Positions 1-64,000 of a stretch of DNA of 64,000 nt are shown here, one piece after another. Numbering within the stretch: the first letter of the stretch is position 1; each line of letters opens with the position of its first letter. The stretch comes from Monocercomonoides exilis PA203. Its lineage: Eukaryota; Protista; Preaxostyla. Position numbers and translations under genes: made by a program. A model generated the notes under the pieces. That model searched no databases and was not told the origin of the DNA. It was given only the letters and a program-made list of their open reading frames with translations. The stretch covers positions 434,001-498,000 of the forward strand of contig LSRY02000016.1 of the NCBI GenBank assembly GCA_001643675.2. Reading direction: 5' to 3'.

Positions 1-1372
1 TTGCAAGCACAGAACGAAATGAGATTAAAAAGAAAGCAACGCCTTTTTCATAGGAAAAAAAAATTATTGATTCAAACCTCCATCCTTGTGATTTTGATTA
101 AGTATCGTTGAAAGAAAATACGCAAATGCTCCGATAAAACAATCACCTGCTCCGGATGTATCGACAACTCTGTGTTATTATTTTTGATTCATCGGTGATC
201 AATTTTTGAACATGAATATGAAGTTAGAAATAATTGGTATATCAAAAATTTCATAAAATAAATACATAACAAGCAGTAACTCATTCACACTTTTCGACTT
301 TAGGGCACGAAACATATATTGGCTGACTGCACCCACCGCTTTCTTCATCTCCCAGGGCAAATGAAGCACCCATACTTCCCAAAGTGACAAGAGACATCTT
401 CAAAAAAGGCTTACCTGTGCTTGCTGGCTTTGACGACGATGAGGCGGAAGAAGCCTCTTTTGAAAGCAGATGAAGCTTGGAATGAAGTTCAGCGACTGAA
501 ACTTCATTTTCCTATTGATGTTAACAATATGGATAAAGATTCAGATAAAAAAAATTAATTACAAAAAATTGTACAAATAAATACCTTTGCTTCTCCTTTA
601 ATAGTGATTTCTTTTGTAGTATTAAATCCGCACATTGCCAATGCTTCAATTTCATTTGGAACAACAATGCTTGTTGCATTTATTAAACCAAAAGGAATTG
701 GAGATTCCACTTTACATTCTGGTGTACAAGTTGCATTTCCTGCTGGAACAGGTGCTGGATTGAGTATTGTCACCAATCCATGCTTTTCTGCAATTTCAAG
801 CGCGAATTGAGATATTTCTATTGGTATTTCAAGTTGAACGATCATGATCTTTCAAAGTTTGGCGTGATAAAGGTGCAACAAAAAGAAATAACATTCAATT
901 ATTTTTTAAAAATTACACAAGCGCTTCGAAGCTAAATTGAAAATACCTTTGAATGCGCAATAATATGTTCTGCAGACAGAATATCTTCACGTGTTATTAG
1001 ATCATTTGCTCCATTCACAATTACAATTGCATTTCTTCCATCTTCATCCACAAAAATTGGAGCAACCCCACTTGATGCTTTTGATGTGCTTTGGAAATAT
1101 GTGGTGTCTATGTCCAACGATTTTAAATTTTCAATCATTCCTTTTCCAAAGAAATCTTCACCAACTTTTCCTATAAACATTGACTTTGCTCCCAATTTCG
1201 CTGCGGCAGCAGCTTGATTTGCTCCTTTACCGCCGAATCCTGTGGAAAAGCTTGACCCATGCAAAGTTTCTCCAATAAGAGGAAGTCTTGGAACATTTGC
1301 AATCAAATCCATATTTGAAGCTCCAACAACAACAATATCCGGGTATTTTTGAACACTTTTTTCTTCAGACAT
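1..1372 (-). CDS. RBKS: Ribokinase (PfkB family), spliced; 3' end runs off the window
   Basis: N-terminal VVVGASNMDL and GGKGANQA (PfkB signature 1), plus QLEIP, NPAP and PNEIEA. Exons join in frame across GT-AG introns at 849-946, 512-584 and ~170-290, giving VTLGSMGA and VVDTSGAGDCFIGAF (PfkB signature 2). Confidence 0.93.
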
Positions 1373-1954
1373 GATTACAATCTGATAATATTTTCCTTTT
1401 GATATTTAAATCTTTTTGAACTGTTAAAAAGGAATTAAAAAAATACCTAATTGATCAGACCATCCCTTGCTAAAAATACAATTTCATGCATGCGAACAAT
1501 TGTTATTCCAATGACTTTAAAAGAAATTAATAATAATAATAATAATAAAATACTCACATTCAATAACTCAATCAATTATCAAATATCACATTTATTTGAA
1601 AACAAAAAACTGGTTAATACTCAAAATAAAATTCAATATTTACTAGATAAGCCAAAATTGTAACAAAATGTTAAATATATCTTTTGTTACTCGTTCGTTC
1701 AATGCAATTGAAGGCTAAAATTGTAATAAGCAAAATCCTTTTTAAAGCTAACAAGCCTTTCACAAAAATGTAAGTTGTGCGAAATCAATAAAAAAATAAA
1801 CATGAAATCAGATACTGCCACATTATCTGCATCAAGTCTATAATAATATTCATCATCATCATCATTACAATCATCTATTTATCGATCCATTCACTTCCCT
1901 CTCCATTTCATTTCATTTCATTTCACTTCACTTTTCATTGGCCCTCAGCTTCAC

Positions 1955-4900
1955 TCAATCCTCCTTCTCCTCCTTCCTCTCCTCCGAATGCCCATTTGCA
2001 TCACTCTTCCTTTTCTGCTCACTTTCCTGTGTGCTTTTGTGGTGGAAAAGTTGATTCTGTTGTTGACTATGCTGACTGTGGTGGTGGTGGTGGTGGTGGC
2101 TGTGTCTGCTGTGGTGTCTGCTGTGGTGTCTGCTGTGCTGGGGGTGTCTGGGCGACACATTCAGCGAAGGGAAGGTGGTGGGAGTGATCAGCTGGGCTGC
2201 TGGCAGAGCAGCCTGGTGGATTGGCGTCGATTGCATAGACGAGTGGAGATTGGAGGAAGCAGAGTAGCCAGAGTAAGGAGAGGAAGACAGCAAGTTGCTG
2301 GAGGAGTCGCTGAAGTAGTCTTCGCTCTGGGAGAAGGCAGAGGACAGTGTGTTGTCCCCGCCGATGCTGCTGGCACCGTCGCTGTCGTCGGCATCGCCTC
2401 CAATTGACATGTCTTTGTCGTTCTCTTCATCACTGGCTGTGCTGTCATCGTCGTCATCATCATCTTCTTCTTCATCGTCATCATCATCTTCTGTATTGCT
2501 TGTGCTGCTGCCGCTTCTGGATGCAAATGATCCTCTGCTTCTGTGTGAATTCAATGAGGAAGAACGCGATTTCATTGAAAGAGATGAAAATCTGGTGCCT
2601 GAAAGAGACATCTCATGCAAGCGCATAAGAGTGCCTGGAGATGAAGGAGAAACAGTCGAAGTGGAAGAAGAAGAAGAAGAAGAAGAGGAGGAGGAGGAAG
2701 ATGATGCTGAAGAGGAGGAAGAAGAAGACATGTGTTGATTTGAAAGTGGAGATACAGCTGTGGAGAGAATGTGTTGTGCTTCATTCAGAGATGAATAGGG
2801 GAAGCAGGAATGGTCAACATCAGGAGAAGAAAAGGAAGAAGAAGAAGAAGAGGAGGAGGAGGATGAGGAGGAGGATGAAGAGGAAGAGGAAGAAGTTGAT
2901 GATGATTGCATAATATTTGAAGTGTCAGAGGACAAAGAAGGAAAAGAGACCAATGAGGGAGAAAAAGCTGTTTGTGAAGTGATAGCTGAAGATTGGGAGC
3001 TGAGGTTGTAGTGATGGTGATGAGGCGTGATGAAGATGATTGCAGAAGGAGAAGACAAGCCATCTTCATCGGAAGAATTATGAGGCAAGGAATAAGATGG
3101 AGGTACTGATGATAGAGAAGAAGAAGAAGAAGAAGATGATGATGATGAGTTCAGATTGGATAACTGAGATTGCTGATGCAAGTAATGTTTCTGCGATTGA
3201 GGCGACAAGAAGGAAGAAGAGGAAGAGGAAGAGGAAGGAGAAGTTGGAGTGTTGTGAGAAGAAGAGGAAAGTGAATGGTCAGACAGAAGAGTGGGTGTAA
3301 GGGCATCAGAGGAGGATGTGAGAGACAAAGAAGTTGATGGAGAAGAAGAAGAGGAAGAGGAAGATGTTAAAGAAGAAGAATTTATGTTAGAATTAGCAGA
3401 AGAAGATGATGTGGAGGAAGAAGAAGAAGAAGTATTGCCAGCTTGTTTAATAGGCGAAGATGAAGGAGAAGGCGAAGGAGAAGGCGAAGAAGGAGAAGCA
3501 TACGACGAATGAGACGAAAGAAGAAACTGAGGCGAAAGAGAATCAACAACCGGATTTTGCATCCCATTTGGAGGAGCAAGCATCGAAGAAGATAGGAGAG
3601 GAGATGTCTCAATGGGAATGGAGAGAGGCATCGGGAGGGCGAAAGGGAGGGCAGACGAAGAAGGAACAGGCAGAACAGAAAAGGGGTTGGGGCGGTTGTC
3701 CTTCGAGATGGAAGGAGGCGGGGTGCTGGGCTGTGCAGAGAGGAAAGGAGGAGCGATGGAAGATAAGTCAGAGACAAGGAAAGAAGAAGCAGCAGTTGAA
3801 TTGAGCGAAGGGGAGGAGTGGAAGGCAGGCATTGAGGAAGAAGCGCCGACTTGTGAGAGGACTTGTGTGATGGAGTATTCAGCCACGTTGTCGTGGCTGG
3901 CGTGTGCTTGTGAATGTGAATGGGAGTGTGAATGGGAGTGGGTGTGTGAATGAGCGTGCTGAAGAGAATGGGATTGGGAGTTGGGTGTGTTGAGGGAGGC
4001 AGCAGAGGACAGAGTGGAGTGCAGGCGTGTCTCTTCATTGCCCTGCGAGTAGTCGACAGAGTAAGTGCGGTGGGTGTGCAGAAGAGCAGGGGACGCTGTG
4101 CCGAGGTCGTGTTCAGCAGGCATTGGGGCGACAAAGGTGTTGGCGACGAGAGAAGACGAGAAGGAAGAGAAGGATTCAGATGGGGAGACAGACAGAGGCA
4201 GAGGCACATCCATCTGCGAGGTGTGGGTGTGGTGGGCAGGTGTGGCTTGGCGGAAGGGGGTGGCAGTGTGGGGAGGAGAAGGGACGAAGGGAGTGGCAGA
4301 GGAGAGGGAGGAGTTGGATCTGCGATGAGATGGGGTGTTCAGAGAGTTTGCTTGGGAGTGGGAATGGGAATGGGATTGGGAATGGGAGCGTGTGCGAGAT
4401 TTTGAATGAGAATGAGAATGAGAATGAGAATGAGAATGAGATCTGGAGTGGTTGGAGGCGTAAGAGCGAGAATGAGAATGAGAATGGACGCGCCGTTGAG
4501 AACGTGAGTGTGAATGGGAATGAGAGTGAGAGTGTGAGTGAGAGTGTGAGTGAGAATGGGAATGTGAATGTGACCGGATGTGTGTGGACTCAGAGGCGAA
4601 GGAGACAGGAGAGAGAGGCAGAGAGAAGGAGAGGGAATGAGAATGAGGAATGGAACTGCCATTGCCGTTGGCGGGTGTTGGAGACGAGGAAGAGGAAGAG
4701 GAAGGAGAAGAAGAGGAAGAAGAAGCAGAAGAAGAGGAGAAAGAAGAGCCGAAAGATGAAGACATAAGAGAGGTTGGTGGGGATGTGGAGGTGAAAGAAT
4801 GGCTGGTGGAGAACAAAGAGGAAGAGGAAGAAGAGATTATGGATGACAGAACAGCAGGAACAGACCGGGAAGGCGCAGGGAATGCTTGGTCGGATGCGAA

Positions 4901-7900
4901 TGAGCGGTGGGAGGCAGAAAAAGTGAGGGTGTCGATGGCATTCAGATCAGAAGAAGAAGAAGAAGAGGAAGAGGAGGAAGAGGATGTTGATGTGAGAACA
5001 TTCAATTGGAGTGCAGAGAGGCTGGAGGGGAGGATGGCTCGAGAATGGGGAGAGGAGTTTGGTTTCTGTTTGTTGATATTTGGAAGAATAGAAGAAGAAG
5101 AAGAAGAAGAGGAGGAGGAAGAAGAAGAATTCAAAGGAGAGATTGAGGGAATATTAGAAAGAGGATTTGTCAGAGAAAAGTTGTAAACAGCTTCTGGGCG
5201 ATGGATTGCACTTGGCCAACTGAATGTTTGCGGCTCAGACAGATTCATTGAAGAAGGATTAGAGGAAGAGGAAGAGGAAGAGGAAGAAGAGGAAGAGGAA
5301 GAAGAAACTTTGGATTCATTTATTTCATTCACGGAAGAAGAAGAGGATGTTGAGTTATCAACAGGATTTTGGAGTGAGTGAAGAGAAGATTTTGATATTT
5401 CAGATGAATTCAATGCAGAAGCAGAGGAAGAGGAAGAAACAGAAGAAGAGGAGGAAGAAGAAGGCGAAGAAGGAAAAGCCAACAAGTTTTGAGTGTTCTG
5501 TGCGTGGTAATCTGATTCCTGTGTCAGCATCTTCTGTTCAACTCCATTCAATGCAGATGAAGTAAATGCATTGTTATTCTGCACGTTTTGAGGATACAAT
5601 GAATTACTCCCAATAGAAGATGGCTGCTGAACATAACTTTGCTGCTGCTGTTGTTGTTGAGCTATTGACAATGAAGATGTGTTAACAGCAGAAGCAGAAG
5701 AAGCAGCTGAATGCATAGCATTACTTGAAGCATCCCTTCCATTCATTTGTGCTGATTGCTTTGTGTTTTCGCTGTCTCCATCGATGCTGAATGACTCATT
5801 GGTTCCGATTGCTACGATCTCTCCAGTCTGAGTGATGGCTATTCTGGGTGGTTGGCTAAGCATCGGTGCAATGGAAGAGGAATATGGAGAGTACAAAAGG
5901 CTTTCATTTGGTGCTAGTCCTGGTGAGGAGGTGGAAGAAGAAGAAGAAGAAGAAGAAGAAGATGATGATGATGATGAATTTGTATGCTGCTGCTGCTGTT
6001 GTTGTAATTGTTGAGGATTCTTTGGTTGTGGAGGAATAAACTGCGAAGAAGTGTTCGAAGAACTCGAAAGATTAGCAGAATTAGCAACATTTGCAGTATT
6101 TGCAGCATTTCCAGCATTGGCAGGCGAACTTTGATTGGTTTGTGGAGAAAGCGAAGGGAACGAGAGATATTGCGATGCAGGATATGACAGATAGGGGTGC
6201 TGTGCTGACATGCCCTGCAGTTGATTCATCATCATCATCTGTTGCTGTTGTTGTTGTTGCTGCTGCTGCTGTTGTGGTTGATAGGCAGCGTTTGAGACAG
6301 GCATAAGAGAAGGAGGAAGGACATACGAGGCAGAAGGGACAGGAGAGCGATAGGCAGCGAGTGGAAGAGGATACGATGGATTGCTTCCCAAATATGGCTG
6401 CTGAATGGAAGAAGAAGAGGAAGAGGAAGAGGAAGAAGAGGAGGAGGAGGAGGAAGAAGAGGAAGGAGGAGGCATTATTGAAGGCTGGTTGGAGAGAGAA
6501 TCGAGTTGTGGGTGAGGGAAAGAAGAATAGAGGAGATGAGGAGAGGTTGCAAATGCAGATGCATTTGGGAGAAGTTGCGGGGAGTGCATTTGAGAATTCA
6601 TAGAAGAAGAAGCAGAGGAAGAAGTAGTAGTAGTAGTAGCAGATGATGATGATGATGATGATAAAGTGACTTGTGGACGATACATTTGCATGTTGTTCAG
6701 ATAAGTTCCATTTGCACTTTTCTTGTTTGCTTCTTCTTCTCTCTCAGCATTCTTCGCAATTCCATTCAAAAATCTCCCTTTCTCTTTTCCTTCTTCCTTT
6801 CCTTTCCCTTCTTCATTCTCTCCTCTTCCTTCTCCTCCTCCTCCTTCTCCTTCCTCCTCCTCGTCTTCCTCTTCAATCATCTTCAGCTCATCTATCGAAG
6901 GGATACGAGGCCTCTGAGGGATTCCAATCAAAGATGCACCGAAAGAAGAGGCAGACGATGACGGGAGCGGAAGCAAGTTCGACTTCGACGCAGAAAACGG
7001 GCCAGACGAAGAATACGGGCGGATCAGCTTGAAAATGGCTGCAGATGCCTTTGAAGAGAGCACATGGGGGTGGGAATGGCTGGAGTTAACTTGAGTGTTT
7101 GAGAGAGAGTTTTGTGAAGAGCTGTCTTGTTCTGTCTGTTTCTGCCTGCGACGAGAAGAAGATTTCCCCTGCAATGCATTTGAGCTGTTTTGTGCAGACT
7201 GCACAGAAACACCTGCAGAAGCAGTTGAAGAAGAAGAAGAAGAAGCAGAAGAAGCAATAGAATTCATTCCAGCTGCCTGAACCACATTCACTTTGCCTGC
7301 TTTCCTCTTTGCGAGCTGTGGATGTGACGGTGGAGGGAAAGGAGGCTGTGAAAGTGACGTCTTCATGTTGTCCAGTCGAGTGAAGATGTGTTTGGGAACA
7401 TCGTTTCTCTGCTCAATGAGCGAGGCAATGGGCAGCAGAGCAGCAGCGATGAGTGTCTTTGTGTTGGGAGAGGCGTAGTCGAAGATCTTCTGCACGACAT
7501 AGTTGCCAAACGAGTCTGACAGGAGGAACATGAGCGGATGGGTCAGCAGAGAGGACAGAGGAGGCTGGGCGGAGGTGGATGCAGCAGAAGAAGCACCACC
7601 ACTTCCAGCACTGCCACCAAGAAAGAACGGAGTGGGTGAGGAGTTGTAGTATGCGCCATTGCTGCCTGCAGAGTTGGCAGAACCAGAAGATGATGATGAA
7701 GAAGAAGAACCAGGTGCATTTGGCTGATTGTTGACTGGCTGGATGCGCGGTGGGTTCACTCTTCCACCATAAGTAGACATAATCTCCAGGATCACCTGTG
7801 TCTTCACCGGCTGCTCAACCCTCTCGACAATCTTCTCCATCACATTCGAGCCGAACTTGTGACGCGACAGCTCAAAGAAATGACCACTCAGCTGCTGAAC

Positions 7901-10900
7901 AAGCTGAGTCCGGATCTTCTCATGTGGATTGAGAACTGAAGAAGACTGATTTTTGCTAAGCTGTGCGGATGTGGATGGGGTGTTTGTTAAATCTTTCTCT
8001 CCTTTTTTCTCTTTGTGCAATAGAGAATTCGCATCATCTCTTCCACCAGACTCAGTTGCTGCCATCGATGCCATCGCTTTATCATCAGCATTTTTCCTCT
8101 TTTCTGCTGCTTTGTGTTCTGCTCCTTGTTCCTCTTCATCTGCCTGCTCTTCATCTTCGTCGTCGCAGTAGACAATCATGTGCTGTATGACATAGTTTCC
8201 ACTCTGGTTGAACGACAACTCCTTCGCAAATGGCATCAGAGAAACAGCCAGCTGCCTTCTTTGTGAAGCGGACGAGTGTTCAAACAGACGCTGGATGATG
8301 CGGCAGCCGTATGTGTGGGAGGCAATGGAGAAGATGAGACTTGAGGAGGAAGAAGATGACAAGGAAGAGGAAGAGGAAGGATGAGGTTTGGCATTGGATG
8401 GAGATGAACGAGAAGAGAATGAATGGTCAGAATTATTGCTATGGGCAGAAGAAGAAGAAGAAGAAGAAGTTGATGAAGTTGACAACAATGACGAATTCGT
8501 CTTATTCACTTCAGTGAATGTGTCAATCAAGCTCTGCAGCTCTTCACTAGGCACACACTCCACACAGCGCTGGAGGACATGATTTGCGTTCTGGTCGAAG
8601 ATGCAGTCAACCGCGTGAGGAAAAATCTCTCTTGCCGCTACCACACAGGAGCCTTCATCGATCACATCCAGCGCCTTCTGCACCACACGGCAGGCGAATG
8701 GGTGGATGGCCAGCTGGAACAAGTTGCCTGTCAGACACTGCAGAATACGGTGGATCTGATACGCATTCCCTACATCGAAGAACTTCTGGATGACATAGTT
8801 GGAGAAGGGGTCGCGGCAGAGCGAGAGGACACACTGTTTGTTGAGAGGGTAGAAGCGGTAGTCGAACGCAGAGAACAAGGGAAGAGTGTCAGAAGAAGAA
8901 GGAGATGTTAAAGAAGAGGAAGAAGATGGAGATTGATGCGGAGAAGAAGATTGGGGTAATGTATTTACCGCATTTTGCTTCGCATATCCAAACACCTTCT
9001 CCCCAGCCGAACCTTCTTCTTTCTCCTTTGCTTTCTCCTTCTCCTTCTCCTTCTCCTTCTCCCTCTCTCTCAGCACCGCCATCTGCTCCTCAAACTCCCC
9101 CTTGTCCAGTGCCAGCTCCATCAGAATCGTCTCCATCTCGTCTTCGCTGCACTGCTCGAGAAACGCCTGCAGCAGACGGGAGCCGCACTGGTCAGCCGAC
9201 AGAGGAAGCAGATGGGACCTCATCAGAGAAAGAGGGAAGCGGCTGTTTGCATTGCCCCGCAGCATCAGCACGAGGGGGTCTGAGTGTGGATGGGGGATGA
9301 ATGGGCGGTGGGAGGACTGAGAGGAGTACGAAGAGTGCAGAGTGGCCGACTCGGCATCAGAACTGGGTGTGACTGAGGAATAGCGAGAAGGATGAGGAGA
9401 GGGTGAGGGTGAGGGTGTGGTGATGGCTGTGGATGACATTGTGCCAGATCCTAAAGTTGAAGAGGAGGAGGAGGAGGATGAAGAAATAGAAGAAGTAGAA
9501 GATGTTGATTGTGCAGATGGAGGAATGCCCATGAAGTTATTTGACTGAGGTGAGTCAGGCTGCTGGTGCTTCGTCCTTCTTCCTGCTTTGCCCTGGCCGA
9601 GCTTCCCATTTCTGCGCCTCATCATATTCCCTTGTCTCTGCACTTGTGGGAACTGCTGCTCAAACACCACATTATTCTGCACAAATGGCTGCATTGATTG
9701 TGCTCCAACTGGATTTGCCAGCCCCAAAATGGCAGCGTTTGCTGAGGGAAGTTGGATGTGTGCTGCCGCCGACGCAGCTGCTGTAGCTGCTGCTGCTGCG
9801 GGTGATGGTGCAATCATCAGCAGCTGGCCAGACGGGGCAGCTGCAGAAGAGGCAGCGGATAAAGCAGAGGCAGTAGAGGTGGTGGTGGTGGTGGTTGCAG
9901 TTGTGCTGGAGGAGACTGTTGCAGAGGATGAAGAAGACATCGACGACGCAGTTGTCTCATACGACGAGGCTGATGATTCATCTCCTTCAGAGGAATCATC
10001 GAAATTCCCATCTGATGTCCCACCTTCTCCTCCTTCTCCGCCAGCTGAAGACGACAATGAAGAGAGTGAGCCAGCTGTGTGGAGGCCATCGTGCGATGCC
10101 CTGTGGCGTGCTCGGCTGCTCTTCGACCGCTTTCGCCGGCGCGTCTTCTTCTGCCGCTGCCGCTGCTTCGTCTTCGACTTCGGCTTGGGCTTCGGCTCAG
10201 TGAATTGAGGATCGTTGAATGCAGAGGCAGACGAGGGAGGAAGCTGACGAGGCTGTTGCTGAGTGAAGGAAGAAGGAAGAGATGGATGAGATGAAAGAGA
10301 AGGAAGAGCAGGAAGGGCATTAAGAGTGTTGAGAGAAGGAGGATAGAACTGGCTCATCTGCATCTGCTGTTGTGTCTGCAGCTGAGTCTGCTGCAATTGC
10401 TGTTGAGGAGAAGAGAGCGAAGACATCTGAAGAGGCTGAAGGAACTGGAGCTCTTGTGGAGTCATCGAATAGGCAGGGAGAGCGATGCCCTGTGAAGAGG
10501 AAGGCCTGACTGATGGGTGAATGTGATAGAGAGAAGTAGAAGCAACAGTAGGAGCAGCACCAGCACCAGCACCAGCAGCAGTAGATGCGGATAAGGTGGA
10601 TGATGCAGAATTCAAAGGCTGAAAAGTGTAAGATGAAAGTATTTGCTGCTGAGAGGGGAGAGGAAAGCTCATGTTTCTTGGGCAAAATGGTGTGGCGTTC
10701 AGTGAAAGAGAGGAAGAGGCTGGTTTGAATTGCAGCTGGTTGGGCAAAACAGCGCCAGGCTGAGGCATCGCATTCTGCTGATGTTGTTGTTGTTGCTGCT
10801 GCTGCTGCTGTGATTGTGTTTGTGATTGCTGCTGTTGCTGTTGCGATTGTTGTGATGACTGTGACTGCATCTGTTGCTGAGGAATCTGAGTGCTCATCTG

Positions 10901-11938
10901 CCTGCTTTCTTGTTCGTGTTCCTTTGGCTCTCCGGTCTGGGCTGGAAACTGCGACGAGGAGTGCGAAAGAGACGCCGACGGGAAGAGAAGAGGTGCAGCA
11001 GAAGACATCTGCGAAGTGAAGGAGAAGGAAAGCGGGTGCGACACGCCAGCAGACGAGGGGGATGATGTGGAAGAGGCTAAAATTGGTGAGGGTGATGTTG
11101 ATGTCATTGTGGGTGCAGCCACAGAAAATGGAGACGTGGCTGTTGCGTAGGCAGAATTGGCAGTTCCAGTTCCAGTTGCAGTAAGAGAAGAAGAAGAAGA
11201 AGAAGAAGAAGAAGATGATGATGATGAAGTGGATGCTTTTGAGCTAACAACAGGAGAAGTGACTGAAGATGCTACAGGAACTTCAGCAGCTGGAGAAATA
11301 TCTAAAAAAGAAGACAACGAATAAGTGCCAAGCGGAAATTGGAGTGATGGGCTTCCAAAAGAAGGATAAACGGTGGCAGTTGAAGAAGCTTTTGAAACAT
11401 TTTGTGTTGAATGCTGGATCATACTCGATGGAGAACTGGGTATAATTGTTGCTTGCCGTGAAGATGTTAAATATTCTTTGTTTGAAGATGGTGACAATGT
11501 CATGGAAGGTGATGAAAGAAATGTTGGCGAAATAAGTGGAGACATATAATTTTTTCCGGATTGCTCTTTCAATTGAGGGGAAAGAAATGAAGAAAATAAA
11601 ATACTGTTTGCTCCAACAGGGAAAGGAGAAGAAGCATTCTGTTGATAATTAATTTCATATGATTGGTGACTTCCAACCGATTCGGGATGGATTATTGCTG
11701 GCACCACAGAATGAGGTGTTCCTGACGATGTTTGAGATAATCCAGAGAGAAAAACAGATGGTGCATTCATTTGTTGTGCTAGAGGAACTTGACCAGATGC
11801 AGCAGATGAATTTGCCATTTGTCCTTTATATTGAGGTGTAGTTGATATATAAGAAGGGAATAGTGAGGGAGTAAGACTTGAGTGAATAGGAATCGAATTT
11901 GGATTCATAATCGGAATCATTGCAGGTGATGAACTCAT
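1955..11938 (-). CDS. Giant Pumilio/Puf RNA-binding protein (8 Puf repeats) with very large Ser/Gln/His low-complexity regions; single ORF
   Basis: Eight repeat cores: DQCGSRLLQ, DPFSNYVIQ, HPFACRVVQ, DQNANHVLQ, HTYGCRIIQ, NQSGNYVIQ, HKFGSNVME, DSFGNYVVQ. First in-frame ATG is at 11938; the ORF track starts at a TTG. Confidence 0.92.
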   Translation of the reverse strand: MSSSPAMIPIMNPNSIPIHSSLTPSLFPSYISTTPQYKGQMANSSAASGQVPLAQQMNAPSVFLSGLSQTSSGTPHSVVPAIIHPESVGSHQSYEINYQQNASSPFPVGANSILFSSFLSPQLKEQSGKNYMSPLISPTFLSSPSMTLSPSSNKEYLTSSRQATIIPSSPSSMIQHSTQNVSKASSTATVYPSFGSPSLQFPLGTYSLSSFLDISPAAEVPVASSVTSPVVSSKASTSSSSSSSSSSSSSSLTATGTGTANSAYATATSPFSVAAPTMTSTSPSPILASSTSSPSSAGVSHPLSFSFTSQMSSAAPLLFPSASLSHSSSQFPAQTGEPKEHEQESRQMSTQIPQQQMQSQSSQQSQQQQQQSQTQSQQQQQQQQQHQQNAMPQPGAVLPNQLQFKPASSSLSLNATPFCPRNMSFPLPSQQQILSSYTFQPLNSASSTLSASTAAGAGAGAAPTVASTSLYHIHPSVRPSSSQGIALPAYSMTPQELQFLQPLQMSSLSSPQQQLQQTQLQTQQQMQMSQFYPPSLNTLNALPALPSLSSHPSLPSSFTQQQPRQLPPSSASAFNDPQFTEPKPKPKSKTKQRQRQKKTRRRKRSKSSRARHRASHDGLHTAGSLSSLSSSAGGEGGEGGTSDGNFDDSSEGDESSASSYETTASSMSSSSSATVSSSTTATTTTTTSTASALSAASSAAAPSGQLLMIAPSPAAAAATAAASAAAHIQLPSANAAILGLANPVGAQSMQPFVQNNVVFEQQFPQVQRQGNMMRRRNGKLGQGKAGRRTKHQQPDSPQSNNFMGIPPSAQSTSSTSSISSSSSSSSSTLGSGTMSSTAITTPSPSPSPHPSRYSSVTPSSDAESATLHSSYSSQSSHRPFIPHPHSDPLVLMLRGNANSRFPLSLMRSHLLPLSADQCGSRLLQAFLEQCSEDEMETILMELALDKGEFEEQMAVLREREKEKEKEKEKAKEKEEGSAGEKVFGYAKQNAVNTLPQSSSPHQSPSSSSSLTSPSSSDTLPLFSAFDYRFYPLNKQCVLSLCRDPFSNYVIQKFFDVGNAYQIHRILQCLTGNLFQLAIHPFACRVVQKALDVIDEGSCVVAAREIFPHAVDCIFDQNANHVLQRCVECVPSEELQSLIDTFTEVNKTNSSLLSTSSTSSSSSSSAHSNNSDHSFSSRSSPSNAKPHPSSSSSLSSSSSSSLIFSIASHTYGCRIIQRLFEHSSASQRRQLAVSLMPFAKELSFNQSGNYVIQHMIVYCDDEDEEQADEEEQGAEHKAAEKRKNADDKAMASMAATESGGRDDANSLLHKEKKGEKDLTNTPSTSAQLSKNQSSSVLNPHEKIRTQLVQQLSGHFFELSRHKFGSNVMEKIVERVEQPVKTQVILEIMSTYGGRVNPPRIQPVNNQPNAPGSSSSSSSSGSANSAGSNGAYYNSSPTPFFLGGSAGSGGASSAASTSAQPPLSSLLTHPLMFLLSDSFGNYVVQKIFDYASPNTKTLIAAALLPIASLIEQRNDVPKHIFTRLDNMKTSLSQPPFPPPSHPQLAKRKAGKVNVVQAAGMNSIASSASSSSSSTASAGVSVQSAQNSSNALQGKSSSRRRQKQTEQDSSSQNSLSNTQVNSSHSHPHVLSSKASAAIFKLIRPYSSSGPFSASKSNLLPLPSSSASSFGASLIGIPQRPRIPSIDELKMIEEEDEEEEGEGGGGEGRGENEEGKGKEEGKEKGRFLNGIAKNAEREEEANKKSANGTYLNNMQMYRPQVTLSSSSSSSATTTTTSSSASSSMNSQMHSPQLLPNASAFATSPHLLYSSFPHPQLDSLSNQPSIMPPPSSSSSSSSSSSSSSSSSSSIQQPYLGSNPSYPLPLAAYRSPVPSASYVLPPSLMPVSNAAYQPQQQQQQQQQQQQMMMMNQLQGMSAQHPYLSYPASQYLSFPSLSPQTNQSSPANAGNAANTANVANSANLSSSSNTSSQFIPPQPKNPQQLQQQQQQHTNSSSSSSSSSSSSSSSTSSPGLAPNESLLYSPYSSSIAPMLSQPPRIAITQTGEIVAIGTNESFSIDGDSENTKQSAQMNGRDASSNAMHSAASSASAVNTSSLSIAQQQQQQQSYVQQPSSIGSNSLYPQNVQNNNAFTSSALNGVEQKMLTQESDYHAQNTQNLLAFPSSPSSSSSSSVSSSSSASALNSSEISKSSLHSLQNPVDNSTSSSSSVNEINESKVSSSSSSSSSSSSSSSNPSSMNLSEPQTFSWPSAIHRPEAVYNFSLTNPLSNIPSISPLNSSSSSSSSSSSSSILPNINKQKPNSSPHSRAILPSSLSALQLNVLTSTSSSSSSSSSSSSDLNAIDTLTFSASHRSFASDQAFPAPSRSVPAVLSSIISSSSSSLFSTSHSFTSTSPPTSLMSSSFGSSFSSSSASSSSSSPSSSSSSSPTPANGNGSSIPHSHSLSFSLPLSPVSFASESTHIRSHSHSHSHSHSHSHSHSHSHSHSRSQRRVHSHSHSRSYASNHSRSHSHSHSHSHSHSKSRTRSHSQSHSHSHSQANSLNTPSHRRSNSSLSSATPFVPSPPHTATPFRQATPAHHTHTSQMDVPLPLSVSPSESFSSFSSSLVANTFVAPMPAEHDLGTASPALLHTHRTYSVDYSQGNEETRLHSTLSSAASLNTPNSQSHSLQHAHSHTHSHSHSHSHSQAHASHDNVAEYSITQVLSQVGASSSMPAFHSSPSLNSTAASSFLVSDLSSIAPPFLSAQPSTPPPSISKDNRPNPFSVLPVPSSSALPFALPMPLSIPIETSPLLSSSMLAPPNGMQNPVVDSLSPQFLLSSHSSYASPSSPSPSPSPSSSPIKQAGNTSSSSSSTSSSSANSNINSSSLTSSSSSSSSPSTSLSLTSSSDALTPTLLSDHSLSSSSHNTPTSPSSSSSSSSFLSPQSQKHYLHQQSQLSNLNSSSSSSSSSSSLSSVPPSYSLPHNSSDEDGLSSPSAIIFITPHHHHYNLSSQSSAITSQTAFSPSLVSFPSLSSDTSNIMQSSSTSSSSSSSSSSSSSSSSSSSSFSSPDVDHSCFPYSSLNEAQHILSTAVSPLSNQHMSSSSSSSASSSSSSSSSSSSSSTSTVSPSSPGTLMRLHEMSLSGTRFSSLSMKSRSSSLNSHRSRGSFASRSGSSTSNTEDDDDDEEEDDDDDDDSTASDEENDKDMSIGGDADDSDGASSIGGDNTLSSAFSQSEDYFSDSSSNLLSSSPYSGYSASSNLHSSMQSTPIHQAALPAAQLITPTTFPSLNVSPRHPQHSRHHSRHHSRHSHHHHHHHSQHSQQQNQLFHHKSTQESEQKRKSDANGHSEERKEEKED

Positions 11939-12224
11939 TTTTCCATGGTCATGAGAAGCATTTTTAAATTCCTTCAATGATTTTCCATGAACAGCAATAA
12001 CGACAATAAAACAAGCAAGGAATACAAATTGAAAACAACAATAAAGAACAAAACTTATTGTTAAAATAAATTATAAACAAATACTTCTTTTATATTTGAA
12101 TTTCCTGTTGCTTCCAGTGTTTTTGGTCTCCTTTCTTCTGAAATGTCTTTAACCAAAGACATTTAGAAACAAAAGCAAGCACTTTTCTTGATCTCACTTT
12201 TTTATTCCCATATAAACATTAAAA

Positions 12225-13489
12225 ATGTCAAAAATAGCAATTGGAAATTTGTCGTTAAGCGAATTAATATATGGTTATTGTCCACGTTTGCTATTTATTC
12301 TTTATTTTTCTTGAATAATATGATATTTGCAGTTATTTATGGAAACTATTCATGGATTTTTTTAATAAACTTAACTGCAAACTTTCTTTCGTTATTGATT
12401 TCAACATATCTAATAATTCTCGAGATTTACATTTTTGGCAAAAGTTTAAGCAAAATGAAGATTGTGATATTGTTCAATCTGGCAATTCATTCATCAATTG
12501 AAGTTCTTGTTTCAATTGTTCCATTTCCTTATTCAAGACCGAACTTTGGCTTTTTTTGTCAAGACTTCGTTGATTTCTTTTATGGCACATCTTGGATATT
12601 TATCACCGTCTGGCTTTCAAAAGCTACAGTCTACCCTTTTATTCAATCGTCTTTGAAAAAAAAAATATGGACAATATCATTGGTATTTCTTCTGATTGTT
12701 TCAAATTTAACATATTGGATTACGGAAATTGTCGGAGATTTTGCTCAACGTTATATAGGAGATGAGCTTATTGTTATCTACGAATTTTTCGATATTACAA
12801 GTGCAATTCCTTTCATTTTAATGATCATTTTTCTGATTCGTTTGTATCGAAAGGTTAATGGAACAGGCACAATATATACTATTTTGAAAAAACGCCTTCG
12901 ATCTTTTCTTTTAATGCTATTTGTTATCGCTGGAATAATGGGAATCAGATGTGTTTTTGATGTAACTTACATGATTTTGACAAGAAAATATAAAGCTCAC
13001 AATATACGTCTTTGCAGGGATAATGATTCAAACTGGTTTGTAAATTTCTGCGTTTATTTATTTTTTTTATAAATGCAAATTGTTGTCAGTTATGATATAA
13101 CAATTCCAATGTCATTCTTTCTGTTTTTTGAAAATACTCTTGCCACACTCACTTTTCTTTTGACGCTGCTTTCGTTCACACCAAAAGTTGCAGCGTCAAC
13201 AGATTCAGATTCACAGTCAGACAGTCAATTAGAGAGCGAAGACAAAACGATGCATGAAGATTCACAAGATATTGTTAGTTTAAGAAGTCTTGAAGAGAAA
13301 GAGGAAGAAGGAATGAGATTTTATGATGATGAAAGATTTGGATATTCAGCAATGTCGCCATCACCCCCTTCTGGATTTGCTGAAGAAGCGAAATCTGATG
13401 ATGATGGCAATGCTGATGTGGACCGCTATCAACCCTTGCTTAGCAGCAATAATTCTGATTATTCAAAGTATTACTATAAATACTCCTAA
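12225..13489 (+). CDS. Seven-transmembrane protein, possibly THH1/TOM1/GPR137-like, with acidic C-terminal tail
   Basis: ATG at 12225. Introns 12274-12332 and 13036-13089 join the two ORFs in frame (ELIY/VIYGNY; DSNC/YDITIP). About 7 hydrophobic segments, with a basic loop before TM6 (KKRLRS..IRCVF). Family assignment is tentative. Confidence 0.65.
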
Positions 13490-14419
13490 AGCAACAGCGA
13501 TCAGTTGTGGAGCTTCTGTATAAAATCGAGTTTCTTTTTTCGTTGAGATGTTTCCTATGTTTTGTTGAGGTCATAATGCGAACTGTTGGTTGCGTTGTCT
13601 CATCAATTGACAGTCTTGCAATCAATAAGAAGAGCACTCCATCTGTTCACTTCGTGTAATCAAAGATTTTTTCTTTTCAGTTACGCTATGAAAGTAATTT
13701 TTTTTTTTTATTGCAATTTGTTTTTTCTCAAACTTTTAAGTGCAGTTAGCGAGATTTTTGTTTTGTTGTTGTTGAAAGGATGTTTGCGCCATTCAAATGT
13801 TATATGTTCTGTTTTCTTTTCGTTTCTGTTGTATAAATACATATATTGGTCGTTTTTTAATTATTATCCTTTAATTGTCTCATAAATTTTCAGAAGAATA
13901 GATTAATTTATTTATTTATTGGATTGGTGATTATTGATTACGAATTTGTTACTGATGCGAAATGAATAATTCACATTCTCTTTTATTAGCATTTCTTTAT
14001 CGCTGGAATATGTTCATCTTTCAATCAATTTGTGTGCAATTCTTTCCTGATTATGCTATATTTCTTGTGATAATGATCTCCACTTGTTATTTCATGTTTT
14101 TCCTATCAAGAGATGCTATATTTTTTCTTTGCAAAAAGAATTTCTTTACATAATAAGAGTTGAATGCTGATAATTGCTCATTATTTCTCCAAAATATATA
14201 TATTGATTTTTTAAATTTGTTTTAATAATGATTTAAAACAACAAAAATTTGCAAACATGGCGCTTATTCCCTATGTTCATTTTCATGATTCTCTTTTCCC
14301 CATTAAACATCATAAAAAATAATAGTGAAGTGGGTGAAATGTGTGCCATGAAGCGAATGTGAAATGAAAAATTCATGTAGCATTTTGTGTGATTTAGTTT
14401 TCTAAGCAAATGTATAGAT

Positions 14420-15137
14420 TCAGTAAAATACATAATCTCCATTTTGCTTTATAAAGTTTACGAAATCATCCTCTGTGATGATTTCCCCCTCATCTCTGTA
14501 AGTATTAAAAAAAGAATATGCATGAGGAAGAAATACATATAATAATATCCAATAGAAATACCCAGCCATTTGTTCAAATAAATCCGTTAGCAACAATGGT
14601 TCTAATTCTATTCCAAGTTTGTTAAGCATGGTTATAAGTTGATGTTTTGTTATTCCTTTGGACCATTCATCTTTCAGCAATAAATAAGTCTAAATGGAAG
14701 TGTCAACAAGTATATAACAGAGGAGGGGAAAAACAAATATACAAACCCGCTTTACATGTGAATCGAAATCACGCTCGCTAAGACTTGCTGCAACAATGTC
14801 ACAAATTCGCTGAAAAGTTATTCCATACGCACTTGCTCTGATTTCTTTTTCCATGCTTTCTGAAAGAACTATTCCTAGCTATCAATACTTTGTATGAATG
14901 TATGACTAAAAAAAGTCACACTAATCTGATTGTGGTAAGAGCTTGAGAAGGAGTTATAACACCGCTTCTTTCAATATCAATCATCGAAAAAATCTTCACA
15001 GAAATGTTTTTGAAAAGAACAAAATGTAAATGTAACTAGAATGCAATTACAATGAAAACCGATTTTAAATCTTCTGTTTGCTCTTCAGTTAAAATAGCAG
15101 TTTTAGAAGATAAAAAAGATTTTTTTGTTTTTTCCAT
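14420..15137 (-). CDS. Calmodulin/centrin-like small EF-hand protein with degenerate Ca2+ loops, 4 introns
   Basis: Spliced product reads ..LTEEQTEDLKS/IFSMIDIERSGVITPSQALTTIRL/LGIV..HVKR/TYLLLKDEWSKGITKHQL..LFEQMAG/DEGEIITEDDFVNFI. All junctions are GT-AG and in frame. Confidence 0.75.
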
Positions 15138-15338
15138 TTTAACTTACCATAAAATTCTAAATTCAAATTTTTAATTTTTAATAAAAAAATTAAATTATCA
15201 ACTGCTCAAATATTTTTAAATAAACAATCCTGCATACGAAATAAATGAATTCCAAAAACTGACTATTATGTTATGGTTAACGAAACGTATGTTAAGGGTA
15301 TTTTTTAACCGTTATTTTGGATTGGTTCTAGAACGGAG

Positions 15339-16827
15339 ATGGAACCTTTAGATTCTGATTATTTAAAAGAGCATGTTGGAGATGTATTATCTGATGCTTT
15401 GACAGCTGTTTCAATCCAACAACCAGCAGATCCAATCGAATTTGTTGGACTTTATCTTTTAAATTCAGTGAATAACAAAAAACGAAAACAAAAAGTATCT
15501 TATTTATTTTTCACATATTTACATGTAATTCTAATAATTGATATCATTTTGAAAAACTGTTTTAGGAATGGTCTGAAATGGAATTTGCAAATAAAAGAAT
15601 TCAAGAATATGAACAAAAGAAGAAAGCAAGAGAAGATCACTTCAATCAATTGGAAGAAAGTCGGAGATTACGTGAGGAAGGAAAACAACAAGCGGTTTTG
15701 GAAGAAAGAAGGCAATTATTTGGCTTATATTTAGAACACGAAAAAGAGAAAGATGATGGTTTTCATTATTGATTTTCAATTTTTAAAAGTATATATATGT
15801 GAATTTTTGATTGTAGAAATTGCTAAATTGATTGCAGATCATGAAGCCGAGGTTCAAAGATATATTGAAGCAGAAAAGGAAAGACAAGCTCGAAAAGAAG
15901 CTAGAGAACGCAGGGCTGCTGAACAAGAAGAAGAAGAAGGTGCGGAAGAAGGAGAAGAAGAGGAAGAGGAAGGTGCAGAAGAAGACGAGGAGGAAGAAGA
16001 AGGTGCAGAAGAAGGAGCAGAAGAAGAAGGAAGACGGAGGCGCAAAAAGAAGAAGAGATCTTCATACGAAGAAGGAGAGGGAGACGGAGAAGGAGTTGAA
16101 GGTGAGGGCGAAGAAGAAAGGAGGAGGCAAGAAGAGGAAGAGGAAGCAGAAGAGGAACCTCCTTTGGAGAAAGTTGAACCACTTGATCCACTTACAGTGT
16201 GGATGAAAACATACGAGTATCGCGTAGAAGATGCAAAGAAGTTGGATCAAAGATACTTGGCAGAATTGCAGAAAATCAAAGTATGAAATTTGCTGATTTC
16301 TTTTTATTTTGTGTTATCTGTAATCGGTTTCTATTTCTATGTCAATTTGAATTATCTGGCTTCACATATATATTAATTTTTTTTCTTATGCTTAATTTTA
16401 TTTCACTTTTATGAACGTGTTTTTATTGGAATTAAACCAAAACTTTACTTCATCCTTTTCTTGTTTTCTCTATTTGTGTGTTTTCCATCAAACATTTCAC
16501 TTATCGCCTCATTCAGGTTGGCTCGCCAGACTTGTTCAATCTGCTTAGAGGAGTCTTCTTCCTTCTTGGGCGTCCCACGAAAGACGTCGACAGCTTTGAA
16601 AAAGCGCAGAAGCTGATCGATTTCAACTTGGGCACGAAGATCTCGATGATTCACCCTGAAGAGAAAGGAATGAAGGAAAAATATACCCGCACTTCTCTTG
16701 CTGTGAAGGACCTTGACCAGAACCAGCTGGCTGATGCTGGATACGGGGCACTTGTTCTGTACAAGTGGATATGCGCAGCACTCGACTTGAGAATCATGAG
16801 CGTATTCCAACGGTTTGGGAAAGGATC

Positions 16828-16875
<48 letters not shown>

Positions 16876-17347
16876 ATTGAATAGTGCAATATTGTTAGTG
16901 ATTGTGGTTATTGTGAAGAAATTTTCTTATAATTTACCATAAATATAAATGTGTTGTTTTTAATAATAATTTTTTAACAAAATTTTGAACTTTTGTCAAA
17001 TTTTTGATTTCATTTATATCTTTTCTTTTCTTTCTTTTTTGATGCGCTTCAATTTGCTCAGTCGTGATGCGGAAGCTGCGTTACGTGCGTCTGAAGAAGA
17101 AGAGCAGGAAGGCGTTGAAGGAGAACCAGATGAAGAGAGAGAAGTTGAAGAACATGGTGTGGAAGTTGGGACGATGGGAATGAGGGCATGGCAGTTTGAA
17201 GAAGAGAGGAGAAGAGAAGAGGAGGAAAGAGAGAGGAAGAGAAAAGCAGCAGAAGAGGAAGAAGCTGAAGAAGGAGACGAGGAAGAGGAAGGAGCAGAAG
17301 AGGCTGGCGAAGAAGAAGAGGACGAAGGTGATGCAGAGGAAGCTTAA
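15339..17347 (+). CDS. DPY30-domain (DYDC/radial-spoke-like) coiled-coil protein with poly-Glu tracts and a dynein-MTBD-like domain, 4 introns
   Basis: Dpy-30 motif YLKEHVGDVLSDALTAVSIQQPADPIEFVGLYLL. Exons at about 15339-15494, 15566-15758, 15817-16280, 16517-16812 and 17062-17347 join in frame. Confidence 0.78.
16833..16872 (+). repeat. (GA)n microsatellite inside the last intron of the DPY30 gene
   Basis: About 20 uninterrupted GA units. Confidence 0.95.
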
Positions 17348-18053
17348 TCTCCCATTGCATTCCTTTCACACTTTTGGTTATCTCCAGCGTTGTTTATTCT
17401 TCTTCAACTCTTCACATCTTTCAAAATTGTTAACCTGTTTTTTTCATCCTTTTTTTTTTTTATTGTTATTAACTTTTTTCTTCCATTTCATTTGAAAAAT
17501 CTCTGAAAAGCCGCAAAACAAATGCTTCAAATCTAAAACAGTTTTTATAAAGCCTTTTATTTTGTATGGAAAAATGAGGAAAGATGAGCGTTGAATAAAT
17601 AATAATAGTGTTATCTAAATATGCTCTTGATGACATGCAAAATCTGAAGGAAATGATTTTTTGGCTTAAAAAATTAAAAATAACAGATAAATGTTCTAAA
17701 AATACAAAATTGATGAGACAGGCAAGAAAAATTGGTTGATGGAAAAGGTGAACAATCACCTTTTTATCATGCTGTGAGAACAACTGAGGCATTCAGGAAG
17801 CATAACTGGCATTTATTGAACAAACAACATCCTATGCAGCAAGTGTCTATAATTTTGGTTGGAAAATATAAAAATGTGAAATCAAAGGAGTGATAGAGAA
17901 AGATTATGCAGCATCCATTTGTCATATTTTGGTTATCAGGAAAGACAGAAATAAAGGAATGTGAAATGTCAGATTCATTTAATTTGAATTTTTAATAAAA
18001 TAAATAAAAATACATTTTAAAAAATAACGCGGTAAAACCATAAATAATCATCT

Positions 18054-19019
18054 TTATTCGTCTGAGCGTTGGTGGGATGGCGATTTTGATCTTGAAACTG
18101 ATTTTTCTTTTGTTGATATCTTAGAAGCAGAGCGTGATCGTGATCGTGATCTTGAGGGAGAATTAGAAGGTGAATGCTTTGCTGATGCGGATCTATGGCG
18201 AGACGATGCTACACTGCTCTTTTCACGCGGTGGAGTTGGTGATCGAGGAGGTGAGCGTGATGGAGATGATGATGCAGATGGTGAACGTCTTCTTGAAGAG
18301 CGCTTTGATTTACGATATTTTGGGGAAGAGCTAGATCTAGAGCGCTTGCGGTCACGACGCGATGAGCGATGATGATGACGAGAATGACTTCTACTACGAC
18401 GAGAGCGAGATGATTTGTGGTAATGATGATGTTTTGGACGATGATGTCTGCTCCGACTTCTTGATCGAGAATCGTCTCTGCTATAAGACCTTGATCTATA
18501 ATAACGGTCGGGAGAACGCGAACGCAAGTAAGATCTCCCTTTGTAAGGGCAATCATATTGCTTATGACCTTTAAATATGCAAATGAAAATATAAAAATGA
18601 TTATCTTTCAAAAAACAAAAAATGAAATGATTTACCTGGTCTTCCACAAATATAGCAACCATCTCCTCTACGAATTGGCCCTGTTGAATTTCTCCACTAT
18701 TTTGATATTAAAGCAAAAAATACAATGATCAAAATAAAAATTTTGAAATTTTTAACCTCAATTGCAAGATTGCACGATTTTAGATCAGTATCTAGAGCAT
18801 GCAAAAACAGTAATAAACTTGTTTCTAAAAGACTAAAAAAATGAAAAGCAGACTATTCAAAGATTCAAGGGCAGCTGCAGCATCATCCTTGTTTTTGAAG
18901 TTAATAAAGGCATATGTTCGTCTCATTGCTATCTCTGTTATCTCTCCAAATTTTTCGAACAATCCTCGCAAATCTTCTGATGTAACAGTTTCGTTAATCC
19001 TTGCTACAAACAACGCCAT
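18054..19019 (-). CDS. SR splicing factor, RRM + CCHC zinc knuckle + RS domain (SRSF7/9G8/RSZ-type), 3 introns
   Basis: RNP2 LFVARI and RNP1 TYAFINF. Spliced knuckle CYICGRPG/HKQYDC (CX2CX4HX4C). Long RS/SP tail. Confidence 0.88.
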
Positions 19020-19200
19020 TTGTCCTATAGCCAAGAAGATGGTTTGAGATCGTGAAAGATCAAAAAAATAAAAAATCATATGTTATTTTTGAAAAACAAA
19101 AGAAAGTGTGCAATTGAAAATGTAATATACGAATAATAATGTATTTGAGTTTTTTGAATAAAAATTGCCAACATTAATTTTTGTGATTCATTAATTGCTT

Positions 19201-21193
19201 ATGGATCCTTTGGTTTATGGAGAAATCATTTCTCAACTTAAAAGGGATGGATTAACTTCTATAGCCAACCAATTAAGTGAGATTGCAATGGTACCAGAGC
19301 CAAAAGCAAGTGATCATATTGATCTTGGTTCATGCTTGCTTTCTACGTTTGCTGGAGGTTTGTGGATGATATCAATTTTATATCAATAAATAAATTTATA
19401 AACTATGTAATTTATGTCATTTTGAAACGAATATTATAATATTTAGAGGATGAAATGGAAAAACAAACAAAAAACAAACTTGAATATCCATTAGTGACAA
19501 AAAATTCCGTGAAATCTCATCCAACTTTTAACACTCATTATCTTATTAAGCACAAAGGACCTGTATCAGCACTAACTCTTTCTGGGAATGGTGCATTTCT
19601 TGCAACTGGATCTCAGGTATTGCATTCATTTTTCATTCAACAATACAAATTTGAAAATTAAAATCTTTATCGCTTCAGGACATGTGCATAAAGCTTTTAT
19701 CTGTTCCCAATTTGAGAAAGCCTCCTGGCTTTGTCTTTACAAATCCGTTATCTTCTGTTGGTACTCAAGATGAAGCTGAAGAATACGATCGTGCTGTGGA
19801 GCGAAGTAGATTTCATTCTTCAATGCTAAAGCCGAGCATTAAAACTTTTTATGATCATTCTGGTGATATCACTAGCCTCACATTTCATCCTTATCACCCT
19901 TATCTTGCAAGTGGATCTTCTGACAAAACAATAAGAATATTCGATCTGACCAAGGTTAACACTCAAAAACCTTGCACATCCACTATATTGGTTTGAAAAG
20001 CTTTTAAGGAAATTGGCTTTAATGCTTGTTTTTTTTTCCCCCAAAATATGTCTATTTTTGTTGTGAATGCACTTTTCAATGTTCATTTTTGAACTTTAAA
20101 TATTATTGATCAAAGGATGAATTGCCAATCAGGTCTTTATCTTTTCACCCAGGCGGAACGTATTTGTTAGGTTTGTTTATTTTCAATATGGCACTGCGAT
20201 TTAATTATTTAACCGAATTTTCATTCATTTCTGTATTCTTCTTCATTGAATTTTTTTTTATTCGAAAATGTAATTAAATGGGCAATTATTAATGGCATGC
20301 AGTTGGCACTGATCATCCAGTTCTCCGCTTATATGACGTCAACACAGCAACCATTCTTTGCTCTTCTTCGCTGAAAGATCAGCACACAGCGCCCATCAAA
20401 AATGCAGTGTTCTCACCAACTTCGCGCAGCTATGCTTCCACTTCAACAAATGGAGACATCAAAATCTGGGACACAGCTACAAACAGAGCAGTCGTCACGA
20501 TGATTGACGTGTTTGGAGGCGAACAGGTATTTTTTGGGGAGGGGGAGTGAATATGATGAAATGATAAGAGAGGATTAGAGAGAGATATATTGATTTATAT
20601 TTATATTTATTGTTATTATTATTAGAAGTGTTAGAAAATGATACATATGTTCAATTGATTTTGTTATTTCTTCTGCATTGAATAACAATATTTCTTTTTT
20701 ATATCCTCTTCAGATATCTTCATTGAGCTATTCACAGAATGGGATGTATTTGCTCACATCTCCGTCTTCCATGAAATACGAAGCGCAGCTGTGGGACATT
20801 CGCTACCTGAGGTCTTTACTGCCTGTTGTCTCCTATCAAAATCACCCATCTCACAAATCAATCTCTCTAACAGCACAATCTTCTTCTTCCTCTTCCTCTT
20901 CTTCGTCTTCATCTTCCTCTTCTCTTTCACATCAGTACATCGGCGCTCCTCCGCTTGTCTGCTTCAACCACGACGAGAGCCTTGTCTTCGGCTCTTGCTC
21001 TCAGCTTGCGAGTGCTGGCTTCCCTTCAAAGGGACCGACTGTCCGGATGTGGAGCTCCCGAACAGGAGAGCTGCTAAACCAGATGGAAACAGGACACAAC
21101 AACGAAATAACTGCGCTGGTTGCTTCGCCTTCGGAAGAGTGCTTGCTCACTGGGAGCGCTGATACTTTTACCAGAGTGTGGTTTGCTGCTTAG
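19201..21193 (+). CDS. CSTF1: Cleavage stimulation factor 50 kDa subunit (WD40), 5 introns
   Basis: N-terminal dimerisation motif VYGEIISQLKRDGLTSIANQL. WD repeats with CstF-50-typical IKTFYDH, FHPGGTYLL/VGTDHPVLRLYDVNT and LLTGSADTFTRVW. Introns start at 19358, 19617, 19991, 20171 and 20527. Confidence 0.88.
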
Positions 21194-22025
21194 AAGAAAA
21201 GGCAACGAACAATCCACTTCTTGACTTGTTTGATATTTTGCTTATTTTTTTCAAATTTTTTAAGTCAATTCACTTTGTTTTTCACTTCGCATTTCGAGTA
21301 ATAATGAATTTGGAAATTGAACTTTTGTTCATAATTTAATCTTTTGATAACATATATTTTGTAAGAATACCTGTTATCAAAAATCTGTTTCAAAGTTGGT
21401 AGTAATTTTTTGTGATTGTTTCTGTATTATTTTCATCACATCTTTAGTATTTTGTTTGAAAATTCTTCTTAAATAATATGCAGCAGCAAATCTGAGTATC
21501 AGATGAACATTCATTAACAACTTTTTCATAAATTGTTGGAAATAATAACGTCAACTGTTATGTTTATGTTGAGAACAAATGGAAGATTTAAAAAAATGAA
21601 ATGAGAGACTTACAAAGAGTTGATAAAAAAGTTAACAAATAAAATGTTGAAAAATCTTCTTATTTTTCTGAGTTCAAACTTTATAAAAATGAGTTGGAGT
21701 TAAACCCTTAATCAAAGAATTAAAATGTTAACACAAAAACCAAATTTTAGTTTTTCAACAAAACGTGCCTTTTATGTTTGAAAAGACATTGTGTTATTAT
21801 TCTGGGTTGGATCAATTTTTTCGATTATTATAATAAAACAAAGAAATACTTTTGAAATAGCTTATCACAGATTTTTATAAACAAAAAAAAAAATTTTTTT
21901 TTCCATAGTATGATATTCGTTTTCAAAAGAAATACATAAAACACTCGTGTTTCTCAATAAAAACATTTGCTTTTGTTGTTGTGCAACGATTGTTTATTTG
22001 TATTTTATTGATGTTTTTGAAATAA

Positions 22026-25000
22026 ATGATAACTTTTCTAATGGATCAAACTTCCCATCAGATGTCGAAAAATATTCAGGATGCCTCTCCTTTTAGGGAG
22101 ATTCTAATTGGAGAGCCCCAAGTATTTCCTTTTAAAAACAACTTTGTCAGTACAACAAAATACAGTCCGCTGACTTTTGTCCCAATGAACCTTTTTGGAC
22201 AATTTAGAAGAGTTGCCAATGTTTACTTTTTGCTCATCGCTATTCTTCAATTAATACCTGGACTATCAACATTGAATCCAGTAACTTCTATCCTTCCATT
22301 AGTTTTTGTTATCGTTGTTACAATGATAAAAGATCTTCTTGAGGATTTGAGACGTCATTCAAGTGATTGTAAAGCCAACAGCAAGATGTCTTTGGTCTGG
22401 CAAGGTGAAGAATTTGTGCAAACTCAATGGAAAGATATCCGAGTTGGAGACTTTGTAAAAGTTGAATGTGATGATCTTGTTCCTGCTGATATTGTTATTC
22501 TTTATTCTCCACTTGATAATGGTGCGTGCAACATTGAAACAACAAATCTTGATGGTGAAACAAATTTAAAAACAAAACAGGCGATTCAAGTTAATGGCAC
22601 CGGTTTAGATTTAGAGCAGGGACCAAAAGGATTGAAAGGGAAAATGTTGTGTGATCATCCAAATCCTCATTTATATGTATTTGGAGGATCACTTTCGCTT
22701 GATGGAACTAATAACATCCCAATAGATAACTCAAATGTGATTTTAAGATCATGTTCTTTGCGAAACACTGCATTTGTCATTGGTTTTGTTGTTTACACGG
22801 GCCATGAAACAAAAATCATGAAGAATTCAGGCAAATCTCCAATAAAGCAAACAAAACTAGAAAAATTGTTGAACGTGTTTGTTTACATAGCATTTGCATT
22901 TCAAATTTTGTTCTGTTTATTTTGTGCAATTATGTGCGGGATATTTTATTTGCGAGTCAAAGATCATTGGTACTTGAAAGCAGCGGAAGAAAACGCAGGA
23001 GCAAAAGGTGCAATTTCGTTTCTAACACACATCATTCTTTACAACACACTCATTCCAATCTCACTTTACGTAACATTGGAAGTTGTGAAGTTGGGTCAAG
23101 TTTTATTTATCAACAACGATCGGCGCATGTATGATCCTAAGAGTGATACGAGGGCAAATGCAAGGACTTCAAACCTTAACGAATCGCTTGGGATGATTGA
23201 ATATGTCTTCTCGGATAAAACAGGGACACTTACTCAAAATGTGATGGAGTTTTTCAAGTGCTCAATTGGAGGAAAGATGTACGGGAAAGGGATTTCAGAG
23301 ATTAAAGCAGCTGAAATGCGGAGAAATGGGATAAAAGACGCAAAGCCAACAGGAAGAGGCTTTGAAGACGATTCACTGATGGCGATTTTGAACAAGGAGG
23401 ACAGTGGAAGAAGTGAAGGCCTCAGCAGCAACGCGAATCAGGATGGAGAGAAAGGGAAAGGAAATATTTCTGAGCGCGATAAAGACCGCAACAATATCAT
23501 CAGCTTTTTCACAAATCTGTCTGTATGTCATACGTGCCTTGCTGAAATACCCAAAGGAAAAAGGCCAGCTGGGTCTGGAACTCCGACTTCTGAAGAAATA
23601 ATTATGTATCCTGGGAAACTTGTTTATAAGGCAGCTTCGCCTGATGAAGGAGCACTTGTTGATGCGGCTGCAAATATTGGGTTTGAATTCAGAGGATGCG
23701 AAAAGCGGAATTATGTTGTGCGAATGAAGGCAGATGCAGCGATGGAGCTGTATAAAGGAGGGACTACTCCTCTTCCAACACCAGACGAAAATGGGAAGGT
23801 GGATGTGCGGATCGAAGTGCTGTATGTGCTCGAGTTCAACTCAGACAGGAAAAGAAATTCAGAAATTGTCCGTCTTCCCAACGGGAAGGTTCGCGTCTAC
23901 TCAAAAGGTGCTGATGCGACGATGATTCCTTTGCTTTCTAAAGAAAAGACAGATGATGCAGTCCTCCAAGCAACGCTTGATCACATGCGTGAATACGCTT
24001 CTGAAGGGTTGAGGACCCTTGTGTTGGCTAAAAGAGATATTGAATCTGAAGAAGAGTTTGAAAAGTGGGAGAAGAAATATCAAGAAGCATTAAACTCGAT
24101 CGAAGATAGACAGAAACGTGTTGATGAGGTTGCTGCGGAAATTGAAATCGATCTGGAACTGATTGGTGCAACAGCCATTGAAGATAAACTGCAAGAAGGT
24201 GTGCCAGATTGCATTGAAGTGTTGAGGAAAGCTGGAATCAAAGTGTGGGTGCTGACGGGAGACAAGCAGGAAACAGCCATCAACATTGGCTTTGCTTGCA
24301 AGCTGCTGACGCAAGAAATGCAGATGATGGTTATTTCTGGAAAGGATACTCAACTCATCAAGAAGCAGATAAACGAGCTGGCACATGTGTTTGCCACAAT
24401 CCCAGCATCGCATTTTATGAACTATGCATTGGTGATAGAAGGATCTGCACTAACATATTGCTTATCTGATGAAGTGATTTCAGAGACTCTTTCTGTTTGC
24501 ATGAAGTGTGGTGTGGTGATCTGCTGCAGAGTGTCTCCGAAGCAGAAGGCGGATGTTGTGGGTGCCATTCGTGACAACAGTGATTCCACAACACTTTCCA
24601 TCGGTGATGGTGCAAATGATGTACCAATGATCCAAAGGGCACATGTTGGAGTTGGTATCAGCGGAAATGAAGGTATGCAGGCTGTGATGTCATCAGACTA
24701 CTCCTTTGCTCAGTTCCGCTTCCTCCAGCGTCTTCTTTTAGTGCATGGCAGAATGAGCTACAAGCGCCTTTCGATGGTTGTTTTGTATTCATTCTACAAA
24801 AACTTCGCATTTACACTCACCATGTTCTGGAACGATTGGTTCAATGGCTTCTCTGGTCAGTCACAATACGAATCATGGTTCATTTCTTTCTTCAACCTTA
24901 TTTTTACTGTTGCTCCGATTGTTGTCTATGGTCTTGGTGATGCAGAACTTCGACCAAACAGAATGGCGAAACTTCCAGCAACTTATGCGCTTGGAAGGTT

Positions 25001-25994
25001 GGGAAGAGAAGCAACGCCTGCCACGTTTGTGCGCTGGATTCTTGACGGGCTTTGGTGCTCTTTTGTGAACTTCTATGTTGGCATGTTCATGTTTGAGACG
25101 CTCATTCAGTCTGACGGAAAAGCAGAGGATATCTGGTTCATGGGGAATGCCATCATAACTGCAACAATTATTACTGTCACGGTTCGATTGTTTTTGGAGT
25201 TCAACTTAGTCACATGGATCCACTGGCTCATTGTGATTTTGTCTGTCCTATCCTGGTTTTTGGTGGCGATTATATTCAATGCTGGTCTGCAGCCGAGTCT
25301 TACTGGATCGTTCTGGCGGAATTTCATGTCTCTCACGTATTGGATGTACATCATTGTGTCACCGATTATCTGCCTAATTCCGCCATATGCAATCAGATGG
25401 ATTAAAAGGCAGTTTAAGCCATCTGTTGATAATGTGATACGTGAAAGAGAGCTGATAACTCGGCAGAGCATTATGAACAAGATGAAGCGTCTGCAGAATG
25501 CCAAAGGCATCAAACAACCAGCAGGACTGGAAGACTCACTGAATGTTCCGCTCACAAAGAGGCTAGGAGGAGAGGAGGACGACTGGGAGATCGACGATAT
25601 TGAAACAGAGTTTATGAAAGATGTTGGCTTTAACATTGCTGAATCTGCTGCTCCAGAGCCATTTAATTCTTCTTCATTAGAAGAAGAAAACAGAACAAAC
25701 GAGAATCAAACAAAAGATTCGTCTTCTTCATCGTCATCTTCGTCTTCTGCAAAATCTTCAGCTGAAACTTCAGCTTCATCAGCACTTTCGATGCAGCCTT
25801 ATGAGAACCGCTCGCGTTTGAGTCGCCGAATGACGCTGAGAACAGGATATGCATACACATTTACTGAGGACTTGATCAATACAGAAGAAAAATATGCTGC
25901 CAGAGCCAAAATGAATGAATCTACATATTCTGCATCAGCTTCAGCTTCATCTTCATCTTCATCGTCTTCGTCTTCAAATTATCTATCTGCTTGA
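22026..25994 (+). CDS. P4-type ATPase phospholipid flippase (Drs2/ATP8-like), intronless
   Basis: Motifs TTKYS, TNLDGETNLK, IPISLYV, FSDKTGTLT, SPDEGALV, LTGDKQETA, CCRVSPKQK, IGDGANDV and LLLVHG. Confidence 0.96.
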   Translation: MITFLMDQTSHQMSKNIQDASPFREILIGEPQVFPFKNNFVSTTKYSPLTFVPMNLFGQFRRVANVYFLLIAILQLIPGLSTLNPVTSILPLVFVIVVTMIKDLLEDLRRHSSDCKANSKMSLVWQGEEFVQTQWKDIRVGDFVKVECDDLVPADIVILYSPLDNGACNIETTNLDGETNLKTKQAIQVNGTGLDLEQGPKGLKGKMLCDHPNPHLYVFGGSLSLDGTNNIPIDNSNVILRSCSLRNTAFVIGFVVYTGHETKIMKNSGKSPIKQTKLEKLLNVFVYIAFAFQILFCLFCAIMCGIFYLRVKDHWYLKAAEENAGAKGAISFLTHIILYNTLIPISLYVTLEVVKLGQVLFINNDRRMYDPKSDTRANARTSNLNESLGMIEYVFSDKTGTLTQNVMEFFKCSIGGKMYGKGISEIKAAEMRRNGIKDAKPTGRGFEDDSLMAILNKEDSGRSEGLSSNANQDGEKGKGNISERDKDRNNIISFFTNLSVCHTCLAEIPKGKRPAGSGTPTSEEIIMYPGKLVYKAASPDEGALVDAAANIGFEFRGCEKRNYVVRMKADAAMELYKGGTTPLPTPDENGKVDVRIEVLYVLEFNSDRKRNSEIVRLPNGKVRVYSKGADATMIPLLSKEKTDDAVLQATLDHMREYASEGLRTLVLAKRDIESEEEFEKWEKKYQEALNSIEDRQKRVDEVAAEIEIDLELIGATAIEDKLQEGVPDCIEVLRKAGIKVWVLTGDKQETAINIGFACKLLTQEMQMMVISGKDTQLIKKQINELAHVFATIPASHFMNYALVIEGSALTYCLSDEVISETLSVCMKCGVVICCRVSPKQKADVVGAIRDNSDSTTLSIGDGANDVPMIQRAHVGVGISGNEGMQAVMSSDYSFAQFRFLQRLLLVHGRMSYKRLSMVVLYSFYKNFAFTLTMFWNDWFNGFSGQSQYESWFISFFNLIFTVAPIVVYGLGDAELRPNRMAKLPATYALGRLGREATPATFVRWILDGLWCSFVNFYVGMFMFETLIQSDGKAEDIWFMGNAIITATIITVTVRLFLEFNLVTWIHWLIVILSVLSWFLVAIIFNAGLQPSLTGSFWRNFMSLTYWMYIIVSPIICLIPPYAIRWIKRQFKPSVDNVIRERELITRQSIMNKMKRLQNAKGIKQPAGLEDSLNVPLTKRLGGEEDDWEIDDIETEFMKDVGFNIAESAAPEPFNSSSLEEENRTNENQTKDSSSSSSSSSSAKSSAETSASSALSMQPYENRSRLSRRMTLRTGYAYTFTEDLINTEEKYAARAKMNESTYSASASASSSSSSSSSSNYLSA

Positions 25995-26792
25995 ATTGCA
26001 CAGTGTTCAATTTGTGATATCTGGTTTGAGACCCTTACGTTTTATGTTTCATTTTGAGATTGTTTCTTTCTGTTTTTATCATTTTTCATATGTTTTATTT
26101 AAAGGTTTTTATCGACAAGCTTTATTTCAAAAAGGAATTAATTCTTTTTTGTGCTACTTCCTCTCTTTATCTTTTATCTTTTATTCTTCTTTCCTTTGTT
26201 TTTGCGTTTGTTTTTTGCATCGATTCTCATCACATAATTTGTTGAATTTTATTATATCAAGAAACATTGAAAGAATTTCAACACTAAAGGAGGACGATCG
26301 CATCATGTCATAGTGTGTTTTCTCCTCACATCAATCAAATCATTTGTGTTGCTGCTTTCTTGATTCGTGTTTCATCTGTATTTTTTTATATACAATATTA
26401 TCTTTTTCTGTATCTTAATATTTATCAACAAATTAGAAATGTTATCAGTTTTGACTTTTCGTATCGCATAATTTTTGGTTGATTTAAAATATCCATTCAA
26501 TGTGTAAATTGAACAGCCAACAAAATAATATCAAATTTTTGAAAAACAACAAAAAATTCTTTAAATAAATTTTTGAAATAGTTTATTGCAATTTTCATTG
26601 TGAAACAGAAAAATGGAAAAAAATTCTGGTTCAATAATACTCATCAAAGCAGAAATTTTTAAAGATAAAAATACTAAAACTCTCCTCTAGTGGTGAAATA
26701 GTGAAAATGCATTATTTTTTTTTTAAAAACAGCTCATTGTCATTTCATTTTACAAAAAAAAACCAAATTGAGATTGAAAAGATTTTTCAGAA

Positions 26793-27939
26793 ATGGGACG
26801 ATATTTTTTGCTTTTTGAATTTTGTTCCATTTAACTCAAACACGTATTTTTCTCTATTTGGGGGGGGGGGGATTTTTTGTTAACGGGAATGTTAGACTTT
26901 TCATGATAAGGTTGAAAAAAAGTTTGGAACAAATTGTTGTTTTTTTCATAAATGCAAAAATTCTTCCCCAAATAAACAACAATTTCTTGAACATGAATCA
27001 AATATGATCAAAACAATAGTTTGTGAAACAAAAAGGTGTGAAATATTTATTTTTATTAAACAATAGAGTCAAATATAAATTTCCTTTCTTTCACATTTTT
27101 AAAAAGGATTCAAAAGTCAATAAAATAAATTTTTTTTTGTGATTATTTATGAAATGGGGAAATTTTTTTGCATTTCTGAAAAAAAACAACAATTTGTTCC
27201 AATTTTTTTTTTATTTTTCTGTGACATGACAAGAGAAAATTGAAAAAATGACAAAATGACAGACAAGATATTTATGAATTGTCAATAATGGTAATTTTTT
27301 ACGATTCCACAATTTTCAATAACAAAAACAATTAATTTGAAAATACATATGCAATAATTCTTATTATTTTGAAAAAATGAAATTTAAAATAAAGGAAATT
27401 AAGTTCCCTACTTTTTTTTTATTGGAAATGTCAGTTGAAAAAATATTTTGTCACAATTTGTCATTGACTGTCACTGACCGTCACTGACAAATGGGAAAAA
27501 ACAACAAGATATAACAAATGTTATCAACAAAAATTATTGCAAATTGCTATGAAAAGTTTATTAAGAAGCTTTCCCAATTGTTTATTTTTTATTTTTTATT
27601 TTTTATTTTTCATATATTTTTTTAATTATTTTTTATTTTGTATTGTTTATATTATTTTATTTATTTTTTTATTTTTTTATTTTTTTTATTTTTTTTTTTA
27701 TTTTTATTTTTATTAAATTAAAATAAATATAATTTATTTTATTATATTTATTTTTTTTTTTTTTGTGACAGACGAGGCTTCAAGTGACTTGTCTGGTCAC
27801 AGAGGTATATTTTTTTTCAACTTTTTCATTGAAAGTCTTTCATTCCCGTGTTAAAAAAACATGGAAAATTTCCAAATAGAAAAAAATATTCGTTTGAGCT
27901 AAATGGAACAAAATTCATAAAGCATAAAATATCATCCCA
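26793..27939. mobile_element. Non-coding element bounded by long imperfect inverted repeats (foldback/MITE-like)
   Basis: 26793-26920 (TGGGACGATATTTT..TTTTGTTCCATTTAACTCAAAC..CGGGAATG..GACTTT) is the reverse complement of ~27810-27939. Confidence 0.7.
26921..27205. mobile_element. Small MITE-like element with ~45-bp TIRs, nested in the previous element
   Basis: TTGGAACAAATTGTTGTTTTTTTCATAAATGCA at 26924, with its inverted copy ending at ~27202. A matching end recurs at 54101-54140. Confidence 0.7.
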
Positions 27940-28204
27940 AATCATATTTTTTACGAAAAAAATATTCAAATACAAAAATTTGCATTTTTATTAACGTCCA
28001 CTGAAATAAAATAATGCAATTTATAGGCAAACTTGTTTTGAATTCATTTCAAATACTCACATTTCACATAACTGAATTTTGTTTTTCATTTATGTGGAAA
28101 ATTTCATCCAACAAAAAAAGTGATTCGTAATCAACAACACTAAAAAAATTATATTTTCAAAAGCTATCACCAAAATAGAATCGGGAAAAATACAAAACTT
28201 CATT

Positions 28205-28471
28205 CATATGTGTGATTATTTTTGAAATCATGTTTTAACATTCAAAAATTTCGGTTCGAAAATTTTCCTTGAATATCAAAAAAAAGATTATTGAAAAACG
28301 AAAAGGCTCCCAAAAGACATCTTCATCATTATTTGTGCAGAATCATTCGTCATGAAAATAACTGAAAGAAATTTATCACAAAAATGCAAAATCTCTATTC
28401 TATAATAAACAACCTATAATAAATCAACGCTCCAAAAAATTTTTATGATTTCAAAAATAATGACACATATG
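28205..28471. mobile_element. ~270-bp MITE, copy 1 (TIR ATATGTGTGATTATTTTTGAAATCAT)
   Basis: 27-bp near-perfect inverted repeats. TIRs and the internal TTTCGGTTC.AAAATTT and AAAGGCT motifs are shared with 56417-56678. Confidence 0.72.
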
Positions 28472-29268
28472 TTAGTTATCCTTTTTGAAAAGAAGCAAAA
28501 ATGAAAAATTTTTTCATTTCCAAAATGAAAATTTTGATGAAATTTTTATAACAAATTAATCGACAATCACATTTTTGTTAAAAAAAAAAGTATGATTATT
28601 TGTGAAATCACATATCTTTTTATAAATTTCTATTATTGCATTGTTTTTATTGTTTCTTTGAATATTTCGTTATCAGAATCTCACAGCTTCTTAATATTAA
28701 CAAGACCAAATGAAAGAGATAAATAATTCATAAAGAAGTGCCATTTTGAAAAGTTTTCTATGTCTTGGTGTTATATTTTCTTTCATTAAACACTCTTTAT
28801 TCACTGAATTTTTTTGAAAGAAAGAGTTTGATATCAAAAACAATCATCCATATCGGAGGCAATCATTGCATGTATTTGAATGTTTTCTAATGAAATAGAG
28901 CTGATCAAAAAAAGAATTTCTCACAAATTTTATCTAAAAATGTCCAGAAAAGTGGACCTTAGCGAATTTCTAATAGAAAAGTTTTTTTCTTCATCATTTT
29001 TTTTTAAATATTTCATTAAAAAAATCTCGCTATATTTGTAATTATTCAAGTTCAGTTATGGAAGATGAAAATTCCATTGGAATCTATCATTTTTTTTTAC
29101 AACATTCTTTAAGAACAATTTCAAAATAACAATTTACATTTTTGTTTAACAAAAAATCTTTTTTTTAATTATTTATTTGTTTGAAACAACAGAAATAAGA
29201 ACTTTCAAGGATAAAAGCTCTTTCAACGTTTTTTGTTCCTCTCAAATTATCAATTTAACATTCTAATC

Positions 29269-29270
29269 AA

Positions 29271-29306
<36 letters not shown>

Positions 29307-29307
29307 G
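29269..29307 (+). repeat. (AAAG)n microsatellite
   Basis: About 9 tandem AAAG units. Confidence 0.9.
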
Positions 29308-29487
29308 AAAAAGGTATTTTTCTTATTTGATTTTAAAGGTAACTCATTATTGTTTCCATCCAAAAAAATTGATAAAACATTTAAAATGTAATAAAATTAT
29401 TTTGATAATTTCTGATGAAGAATTTATCAAATGGGATCTAAAAATAAAATTATATAAAAATAAACGAGTGATAGTTTAAAAAAAAAA

Positions 29488-30764
29488 TTAAGACGACATC
29501 GGAACTTTAATAGGTGACATTGGATTTGGTAAAACTGCGGTCATATTAAATGCAGAATTCTCTGTTGTAGATGTCTTTAATAAATACGAATCAGCTTGAG
29601 AAGAAGCTGAATTAGATACAGAAAATCCTGATGAAGATAAATAACTGGAGCTTGGAGAAGTTAATGATAAATTATAATTATTGATTTCTTTATTAATAAC
29701 ATCGCTATTCTTTCCTTCTTCCAAAGACTTCTTTTCGTTCTCTAAATCATGAGCCTTCTTCTTATTTTTGTAAGATTGCTGATAAAAATCGTAGAATAAA
29801 TAAAAAAAGTATGCGTCGGCCACAGAATTTAAAATCATCATTAACAAGTTCCCAGATGCGTTTAATCCAAAAAACATTCTTCCAGGAATAAATATTGCAA
29901 AATAAACTATCCCAATAAAAAATTGAATTAATTGAATAATTGTTATATAGTTCCTTAGCCTCCATCTGCAAGAAACAAAAGATATATGAAATAGAAAAAA
30001 TTAATTATCATAGTTAAAAATATCAAATTATTTCTAAAAATATACCTAATTCCAAGAGTTGCACATCCATAATATAAATACATAACAACATGAACAAGTG
30101 AATTAAGAAAAGCTGGTAGCCATAATGCTCCAAAGTTTGCTGCGAACCAGCTTGTAACCATCATCAACATTCCAGAGTGGTGAAGAACGTGAAGATATGT
30201 TACGCCTTTTTGAGCTTTTCTCAATATAATAATCCAAGTATCAATCAATTCGTACCATTTAGACAGAAGATAAACATAACACCACCAGTAAATACGTCCA
30301 ACTAATGGGGTTCCTCGTTTTTGAAATAAGAATTTCATCAAACGGTTTGTTTGTTCACTTTCGGGGCAAGGACCATACATTAACTAAATTTCATAATTGA
30401 GACATTGGAAACAAAAATATAAAACACATTGAAATAAATACTTGTAAAAATTACCTCATATAATATTCCAAGAGCAGTAACCAAGCTTAACCCAGACAAA
30501 AAAAAGCTTACATGTTTAAAAAGCATAAAAAATTTGATTGCCTTGCAATGAAAACAAATGAACAAACTTATGAATGGAAGCAACTGTTTTAAGTTTTAAA
30601 GCTTGTCTTTTTTGCATATATTTTGATAATAAATTGAGTGATAACAAATATCCAACAATTGAAAATCCGATGAACCACCACTGGGTACCAAATGTACTTC
30701 CAACAATAAGATGAAAATCTTTAGTTGAATGCCAATAACTTTGTTGTGCAACGGTTTGCTCCAT
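29488..30764 (-). CDS. Fatty-acid elongase (ELO/GNS1/SUR4 family), 3 introns
   Basis: YLLSKWYELIDT, His box LHVLHH, NSLVHVVMYLYY, and spliced ITIIQLIQF and LFYDFY. Confidence 0.92.
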
Positions 30765-31117
30765 TTCAATTAAAAATTTGATCGGAACCAATAATGAAGA
30801 GTTTTGTAAATATAAAATGTTTCAAATATCATTTTTTTGGATAACATTATATTCATTCAAAAAATTTATTATCAAATGCTCCAATTCTTCGTTGATAATT
30901 TCAAAGGATTAAGAAAAAACGATAATAACATGTTATTTAAATTTTCAAGTGTTTATTTTATATAAGAAAGGAATAAATATGTCTTTTTTATATATCGTGC
31001 ATTTGATATTATTGATGGTTAATATAAACAATAATTAACCATTATTAATTACAGAGAACTTATTTTTTTTCATTTTTTTTAAGTTGAAGGAGATTTCCGA
31101 TTGCTAATCAGATCCAT

Positions 31118-32391
31118 ATGGAAAAATATCGCTATACAAAACAGTTAGGAGACGGTACATATGGAAGCGTTGCAAAGGCCGTGAATACAGAGACACTGGA
31201 AATTGTTGCAGTAAAGGAAATGAAGCAGCGGTACAAGAGTTGGAGACAATGTATAGAGTTGCGAGAAGTGCAAGCTTTGCTGCAGTTACATCATCCGAAC
31301 GTGGTGGGATTGAAGGAAGTTGTTCGCCAGGGGCAAACACTTTTTTTTGTGTTTGAGCACATGGATGATAACCTGTACCAAATCATGGCTGGAAGAGAAA
31401 CTCCACTTCCAGAGACAAAAATTAGGAACATGATTTACCAGCTTCTACAAGGATTGGCGTATATGCACAGAAACAATTTTTTCCATCGCGATATAAAGCC
31501 TGAGAATCTTCTTGTAAGTGGTGATACGCTAAAGATTGCCGATCTTGGACTAGCACGCGAGATCGACTCAACACCACCGTATACGGATTATGTGTCCACG
31601 CGATGGTATCGGGCTCCAGAAGTGCTTCTTCGAAGTGGCTGCTATAATGCTCCTGTTGATCTTTGGGCTGTTGGATGCATCATGGCTGAATTATACTCTC
31701 TCGAACCCTTGTTTCCAGGTGATACAGAGGTTGACGAATTATCAAAGATATTCGAAGTGTTAGGCACACCCACACAAGATTCATGGCCGTTAGGAGTAAG
31801 TCTAATTCAAAAAGCTGGTCTTAAGTTTCCAGTGGTTTGGCTATGATCTTCCTTTGAGATGATACTTTTCTATAACTTTAATTCATAGATGAAAAATTTT
31901 TTTTATTTTTTTTTTTTTTTTTGATTTTCATTTTTCTTTTCTTCGCTATTTTTTAATCATTTGAATCCTTTCTTTTTATTTATTATCTATCCCTCAAATA
32001 AACTATTCTCTTCAAATAATCCAATGAATTCTTGTTCCAGCAAGAAAAGGTGCCTTTATTTGCGCTGCTACCTTCTGCAAATTCAGACGCCGTTGATCTG
32101 ATGGAACGATTGCTTTTTCTGGATCCATCTAAAAGGCCAACTGCTGCAGAAGCGCTTCGGCACCCTTTCTTTACAGTTAGTGTTTACCGCTCAGTGCGTC
32201 CCTCTTCAGATGTCACAACATCAACAGATGTTGCACATTTACAAGACAGTCTTTTGACGGACAATGTTACAGACAGAGCTACTACTGGAAAAGGAGAGCG
32301 CCCACCAACTGCAGCAGCAGCAGAAGAGGAAGAAGAAGAATATGAGGAAGATGGAAATGAATATGATGAAGAGCAACCAGAAAAAGGATGA
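31118..32391 (+). CDS. MAK/ICK (RCK-family, CMGC) Ser/Thr kinase, 1 intron (~31835-32040)
   Basis: MEKY..KQLGDGTYGSV, VAVKEMK, LREV, HRDIKPEN, PPYTDYVSTRWYRAPEVLLRS. Exon 2 supplies DPSKRPTAAEALRHPFF. Confidence 0.93.
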
Positions 32392-33005
32392 GAGCAAGAA
32401 TGGAATCGTGTTTGATTTCATGTGAGCGTTTGTGTGGACATTTAAATATTTAGTTGCAAAAATTTAGAAAGTACATAGTTGCAGAAATTGGTTAACTTGG
32501 TGATAGCTTTTGATTCATCTGCCATTTTTATGAAGCAATTTGCATAATCTTTTTGTTAATCACAAAGTATTTCCAGGAAACAAATAAAATCATCAAAGCA
32601 ATTTCACCATCACTTTCTTGTTCGGTTTTCAAAAAAAAAGTTAATTTGTAAAGGATTTTAATGCAAATGATTGATATGAATCAAGTCAAACGCTTTATTA
32701 TTTTATTAATTTTCAATAATTAAAAACAAAAAGAAATTATTACAATAAAAAAAGAAATTTATTCACAAAAAAAATTCTGAAAATTTTTAGAGGCTAAAAT
32801 GCTTTACAGAAAACTCCAACCAATAACACATTCAAACAAAAAACATTGTTTAAGTTCTGTAAACAATCCAAAACAGAAAAAATAAAAAAAATAAAAAAAT
32901 TACCGCAATAAACAGAAAAATATATACAAATCAAAAAAACGATTCGTCGAAACTGAAAATTAAAATAAAAAAGTTGATTTGAAAACAATCATTTTAAAAA
33001 ACAAA

Positions 33006-36000
33006 TTATGCATATGTTCCATTTGCACAAGAAACCCCAAGTCCTGAACTTCTTTGTTGGGCCAATGAGGTTAAAGAGGAAAGCTCTCTTGAAGCTTCCT
33101 GAGTTTTCTGTCTCGCATCCTGAAGGGCATTCTCCAAAGTGTTCAGCTTTATCTGCATTTCCTTCACAGCAGACATTGCCACAACTGCATTCCTTATGCG
33201 CATTGCAGACTCAGCAGTGATTGCAGCTGCTGTCGTGTCTTTGGCATCTTTGCTATGCTGTTGGCGGATAAGCTCGTTCTTCGTCTGCTCCCGCATCGTC
33301 CGAATGACCGAAAAACTCTGCCCAACAGGAAAGATCTTAGTAGCCATCGGATGCTCTTCTGTTGTTATGTACGCCAACTGAAGCGATTCTGTTCCGCTTA
33401 TCTTGTCCTCTGCATGAATGTCCTTTGCTTTGGCCTCCAAAAGAGAAATGAAGAAGTAAATGTAGTCATTTGGATTGTGCTCGTGATGCACATGCACTTC
33501 AAAGCCTGTGGCCATCTTGTCCAAATCGTGTCGAGAAAGCCCACAAATCAAGCACATTCCTTTCTTCGTCTCTTCTGTTGCTGCACGAGCAGAACGCATA
33601 TCTCCCAGAGCATCTACGATGATAGCAAGAAATACATTCATCAAGATAATTGGCACCATCGCCCAGAACAAGAAAAGAAAGATGGCATCGATGGTGCTTG
33701 TTACAAGCAGCCATCCAACAACCTCAGCACCACCAGCGGGAACTGCCCAAAGCAAAGACAAGAAGCAAGTGCCGTATGACTCACAGATGTTGCCACCATC
33801 CTCATCCAGCATTCTGTTTGGAAGGAATCCAACCACAAAATGGGAAAATATTCCAATCACAATCAAAATCACAATTCCAACCATCGAAAGGATGCTTGCA
33901 TTGTTTGCAATAGCTTTGATCATAAACCTCAGAATTGGCATGTCCTTGACAAAATCGATCACAAGGAAGCAGAAGAAGTACGGTTCAACTGCAAATCCCA
34001 GCACAGTGATGACCAGCTGAAACACCACATAAGCCAAAGACCCGCTCAACGTGCAGCGTATAGCCACATACACCTTTTTGTACCAAGGCTGCTTCCGAAG
34101 CTCCCACTTCCTGTCTTTGCACTGCTGTGCTATTCGATAATTCCTCATCCGCTCAAAGAACACCACAAGATTGTTCATCAAGAAGAACCGAACAGAAGAA
34201 TAGGCACACAAAACAAGCTGCACAATTCCAAGAATCCTCACCAATATGGGAATGAGATAATCCCTAATAGAAATAGGTATTTCATCGATATCAAGCATCA
34301 GCAACAGCAAATTAATCACCAGAATTACAAAAGCCGATAGAATTCTTGCGAGCATCCCCAATGTTTTGTTCAAAATCAACTTTGTGTATTTCATATTGTT
34401 CAGTGTGTGTGCAAATGCCAAATTCTGATAGAGGCCAATGGATTTTGAATGCAGAACATTCAGTCGCTGTGTGTGCTCTTCTTGATCCCAGCTGACGTCA
34501 ATCACCTGTTTGAGCTCTGCTTTGCTTGCTTCTTCAGCCAACGACGGCTTCTCAAAAAATACAAGCTCCACGCTCCCTTTGTCTGACTGCTCTGCATCGT
34601 CTATTGCTCCTCCGCCATTCACAAGTGGAATGCCAGTTGGAGCATCTTTCTTTGCTGCGACTGATGAAGCACTTTCTGCACTTGAAGAAGCCATGGGAGA
34701 AGGAGAAGCAAGACTGGATGGCTTTTTGTAGGATCCACGAGATATATGTGTTGGATTGAAGAACTCTTCATACGATTCCTTAATGTAGTTTTCTCCATCA
34801 TCTGTGTCTGACTGATAAACACGCACAACCTCCACCCTGCACAGCTTCTTTGAAAACAGCGGGCAGGTTGTCTTATACTCAAGCATCTCAGTTTCGATCA
34901 CTTTGCTTTTAGTGGTTGCAGCAGAGATATACGCAGCAACCTTCATCAGCTGCATTCCGGTCTTCAATGACTGCTCTCTTGCCACTTCACTCTGATTGCT
35001 CAAAACAGGATGTCGCAGAGAAAGTGTATGAAGGCAATGCAGTGTGTGGATGGTCTTATGTATCTGCTGGCCGAGCTGTGCATTTTCAAATGCCACTGCT
35101 TGGGTTGTTCGTTGGGGTCCTTCCAGCAAGGCAAGGGTGAGATAAGCTGCGTCGTTAAATAATGAGAACTCTTTTTCTCCAACAGTCTGATACGATGCAA
35201 GTGTCAGCACAGACTGAAGATTCTCATCCAATTGAGACAAAGGCAGAGGAATGGCTGAAAGTGGTGAAAACATCGCAGTGAGTGACCCAATTCCTTCTGA
35301 TTGCAGTAGCTTGTAATGCGAATGCAGCATCATATCCTCCTTCGCCTGTGGTGTCATCTGTTGCGAATTCAGTGCTGCTGCTTCTTCCTGTGCCTGCGCC
35401 TCCTTCTCCAGTTCTTCTTTACTTTTACGGGAAAACAATGAGGTAACTTTGCTAAATGTTGCCTTTCCCAAGTTTCCGGCACTTGATAAAAATCCCTTTA
35501 TTGAGAGAAGGTTTGTTGATGAGCTCTTTGGAATTAGTTCACTTGAAACGTATGTTGTCATTGGTGCAGTGAATGAAAAGCTCAATGAAAACAATCTGTT
35601 AAGAATTGGAAGTACACCACATTCAGTTGCATGGAGCTGATTAGAAATCGAAGGGCCTGTGATGAGAAGAAGCAGTGTGTGTAGCGATATGTGAACGCGT
35701 GCAGTGTCCATCCGTCTGACCCAATTTTGAGTACCGCGTGAAGGAGGAAGGAGAACACCCAAATGCCGAATAAGACTCGAAATCAGGTCAAACTTCTGTT
35801 CGTGAGGAGGATGGACTGGTGCGCGTGCGATTGGAGAGAGAGCCACAAGTGCGAGAGGAGACGCTTTCATCGGCTGGAGATTAAGTGGAGTGGAAAGAGA
35901 CGTGATGATCGGAGCAGACAGCTGTGATGCCTCAGATAAGCCATCAGCATCACCAGATGCTTCAGAGCTGTCTTCATCAACCCACTCGTTGTATGACTTG

Positions 36001-39000
36001 CCCTCTAAGTATCTGTAATAGCCCATCGAAATAAGCCGCAGCTGAGCATCATACAGTCGCGTTGCACATGCTGCTGCTCCTTTCAGAGGGCGGGCACCTG
36101 AGCTGCTTCTGCTGTTGTTGAGATTCGATGCTCTGTCTTCACTGCTTCCAACAGAGGAATCAGAAGCAGCATCGTAAAATCCTCCGAAGATATTCTGGGC
36201 GATCCGGCTGTGGTTGCTTAACAATGAAGAGATGAACTTCATCGACAGATCGATAAATGTTCTTTCGGTAAACTGCTCCTTTTGCTGGTTAGAATCCTCT
36301 GAAATGCTGTTTCTAGCGGAATAGTTGGCTTCTTCTTCATTAAAATCAACAATTGCATCAGAAGAAGTTGAATGTCCTGCTTTCGAACCATTTTCCAGTG
36401 TCAGCATTTCGTTCAATGTCCAACTGTTCTCGTTGCCCAACAACAGTGACTTCTGAACTTTATCTGTGATTTGATCGATTGAATGTGTCAGACGAGGCAG
36501 GAAGAGCCAGTCAGCCCCACGCAGAAAATGAAGGATCAGCGAAAGAGATGCATGAACAACCTCAAAATTGACTTGATTGATAAAATCTGTGTTTACTTTC
36601 CTTTTTCTTTCAAACAAGCTCCCTGATTTCTTTTCCTCATCTTTTGGTTTATTTTCGTCATTTGAAGAATTCTTTGTCGAGTCAATTGAACGTTTACCTT
36701 TCTGCATTGTGCTGCCATTGTTCCCATTCTCTCCTTCTTTTGCGCTCGTTGATCTGATCTTCACATCTGCATCCACATCATCTTCAGAATCTGATTCAAG
36801 ATCATTCGCTTGCTCTTCTCCATCGGCATCTGTCTGCAATTGCAACGATTCATCTTCATCAACAACACCTTCATCTGCAAACAACACTTCGTCTTCTGGC
36901 TTTATACGAACACTCTTTTTGTACTTGGTGCTTTTCATCTTTTTCAGCCTCTCCTTTTCTGCTTTGTCTGCATCTGACTCATCTTCCACCACTTCCTCTG
37001 CAACTCCAATGTCTTTGATTCCCAAAAGCGTCAGCACAGTTGTCAGTGCAGTGCATGCAACAACCATGTTTGGTGATGCAATCTGCAGCATGCATCCCTT
37101 CAGACACCCATCCCGCGTCATCTTCTGCCTCAGCTTCGCTCTGTTCTCAGCACCCTTTGTTGACTCAACAACGTTTGTGAATGCGCGAAGAAGGAACACA
37201 ACCAGCCTTTCGTTGTTTGGCAGTACAAACACTGGCAGCTGCACGATAAGTCGCCGAAGTTTCACTGGATTTCTCGAGGCGACTTTCAGCTCCTCCAAAA
37301 ACTGAGATGACTCAGACTCAATTCGAGACGAAAGCGAAGACTGGATTGTGCTTGAGAACATTGACCACTTCATCAGAAGCTCATTCCGTGCAACGCTGAG
37401 CAGCTCGTTTGTCCGATACGCATTCGGCTTTTGCTTCGGAAGTGCATTGTACAGCTTCATGTGATACTCTGTTCGCAGGTTGTCTTCGGGGAGATGCTCT
37501 GGATCGTCTTCGTGAGGGGAGTAAAGAACTCTCATGTCATCGTCTTGATCATCCACTGCTTCAACAACCTCGTCTGGCTCTTCCATTTGAGGACGCGTCA
37601 CATTCGGCACAAATAGAAGGCCCTGTGGCAGTTCCACTTGAGGCTGTTGTCCATCTTCATACGAAGTCGATGGCTGGCAACCAGAAATGGCAGACACAGC
37701 AGCTGGCGTTCCGCTTCTGCTGTCTTCAGGATTTCCACTGGCTCCTCCAAAAGTCCCGTTTTCGTCCTCCATCTGGCGCTGCATGGAGAGCTGTGGGCCG
37801 ATCTGCTCGATTGTGACGCCGACTGATAGAAGAGTGGAGAAGTCATCGAGAAGTTGTGTTCTTTCTGATTCTTTCATTTCGAGCCATTTGTCGCTGGATG
37901 TGGGCAATGGAGCTGGCAGAGCTTTGTCTTTTCCTTTCTTCGGCTTTGCAAACTCTGCTTTTCGAAGTGTTTTTGAGTTGGATGATGATACAAGAGCTGT
38001 TGAAGAAAATGATGATTGTGCAGAAGATTCAGCTTTCTCATTTGCTGCATCTGCAGTTGGCGGAATGCCAATCGCATCCAAAAAGTTGCGCAGTCTGTTA
38101 TCAACGCCAAAGCACATTGTTCTTCTCAATTTCATTGACTCTCTGCAATCCAGCATCAGATCATTTGCCATGTTCACTCTATTTTGTGTGTGTGGAACAA
38201 GAACAGATTGCAAAAGGAAAGAGGACTGAGAAGAGAAGAAGAGAGACAAGGAAGTGTCAAGAGACGAATAGGAATATGAAGAGAATCGCTTTGTTGTTGC
38301 AGCACTCACAACAGACAGCACCATCGATGAACGCGATCCAACAGAAGGTGAAAGAGAAGAGAAAGCGCTGCTTTGGCTGTCACCTTGGATTGCAAGTGCA
38401 TTCCGATCAACAACAAGCGTTTTCAGTCTTCCAAAAGACGGGGGAAGCGAACGAGGAATGTGGTTTAGATATGGCAGGGCAACAGCATCCCACGCGAGAT
38501 CAGCTTCTTCATCAGAACAGTACAAAAGCGAGTGAACAGCTGAATGTTCGCCTTCTGTCGATGCATGTTCAGATTTGTTACCAGAGACAGAGTTGTATGA
38601 ATGCAGCACATTTGGATTCTGTGCATCGATGATGTCATATCTGGGTAGCGCAGGTGAGTATGGATTGAGTGACATTGTTAATCTTGCAGCATAAGCATTC
38701 AGATCAGCCAAACACAGCAGAGGAATGTGGATAATAGCAGCAAGATGGAGTGCTGCTCGTGTTGTGGTCGATCGCTCAGCCTCTGAAATGATAGAGAAAG
38801 CAGTGTGCCCACGACGCAGCGCAAGAGGAACTGGCGGAAGATCAAACGTGGGGAAAGAAGTTAGAGCAGCTGCTGTGTTGGCTGTGAGTGATGCAACGTT
38901 GTGTGGTGAGTGTGCCAACATTTCGAGAAACTCTTCCTGTCCATTTGCCATCGGAGGCGGCTGAATTGCAAGCATCTTCCCGAATCTTCTTACGCCTTCT

Positions 39001-42000
39001 TCCAGCTGCTCTCCTCGCAAATCGGCAAACATCGCACCAAACGCCTCGCCCCACTCGTCTGCTTTGCCCAGCGCTTCTGTGCTGTCATCGACGGCAGCAT
39101 AATCGCGATACAGATCTTCTTCTCTGTCAGTTACAAATATCTTCATCTTCGTTTCAATCAGCTTGTCAACTTGTGCTTCTGCAGGCTTTTCATTCGAAGC
39201 TTCTTTCTCTTGTTTTGCTTTAGATTTGCTATCTCCTTTATTCTTTTTTATTATCTTAGTTTCTGGTACATCGCAAAGCGAACGATTAGCTTTCAATCTC
39301 CAATCAGAGTAATTTTGGAGTGGATAAGGCAGGTTTCCATCGATGTCGCGAGGAGGGTTGCACCGAAGAAAGATGGACAGAGGTTGAGCTGCACGCACAG
39401 TGAATGCAGATAGTGTGAATGAAGAGTTGACAATTGGGCATGATGGATTTGTCTGGTCGGTGATTTCAGAAGAAGGAATGATCAGATAAGCAGATGATGA
39501 GTGCTTTGCCTGGGGAATGTTGCGCTGAATGTTCTGTGCATTTGGCGATGAAGAAGAAGCAGAAGCAGAAGAAGTGGAAGAAGCAGAAAAGGAGTTCACA
39601 CGCTTCAGACAGCCTGTTATTGTGGACAATGGAATTGACTGCCGCAGATGAGACTCGATCAATCGAAGGGCAGCAGACAAGGCAGGCGTGAAGCACTCGA
39701 ACATCAACAGAGATAGAATGCGTAGACTGTCACGCATCGACTCAATAACAACAGGATTGGCTGCTTTTCTCTGTGACTTGCTGTCTCCAGTTGTGTTACG
39801 AGAAGAAGACGCTGAGGCAGAAGAGAGTTCTGAATTGCGCTGATAATCCGGGTCAAAAAAGGCATCTTCAGAAGGAATGCTCAAAGGTGGGATACGATCC
39901 TGGAAGTACTCTTCGTCTGCTCCAATCAGCAGCCAATCTCTCTCACACTCTTCTTCAGGTGTGTACTGAGGTTTTCCACAGCAGTTCGTATTGTTCCGTT
40001 TTTTTGTGCGTCTTTGGATCTTTTTTGATGAGGAATTAGAACGAGAATATGAATGGGAAGAGTCTGAAGAGGAGCCTGATGAAGATGATGTGTCATCTAT
40101 CAGAGGATAAAAGACAGGGAATCTCTTTGAATTCGCTCGTGTTCTTGCTGATGAAGAAGAAGCAGATGCAGTTGGCAGAGAAACAAGAGGAGAAGTGTGG
40201 TGAATGTGGGTGTTGTCCTGCGGAACCAACGACAACACATCGAAGAATGGCTGAAATAGATGGCGATGCGAATAAATAATGTTGGCTGTTTTGCCTTCTC
40301 CTTCTTGAATGCTGCCACTTTCACTCAAATGCGATGATGAAGCTGACAATGAGCTGTTGTTGTTCACAAGATAATCTGTCTTTCTCTGCCTCGGCGCAGA
40401 AAACTTTTCATCATCTGTGTCATATCCAACAATTCCACTTTGACTATTGTCTGCTCCATTGCTATTATTCCCATTAGCAACTGAAGCACCCCCCAGCTTA
40501 TTGTTTTTCCCGCTTCTCATTTTTGGCCCTTCTGTCACTCTGACAACAGCAGGAGGCACATTCCCCAGCCCCAAAATAGCGCACACAGCAGCAGATGCGA
40601 TGGCCTGTGACCGAATGGCAGTGGAAGTGAGTGAAATAACAGAGAGAATCTCCGAAGGGCGCGAGAGATGGGTGAACGGGAACGATAGATGGACAGCCGT
40701 TACTGCGTGCCAAAGGGACATCACCAGCGGCAGAGGAAGAGAAGAGACGAGCGGAGGAGCCAGAAACGCAGCGAGTGTGGAGATGGGCAGCAGACGGCGG
40801 GCGAACAGCCGGCCTTCCTGGTGCTCTCCGTAGCAGAGGGCAGACATCAGGTCAATACACGCCAGTAGATACGCAAAGGCTGTCTCACCGCTACATGCAT
40901 CGAGGGCGGGGTCTGAGAAGTTTCTGTCGTATGAACAGAACAAGGAAAGGGCAGCTTCACCAGCATGGAGATATTGAGAAGGATCTTCCCTTTCAGAATC
41001 AAGGGTGAATTTGTGCACTAAATGGGTGCTTTGTAACTGACTTTGGCGTGCAAGTGCTGTTGAATTGGATGAAAGAGAAGAAGAAGAAGAGGAAAGAGGA
41101 GATACAACAGCAGAAGTTGGTATTTGCGAGTGCTGATTAGACGCATTCTTTGAATTATTCTCTGAAGATGCACTGGCTGATCCATATTCATTCTGAACAT
41201 TGTTATATCCTTCGTTAAAATGCCCATCAGGATCGCCCAAACCTTCTTCATCTGGCTCGATCCCAGTTCCAGTAAATGACCATATTTCGCCTCTGATGTG
41301 GTCAAAGAGTGTAAGGCAGGTATGTGCGAGTGATGGAACATGACCTTTCCCTTCAGAATTTGCACTCGAAAGATCGCCAGTTGAACCAGTGGGACTTCCA
41401 AACTCAAACCCTTCGTCACCTTCGTCTCCTTCTCCCATCTCTAATCCTCCCCATCCTTCTTCTTTCTTAACTGAAATCGACTGCATGAATGAGTGGCTTT
41501 GTGAAAGTGCACGGAGAATTATCTCTTGGTTTCTCCGAAGAGGCTGCTCACGTGAACCGCATAAGAGAGCAAGGACACGAGGCAATGCAGGACGGTTGGA
41601 AAGAGAAAGATAGGAGTTGTTGAGAGGCAGACATGCGGTCTGGACATCCTTCAGTGGAACAGAGGCAGCGATGTCAGGCACGCGGAGCATCCTAATAAGC
41701 AATGGCTCGGCACCACATTGCACCGCCTTTGGATTGAACAGCAGGTGGAGCATTGCCTTTGCAGCGACGTGTGTCATGGAGTTTGGCTTTGATGCTTCTG
41801 GAAGGGACTCTCCACGAAGGAGGATGAGCAGGGCATGGTTGAGTGAATGATGCACTGTGTAAAGGCTCTTCCGATATGGCAGGCCAGCGATGGTCTTCGC
41901 GAGTGCTGGCACAACAGCCAAAGAGGAAAACAAGGGAAGAAGATACTGTCTGGGCACTGAATCCTTTCTGAGCACAATTCGAGCAGAGAGCATCTCTGCT

Positions 42001-45000
42001 GAACACGATGAGGAGCTGAACGAAAAGCGGAGAGCAGCCGAGATCGAAGTGAGAGCAGAGTGCTGAGAAGCAGTTGCAGTGAACGTGGTGAGCTTTGAGC
42101 GGTTCGACCCGTAGCTCAGGAAAGATGCCCCTTCAACTCCAGAGTTAGATCTGGTGTGTGAATAATGTGCCATGCCCTCAGACCGTCCAGACAGCAGCGA
42201 CATTCCGCTGATGCTCTGAATCTCTGACATCCCTTCTCCTCTTGAGCTCTGTGAGTATTCGTCTTCATTACCAGCACTGGCGCTCTCCTGCCGCTTGCCG
42301 TTCAGCCCTTTCACAGCCACCTCTGCCAGCTCGTCCAGCACGACACATCTCATCTGGTTGATCTCTCTGCTCGAGTGGTGCGACATCAGCGTCTGGAACT
42401 GCCGCAGCAGTGCCTTCACATACTTCTCCAGATCTGACCCACCTGCCTCAGTGACTGGGCGGAGGCCTTTAATGAGCGTGGCGAGGGTTGTGAAGTGCGA
42501 GCGCATCAGACGCTGCTGCAGCTGCAGCTTGTTCGTATTGGCGTCTGCAAACTGTAAAAGAGATGAAGATTGCGAAGAGCCTGTGGATGTGCCTGTACCT
42601 GTGGCTGAAGCTGTTGTATCTGTATATTTTCCTGTCTGTTTTGCGAGTGCTGATTGCGCTCCTTTCGCTGATCTCTTGTCAAATGCTGTCAAAAGCAGTC
42701 TTTCGAGCTTCTCAAACAGCACGTTGTTCTGAGTGATGAGTGACACATCCACAATCTCTGCAGTGCGGGGTGCCACATATCTCATAAACAGCTGCCAAAT
42801 CTTGTTCAGCACTGCCTCGCCGCGCTGCTGCTCCCAAATGTGCTGGATGTCTGTGACGACACTCTGGATGGACTCCATCAGATACACACATCTGTTGAGG
42901 CTGGCAATGGCAGAGGAGTTTTGGTCAGCTGGGAACGAAGACTTGGGCAGGCTGCGGGTGTATTTGTCCTTTGAGCGGCGATCGTGTGAGGAGAGAGCAA
43001 GGATGGAGGTGAAGTAGGCTCTTTTGAGTAACACCAGCTGAGATTGGATGGGAGTACCTATGCTTCTGGCAGAAGGCGATAAAGACTCAGGCGTCTGTCC
43101 ACGGGGAGAGGGATCAAAGGGCTTGCTCTCAGAGATCGATGAGGACGAAGGAGAGGGCAAGGAAAAGGAAACAGAACGAGAAGAAGAAGGAGAAGCAGTA
43201 GAAGAAGGAGATAACGATGAGGTTGATGATGATGATGAAAATGAGGCAGTGGGAGAAAGCGGAGAAAAGCTCAGTCCAGGTGAAGGGCAGCCGCCCATCT
43301 CAATGAACTTGCTGCTCTGTCTTGTGTGTGACACTTTGACATGTGCATCTGCTGTGTTGTTGTTTCTGATGTTTTCTTTGATCTCCTTCTCGTGTCTCTT
43401 CTTGACTGTGTATGTGATCCCTTTCATTCCCAGTGACAGCACAGCAAACACCCTCTCGATGACATCGGACTTGCTGAAGTCGCACTGATGAGTGGTGGTG
43501 AGAGAGAGGATGAGAAGACACGCCTCCAGCAGATTCTCCATAAAGGGCACACACTTCAGCAGACTCAGCACACGGTCAGAGGAAGTGTGGAATGAAGAAG
43601 AAGAAGATGAGGAGGAGGAGGAGGAATTTCCAAAGGGAGAAATGAATGAGGAAGGGGTGCTGGTGGGTGTTGGCACGTGCGATAATGTTGGATGTCTTGA
43701 AGATTTTGGTGTTTGCGAGACAGAAGCAGCATTCGATTGATTCTGTTGCTGTGATGCTTCTCTGCTTCCCTCACCAAAGAGGATGACGGCGAGTGAGTAG
43801 AAAAACGAGTTCAGCCACGAAATGAGACAGAGAGTGACCACGTGGCTTTGCGTGGATGTGGCGAGAGAGGAGAGATTAGACAGAGAAGAAGGGGAGAGAG
43901 AGGCTGTGGGGGTTTTGATGCCCGTTGAGAAAGAAGAAGAGGAAGAGGAAGTTGCAACACTTGCTGAGCTGGAGGAAGAGCGATGATGCACAAGAGCAGA
44001 GCCAGACAGATCAGTAGAGCCATCCACAAGCAGAGGAGGAGACAGAAGTGCATTCATCTCCAGCGGTGAGGCGATGCTAGCCACATCCGAGGGCTTCCTT
44101 CCTCTCTGTGAAGCAGCCAAGCTATTGTTATTGCTACTGTTACTAACACTGTCTGGGTGAATGTTGAGAATCGCTTCTAGTGAGCGCTCCTTCTCTCTCT
44201 GTGGTGAGGGAATCATGAATGTTTGCTTCCCTTCAAACACAACACGCTCAGATGCCAGCACGATGCAGCGACGAAGCAAAGACAAAGAGACAGCACGAGT
44301 GGAAGGAGGGACAACAGGAGAAGAGGCAACCAGATAGAGGAAGTGAGGAGGAAGACGATGGGATGTCTGGATGGTGTTGGCAGGCATATCTCCAGAGCAG
44401 AGGACATCGTACAGGCGGAGGGAGAAGTAGAGATAATGAGGGAGAAGACCAGTAGGAGACACAAATGCACCAGAGATTGCAGCATCTGTGTGTGCAGCGA
44501 CAGAAGCGATGTGCGAGTGGAAGGAAGAGTCCTCGTCGCAGAAGGAGAGGATGTTCATGCTGCCACAGGGTGTCCTCAGCACAAGATGTGCCACAATTGG
44601 CTGGGTAGAGTCGTATCTGTTGCATTCTGCACGGGCAAAGACACGGCAGCACTCTGCACACAAACACGGCGCCTTCCGGCGAGAGGCAGAAATCGCATTG
44701 GCTGCGTCTTTCCTGCCGCTCCGCTTGGATTTGGTGTCAGAGCCAGTTGAAGTGAAGATGTCAGTGTATCGAATGCCTTTGATGGAGGAGAGGATGGAGT
44801 GGGGGATGTGCTGGATGGGAGGGGCAGTGATAGTCAGGTCAGAGGGAAGCTGAGGAGCAGGCAGGAGACAAGAGGAGATGCCAGTGAGGGTGTGTGAATG
44901 AGGAGAGGAAGAGGTGGAGGAAGAGACAGGGGAGTGAGGTGTAAAGGCAGATGATGATGATGATGATGACATTGATGGTGTGTGATGTGTTGTATTGCGA

Positions 45001-48000
45001 GATGCTGTGTGTGGAATGATTTGAACTGTTCCTGATGCAGTTGAAGATGAAGAAGAATCAATTGATGATGAAGGAGGTGATGTGATGGTTGAATAAGGCA
45101 CAAATGCTGATGAAGCAGAAAAAGGGGAAGCAGCATTGTTAGGTGATTGAGATAACTGATTAGATGATGATGAAGATGAAGAAGATGATTGAGATGGAGT
45201 GAGGATGTCTGACTGTTGTGCATCAGCTGTTGAAAGAGAGCGCTCTTTCAGATAGAAAGCAGGGTGACTCACTGCACTCACTTCGATGCAGACATCACAG
45301 AGAAGAAGAGGAGAATCGTCTGTTTTCAAAGGGAGTGAAGAGAAAGAAGGGAAGAGAGAGAGAAAGGGGATGGACTGAAGAGAAGCGAGGGTGGATTCAG
45401 CGTTGAGGGTGAAGAGGGCATTGGCGACTTCTGTTTGGTTGCGAGGGAAGAAGCGGTCGGGGACAGGGCGGAAGAGAGCGTTGATGACATCAGGTGTGAG
45501 AGAACCAGAGGAAAGAGAAGAAGAAGAAGCAGAAGAAGAAGGGGCAGTTGGTGAAGTGGAAGAAGAAGAAGAAGAGGATGAGGAGGAGGAGGAGGATGAA
45601 CTGGTTGATGTGGTTGAAGGCTGTGAAGAAGAAGACGAAGAAGACGAAGATGAGGAAGAGGAGGATGATGATGAATTGTTTGAAGACGCCAGCATATTCC
45701 CAGATGGTGCAAGAATATTTCCATCACCTGCATTGTCATCTTCTCCATTTGTGTTAGCAGCAGCATCACTTCCATCAGTCAGAGCACAGGGGCAATATGA
45801 ATGACGATATGCTCTGTTGAATATCGCCTTTGCCAGTGCATCTACTGGCTCTCCAGAGACAGTGAATGAAGGGCAAGGGATGTAAGAGCAAGGGAAAGGG
45901 AATAATGCAATGGACTCTGGGTGATAATAACAGAGAGAGGAGAGGAAGCGGATGGCGAGGATGGCAGAGGAGGAGATGCCGTCGCTGGAGTCCTTCGGAA
46001 GGGACAGCCTCATGCCATTGGCAACAACAGCGTGGATGACAGCAGAAGGGATAGTTTCAGTGAAGGAAGGGTTGGTCGAGTAGATGGCAAAGAGAAGGCC
46101 GATTGTTGCTTTCTCGTCGAAGACAAGGAAAGAGGTGAGGAAGCCGACGTGCTGGGTGAGGTGGAAGGAGACGAAAGGGTTGGAGAATGAGAGAAAGGTC
46201 AGCACAGACAGACAGCTGTGCACAGCACTCAGAATCTCCTGCTTCAGAAGCCTGCGAGCGATGTTCAGTGCTTCGATGGCATCGCTCTCAACACTCTCTG
46301 CTGATGATGAGGATGAGGCTGATGAAGTAGACGAGAATGAATAGTTGCTCATGGGACTTCTTGTTCGTGTTGGCTTTGCTCTCAGCGTGGCCATAGCAGC
46401 AGAGCCAATTGAAGAAGAATAAGAATAAGAAGATGAAGAAGATGATGAAATCCTTCGTGACTGCTCAAACATCGACAAGAAGCGTAGGCAGAACGAGAGA
46501 AGAGCGAGAGGGATGCGGAGGAAGCCAGCGTATGCGAGTGCGTTCTGGAGGCGAATAGAAGGAGCAGTCGACGATGCCCTCTGCACACGAGCTCCATTCC
46601 CAGTCAAATTGAGAGAGGTCAAGAAAGTGAGGAGAGAGAAGAAGAAGAGAACATGGGTGGGCTCCAGATCGGCTGAGAAGGAGGTCAAAAAGGTGTTCAT
46701 TTGAGTGCTCATTGTGTAGAAGAGAGTGGCCAGTGTGTTCAGATGTGCTTCTTGTTGCATCATCTTCGCTGCCAGCTGAGCTGGTGTTAATGCCGGTGGA
46801 ACATCAATGTCTTGTTCTTGTGAGAAGGAAGAGAGAGGAGAAGAGGATGATGCTGATGAAGGAGAGGAAGGAGATGTTGGAGAAGTGGGAGGTGGAGGAG
46901 GAGGAGGAGGGAGCATTGAAGATAAAGATGCATCAACAGCTTCGTCTGGCTGTGCCATTGAAGCCATTTGAGCACTCTGCATCTCCATCTGCCCACTCAC
47001 ACACTGTCTGTTCATCTCAGCTCGCATCTCCTCTACTTCCTCACACACAACTGCACTCAGATTAGCCAGTGCATTCATCAGCTGCATCAGCACACGGGCT
47101 GCTTTGAGGGTGGAGAGGAGGAATTGGGCAGTGCGTGCTGTCTCTCTCGAGATGTGCCACATGTTTGAAGGAGATGACTGGGCAATCAGACGCTGGGCAG
47201 CCGACATCGGGATGGTGCTGAGGGAGAGTAAAGAGGAAGAAGAAGAGGAGGAGGAGGAAGAAGCAGGCAATATAGCTGTATGCATTGAAAATGACATCTT
47301 CTCAGACCGTAACAACTGCTGACTGGCAGAAGCAGAATGAATGAAAGAAGGCGATCCAGCCATGAAAGCATTGCTCTTGCCTATTGTCTTTGGGATATGG
47401 AGTGTGAAGTGGAGGGTGTATGCCTGTGAGAAAGGGTCCAGCGGCAGTTCTGTCTCCGCCGTGCGGTCTTCCACAGCCCCTGTGCTGCTGCCAGAGAGCA
47501 CAGAGGCCATGTCTGATGGCAGCGAGCGATGAGAGGAGGAGCCGTAGGAGAGGCTGGTGACGGACTTGCTCCGGGACTTCGCTGAGCGCACACTCATGTT
47601 GGTGCTTGTGGGCATTCTGCGGTGTCTTCTCATGTCTGAAGATAACGCCTCTCCTCCTCCTACCCCTGCTCCTCCAATTCCTGTTCCTCCTCCACTTCCC
47701 AGTTCTGAATGCTGCCTCTTCATCGAAGCCTCCTGCAGGAATTTCAGCCTGCTCTCCTCTTCCTGTGCTTTCTCTTCCAGCTTCTCCTCAAAACGCAGGC
47801 GATCTGCGCCAACCTCAAATGAGGTGCCCGGCGTGACATCTGCTCCAGTGGCGACGTGGATGAGGAGGCCACAGTGCTTCGGGGGAATGGGCGTGGACAG
47901 CTTGTCCGCGCTGTTTGGAGGGAGGAACGTGAACAGACACAGATTCAATGGCGGATTCTCAGAGAGGACGAAGCGAGGGGAGATGAGCATTGGCGACTCA

Positions 48001-49640
48001 GAAGAAGAAGAAGAAGAAGATGGTGATGATGATGATAATGAAGAAGAAGATGATGAAGTGATGGCTGTTGAATTCAAAGGCAATTTCTCATAAGACGAAG
48101 AATTGGCATTATGAGCATCAGGAAATGAAGACAACGGAGGTGATGAAGAGGCAGAAGGAGCTGAGGATGGCATTGAGCTCAGAATTCCAATGGAAGGCTG
48201 TGGAACAACAGAAGGTACATGGCTGTCCACAGAATACGCTTCTGTCTGTGTCTCCTTCTCTTTTGCCCGAAGAGACTCCATCCCGTAAATATACTCGTCC
48301 TCCGCCTGAAGTGGATCTTCCTCTGTCTGCTCTACTGTGCTGCTGTCATTTCTGCGTCCTGTCTCAACAGCACTGATTGATCTGTCTCTCCCTTTCTCTG
48401 TGATTCCTCCAGCGCTTTGCCCAGCCAGTGCTTGGTAGTCGGAAGGATGCATCGAAAGGAAAAAGCCTGTCAGCGAATGGCGCAGGCAGAACACATCGCC
48501 CCACTTCAGCGACTCTCCGAGCTGATGCATCGAGCTCAGCATGTGCCGCGGGGAGCTCAGCTGGAGCGGATAAACACGATCAACCTCCCAGAACTCGTTC
48601 ACTCCCACATCGTCTTCCAGCGGAAAGGCCTGCTCTTCAGCGCTTGTTTGGAGAAGACGCATCAACGTTGGCGTCTTCTTTGCATACGGAAGCGATCTAA
48701 TGATTGGAACGGATGAAGTGAAGAAAGCTGAAGTTGATGCTGACAAATAAAATGACTCGAGCTCTTTTTCGATAATTGTATCTTGTTGAGCCTCACTTTC
48801 CAAATTTTCACAAACAGGTGCTGCGTATTGTTTCTTTTTTGAAAATGTGTGTGTAATCGAAGAATGTGCTGAGAGAAAGCCCTGAAGCTCCAAATGAGAT
48901 AATCTTATTGGGACTCCACTTAATATTCGTTCGCATGGTCTTTGAAATTGTTCGTCTCCAATTCCCAATAAAGTTTGTGAGGCAAGAGACCCACCGTACC
49001 TATTAATTGTCCACGCAAAACTTGACGTCAGTCCAATTAAAGGAGATGCTTTACCTGAGTTTTCAATACAAGTATCCACAGAACAAGCAACCTGAAGATC
49101 AAGTTGAACTGATACAAGCGAAATCGAATCGCCTAGGATTATAGGATCACCAACAGACCTGTATAAACTGTTTGGCAAAACTCTAAAATATCCTGCAGAA
49201 GAGCCAACTGATAGTTTTGTCCTGCAACTTTGAACAGTTCGAACAAGCGAAAGAAATCTGCTTCCAACAAGAGAACGTAGCATAATAATACTTCCATATA
49301 GTATTGGCTCTCCAAAATGTTTTTGCTCCAACAATTCATTATTTTTTTGCTCTTTAAATAAATTAGCCATTTGAACGGGATCAGAAGATGCAGATATTTT
49401 GCTTGCAGTTTTTTCTTGTTCTGAAAAAATAAATTGAGGACAAGCTTCCCATGCAAACCTTCCTAACAATGCAAATGTTGAAGGTGTTAATTGAGAAAAA
49501 TCTTTATTCGTTAAAATAACAGAAGAAGAATCACTTTCCGACGAAAGAAAAGATGATGCATTAGAAGAAGATATGCTTAACACGAAAAGTTCTCCAAAAC
49601 GCGCAGCTGTAGTTTTGGCGCTTGGTATTTCGTCATTCAT
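33006..49640 (-). CDS. Inositol 1,4,5-trisphosphate-receptor/RyR-superfamily Ca2+-release channel-like protein, 5,544 aa, single ORF
   Basis: N-terminal beta-trefoil/MIR-like motifs (GEPILYGSIIMLRSL, LKWGDVFCLRHSLTGFFL). RIH-associated-like ITGPSISNQ and LALLEG. Six TM helices, S6 MNVFLAIIVDALGDMR, and the C2H2 motif CLICG..FEVHVHHEHN..YIYF. Confidence 0.88.
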   Translation of the reverse strand: MNDEIPSAKTTAARFGELFVLSISSSNASSFLSSESDSSSVILTNKDFSQLTPSTFALLGRFAWEACPQFIFSEQEKTASKISASSDPVQMANLFKEQKNNELLEQKHFGEPILYGSIIMLRSLVGSRFLSLVRTVQSCRTKLSVGSSAGYFRVLPNSLYRSVGDPIILGDSISLVSVQLDLQVACSVDTCIENSGKASPLIGLTSSFAWTINRYGGSLASQTLLGIGDEQFQRPCERILSGVPIRLSHLELQGFLSAHSSITHTFSKKKQYAAPVCENLESEAQQDTIIEKELESFYLSASTSAFFTSSVPIIRSLPYAKKTPTLMRLLQTSAEEQAFPLEDDVGVNEFWEVDRVYPLQLSSPRHMLSSMHQLGESLKWGDVFCLRHSLTGFFLSMHPSDYQALAGQSAGGITEKGRDRSISAVETGRRNDSSTVEQTEEDPLQAEDEYIYGMESLRAKEKETQTEAYSVDSHVPSVVPQPSIGILSSMPSSAPSASSSPPLSSFPDAHNANSSSYEKLPLNSTAITSSSSSSLSSSSPSSSSSSSESPMLISPRFVLSENPPLNLCLFTFLPPNSADKLSTPIPPKHCGLLIHVATGADVTPGTSFEVGADRLRFEEKLEEKAQEEESRLKFLQEASMKRQHSELGSGGGTGIGGAGVGGGEALSSDMRRHRRMPTSTNMSVRSAKSRSKSVTSLSYGSSSHRSLPSDMASVLSGSSTGAVEDRTAETELPLDPFSQAYTLHFTLHIPKTIGKSNAFMAGSPSFIHSASASQQLLRSEKMSFSMHTAILPASSSSSSSSSSLLSLSTIPMSAAQRLIAQSSPSNMWHISRETARTAQFLLSTLKAARVLMQLMNALANLSAVVCEEVEEMRAEMNRQCVSGQMEMQSAQMASMAQPDEAVDASLSSMLPPPPPPPPTSPTSPSSPSSASSSSPLSSFSQEQDIDVPPALTPAQLAAKMMQQEAHLNTLATLFYTMSTQMNTFLTSFSADLEPTHVLFFFSLLTFLTSLNLTGNGARVQRASSTAPSIRLQNALAYAGFLRIPLALLSFCLRFLSMFEQSRRISSSSSSSYSYSSSIGSAAMATLRAKPTRTRSPMSNYSFSSTSSASSSSSAESVESDAIEALNIARRLLKQEILSAVHSCLSVLTFLSFSNPFVSFHLTQHVGFLTSFLVFDEKATIGLLFAIYSTNPSFTETIPSAVIHAVVANGMRLSLPKDSSDGISSSAILAIRFLSSLCYYHPESIALFPFPCSYIPCPSFTVSGEPVDALAKAIFNRAYRHSYCPCALTDGSDAAANTNGEDDNAGDGNILAPSGNMLASSNNSSSSSSSSSSSSSSSSSQPSTTSTSSSSSSSSSSSSSSSTSPTAPSSSASSSSLSSGSLTPDVINALFRPVPDRFFPRNQTEVANALFTLNAESTLASLQSIPFLSLFPSFSSLPLKTDDSPLLLCDVCIEVSAVSHPAFYLKERSLSTADAQQSDILTPSQSSSSSSSSSNQLSQSPNNAASPFSASSAFVPYSTITSPPSSSIDSSSSSTASGTVQIIPHTASRNTTHHTPSMSSSSSSSAFTPHSPVSSSTSSSPHSHTLTGISSCLLPAPQLPSDLTITAPPIQHIPHSILSSIKGIRYTDIFTSTGSDTKSKRSGRKDAANAISASRRKAPCLCAECCRVFARAECNRYDSTQPIVAHLVLRTPCGSMNILSFCDEDSSFHSHIASVAAHTDAAISGAFVSPTGLLPHYLYFSLRLYDVLCSGDMPANTIQTSHRLPPHFLYLVASSPVVPPSTRAVSLSLLRRCIVLASERVVFEGKQTFMIPSPQREKERSLEAILNIHPDSVSNSSNNNSLAASQRGRKPSDVASIASPLEMNALLSPPLLVDGSTDLSGSALVHHRSSSSSASVATSSSSSSFSTGIKTPTASLSPSSLSNLSSLATSTQSHVVTLCLISWLNSFFYSLAVILFGEGSREASQQQNQSNAASVSQTPKSSRHPTLSHVPTPTSTPSSFISPFGNSSSSSSSSSSSFHTSSDRVLSLLKCVPFMENLLEACLLILSLTTTHQCDFSKSDVIERVFAVLSLGMKGITYTVKKRHEKEIKENIRNNNTADAHVKVSHTRQSSKFIEMGGCPSPGLSFSPLSPTASFSSSSSTSSLSPSSTASPSSSRSVSFSLPSPSSSSISESKPFDPSPRGQTPESLSPSARSIGTPIQSQLVLLKRAYFTSILALSSHDRRSKDKYTRSLPKSSFPADQNSSAIASLNRCVYLMESIQSVVTDIQHIWEQQRGEAVLNKIWQLFMRYVAPRTAEIVDVSLITQNNVLFEKLERLLLTAFDKRSAKGAQSALAKQTGKYTDTTASATGTGTSTGSSQSSSLLQFADANTNKLQLQQRLMRSHFTTLATLIKGLRPVTEAGGSDLEKYVKALLRQFQTLMSHHSSREINQMRCVVLDELAEVAVKGLNGKRQESASAGNEDEYSQSSRGEGMSEIQSISGMSLLSGRSEGMAHYSHTRSNSGVEGASFLSYGSNRSKLTTFTATASQHSALTSISAALRFSFSSSSCSAEMLSARIVLRKDSVPRQYLLPLFSSLAVVPALAKTIAGLPYRKSLYTVHHSLNHALLILLRGESLPEASKPNSMTHVAAKAMLHLLFNPKAVQCGAEPLLIRMLRVPDIAASVPLKDVQTACLPLNNSYLSLSNRPALPRVLALLCGSREQPLRRNQEIILRALSQSHSFMQSISVKKEEGWGGLEMGEGDEGDEGFEFGSPTGSTGDLSSANSEGKGHVPSLAHTCLTLFDHIRGEIWSFTGTGIEPDEEGLGDPDGHFNEGYNNVQNEYGSASASSENNSKNASNQHSQIPTSAVVSPLSSSSSSLSSNSTALARQSQLQSTHLVHKFTLDSEREDPSQYLHAGEAALSLFCSYDRNFSDPALDACSGETAFAYLLACIDLMSALCYGEHQEGRLFARRLLPISTLAAFLAPPLVSSLPLPLVMSLWHAVTAVHLSFPFTHLSRPSEILSVISLTSTAIRSQAIASAAVCAILGLGNVPPAVVRVTEGPKMRSGKNNKLGGASVANGNNSNGADNSQSGIVGYDTDDEKFSAPRQRKTDYLVNNNSSLSASSSHLSESGSIQEGEGKTANIIYSHRHLFQPFFDVLSLVPQDNTHIHHTSPLVSLPTASASSSSARTRANSKRFPVFYPLIDDTSSSSGSSSDSSHSYSRSNSSSKKIQRRTKKRNNTNCCGKPQYTPEEECERDWLLIGADEEYFQDRIPPLSIPSEDAFFDPDYQRNSELSSASASSSRNTTGDSKSQRKAANPVVIESMRDSLRILSLLMFECFTPALSAALRLIESHLRQSIPLSTITGCLKRVNSFSASSTSSASASSSSPNAQNIQRNIPQAKHSSSAYLIIPSSEITDQTNPSCPIVNSSFTLSAFTVRAAQPLSIFLRCNPPRDIDGNLPYPLQNYSDWRLKANRSLCDVPETKIIKKNKGDSKSKAKQEKEASNEKPAEAQVDKLIETKMKIFVTDREEDLYRDYAAVDDSTEALGKADEWGEAFGAMFADLRGEQLEEGVRRFGKMLAIQPPPMANGQEEFLEMLAHSPHNVASLTANTAAALTSFPTFDLPPVPLALRRGHTAFSIISEAERSTTTRAALHLAAIIHIPLLCLADLNAYAARLTMSLNPYSPALPRYDIIDAQNPNVLHSYNSVSGNKSEHASTEGEHSAVHSLLYCSDEEADLAWDAVALPYLNHIPRSLPPSFGRLKTLVVDRNALAIQGDSQSSAFSSLSPSVGSRSSMVLSVVSAATTKRFSSYSYSSLDTSLSLFFSSQSSFLLQSVLVPHTQNRVNMANDLMLDCRESMKLRRTMCFGVDNRLRNFLDAIGIPPTADAANEKAESSAQSSFSSTALVSSSNSKTLRKAEFAKPKKGKDKALPAPLPTSSDKWLEMKESERTQLLDDFSTLLSVGVTIEQIGPQLSMQRQMEDENGTFGGASGNPEDSRSGTPAAVSAISGCQPSTSYEDGQQPQVELPQGLLFVPNVTRPQMEEPDEVVEAVDDQDDDMRVLYSPHEDDPEHLPEDNLRTEYHMKLYNALPKQKPNAYRTNELLSVARNELLMKWSMFSSTIQSSLSSRIESESSQFLEELKVASRNPVKLRRLIVQLPVFVLPNNERLVVFLLRAFTNVVESTKGAENRAKLRQKMTRDGCLKGCMLQIASPNMVVACTALTTVLTLLGIKDIGVAEEVVEDESDADKAEKERLKKMKSTKYKKSVRIKPEDEVLFADEGVVDEDESLQLQTDADGEEQANDLESDSEDDVDADVKIRSTSAKEGENGNNGSTMQKGKRSIDSTKNSSNDENKPKDEEKKSGSLFERKRKVNTDFINQVNFEVVHASLSLILHFLRGADWLFLPRLTHSIDQITDKVQKSLLLGNENSWTLNEMLTLENGSKAGHSTSSDAIVDFNEEEANYSARNSISEDSNQQKEQFTERTFIDLSMKFISSLLSNHSRIAQNIFGGFYDAASDSSVGSSEDRASNLNNSRSSSGARPLKGAAACATRLYDAQLRLISMGYYRYLEGKSYNEWVDEDSSEASGDADGLSEASQLSAPIITSLSTPLNLQPMKASPLALVALSPIARAPVHPPHEQKFDLISSLIRHLGVLLPPSRGTQNWVRRMDTARVHISLHTLLLLITGPSISNQLHATECGVLPILNRLFSLSFSFTAPMTTYVSSELIPKSSSTNLLSIKGFLSSAGNLGKATFSKVTSLFSRKSKEELEKEAQAQEEAAALNSQQMTPQAKEDMMLHSHYKLLQSEGIGSLTAMFSPLSAIPLPLSQLDENLQSVLTLASYQTVGEKEFSLFNDAAYLTLALLEGPQRTTQAVAFENAQLGQQIHKTIHTLHCLHTLSLRHPVLSNQSEVAREQSLKTGMQLMKVAAYISAATTKSKVIETEMLEYKTTCPLFSKKLCRVEVVRVYQSDTDDGENYIKESYEEFFNPTHISRGSYKKPSSLASPSPMASSSAESASSVAAKKDAPTGIPLVNGGGAIDDAEQSDKGSVELVFFEKPSLAEEASKAELKQVIDVSWDQEEHTQRLNVLHSKSIGLYQNLAFAHTLNNMKYTKLILNKTLGMLARILSAFVILVINLLLLMLDIDEIPISIRDYLIPILVRILGIVQLVLCAYSSVRFFLMNNLVVFFERMRNYRIAQQCKDRKWELRKQPWYKKVYVAIRCTLSGSLAYVVFQLVITVLGFAVEPYFFCFLVIDFVKDMPILRFMIKAIANNASILSMVGIVILIVIGIFSHFVVGFLPNRMLDEDGGNICESYGTCFLSLLWAVPAGGAEVVGWLLVTSTIDAIFLFLFWAMVPIILMNVFLAIIVDALGDMRSARAATEETKKGMCLICGLSRHDLDKMATGFEVHVHHEHNPNDYIYFFISLLEAKAKDIHAEDKISGTESLQLAYITTEEHPMATKIFPVGQSFSVIRTMREQTKNELIRQQHSKDAKDTTAAAITAESAMRIRNAVVAMSAVKEMQIKLNTLENALQDARQKTQEASRELSSLTSLAQQRSSGLGVSCANGTYA

Positions 49641-49908
49641 TAAAACAATTATTCTGAATACTAAGTTTGGGACAAGAAATATGTGATAAAAAAAGGGACA
49701 AAATCATTCAAGGAAATTATAGATCAGTCGTCTGATATTTTATTGCTGTTTGTGAACTTTATAAACTTTATTGCGCAATAAATTATTGCTTCTAATTATT
49801 AATATTATATTTATTTTGTTTTTTTAACTGTTTTATAACTTTTATTTTATTTTTCAAATGTTTTTGCATTTCGACCTTCTTCGTCAAATACCTTCATAAT
49901 TTTAAAAG

Positions 49909-50319
49909 ATGTCGAATTCATTGGTGTGGGAACTTGTAAAGCGCAACAGTTCATACTTGGTGAAGAGAGATGGAGCTCTTTTTGCAACTGAGCCAGGAAA
50001 TTTGACTTGCCTTAACAGAAAACGTTTCTCAGGCTTGGCAAACAAAAGAGCTGTAAACATCAAATATGCAAAGGGAGGAAAGAAAATTGAAGTGCATTTG
50101 AAAAGAAGACCAGCAAGACGTCATCCCGCAAAAGCATGGAGAGTTAGCAAGATCAAGACAAACAAACACTCTGTTGCAGCTGTGAGAAATATCTTGAAAC
50201 ATGGAGGATACAGACGTGACCTTATTGGTCCAGCAGTTAAACGCGCAAGCATTTTGCTCCGTGCGATGGGTCGTGCTCACGGAAGAAAGATGGCTGCAAA
50301 GAAAACTGAGAAAAAGTAA
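49909..50319 (+). CDS. RPL28: 60S ribosomal protein eL28
   Basis: MSNSLVWELVKRNSSYLVKR, EPGNLT..RFSGLANK and YRRDL..AVKRAS match eL28. Confidence 0.95.
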   Translation: MSNSLVWELVKRNSSYLVKRDGALFATEPGNLTCLNRKRFSGLANKRAVNIKYAKGGKKIEVHLKRRPARRHPAKAWRVSKIKTNKHSVAAVRNILKHGGYRRDLIGPAVKRASILLRAMGRAHGRKMAAKKTEKK

Positions 50320-50543
50320 AAGTTTCATCTCTTCGTTTCAATTCTTATTCTTCCCACATCAAATACTTTGAACACGCAAATGGAAGCAATTTCAAGAAAA
50401 AGAAATAAGTGGTTTCTATCTTTTTTTGAATATAATTTTTTATTTAAATACAAATGTGTTGCGATAAATATCATGATTGAAAAAATAATGGACAACGTAA
50501 AACGTTAACCATTTGATAATAAATATAGAGAAAAAACTGTTTC

Positions 50544-52407
50544 CTATTTTCCAATCTTCTTTCTATCTTCTTCTCCAATTTGGATAGCTGAATACATTTT
50601 GTTGAGTCCAATGCATGTGCGGGTGTTCAATCCTCTGCATGCACGGAGCAAATTCTCCAAGCACTGGCGTTGTTTGAACAGCGAGTTAACAACAGGAACG
50701 CCTTTGGGGAACATTGGAGCCTTGAGCAAGAATCCAAGGATGGCTCCAAGAAGAGGGTGGAACGAGAACATTTCAACACCATCAAGCAGAGAGGACTTGG
50801 ATGATGGGAGTGGCTTCATAGCATCATGTCCCTTTTCTGTCTTGCCAGAGCGCTCTCCGATGCGAATTCTGGTGAACAGTTCAGTAAGAACAACAAGATC
50901 GAGCATCACAGGGATAGCAAGGAGAGAATCTTCGCATGTGTTGTGGAGCACAATGGTGTTCAGTCCTCCCATGCAGATCTCTGAGGAGTATTCGTCCATT
51001 GCTCTCTTTGAATCCTGAACGAAGGGAATGTACTTGATCACGATGCAGTGATCGGGTTGATCCTTCTCGGGATTGGGATACAAAACGGGGTTAGAAAGGA
51101 AAATATCATCAACAACGTGCATTTTTGATGTTTCCTTTGATTTAAATGTTTTTGCTGCAGACAGATTTGCTCCGTCATTGTTTCCAAGATGATTGTAGCT
51201 AACAATGGATCTTGGTTTCAGACCAGATGAAACAAGAAAGTCAGTCAAAACAGACTTAATTTTTGTCTGACCTGTTTTGAAATCTGCACCTGAGATAAAC
51301 ACCTGGTGGCGCAATGCAAGTTCAACAACACCAGGAACCAGTGTGTTTTGAGGTGAGCCGTTGATGAATGGATTTCCTTCCAAAATAGCAGCAACTGCAA
51401 ACATTGTAGAAGGTGAAATTTCTTTCTCGTTGTTCTTAATTCCTTTCAGAAGATTATCTGCAGTATCGTGGATGCCTTCTGTAATCTCTGAGAAACGTTC
51501 TGTGTTGGCTGTCCAGAGAATGACTAATGTGTCCAAATTGTGTTCCTTCTTGAAGTTTCGCATGTCTTCACGAACTTTCTCGAGTTTGGCTTGTTTTGTT
51601 GGAAGTGTAATAACATTGTTTGCACGTTCTTCCTGGTTGGCTGCAACGTAATCTGGATCGTAAATTGATGGAAGTGGGACAATCGGCTGCATGTATTTGT
51701 ACAACTCATTTTGAAGCTCAAAATCAAACACCTGAGCACGACGCATCGCATCACCACTTTGTCATTTTTATTAAAATTAATTATAATTTTAAAAATAATC
51801 AATGATATTCATACAGTGGCATATTATTTATATCCCATCCTCCGATTGCCAAATCAGTTGGTTCAACCATTGGAAGGACATTTTTAAACGGAATGTGAAC
51901 ATCTTTTTCTCCACATTTTCCCAGACGAATCGTTGTGGCTTGAGTAAGTGAACCATAAAAATTGGCCGACATCTCTCCTCGTTTTGTCATCCACTTGACT
52001 TTGTGTTTGTTAGCCATGATCATTCCTGCAAATGACGATCCGTTGTTTCCTCCAAGTCCGACAAGCATTACTCTGGTTTAATTAGCAAGATCAAAAATCA
52101 TTTTATCCAAATGAAAATTTAAATATTAATCACAATTAAATTCATTAAATATAAATAATAGTCAAGATATAATATGCAAACCCAACTTTTGGCACCTTCT
52201 TTTTGGTGCAGAAAACATATTCCTTTGCATAAGGCTTCACAACATATTCCCCAGGAGCGGCTAAAACATAAATAGATTTTTCATTGTTAATTTTCATAAA
52301 AGCACAAGATTCACACGTTCTTCAACATCTGTGCCATGACTAACTAATGAAGAAACAATTAAATCGTCTGTTTCTTGGACAGTAGGTGCAGTAACGTGGA
52401 ATGACAT
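50544..52407 (-). CDS. INO1: L-myo-inositol-1-phosphate synthase, 3 introns
   Basis: [55 protein letters not shown] and CEDSLLA. Exons join in frame from ATG 52407. Confidence 0.95.
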
Positions 52408-52564
52408 TTATTGATCAATTCTACCTTACTCTTAATATTTCGATATTTCAAAATAATTTTATGTTATCAATTTTCACTTCATTTTCACAATAGCATTATT
52501 ATTAACATTTTGCAAATCTTCGAAATTAAGAATAATTTTAAATTCATTGATCAACAGATAAATA

Positions 52565-53780
52565 CATCTTCATGAAATTACTCACTGCCTTTTCTGTGAT
52601 ATTGATTTTTTCTCGCGTAAGCGTTGATTCAGAGGAAGGGATGTAATTCAGTCATTTCCAAAGGTTTGAATTTTGAATTGTCATCCAGATTAATAATGTT
52701 TTGTTATTTCTTTACGATAAACAACTTATATAGGATGATCCCAAGAAACCATTCCACTTGACAGCATTCATGGGATATATGGCTGGCTGCATGCACGTTA
52801 TCCGTGAAACAGACGGAGCACGTGCAAATCGTCACGAAGTTTGTGAAAATTGACAATTTTGGAATGATAGCCAATGGTTGTGTGCAGTATGGTGGGATGA
52901 ATTGAGACTCCACGTGGTCTGCGCTCATTGACAACACTCTGGGCCAAATCCTTGGACGTCAGCGTTAAAAGAAAGTTCTACAAGAAATGGTACAAGTCAA
53001 AGAAGCTCGCCTTCACCAAATACTCTGGCAAATTTGATGCCAACTACAAGAAACAATTGGAACGTATTGTGAAGCACTGCACCGTTCTGCGTATCTTGGC
53101 CCACACTCAAATGAAAATGGTCAACATTGGACAAAAGAAAGCTCATTTGATGAAGATCCAAGTGAACGGTGGAGCCATGGCTGCAAAAGTTCACTTTGCT
53201 TATCAATTGTTCGAAAAGCAAGTGCGTGTCAGCACTGTGTTCAGCGAAGACGAGATGGTCGATCTGATCGGTATCTTTCGTGGTCACGGAACTCAGGGTG
53301 TTGTTGCTCGTTTGTGTGTTCGTAAGCTTCAAAGAAAATCCCATTGTCTGCGCAGGAAGGTTGCTTGCATTGGTGCATGGCATCCATCGCGTGTGTTGCG
53401 CACAGTGGACCGTACGGGTCAGCACGGGTTCTTCCACAGAACTGAAGTGAACAGGAAGATCTATCGTATTGGGCGTGCTGGAGATAGAAAATCAGCTACC
53501 ACCGATTCAGATCTGACAGAGAAAGGAATCACACCTCTTGGTGGTTTCCCACACTACGGAAAAGTTACAAATGATTGGCTGATGATCAAGGGAGGTGTTG
53601 TTGGTACCAAAAAGAGAGTCATCACAATCAGAAAATCAATTCGCCCAGAACGCGAGAGAAGACCAACTTATCTTGAGTTCATCGATGCATCTTCCAAATT
53701 TAGACATGATCACTTCCAGATGCACGCTTTTAAAGCAGCTCAATATGTTGCCTCAAAGAAGGGAGAGACAACAAATAATA
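52565..53780 (+). pseudogene. RPL3: Disabled 60S ribosomal protein uL3 gene retaining an intron
   Basis: Degenerate exon 1 (FFSRKR*..QSFPK), intron 52663-52733, then [16 protein letters not shown] frameshift and in-frame stops (LE**PMV..VG*IETPRG) precede an open region containing RKVACIGAWHP and ITPLGGFPHYG. The 5' boundary is approximate. Confidence 0.88.
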
Positions 53781-54191
53781 TTTTAATGTTTCAATTGTTT
53801 ACCTTTGTGAAGTTGCACAAATTTAAAAGAATGAACGAAAATATTTTAATTTTTAGCGAGGAGTTAATATATATATATAAGTTTGTTTGCTTGTTTGTGA
53901 ATGAGCATTCTTTTATTCAAACATAACTTTTATTATGAAGTAGCTCATCAGCATTCAAAATTAAAATAACTATAGCTGGCAAGTTGATATTATATCGGAC
54001 ACGACAAAATGACTATTTTTGTTGTTGTCTTGATTCGTTATGGCATTTCATTTACATTTTTGTTTAAAAAAATTACACTTAAAATATAGTGCATATTTAT
54101 TGCATTTATGAAAAAAAACAACAATTTGTTCCAAACTTTTTCTGCAATAACCTCAAAATCAGTCTTCCTTAACAACGGTAAATAATGCAAA

Positions 54192-55205
54192 TAGGGTTAT
54201 AATTTTATCTTGACCTTTTTTCTTTATCTTGACCTTTTTCATTTTTGTTATGCTTTCAGCTATACACAAGCCTGCGATAAATAAAAAATAACCTGAAATG
54301 TTTGAAATGTTTTAATTTCCTTATTCTATATTTTTTTTTCAATATTTCTTGTTTTATAAAAAGATCGAGGATTATAATAATTTTTTGTTTTGATCATTGG
54401 CTTGCTGCTTTTCCAGCAGATATTTTTTATCAGAAGTTTTAAGTTTTCATATCATAATACATCGTTTATTTTTTATATGATTTAGTTGTTTTAAACTTTC
54501 TCAACTTGTTTTTTTATCATTTTTTCTCATTTCACACATATATTCAAAAAACACGATTTTAAGGACAAATATGAATTTGTTTTGAAATTTATTGAAATGA
54601 TAAATAAACATTATTAAAATAAAACGATTCTTGTATGTTTAAATGATTATTTGTTTGTATATGTTTGGTAATTGAAATAACAAAAAAATCATATGTACTT
54701 GCTTTTTTGTTAATATTCTTGAAAAGTTCCTTTTCATTTCAAAACTTAATACAAATAAACGATAATTAAGACTTTGTGTATTTTTTTCATTTAAATGAAA
54801 TTTGACACAAACACTTGTTTATTAAAAAAATCGTGTTTTAAGCAAAAACAGTGAAATGAGAAAAAAAGGTCAAAAATTAAATTGAAAATGTTAAAAACAA
54901 GTTAAAATAATAAAATAGGAATGTGAAATTATGATGCTGTAGATAAAAACGTTCGGTATGAAATATTCGCTTCACGGCCAGCAAGTCTTTGATCTGGGTC
55001 CTAAAATTATAAAAAATTTAAATAATTTTTTGAATAGAAAAATTTCAAAATTTTTTTCAACAGAATTCTGAAAAACAAAAATATCAAGAAGTCTATTAAT
55101 TTTGTTTTTGTTTTTCGCCTTTTAACAAATCAAAAAAGCAAAAATAAGTTTCAAAAAAATAGGGTTGAGATAAAAAATTGAGGTCAAGATAAAATATGCA
55201 CCCTA
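54192..55205. mobile_element. ~1-kb non-autonomous foldback element with TA-GGGT..TTTTATCTTGACC TIRs (pogo-related)
   Basis: TAGGGTTATAATTTTATCTTGACC .. GGTCAAGATAAAATATGCACCCTA. Internal mirrored blocks include TTTCTCATTTCAC/GTGAAATGAGAAA and AAAACACGATTTT/AAAATCGTGTTTT. Confidence 0.8.
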
Positions 55206-55289
55206 ATTATTAATTAATTAGAAATAAATTAGAAAATAAAGTTTGATTCAATATTCATTCAATGAAAAATTTCAATTCCATATGGAGTG

Positions 55290-56153
55290 AATACGACGAA
55301 CTTTCAAGCCATTTTTGCTCAATTCAAAAAATCTTTGTTTCACTCATTATTTTATTAAGCTCTCTCTCGCTCCGTGCGTATGAGAAAACCCTGTAAATGG
55401 GACTGCATTCCTTCAATTGTATTTGTCCAAGCACCATTGCGTGGATATTCATATTGCCTTTTGTGGCACACTGTCTTTTGAATGTCACCAATTATCCCAA
55501 AGTGGAATAAGCCTTCAACTCGTCATTCATTTCAGTTGCTCCAAAAAGAGTGTGAGATTTGATACGAGAAATGAGAGTGAAAAAAGAAAGATATGAAACA
55601 ATAATAATGAATTGACTTTCTTATTTCTGAAATACCGTCCGTTCTTTTTTTCACAAAAAATCCAAATTTTCTTTATCTTCTCACTCTCGAATAATTTCTC
55701 CATTCCCACGTTCAATTCTCGATCTCCTCTATCTTTCCTAACCCACTTAACACAGTTGGATTCAGGTTTTTTAAGATCCACACAGGCACATCTCAATACG
55801 CTGCTCCAATAACCCACAACAGCATTATGAACTCCTATCAAAATTTTAATATGCTTTGAAGAAACTCCTTTCAACAATAGAAATTTGATCAATCAAAACT
55901 TTCCCACTTCAAATTTCGAATTTGCCAATGTTGAATTTTTGAACATTGATCTTTTTGTTCCACTTTTTCTACAGGTCCAATAGTGACAATTCTCACCCTC
56001 AGTTTTCGGTTTCAACTCTTTTCCGGGAATACCACACTACGGATGTTTTTCTGTCAGAACCATGTTGAAAAATCATTCCCAAGATCGATCTTCGTTGATA
56101 AATGTGGTTTTCTTTTCAAAGACTGAATATTTTTTTATCATAGGATCTGCCAT
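55290..56153 (-). mobile_element. Degenerate Merlin / IS1595(ISXO2)-like DDE transposase
   Basis: Translation across stops and frameshifts gives a Zn-ribbon-like P*CG..YWTCRKSGTKRSMFKNS, then WIF, GATEMNDELKAYSTL and KTVCH..NGAWTNTIEG. These match the TD..Y..L / TVNH / HTNTIEG pattern. Confidence 0.7.
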
Positions 56154-56416
56154 TTTCCTTTAATGTTTTTTGATCAACCCTTTTTTTTAAATAATTCTCC
56201 CCTTTTATTTTCTCCGATGAATTTTTCTTGTTTCCATGCTATGAATGGTTCAATTAATTTGATGAAAAGTAAACGACGGACAAAAATCAAAAATTTACTC
56301 ACAAAAAATCAAAAACCGGAAACATTAACATCGAGTTTTGAACAATTTATTATCAAAATATTCGATAATGACAATAAGGTATATGACTGAATAAATAAAA
56401 AAATCGAAAATATATA

Positions 56417-56678
56417 ATATGGGTGATAATTTTTGAAATCAAATTTTTTTTTCAAAATTTTCGGTTCAAAAATTTATTTTTAATGTTAACCAATGAACAT
56501 TGAATTGTTAAAAGGCTTATTGAAAACAATTTTTTCTTTGATTAGGTAAAAGTATTTGTTTTCGAAACAGATGTGATAATTTTAGCATTTGATCACAAAT
56601 TTTCTTCTAAAAAACTTTTAATCAATGAAAAATCTACACCCCGAAAAAAGATATGATTTCAAAAATAATCACACATAT
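56417..56678. mobile_element. ~260-bp MITE, copy 2 of the 28205-28471 family
   Basis: ATATGGGTGATAATTTTTGAAATCA .. TGATTTCAAAAATAATCACACATAT, plus the shared internal motifs. Confidence 0.72.
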
Positions 56679-58124
56679 TCAAATCAATTTTAGGTTATAT
56701 TTTGTTTTTTCTGAAAAATCACAGCAAAGACTCATTTTTCAACATTTAAACATTTTTCAAAAAATTTAACAAAGATATTTGGGCTTTAAGAAATTCATTA
56801 ATGAAATTTTGAATTTCATAATTATTTGACAAAGAAAATCGATAATTCATTGAAAAAGCATCAGCAGCGACATTAAAAGCGATTAGTAATGTTAATATCT
56901 TCGTAATCAAAACTTCTTTCGGAGTGTTGATTCTTTAAAGGTCGAACTTCTATGGAGAGAAATCATTCATAAAATGAAAAAATCACAATAATTTCAAAAA
57001 ATAGTTATATTTTGATTATTTTCATTTAATATTTATCATTGAAAGAATAGAAAACTTTTCAGTTATTGTTAATTAATACTCAAAGTTAATTTTCAATTGG
57101 AAACTTTTGATAAAGCGAAATTGGATTCAAAAATAACCACACATAAATATTTGGTCCTGTGATAATTTCGTTTTTATATTGAATGAAAAAATGGTGTAAA
57201 TATGTTCTTACACAGAAAAATGTGATAATGAACCTATTTGATAGTATTCCATGTGATTATTTCCGGTTTTGCTGAATAATCAGCATCGGTAGGGACACAT
57301 GCCTGAATGAAAAAACAATTTTAATATTTTTTTCATTCATTTTCCATCGCAAAAATCACATTTTTAATTTCAATGGATTGCTTTTTAAAAGAAAATATGA
57401 ATTTTAAATCAGACTTGTCAAAAATGTTATAGAAATAGTCTGAATAACATAATAGCACTAAAAGATTGTTATTGATGTTGAAAGAATTTTTTTTTGTGAA
57501 GAACTTCAGGAAAAATCGGGTCATAGTTTATCTTGACTTTTTTTTATAAAGACCGTTTTTTTATTAATCATTAACTTTCCCAACAATTTCAAATAGAAAA
57601 ATTATTTTTTTGTTTATATGGGGAAAAGTGTGGACTTTCAAGCTTTTTTTGCACAAAGCTTGAAAAAATTGTTTTTCTTATTTCATTAAAAAACTTTATC
57701 AGATTTCAATATGAATTGGATTTTCATATCTGTATTCAAACATCATTGATAAAATAACATAATGTTTTGTGACCTCATATGTAATTCAAAAAATTAACCC
57801 ATTTATATCAATTTTTTTGATCACAAAAAGTTAGCCAAAGATGCATGTTTTTTCTATGAAAATGTCCAAAGTCAAATATTTAACCCCATATATGAATTCA
57901 ATAGACAAAAAAACACATTTTGAAGCAAACCCAATTTCGCATAGGGGTGAGATGCAGGGTGGTTTAGCCCCTTCATTGAACTTCTGTGTGTGGAATTGGA
58001 GGGTTGCATGTGGAATAAAACCTTCAGTTTGTTAAAAATGTTATTTTTTGATTTTTTTTTTTCTTCATTTCATTTCAATTTTCAAAATAAAAAATTATAA
58101 CGATCTTAAAAATATTATTAATAA

Positions 58125-59717
58125 ATGAAAATATCAACAGAAATAAAATTAAAAGATGGTAAGAAAAAACTGCAGCGCGCGATGTCTTCGTGTAAGTACA
58201 GGAAGTATCACAGTCGGCTGGAGCGAATGGCTCACATCGTTGTTGATGGAGTTGTTCGCTTGACGGATGCAATTTATTCAAAGGAATTCAGCCGCACAGG
58301 TATCAAAAATGCTGTGAGAGCTCTCAGAAAAGGAAGGCTGGTTGGAAAAATTGGCAGACCTGCAGCAGTTGTTGGCGAAAAGGAACAAAGAGTTTTGGAT
58401 ATTATTTGCATTGAAGCAAAGTCTGGAACATGTTTTACTTAGAAAAAAACAAGAGAATTGGTTTGTTTTATTTTTATTTATATGTTTTAATCATTTGCTT
58501 TTCAGATAGAAAATGTTATAAACGACAACGATGATGAAGACGCACCATTTACTGAAGTTTCAATGTCTGCAACTTACGGCTTTGTCAAGCGTCATCCGGA
58601 GCTGAAGACTGGAACGCCGAAGAATTTGGACATCAACAGACTGGCTGTTTCGTGCAAAAGTGTTTTTAAACACTTGTATTAAACGCTCGACGAGCTTCAT
58701 GAAAAAAACAATTACAATCTAGCTTTTATTATAAATATCGACGAATCTTCAATTCGCGTTCCCACAGACTCAAAACAGCTTGTTGTGCATTCTACAAATA
58801 CGAAAGCAGGTTTTTCGAAGGAACCACCAAGAATGATTAATTCTCCATTCGTGGCAGCTGTGGCAGCAGATGGATATGCCTTTCCTTCTGTTATTCTATG
58901 GCCAAGTGTAAATTTCCCAGAGGAACAGAATAGCCTTTAATCTCCAACGTTGGAAATATGGGCAAATGGAAGCGGCTGGATGGATAACGAGTGATTTAAA
59001 AGGGATGCTCTCACCATTCTTCTTCCTTCTGTTATCGAAAGAAGAAAGCGCATGTCACTTGAAAACGAGCACATTCTTCTCCTTCTTGACTCGCATGCAT
59101 CTCGCGCAGATCCATCGATCTGGCGAGAATTCCAAAAACAACAAGTCGACGTTTTAACCTTCGTGCCACACAGCACACACCTCTGTCAACCACTGGACAG
59201 AGGAGTGTTTGCTGTGTTCAAATCTGAACTGACAAACAGATTTGAGGCTCCCTCTTCTTCTTCATCTTCCTCCAAACGAGCAGCAATTTCAGACGTTCTG
59301 CCTCAAGCCATCCACATAGGATTATCACCTTCAGTTATTCAAAAGGCTTTTGCTTGCAGTGGTGTTCTTCACAACTCTTCTGGGCCAGTTCTTTTGAAAC
59401 TGCCCGAATCTTCAATTTACCCTTTTCCATCCCGAAGAAATAGATTCAACTTTTATGGAAAAGTGATTACCGACGAAAATCTTTTTGAGAAATGGGAAAA
59501 TCATTTGAAAACGAATATTGAAAGGAAAAATGAAATGGATGAAAAGGAGAAAGATGAAGTGAAGACTGTTGTGGATGAAAAGAAAAAAATTAAAAGAAAA
59601 TTCCAACTTGTTAAAAACGATGATTCTGATGATGAAAAGAAAGATCATTCATTAAATCGAGGTGAAGGAAAAAGGATAGTTATCAGAAGAATTAATTCTG
59701 ATTTTGTTTTCTTTTAA
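58125..59717 (+). pseudogene. pogo-like DD35D transposase with one intron and four in-frame stops
   Basis: GRPAAV, YGFVKRHPEL (CENP-B-type HTH), INIDES, AADG, SGWM, LLLLDSHAS and PHSTHLCQPLDRGVF. Intron at 58461-58505. Confidence 0.88.
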
Positions 59718-59786
59718 TAATGTTGTATTTTGAACTTTTTACACTTCATTTTTTTTAAGTCAGAATAAAGAAAAAGGGTCAAGATT

Positions 59787-60150
59787 TAGGGTGGTCCTAA
59801 ATATTTTGATAAAATTATTGAATATGGTGCAAAAAATAACATGAATAAAATTTTTTCATTAAAATAATTACCATTATGAGTCGTTATTAATTGCAATCGT
59901 CTTGTTCATCAATCAAATTCTTGAAGAATCATATCTGTTGAAAATTTTTTGAAAAATATTCGTATTCAATGAATGAATTGTTCGGTTATTCGGAAGCTCC
60001 AAACTGCGACAAATTGAAGCTTATCATTCATTTGATCATCCTTCAAACTGACAAATGTGAAATGAATTCAGTTATATCGATATTTTTTTGATAATTCATT
60101 TTCAATTTCCCATTTTTAATAATTTTAACAAAATATTTAGGACCACCCTA
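59787..60150. mobile_element. 364-bp MITE with ~33-bp TIRs (TAGGGTGGTCCTAAATATTTTG.TAAAATTATT)
   Basis: Near-perfect terminal inverted repeats, with TA at both ends. Confidence 0.88.
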
Positions 60151-60608
60151 TAAAATGATAACCCAATATCCAAATTATTATAAATAGAAAAATTGTTTTA
60201 ATAGACTGTGCAAATTCGCATCGCATAATTATAATCAAACATAGCAACATTAACTTGTGCAAAATAAGAAGTGATAAGATCTGGTTTTGACCTTTCTCTC
60301 GTTTCTCAATCAACAAAACAGTGAAAACTGTTATTTAAAGGAAAAATTGATGGAAAGGGAAGAGTGAAAGAGATGTTCTCAAGAGAAGATCTAGAAGTGT
60401 TTGCAGGAGAAATGTGAATTGAAAGTCTTTGAGGAAAGATTTTTATTTGTCATCAAAGCAAAACAATTGGATTGAGTTCTGAAACTTTTTCAGATAATAT
60501 TTTTTGGAAAATCCGAATTAATGAAGGAATTAGTTCTTTCTGATTGAAAAATTCGAAATGGAGAGGAAGAAACACAATAGTGAAAATTTTAAAAACAAAG
60601 GAAATATT

Positions 60609-61620
60609 TAGGGTCATCTTTTTAATGGGACTTTTTCCCTTATTGGCACTTTTTTTGTTTTTGACTGCCAACTTTCAACAAACGTTGATTGGCTTTCAGT
60701 ACTTCAAAAAACCTTTTTTACAAGTTTAACGCAATTTATTTACAGTTTGTTTTTTAATTTTTGCTTATTACACATTGAGAAATTACGTTTTTTTGTTAAA
60801 TTTGAAAGGACTTTTACCAGCCAACTAGGCAACGTCCAAGAAATTGGATACATGTTTTGAATAGCAAATACTATTATCTAACTACTTTTAAATTCTTTTT
60901 TTTCATAAACACTTTTTTCTTGTTTTTTTCACATTTCATTTTTTTAACAACATTCTTACATAAAACCAATTATTTCTTTGTTAATATAATGAAATGATAA
61001 AAATTAAAATATGATATGAAAATCAAATACATTATTAATGATGTGTTTTAAAAGTTGTTTATAAAAATTTTCTAATTGTCAAGAAATTATCAAAACAATA
61101 AAAGTTTGATCATAGATTAAAAGCAGTTGGTACCATTTGGCTGTTCAAGATAAGTAGTTAAAAACAATGTTTTATATTTTCAACACATCATTTATAATAC
61201 ATATATTCTTCAAAACACATTTTTATTTTTATCATTTCATTATATTAACAAAGAAATAATCGGTTTTATGTAAGAATGTTGATGAAAATTTGAAATGCAA
61301 AAAAAACAAGAAAAAAATGTTTGTGAAAAAAAAGATTTTAAAGATTAATAGTTCGAAGCAAATGCAATAAAAAACATGTCCCCAATTTCTTGGGCGATTC
61401 CCAGTTGGCTAGAAAAAGTCCTTTTAAATTTAACAAAAAAACGAAATTTCTCGATGTGTAAAAAACGAAAATAAAAATAAAAACAGGAAATAAATAGAAT
61501 TAATTTTGTTAAAAAGGATTTTTAAAATGCTGAAAACTACTTCTCATTTCTCGACATTTAGCAAGCAAAAACAAAAAAAGTGCCAATAAGGGAAAAAGTC
61601 CCATTAAAAAGTTGACCCTA
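60609..61620. mobile_element. ~1-kb almost fully palindromic foldback element with TAGGGTCA termini
   Basis: ~55-bp near-perfect TIR (TAGGGTCA.CTTTTTAATGGGACTTTTTCCCTTATTGGCAC). Mirrored arms continue inward, e.g. ACATTCTTACATAAAACCAATTATTTCTTTGTTAATATAATG at ~60950 versus its inverse at ~61235-61280. Confidence 0.9.
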
Positions 61621-64000
61621 TGGAGTTGCAGAATCCAGAACACATACCAACAACTCCTCACAACGTTGACATTCGACGTTTGTTATGATCCAACAAGAAT
61701 TCTCTTCAGCAATTCCACTTTTTTCTTCAATCACTTCATGACTTTTACAAGAACTCATCTTCTCATGTCTTCAACATTGATGAATTTTTTTTTTTTAACT
61801 TCTTCATCCTCACAAATATTTTTATCAGTTCACCATTCGTATGTGACAATCGGATGCTCCAAAGCATGGGTCAACATTCTTTTCGAAACACCTGTGGATG
61901 CAGCAGCTGCTGTTGGCTATTCCTGGACAATCCCGACTTTCTGACTATGTGAAATATCACCATCGAAATTAAGAATCTTGCTCAGATCACGGCTTTGCAC
62001 GTGTGGAGATTGTGATGGACGGATTACAGAGGCATTATTTGAGGTAAAAGAAAAAAAAAAGATTTTTTTCCAGGAATTGTCCAAAAGTTAAAATAGGCAC
62101 GACACGAATAAAGCGAGATATTGACTTCAAAAAATCAACGTTTGATAAGACAACGACCACATTTGAGGAAAAAATATACCGATATAACTATTTTCATAAC
62201 CACTTTTATTCCCCCTAAGAACTCATCATTCAACACCACATGACTCTGAGGTTTTTTATTCCTTTTTTTAAAAAAAAAGAGATGCTTAAGTTCATTGAAA
62301 ACTGTTCTATTTTCTTCTTTCGTTTTCCTTCGACGAAAAGCAATAGTCGATGCCCTTCCACATGTTTTTCAAACTGTAATGAATCTTTCGATGATTCATT
62401 CTACATTTTAAAAATGTATCATGCTGCCTGGACAGTTTAATTCGGTGTTGCAAGAAACTTGGTGCACCTTCAGTGCGAAAATAGAGCTATAATGTTTTAT
62501 CTCCCATGGAAAAACATTTCTAGCCATTGTTTGGAAGAGAAGAAAGAAAACCAAAAGATGAAAGAAGTGAAAAGAAAAGATGATTACGATGAAGAAATAA
62601 GAAATAATTAATAAAAATAAAAATTTTAGAAAAAAATTGAAAAAAATTACTTCCAATTTATCAACAAATAAAGACTTTTGACAGATTAAAATTGCTCCAA
62701 AAATGAATAAATAAATTTTTTAAGCATATTCCTCAAAAACAACAAACAAAACGGTTTTATGAATTTAACTCGATAGCAGTATTATATATTGTTTTGCTCG
62801 TTGAATGATAATTTTTCGCAAAAACCCAATATTAAAAAAGAAACATATCGACTTTTTGAGAAAGCTTTGAAGAGCCGAGAAGAATTAGAATCAATTTATC
62901 CTAAGAAGGGGCGTAACTGCTCTGAATTGTTATATTGCTTCAGATATAAATATATCAGCTGCAGCTTTGCATTGCAGCAATGAGCTCAAAATACAATATT
63001 CACAGAGCAGACGCTTTGATGCAGCTGGCGCACGACAATACTTTGTGAAAGGGTAAATTCCATTTTAGGCGATGCTATCAAGAGTGTGAAATGTGATGCT
63101 TTCCACCATAAATCTGGATTAATAGTGTTCAGGAGCATTGAGCATCTTATTTTTTGATTTCAATGCCATTGGGCGAAAAGAAAGAAGAAAGCATGTGCAA
63201 ATAAAGCAAAAGTGGAATGGAAGAAAGCAAAAAAGCATAGCAAGCAAAAATGCTTCAATGCACATTTTTTTGAAGTGATAAATGCGCAATAAGGATGACT
63301 TTGGTGACTGCTTATTGCTGAAGGATGCAGCGCCACTACTGTTTCGATCACCAGCGGGGAACAAACTGTTTTTGCTGTGAGCAAATGAAGATATGCTGCA
63401 TGCAAAACAGCCAGTATTATTCGAGATTCATTATCTTTAATGGCTTGCAGGCGAGCGATGCAGAGCATCAACCAGGCTCCGATGGATGAGGGAAAAGAAA
63501 GATAATGACCAAAAGGAAGCAGAAGCATCAGTCTACAGCCAGCACAGAAATAAGGGAAGGGAGGCAAGCTGAACAAAGACAAAGAAGGATTCAAGTCGAT
63601 GGAGGAGGCAATAACGCAGAAACAGAATTAGAAACAGGGAAATTGTATGAGGTCCGTGGCGGGATGAGTGCTCCGAAGATGTGGCAAGAAGGATGAAATG
63701 AAAAGTGTGTTCATGGCTGTGCGAACAAATTCATGGATTTATTGTTTTATTTTTATGAAAATGAGAGGGCATTTGATGCCTTGAGTGCTTTGCTGCTTTT
63801 TTTTTTCCCTGGTTTTGTGCAAATTGTTCTGTTAAAATCCATTGTTGCTGAGGATGTTTTTGTAAAGATATTTATTGGATAGCTGCTTCAATTTTGGAAA
63901 AGAAAATTCAGAATTGTGATATTTTTGGAACACTATTTTTTTTATCACTCTGTTTTCTTTTTGGTTCATTTTCTTTTGAAATTACGAAAAAAATACAAAA

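What the first reader, a model, noticed from the sequence alone, without database searches (positions are those of the whole stretch)
33560..33800. IP3R-like channel with a rewritten selectivity filter and gate
Seen: the pore loop reads CFLSLLWAVPAGGAEVVGW and S6 reads MNVFLAIIVDAL, next to an intact C2H2 zinc motif. Established: IP3Rs and RyRs carry (L/V)RxGGG(V/I)GD in the filter, and IP3R S6 reads NLIFGVIIDTF. Here the Arg, the third Gly and the filter Asp are replaced, a Glu appears inside the filter, and the S6 Gly is Ala. Inference: altered ion selectivity or conductance, or a non-conducting/regulatory subunit. The 16.6-kb ORF is uninterrupted, which argues against simple decay.
Basis: partly seen in the sequence, partly recalled or inferred. 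Interest (0 to 1): 0.75.

Follow-up and report, generated by a model that had tools for sequence, protein, structure and literature searches.

The report
Oxymonad release channel with rebuilt filter
An intact 5,544-residue IP3/ryanodine-receptor-family gene, likely from an oxymonad gut flagellate, has a rebuilt pore filter that its closest relatives share and appears to lack the usual IP3 and calcium activation residues, so it likely still passes cations but with less calcium preference and an unknown trigger; odd filters are common in protist channels of this family.

Summary
Observation confirmed: the pore loop (33711-33749), S6 gate (33606-33641) and C2H2 finger lie in one uninterrupted 5,544-codon ORF. 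Contigs of three RNA-library runs and one DNA run match the pore with no differences. The protein belongs to the IP3R/RyR family. The filter is not a one-off: five distinct relatives (Blattamonas x2, Streblomastix, two unnamed) share a Trp/Pro-framed loop that is more conserved than the domain average (48% vs 34%). Only 40 of 147 other hits carry exact GGG[IV]GD; 11 have the S6 Gly-to-Ala. The Glu is not conserved: clade members carry an acid either here or at the canonical Asp position, three residues on, so it likely replaces the lost Asp. New: all 8 IP3 contacts and both Glu of the Ca2+-activation site appear replaced. Best reading (0.55): a conducting cation-release channel with lower Ca2+ preference and non-canonical gating; non-conducting scaffold 0.25. 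Divergent filters are in print for Paramecium and oomycetes, and this scan noted similar cases in two other genomes. New variant of a known kind; function untested.

The parts
33006..49640 (-). Uninterrupted ORF, 5,544 aa, IP3R/RyR-family channel subunit; enlarged by Ser-rich low-complexity stretches (16.5% Ser)
   Evidence: RNA-run contigs over about 32.6-49.65 kb
49059..49595 (-). N-terminal beta-trefoil (Pfam Ins145_P3_rec, residues 16-194)
   Evidence: E 3.7e-7, 29.9 bits (cut-off 23)
48243..48521 (-). MIR-like second beta-trefoil region (below Pfam cut-off)
   Evidence: E 0.0025; profile match
48630..48656 (-). Segment aligned to ITPR1 R265/R269 IP3 contacts; Gln and Glu here
   Evidence: hhalign, (alignment inferred across insertions)
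46533..46559 (-). Segment aligned to ITPR1 R504/K508/R511; Ile, Asn, Ala here
46170..46190 (-). Segment aligned to ITPR1 Y567/R568/K569; Asn, Pro, Phe here
36195..36224 (-). First half of the ARM3 Ca2+-activation site; hIP3R3 E1882 position is Ser4475 (weak but colinear alignment), adjacent His kept
35652..35678 (-). Second half of the Ca2+-activation site; E1946 position is Leu4658, Q1949 position is Thr4661
   Evidence: hhalign probability 95.6
33825..33899 (-). Predicted S5 helix
   Evidence: AF2 model, (helix 238-262 of the 457-aa model)
33744..33785 (-). Conserved luminal Cys pair and pore helix; the helix is predicted to end three residues earlier than in the canonical control
33711..33749 (-). 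Rebuilt filter loop W5298-W5310: Pro5301, Gly5303-Gly5304, Glu5306, Gly5309 at the canonical Asp position
33558..33695 (-). Predicted S6 helix. Gate segment 33606-33641 has Leu, Ala, Val at hIP3R3 F2513, G2514, I2517; N2510, D2518, D2522 and R2524 positions are kept; Asp at the RyR1 R4913 position
33477..33554 (-). Intact C2H2 zinc finger; neighbouring ATP-pocket positions partly changed (K2560, M2565, W2566 are His, Pro, Asn)

Best explanation
The gene encodes an intact IP3R/RyR-family subunit of a likely oxymonad-specific subfamily that probably assembles into an endomembrane cation-release channel with a rebuilt filter, likely lower conductance and Ca2+ preference, and a trigger that is probably neither IP3 nor the canonical Ca2+ site. 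Shown: family membership by sequence; a shared Trp/Pro-framed loop in the clade; loss of the pore-helix Arg and the filter Asp together, which in RyR1 form an inter-subunit salt bridge; two filter glycines kept; the S6 Asn, Asp, Asp, Arg and the zinc finger kept. Predicted: an IP3R-like transmembrane fold, with the Pro ending the pore helix early and a short helix carrying Glu5306. Inferred: Glu5306 supplies the luminal acid ring in place of the lost Asp; the smaller gate residues (Leu, Val) may offset the stiffer Ala hinge; gating comes from an unknown input acting on the enlarged cytosolic domain. Tetramer, location and ion flux are untested.
For: Fold: pLDDT 93.8; best structural match hIP3R3, Z 25.8, rmsd 4.2 A over 373 residues. 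Clade: 100 SH-aLRT for six rows; 100/100 for four rows with the loop columns removed. Loop identity within the clade is 48% vs 34% over the domain, reached by 7% of 209 sliding windows (the window was chosen on its conserved Trp ends, so this is biased upward). Acid pattern: query and P0004 have Glu at position 14 and no acid at 17; P0003, P0005 and P0007 have Asp/Glu at 17 and none at 14; P0006 has neither. Positions 14 and 17 are i, i+3 on the predicted helix. An acid stands at the RyR1 R4913 position in 6 of 6 clade members. Pro-type filters go with loss of the S6-start acid (20 of 23 vs 21 of 125; rows are not phylogenetically independent). Precedent: a D. firmibasis homologue lacks Arg, GGG and Asp, and D. 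discoideum iplA, the only IP3R-like gene then known there, is needed for normal cAMP-evoked Ca2+ responses (PMC555532, abstract and Background). RyR1 D4899Q still conducts, 164 vs 801 pS, PCa/PK 1 vs 7 (PMC2668181, passages). RNA-run contigs cover the ORF.
Against: In mammalian channels single filter-Gly changes abolish release (IP3R2 G2498S, IP3R1 G2506R/A; PMC7939385, passages), D2550A does not release Ca2+ (PMC6700175, passages), and Ala at the S6 hinge is linked to SCA29 (PMC8930994, passages). This protein carries several such changes at once. Neither filter Gly is invariant in the clade (P0004 and P0006 keep only the first; P0003, P0005 and P0007 only the second), the fourth Gly is Pro in the five relatives, and P0006 has no filter acid. 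The Dictyostelium evidence is genetic, that paper says channel function of IplA is not shown, and orthology of P0170 to IplA is inferred. All RNA runs come from one study and no silent control stretch was laid. No coordinates were available, so pore radius and the direction of the Glu side chain were not measured.
Confidence: 0.55

Rival explanations
1. A non-conducting scaffold or regulatory subunit: the pore has been re-packed shut, and the protein is kept for membrane contacts or protein binding, or to tune a heterotetramer with a paralog that keeps the Ca2+ site.
For: The filter, hinge, IP3 site and Ca2+ site all depart from canonical. Pore-dead IP3R1/2 still support ER contacts (PMC6700175, passages). 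Blattamonas has a separate paralog (P0146) that keeps both Ca2+-site Glu.
Against: The loop, S6 and zinc finger are among the best-conserved parts of the clade's transmembrane domain. An acid is kept at one of two same-face positions in 5 of 6 members. None of the three Blattamonas paralogs I saw has a canonical filter, though a further gene (BLNAU_448 in a supplement of PMC10703272) was not seen, and the window's genome could not be searched for paralogs.
Confidence: 0.25
2. A conducting channel that passes mainly monovalent cations (K+ counter-ion or osmotic role) and little Ca2+.
For: RyR1 G4898R conducts K+ but not Ca2+, and D4899Q drops PCa/PK to 1 (PMC2668181, passages); both equivalent positions are changed here (Val, Gly). 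The Ca2+-activation site appears lost.
Against: Glu5306 and the S6-start Asp could restore negative charge at the luminal mouth. The cytosolic S6 acids are kept.
Confidence: 0.14
3. An ordinary IP3-gated, Ca2+-regulated release channel whose sequence has merely drifted, or whose ligand residues I misaligned.
For: IP3 contacts are also poorly conserved in the 44 full-length reference hits (for example Arg at the R568 column in 10 of 44). The N-terminal alignment crosses long insertions, and the E1882 match is weak (hhalign alternative hit, probability 0.8%).
Against: Three IP3 segments and two Ca2+ segments are colinear and give 0 of 8 and 0 of 3 side chains. The E1946 segment aligns well (probability 95.6).
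Confidence: 0.04
4. A decaying gene or an assembly artefact.
For: Long branches; many low-complexity stretches.
Against: 16.6-kb open frame; RNA and DNA contigs identical over the pore; the same loop type in two named genera and in unnamed metagenome proteins.
Confidence: 0.02

Closest known systems
Animal IP3 receptors (ITPR1-3; PDB 7t3u, 8tl9)
   Same: N-terminal beta-trefoils, ARM segments, six-helix channel fold, luminal Cys pair, S6 Asn/Asp/Asp/Arg, C2H2 finger.
   Different: Twice the length; no GGGVGD; gate Leu/Ala/Val instead of Phe/Gly/Ile; IP3 contacts and Ca2+-site Glu appear replaced; short luminal loops (Cys to S6 Asp 51 residues vs a mode of 57).
Ryanodine receptors (RyR1-3)
   Same: Similar size, same pore fold (Foldseek E about 1e-13; Z 23.1).
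   Different: No SPRY, RyR-repeat or RR_TM4-6 Pfam match at E up to 1; the R4892, D4899, R4913 and D4917 positions are all changed; the gate Gln is Leu.
Oxymonad IP3R-like proteins (Blattamonas KAK2964496, KAK2951992; Streblomastix KAA6357954)
   Same: Same clade, same Trp/Pro-framed loop, mostly Ala at the S6 hinge, degenerate ligand sites in the two Blattamonas proteins.
   Different: They keep Asp/Glu at the canonical position and a Pro before it; the query has Glu three residues earlier and Val-Gly there. They are unstudied, auto-annotated proteins.
Pro-filter protist IP3R-like proteins (Paratrimastix, Pygsuia, Gefionella, Andalucia, a third Blattamonas paralog; dictyostelid IplA-like proteins)
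   Same: Pro at or next to the Arg position, loss of GGG and Asp, often an acid after the kept Gly, loss of the S6-start Arg/Asp pair.
   Different: Most keep the S6 Gly and many keep the Ca2+-site Glu. Common origin with the query's clade is neither shown nor rejected (p-AU 0.24).
Paramecium CRC channels
   Same: Protist IP3R/RyR-like channels with reduced or absent filter motif; permeation left open by the authors (PMC3213138, section 5 read).
   Different: Ciliate family; their sequences were not compared here.

Membership tests
IP3R/RyR calcium-release channel superfamily | N-terminal beta-trefoil (Ins145_P3_rec / MIR) domains | tested here: met
   (PF08709 above cut-off; MIR below cut-off); hhalign probability 99.4 to an ITPR1 N-terminal profile
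IP3R/RyR calcium-release channel superfamily | C-terminal six-helix channel fold with pore helix, followed by a C2H2 zinc finger | tested here: met
   C-C-H-H present
IP3R/RyR calcium-release channel superfamily | RIH and RIH-associated ARM segments | tested here: inconclusive
   No Pfam RIH match for the query; weak colinear profile matches and hhalign probability 95.6 for the second half of RIH-associated
IP3R/RyR calcium-release channel superfamily | Tetrameric assembly | tested here: inconclusive
   Complex job gave no answer
IP3R/RyR calcium-release channel superfamily | Cation / Ca2+ conduction from an internal store | not testable with these tools
   Needs electrophysiology or imaging
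Canonical (animal-type) IP3 receptor | Filter (L/V)RxGGG(V/I)GD | tested here: not met
Canonical (animal-type) IP3 receptor | IP3-binding residues R265, R269, R504, K508, R511, Y567, R568, K569 | tested here: not met
   0 of 8 in the hhalign alignment; the alignment crosses insertions, and binding itself was not tested
Canonical (animal-type) IP3 receptor | Ca2+-activation site E1882, E1946, Q1949 (hIP3R3) | tested here: not met
   Ser, Leu, Thr; the first position rests on a weak alignment
Canonical (animal-type) IP3 receptor | S6 gate Phe-Gly-x-x-Ile | tested here: not met
   Leu-Ala-x-x-Val
Ryanodine receptor | SPRY and RyR-repeat domains; GGGIGDE filter; S6 Gln | tested here: not met
   Filter and S6 Gln absent in the sequence; no such Pfam domains at E up to 1, though divergent copies could be missed

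The most novel reading that the evidence does not exclude
Oxymonads, the eukaryotes without mitochondria, carry a giant IP3R-like subfamily that has given up IP3 gating, Ca2+ gating and Ca2+ preference and works as a differently triggered, mainly monovalent or non-conducting channel; its filter acid has moved by one helical turn within the clade.
Probability: 0.3. Interest if true: 0.7.

Novelty: new variant of a known kind. Interest (0 to 1): 0.42.

Why it matters
Each filter change here would be expected to cripple a mammalian IP3R or RyR, yet a protist clade keeps the whole set. If it conducts, it shows that the GGGxGD motif and its Arg-Asp bridge can be replaced, and it gives natural variants (acid at position 14 versus 17) for testing what sets Ca2+ preference in this family. 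Giardia and Trichomonas were reported to lack IP3R/RyR homologues (PMC3194816), so the oxymonad genes also bear on calcium release in metamonads and in cells with no ER-mitochondria coupling. The surprise is limited: divergent filters in protist release channels are already in print, and nothing functional is shown here.

Tried and rejected
No whole genome is held for this window, so paralogs and phospholipase C in the same organism could not be checked. The tetramer prediction of the pore domain gave no answer (score 0.06, mark 0.32) and is not evidence either way. The word-based homolog searches added no clade members, and the metagenome contig scan confirmed none of 284 pattern matches. dN/dS was not possible because no close DNA relatives were found. 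The ESM Atlas returned only IP3R/RyR-type and other ion-transport clusters. Trees did not settle whether the clade shares an origin with the Paratrimastix/Pygsuia/Andalucia Pro group (p-AU 0.24) or sits beside amoebozoan proteins (92/91, long branches); union with Paratrimastix plus the third Blattamonas paralog had p-AU 0.087. P0006, P0007 and other long or short rows were left out of the 35-row tree. The deletion-only filter register (Glu on I/V) was rejected. The choice between the ungapped register and the one-deletion-plus-one-insertion register is not settled: the second scored higher in 13 of 13 sequences but without gap costs. An RyR assignment from size alone was rejected. Fisher tests ignore relatedness and are not used as probabilities. 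No earlier finding matched by sequence or place. The supplement of PMC6759080 could not be read and may mention these genes.

Full report
1. Observation. The window holds a minus-strand ORF from 49640 to 33006, 5,544 aa from its first ATG. Eight public runs from two studies hold the stretch. I laid four of them on 32000-49750. No other letters were listed. RNA-run contigs of 10.9 kb (X6), 10.8 kb (X7) and 4.0 kb (X4) and a DNA contig (X8) cross the pore with 0 differences and 0 gaps. The RNA contigs on the gene begin near 49.6 kb and end near 32.6-32.8 kb, close to the ORF bounds. The 15 of 48 joints shown link repeat-rich places and none shown reads GT..AG. The three RNA runs are one study, all are contigs, and no silent control was laid, so expression is likely but not proven.

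2. Family. Pfam finds Ins145_P3_rec above its cut-off, with weak MIR and Ion_trans matches. All 51 PDB sequences matched by the C-terminal part are IP3Rs or RyRs (best E 6e-17). A profile built from 44 full-length hits matches the query in seven pieces from residue 32 to 5539, mostly in order, separated by long insertions. AlphaFold2 of the last 457 modelled residues gave pLDDT 93.8. Its best structural match is human IP3R3 (Z 25.8, rmsd 4.2 A, 373 residues), with RyR1 at 23.1 and other channels at 12.3 or below. RyR-specific domains were not detected; the RyR-like size likely comes from low-complexity insertions (16.5% Ser).

3. Relatives. phmmer against 1.84 billion representatives gave 2,222 hits at E up to 0.001; I saw the best 150, one being the window's own protein. 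The closest are two Blattamonas nauphoetae proteins, a Streblomastix strix fragment, two unnamed JGI fragments and a Logan fragment whose loop equals the Streblomastix one. The organism is therefore likely an oxymonad; this is inferred, not shown. These form a clade (100 SH-aLRT, six rows; 100/100, four rows, loop columns removed). All share a 13-residue loop framed by two Trp; 5 of 6 have Pro at the query's Pro, and the five relatives have [LF]-Pro before the last two residues. Mean identity in the loop is 48% against 34% over the domain (biased upward by how the window was chosen).

4. How unusual is it? I counted 147 of the 149 other hits (P0045 and P0007 lack an anchor). The set is chosen by likeness to the query, so it over-represents odd filters. 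Exact GGG[IV]GD: 40 of 147. Arg at the canonical position: 83. Pro at or just before that position: 22. S6 hinge: Gly 132, Ala 11, Ser 3, Thr 1. C2H2 intact: 146. An acid just after the glycines occurs in 20 of 148 rows including the query. Named carriers of Pro-type filters include Paratrimastix, Pygsuia, Gefionella, Andalucia, a third Blattamonas paralog, dictyostelids, Protostelium and Soliformovum. A Dictyostelium firmibasis homologue lacks Arg, GGG and Asp. In print, Paramecium CRCs range from the full motif to none (PMC3213138, section 5 read) and some oomycete ITPRs have GGGLG(G/S) (PMC7399828, passages). This scan noted similar cases in two other genomes (unchecked AI notes).

5. Register. 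Counting from the pore-helix Cys as 0, a canonical control (P0035) folded the same way has helix -3 to +10, loop 11-14, a short helix 15-17 and a bridge at 19. The query has helix -3 to +7, loop 8-12, helix 13-18 and a bridge at 19. Net length is equal, so Val5307 matches I/V, Val5308 the fourth Gly and Gly5309 the Asp. Profile scoring without gap costs favours one deletion before the Pro and one insertion after the glycines in 13 of 13 sequences. That makes Pro the Arg, the two Gly the first two Gly, Ala the third, and Glu an insertion. The ungapped register remains possible. In both, one or two filter glycines are kept.

6. Mechanism. In RyR1, R4892 and D4899 form an inter-subunit salt bridge (PMC13062998, passages); the query has lost both. 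Pro-type filters also lose the S6-start Arg/Asp pair: 20 of 23 lack the acid that 104 of 125 others keep, which suggests a re-scaffolded rather than a damaged filter. In the clade the acid sits at 14 (query, P0004) or at 17 (P0003, P0005, P0007), never both, and P0006 has neither. These positions are i, i+3 on the predicted helix, so I infer that the Glu replaces the Asp. The clade also has Asp/Glu in 6 of 6 at the R4913 position. In S6, the hIP3R3 gate F2513/I2517 and pivot G2514 (PMC8930994 and PMC10613215, passages) are Leu, Val and Ala, while the N2510, D2518, D2522 and R2524 positions are kept. Mutagenesis points to lower conductance and Ca2+ preference when the Asp is lost (RyR1 D4899Q, 164 vs 801 pS, PCa/PK 1 vs 7; PMC2668181, passages). 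It also shows that single Gly changes can kill a mammalian pore (PMC7939385, passages). That RyR1 G4934A still conducts is my recollection; the table I saw says only that both S6 glycines matter (PMC7204063, passages).

7. Against an ITPR1 profile, the eight IP3 contacts align to Gln, Glu, Ile, Asn, Ala, Asn, Pro and Phe. Many protist references lack them too, so this is not special to the clade. The Ca2+-activation Glu pair, kept in 37 and 39 of 44 references, aligns to Ser and Leu in the query, Ser and Ser in P0003, and Ser and Asp in P0005 (the first position is a weak match after an insertion of about 140 residues). The third Blattamonas paralog keeps both Glu. In hIP3R3, mutating this site slows release and removes oscillations but does not abolish it (PMC10613215, section 9 read). 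The ATP pocket is partly changed. Gating is therefore probably non-canonical.

8. Against, and limits. No functional data exist for any member that I found. The tetramer job gave no answer. The Dictyostelium precedent is genetic and rests on inferred orthology (PMC555532, abstract and Background). Paralogs in the same genome could not be searched.

9. Novelty. Ten literature searches ran; those aimed at protist or oxymonad channels listed no paper on oxymonad release-channel pores. The main texts of two oxymonad genome papers do not mention ryanodine or IP3 receptors by the terms searched (PMC6759080; PMC10703272). A supplement of the second lists auto-annotated IP3R-like genes of Monocercomonoides, Blattamonas, Streblomastix and Paratrimastix, and the supplement of the first was unreadable. 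Giardia and Trichomonas were reported to have none (PMC3194816, passages). PMC2995152 (passages) gave the canonical motif numbering, and PMC6700175 (passages) the pore-dead scaffold precedent. Most subscription journals are not in the library. Verdict: real, intact and clade-wide; a new variant of a known kind; interest 0.42.

Noticed in passing
window 50544-52300 (-): A myo-inositol-1-phosphate synthase gene (Pfam E 1.5e-86) lies about 0.9 kb upstream of the channel's start on the same strand; its 5' part appears to sit in further exons. Probably chance adjacency; synteny not checked.
   Followed up: partly
window 1955-12070 (-): A 3,300-aa Pumilio-family protein (8 PUF repeats) with very long Ser/Gln/His low-complexity tracts, including Ser-His dipeptide repeats.
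   Followed up: no
window 22026-25994 (+): Single-ORF P4-type phospholipid-translocating ATPase.
   Followed up: no
window 52901-53926 (+): Ribosomal protein L3 fragment (Pfam positions 93-368) with odd-looking substitutions and an unrelated tail; may be a decaying copy.
   Followed up: no
window 58995-59717 (+): DDE_1 transposase fragment (E 3e-10).
   Followed up: no
window 12167-13072 (+): A 301-aa hydrophobic, multi-helix ORF with no Pfam match at E up to 0.05; could be a receptor-like membrane protein.
   Followed up: no
P0002: The database holds the window's protein as a 3,259-aa form, 100% identical over the searched part, so a public gene model may cover only the C-terminal part of the 5,544-aa ORF.
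   Followed up: no
P0005 (Blattamonas KAK2951992): UniRef names this clade member 'HECT-type E3 ubiquitin transferase', but Pfam shows RIH_assoc and no HECT; likely a mis-annotation.
   Followed up: partly
P0012, P0030, P0011, P0013 and hits such as P0019, P0021, P0150: Several protist homologues have short x-Gly-Asp filters that recall group-2 TRP filters (resemblance recalled from memory; the PKD2-like LGD is given in PMC7399828).
   Followed up: no
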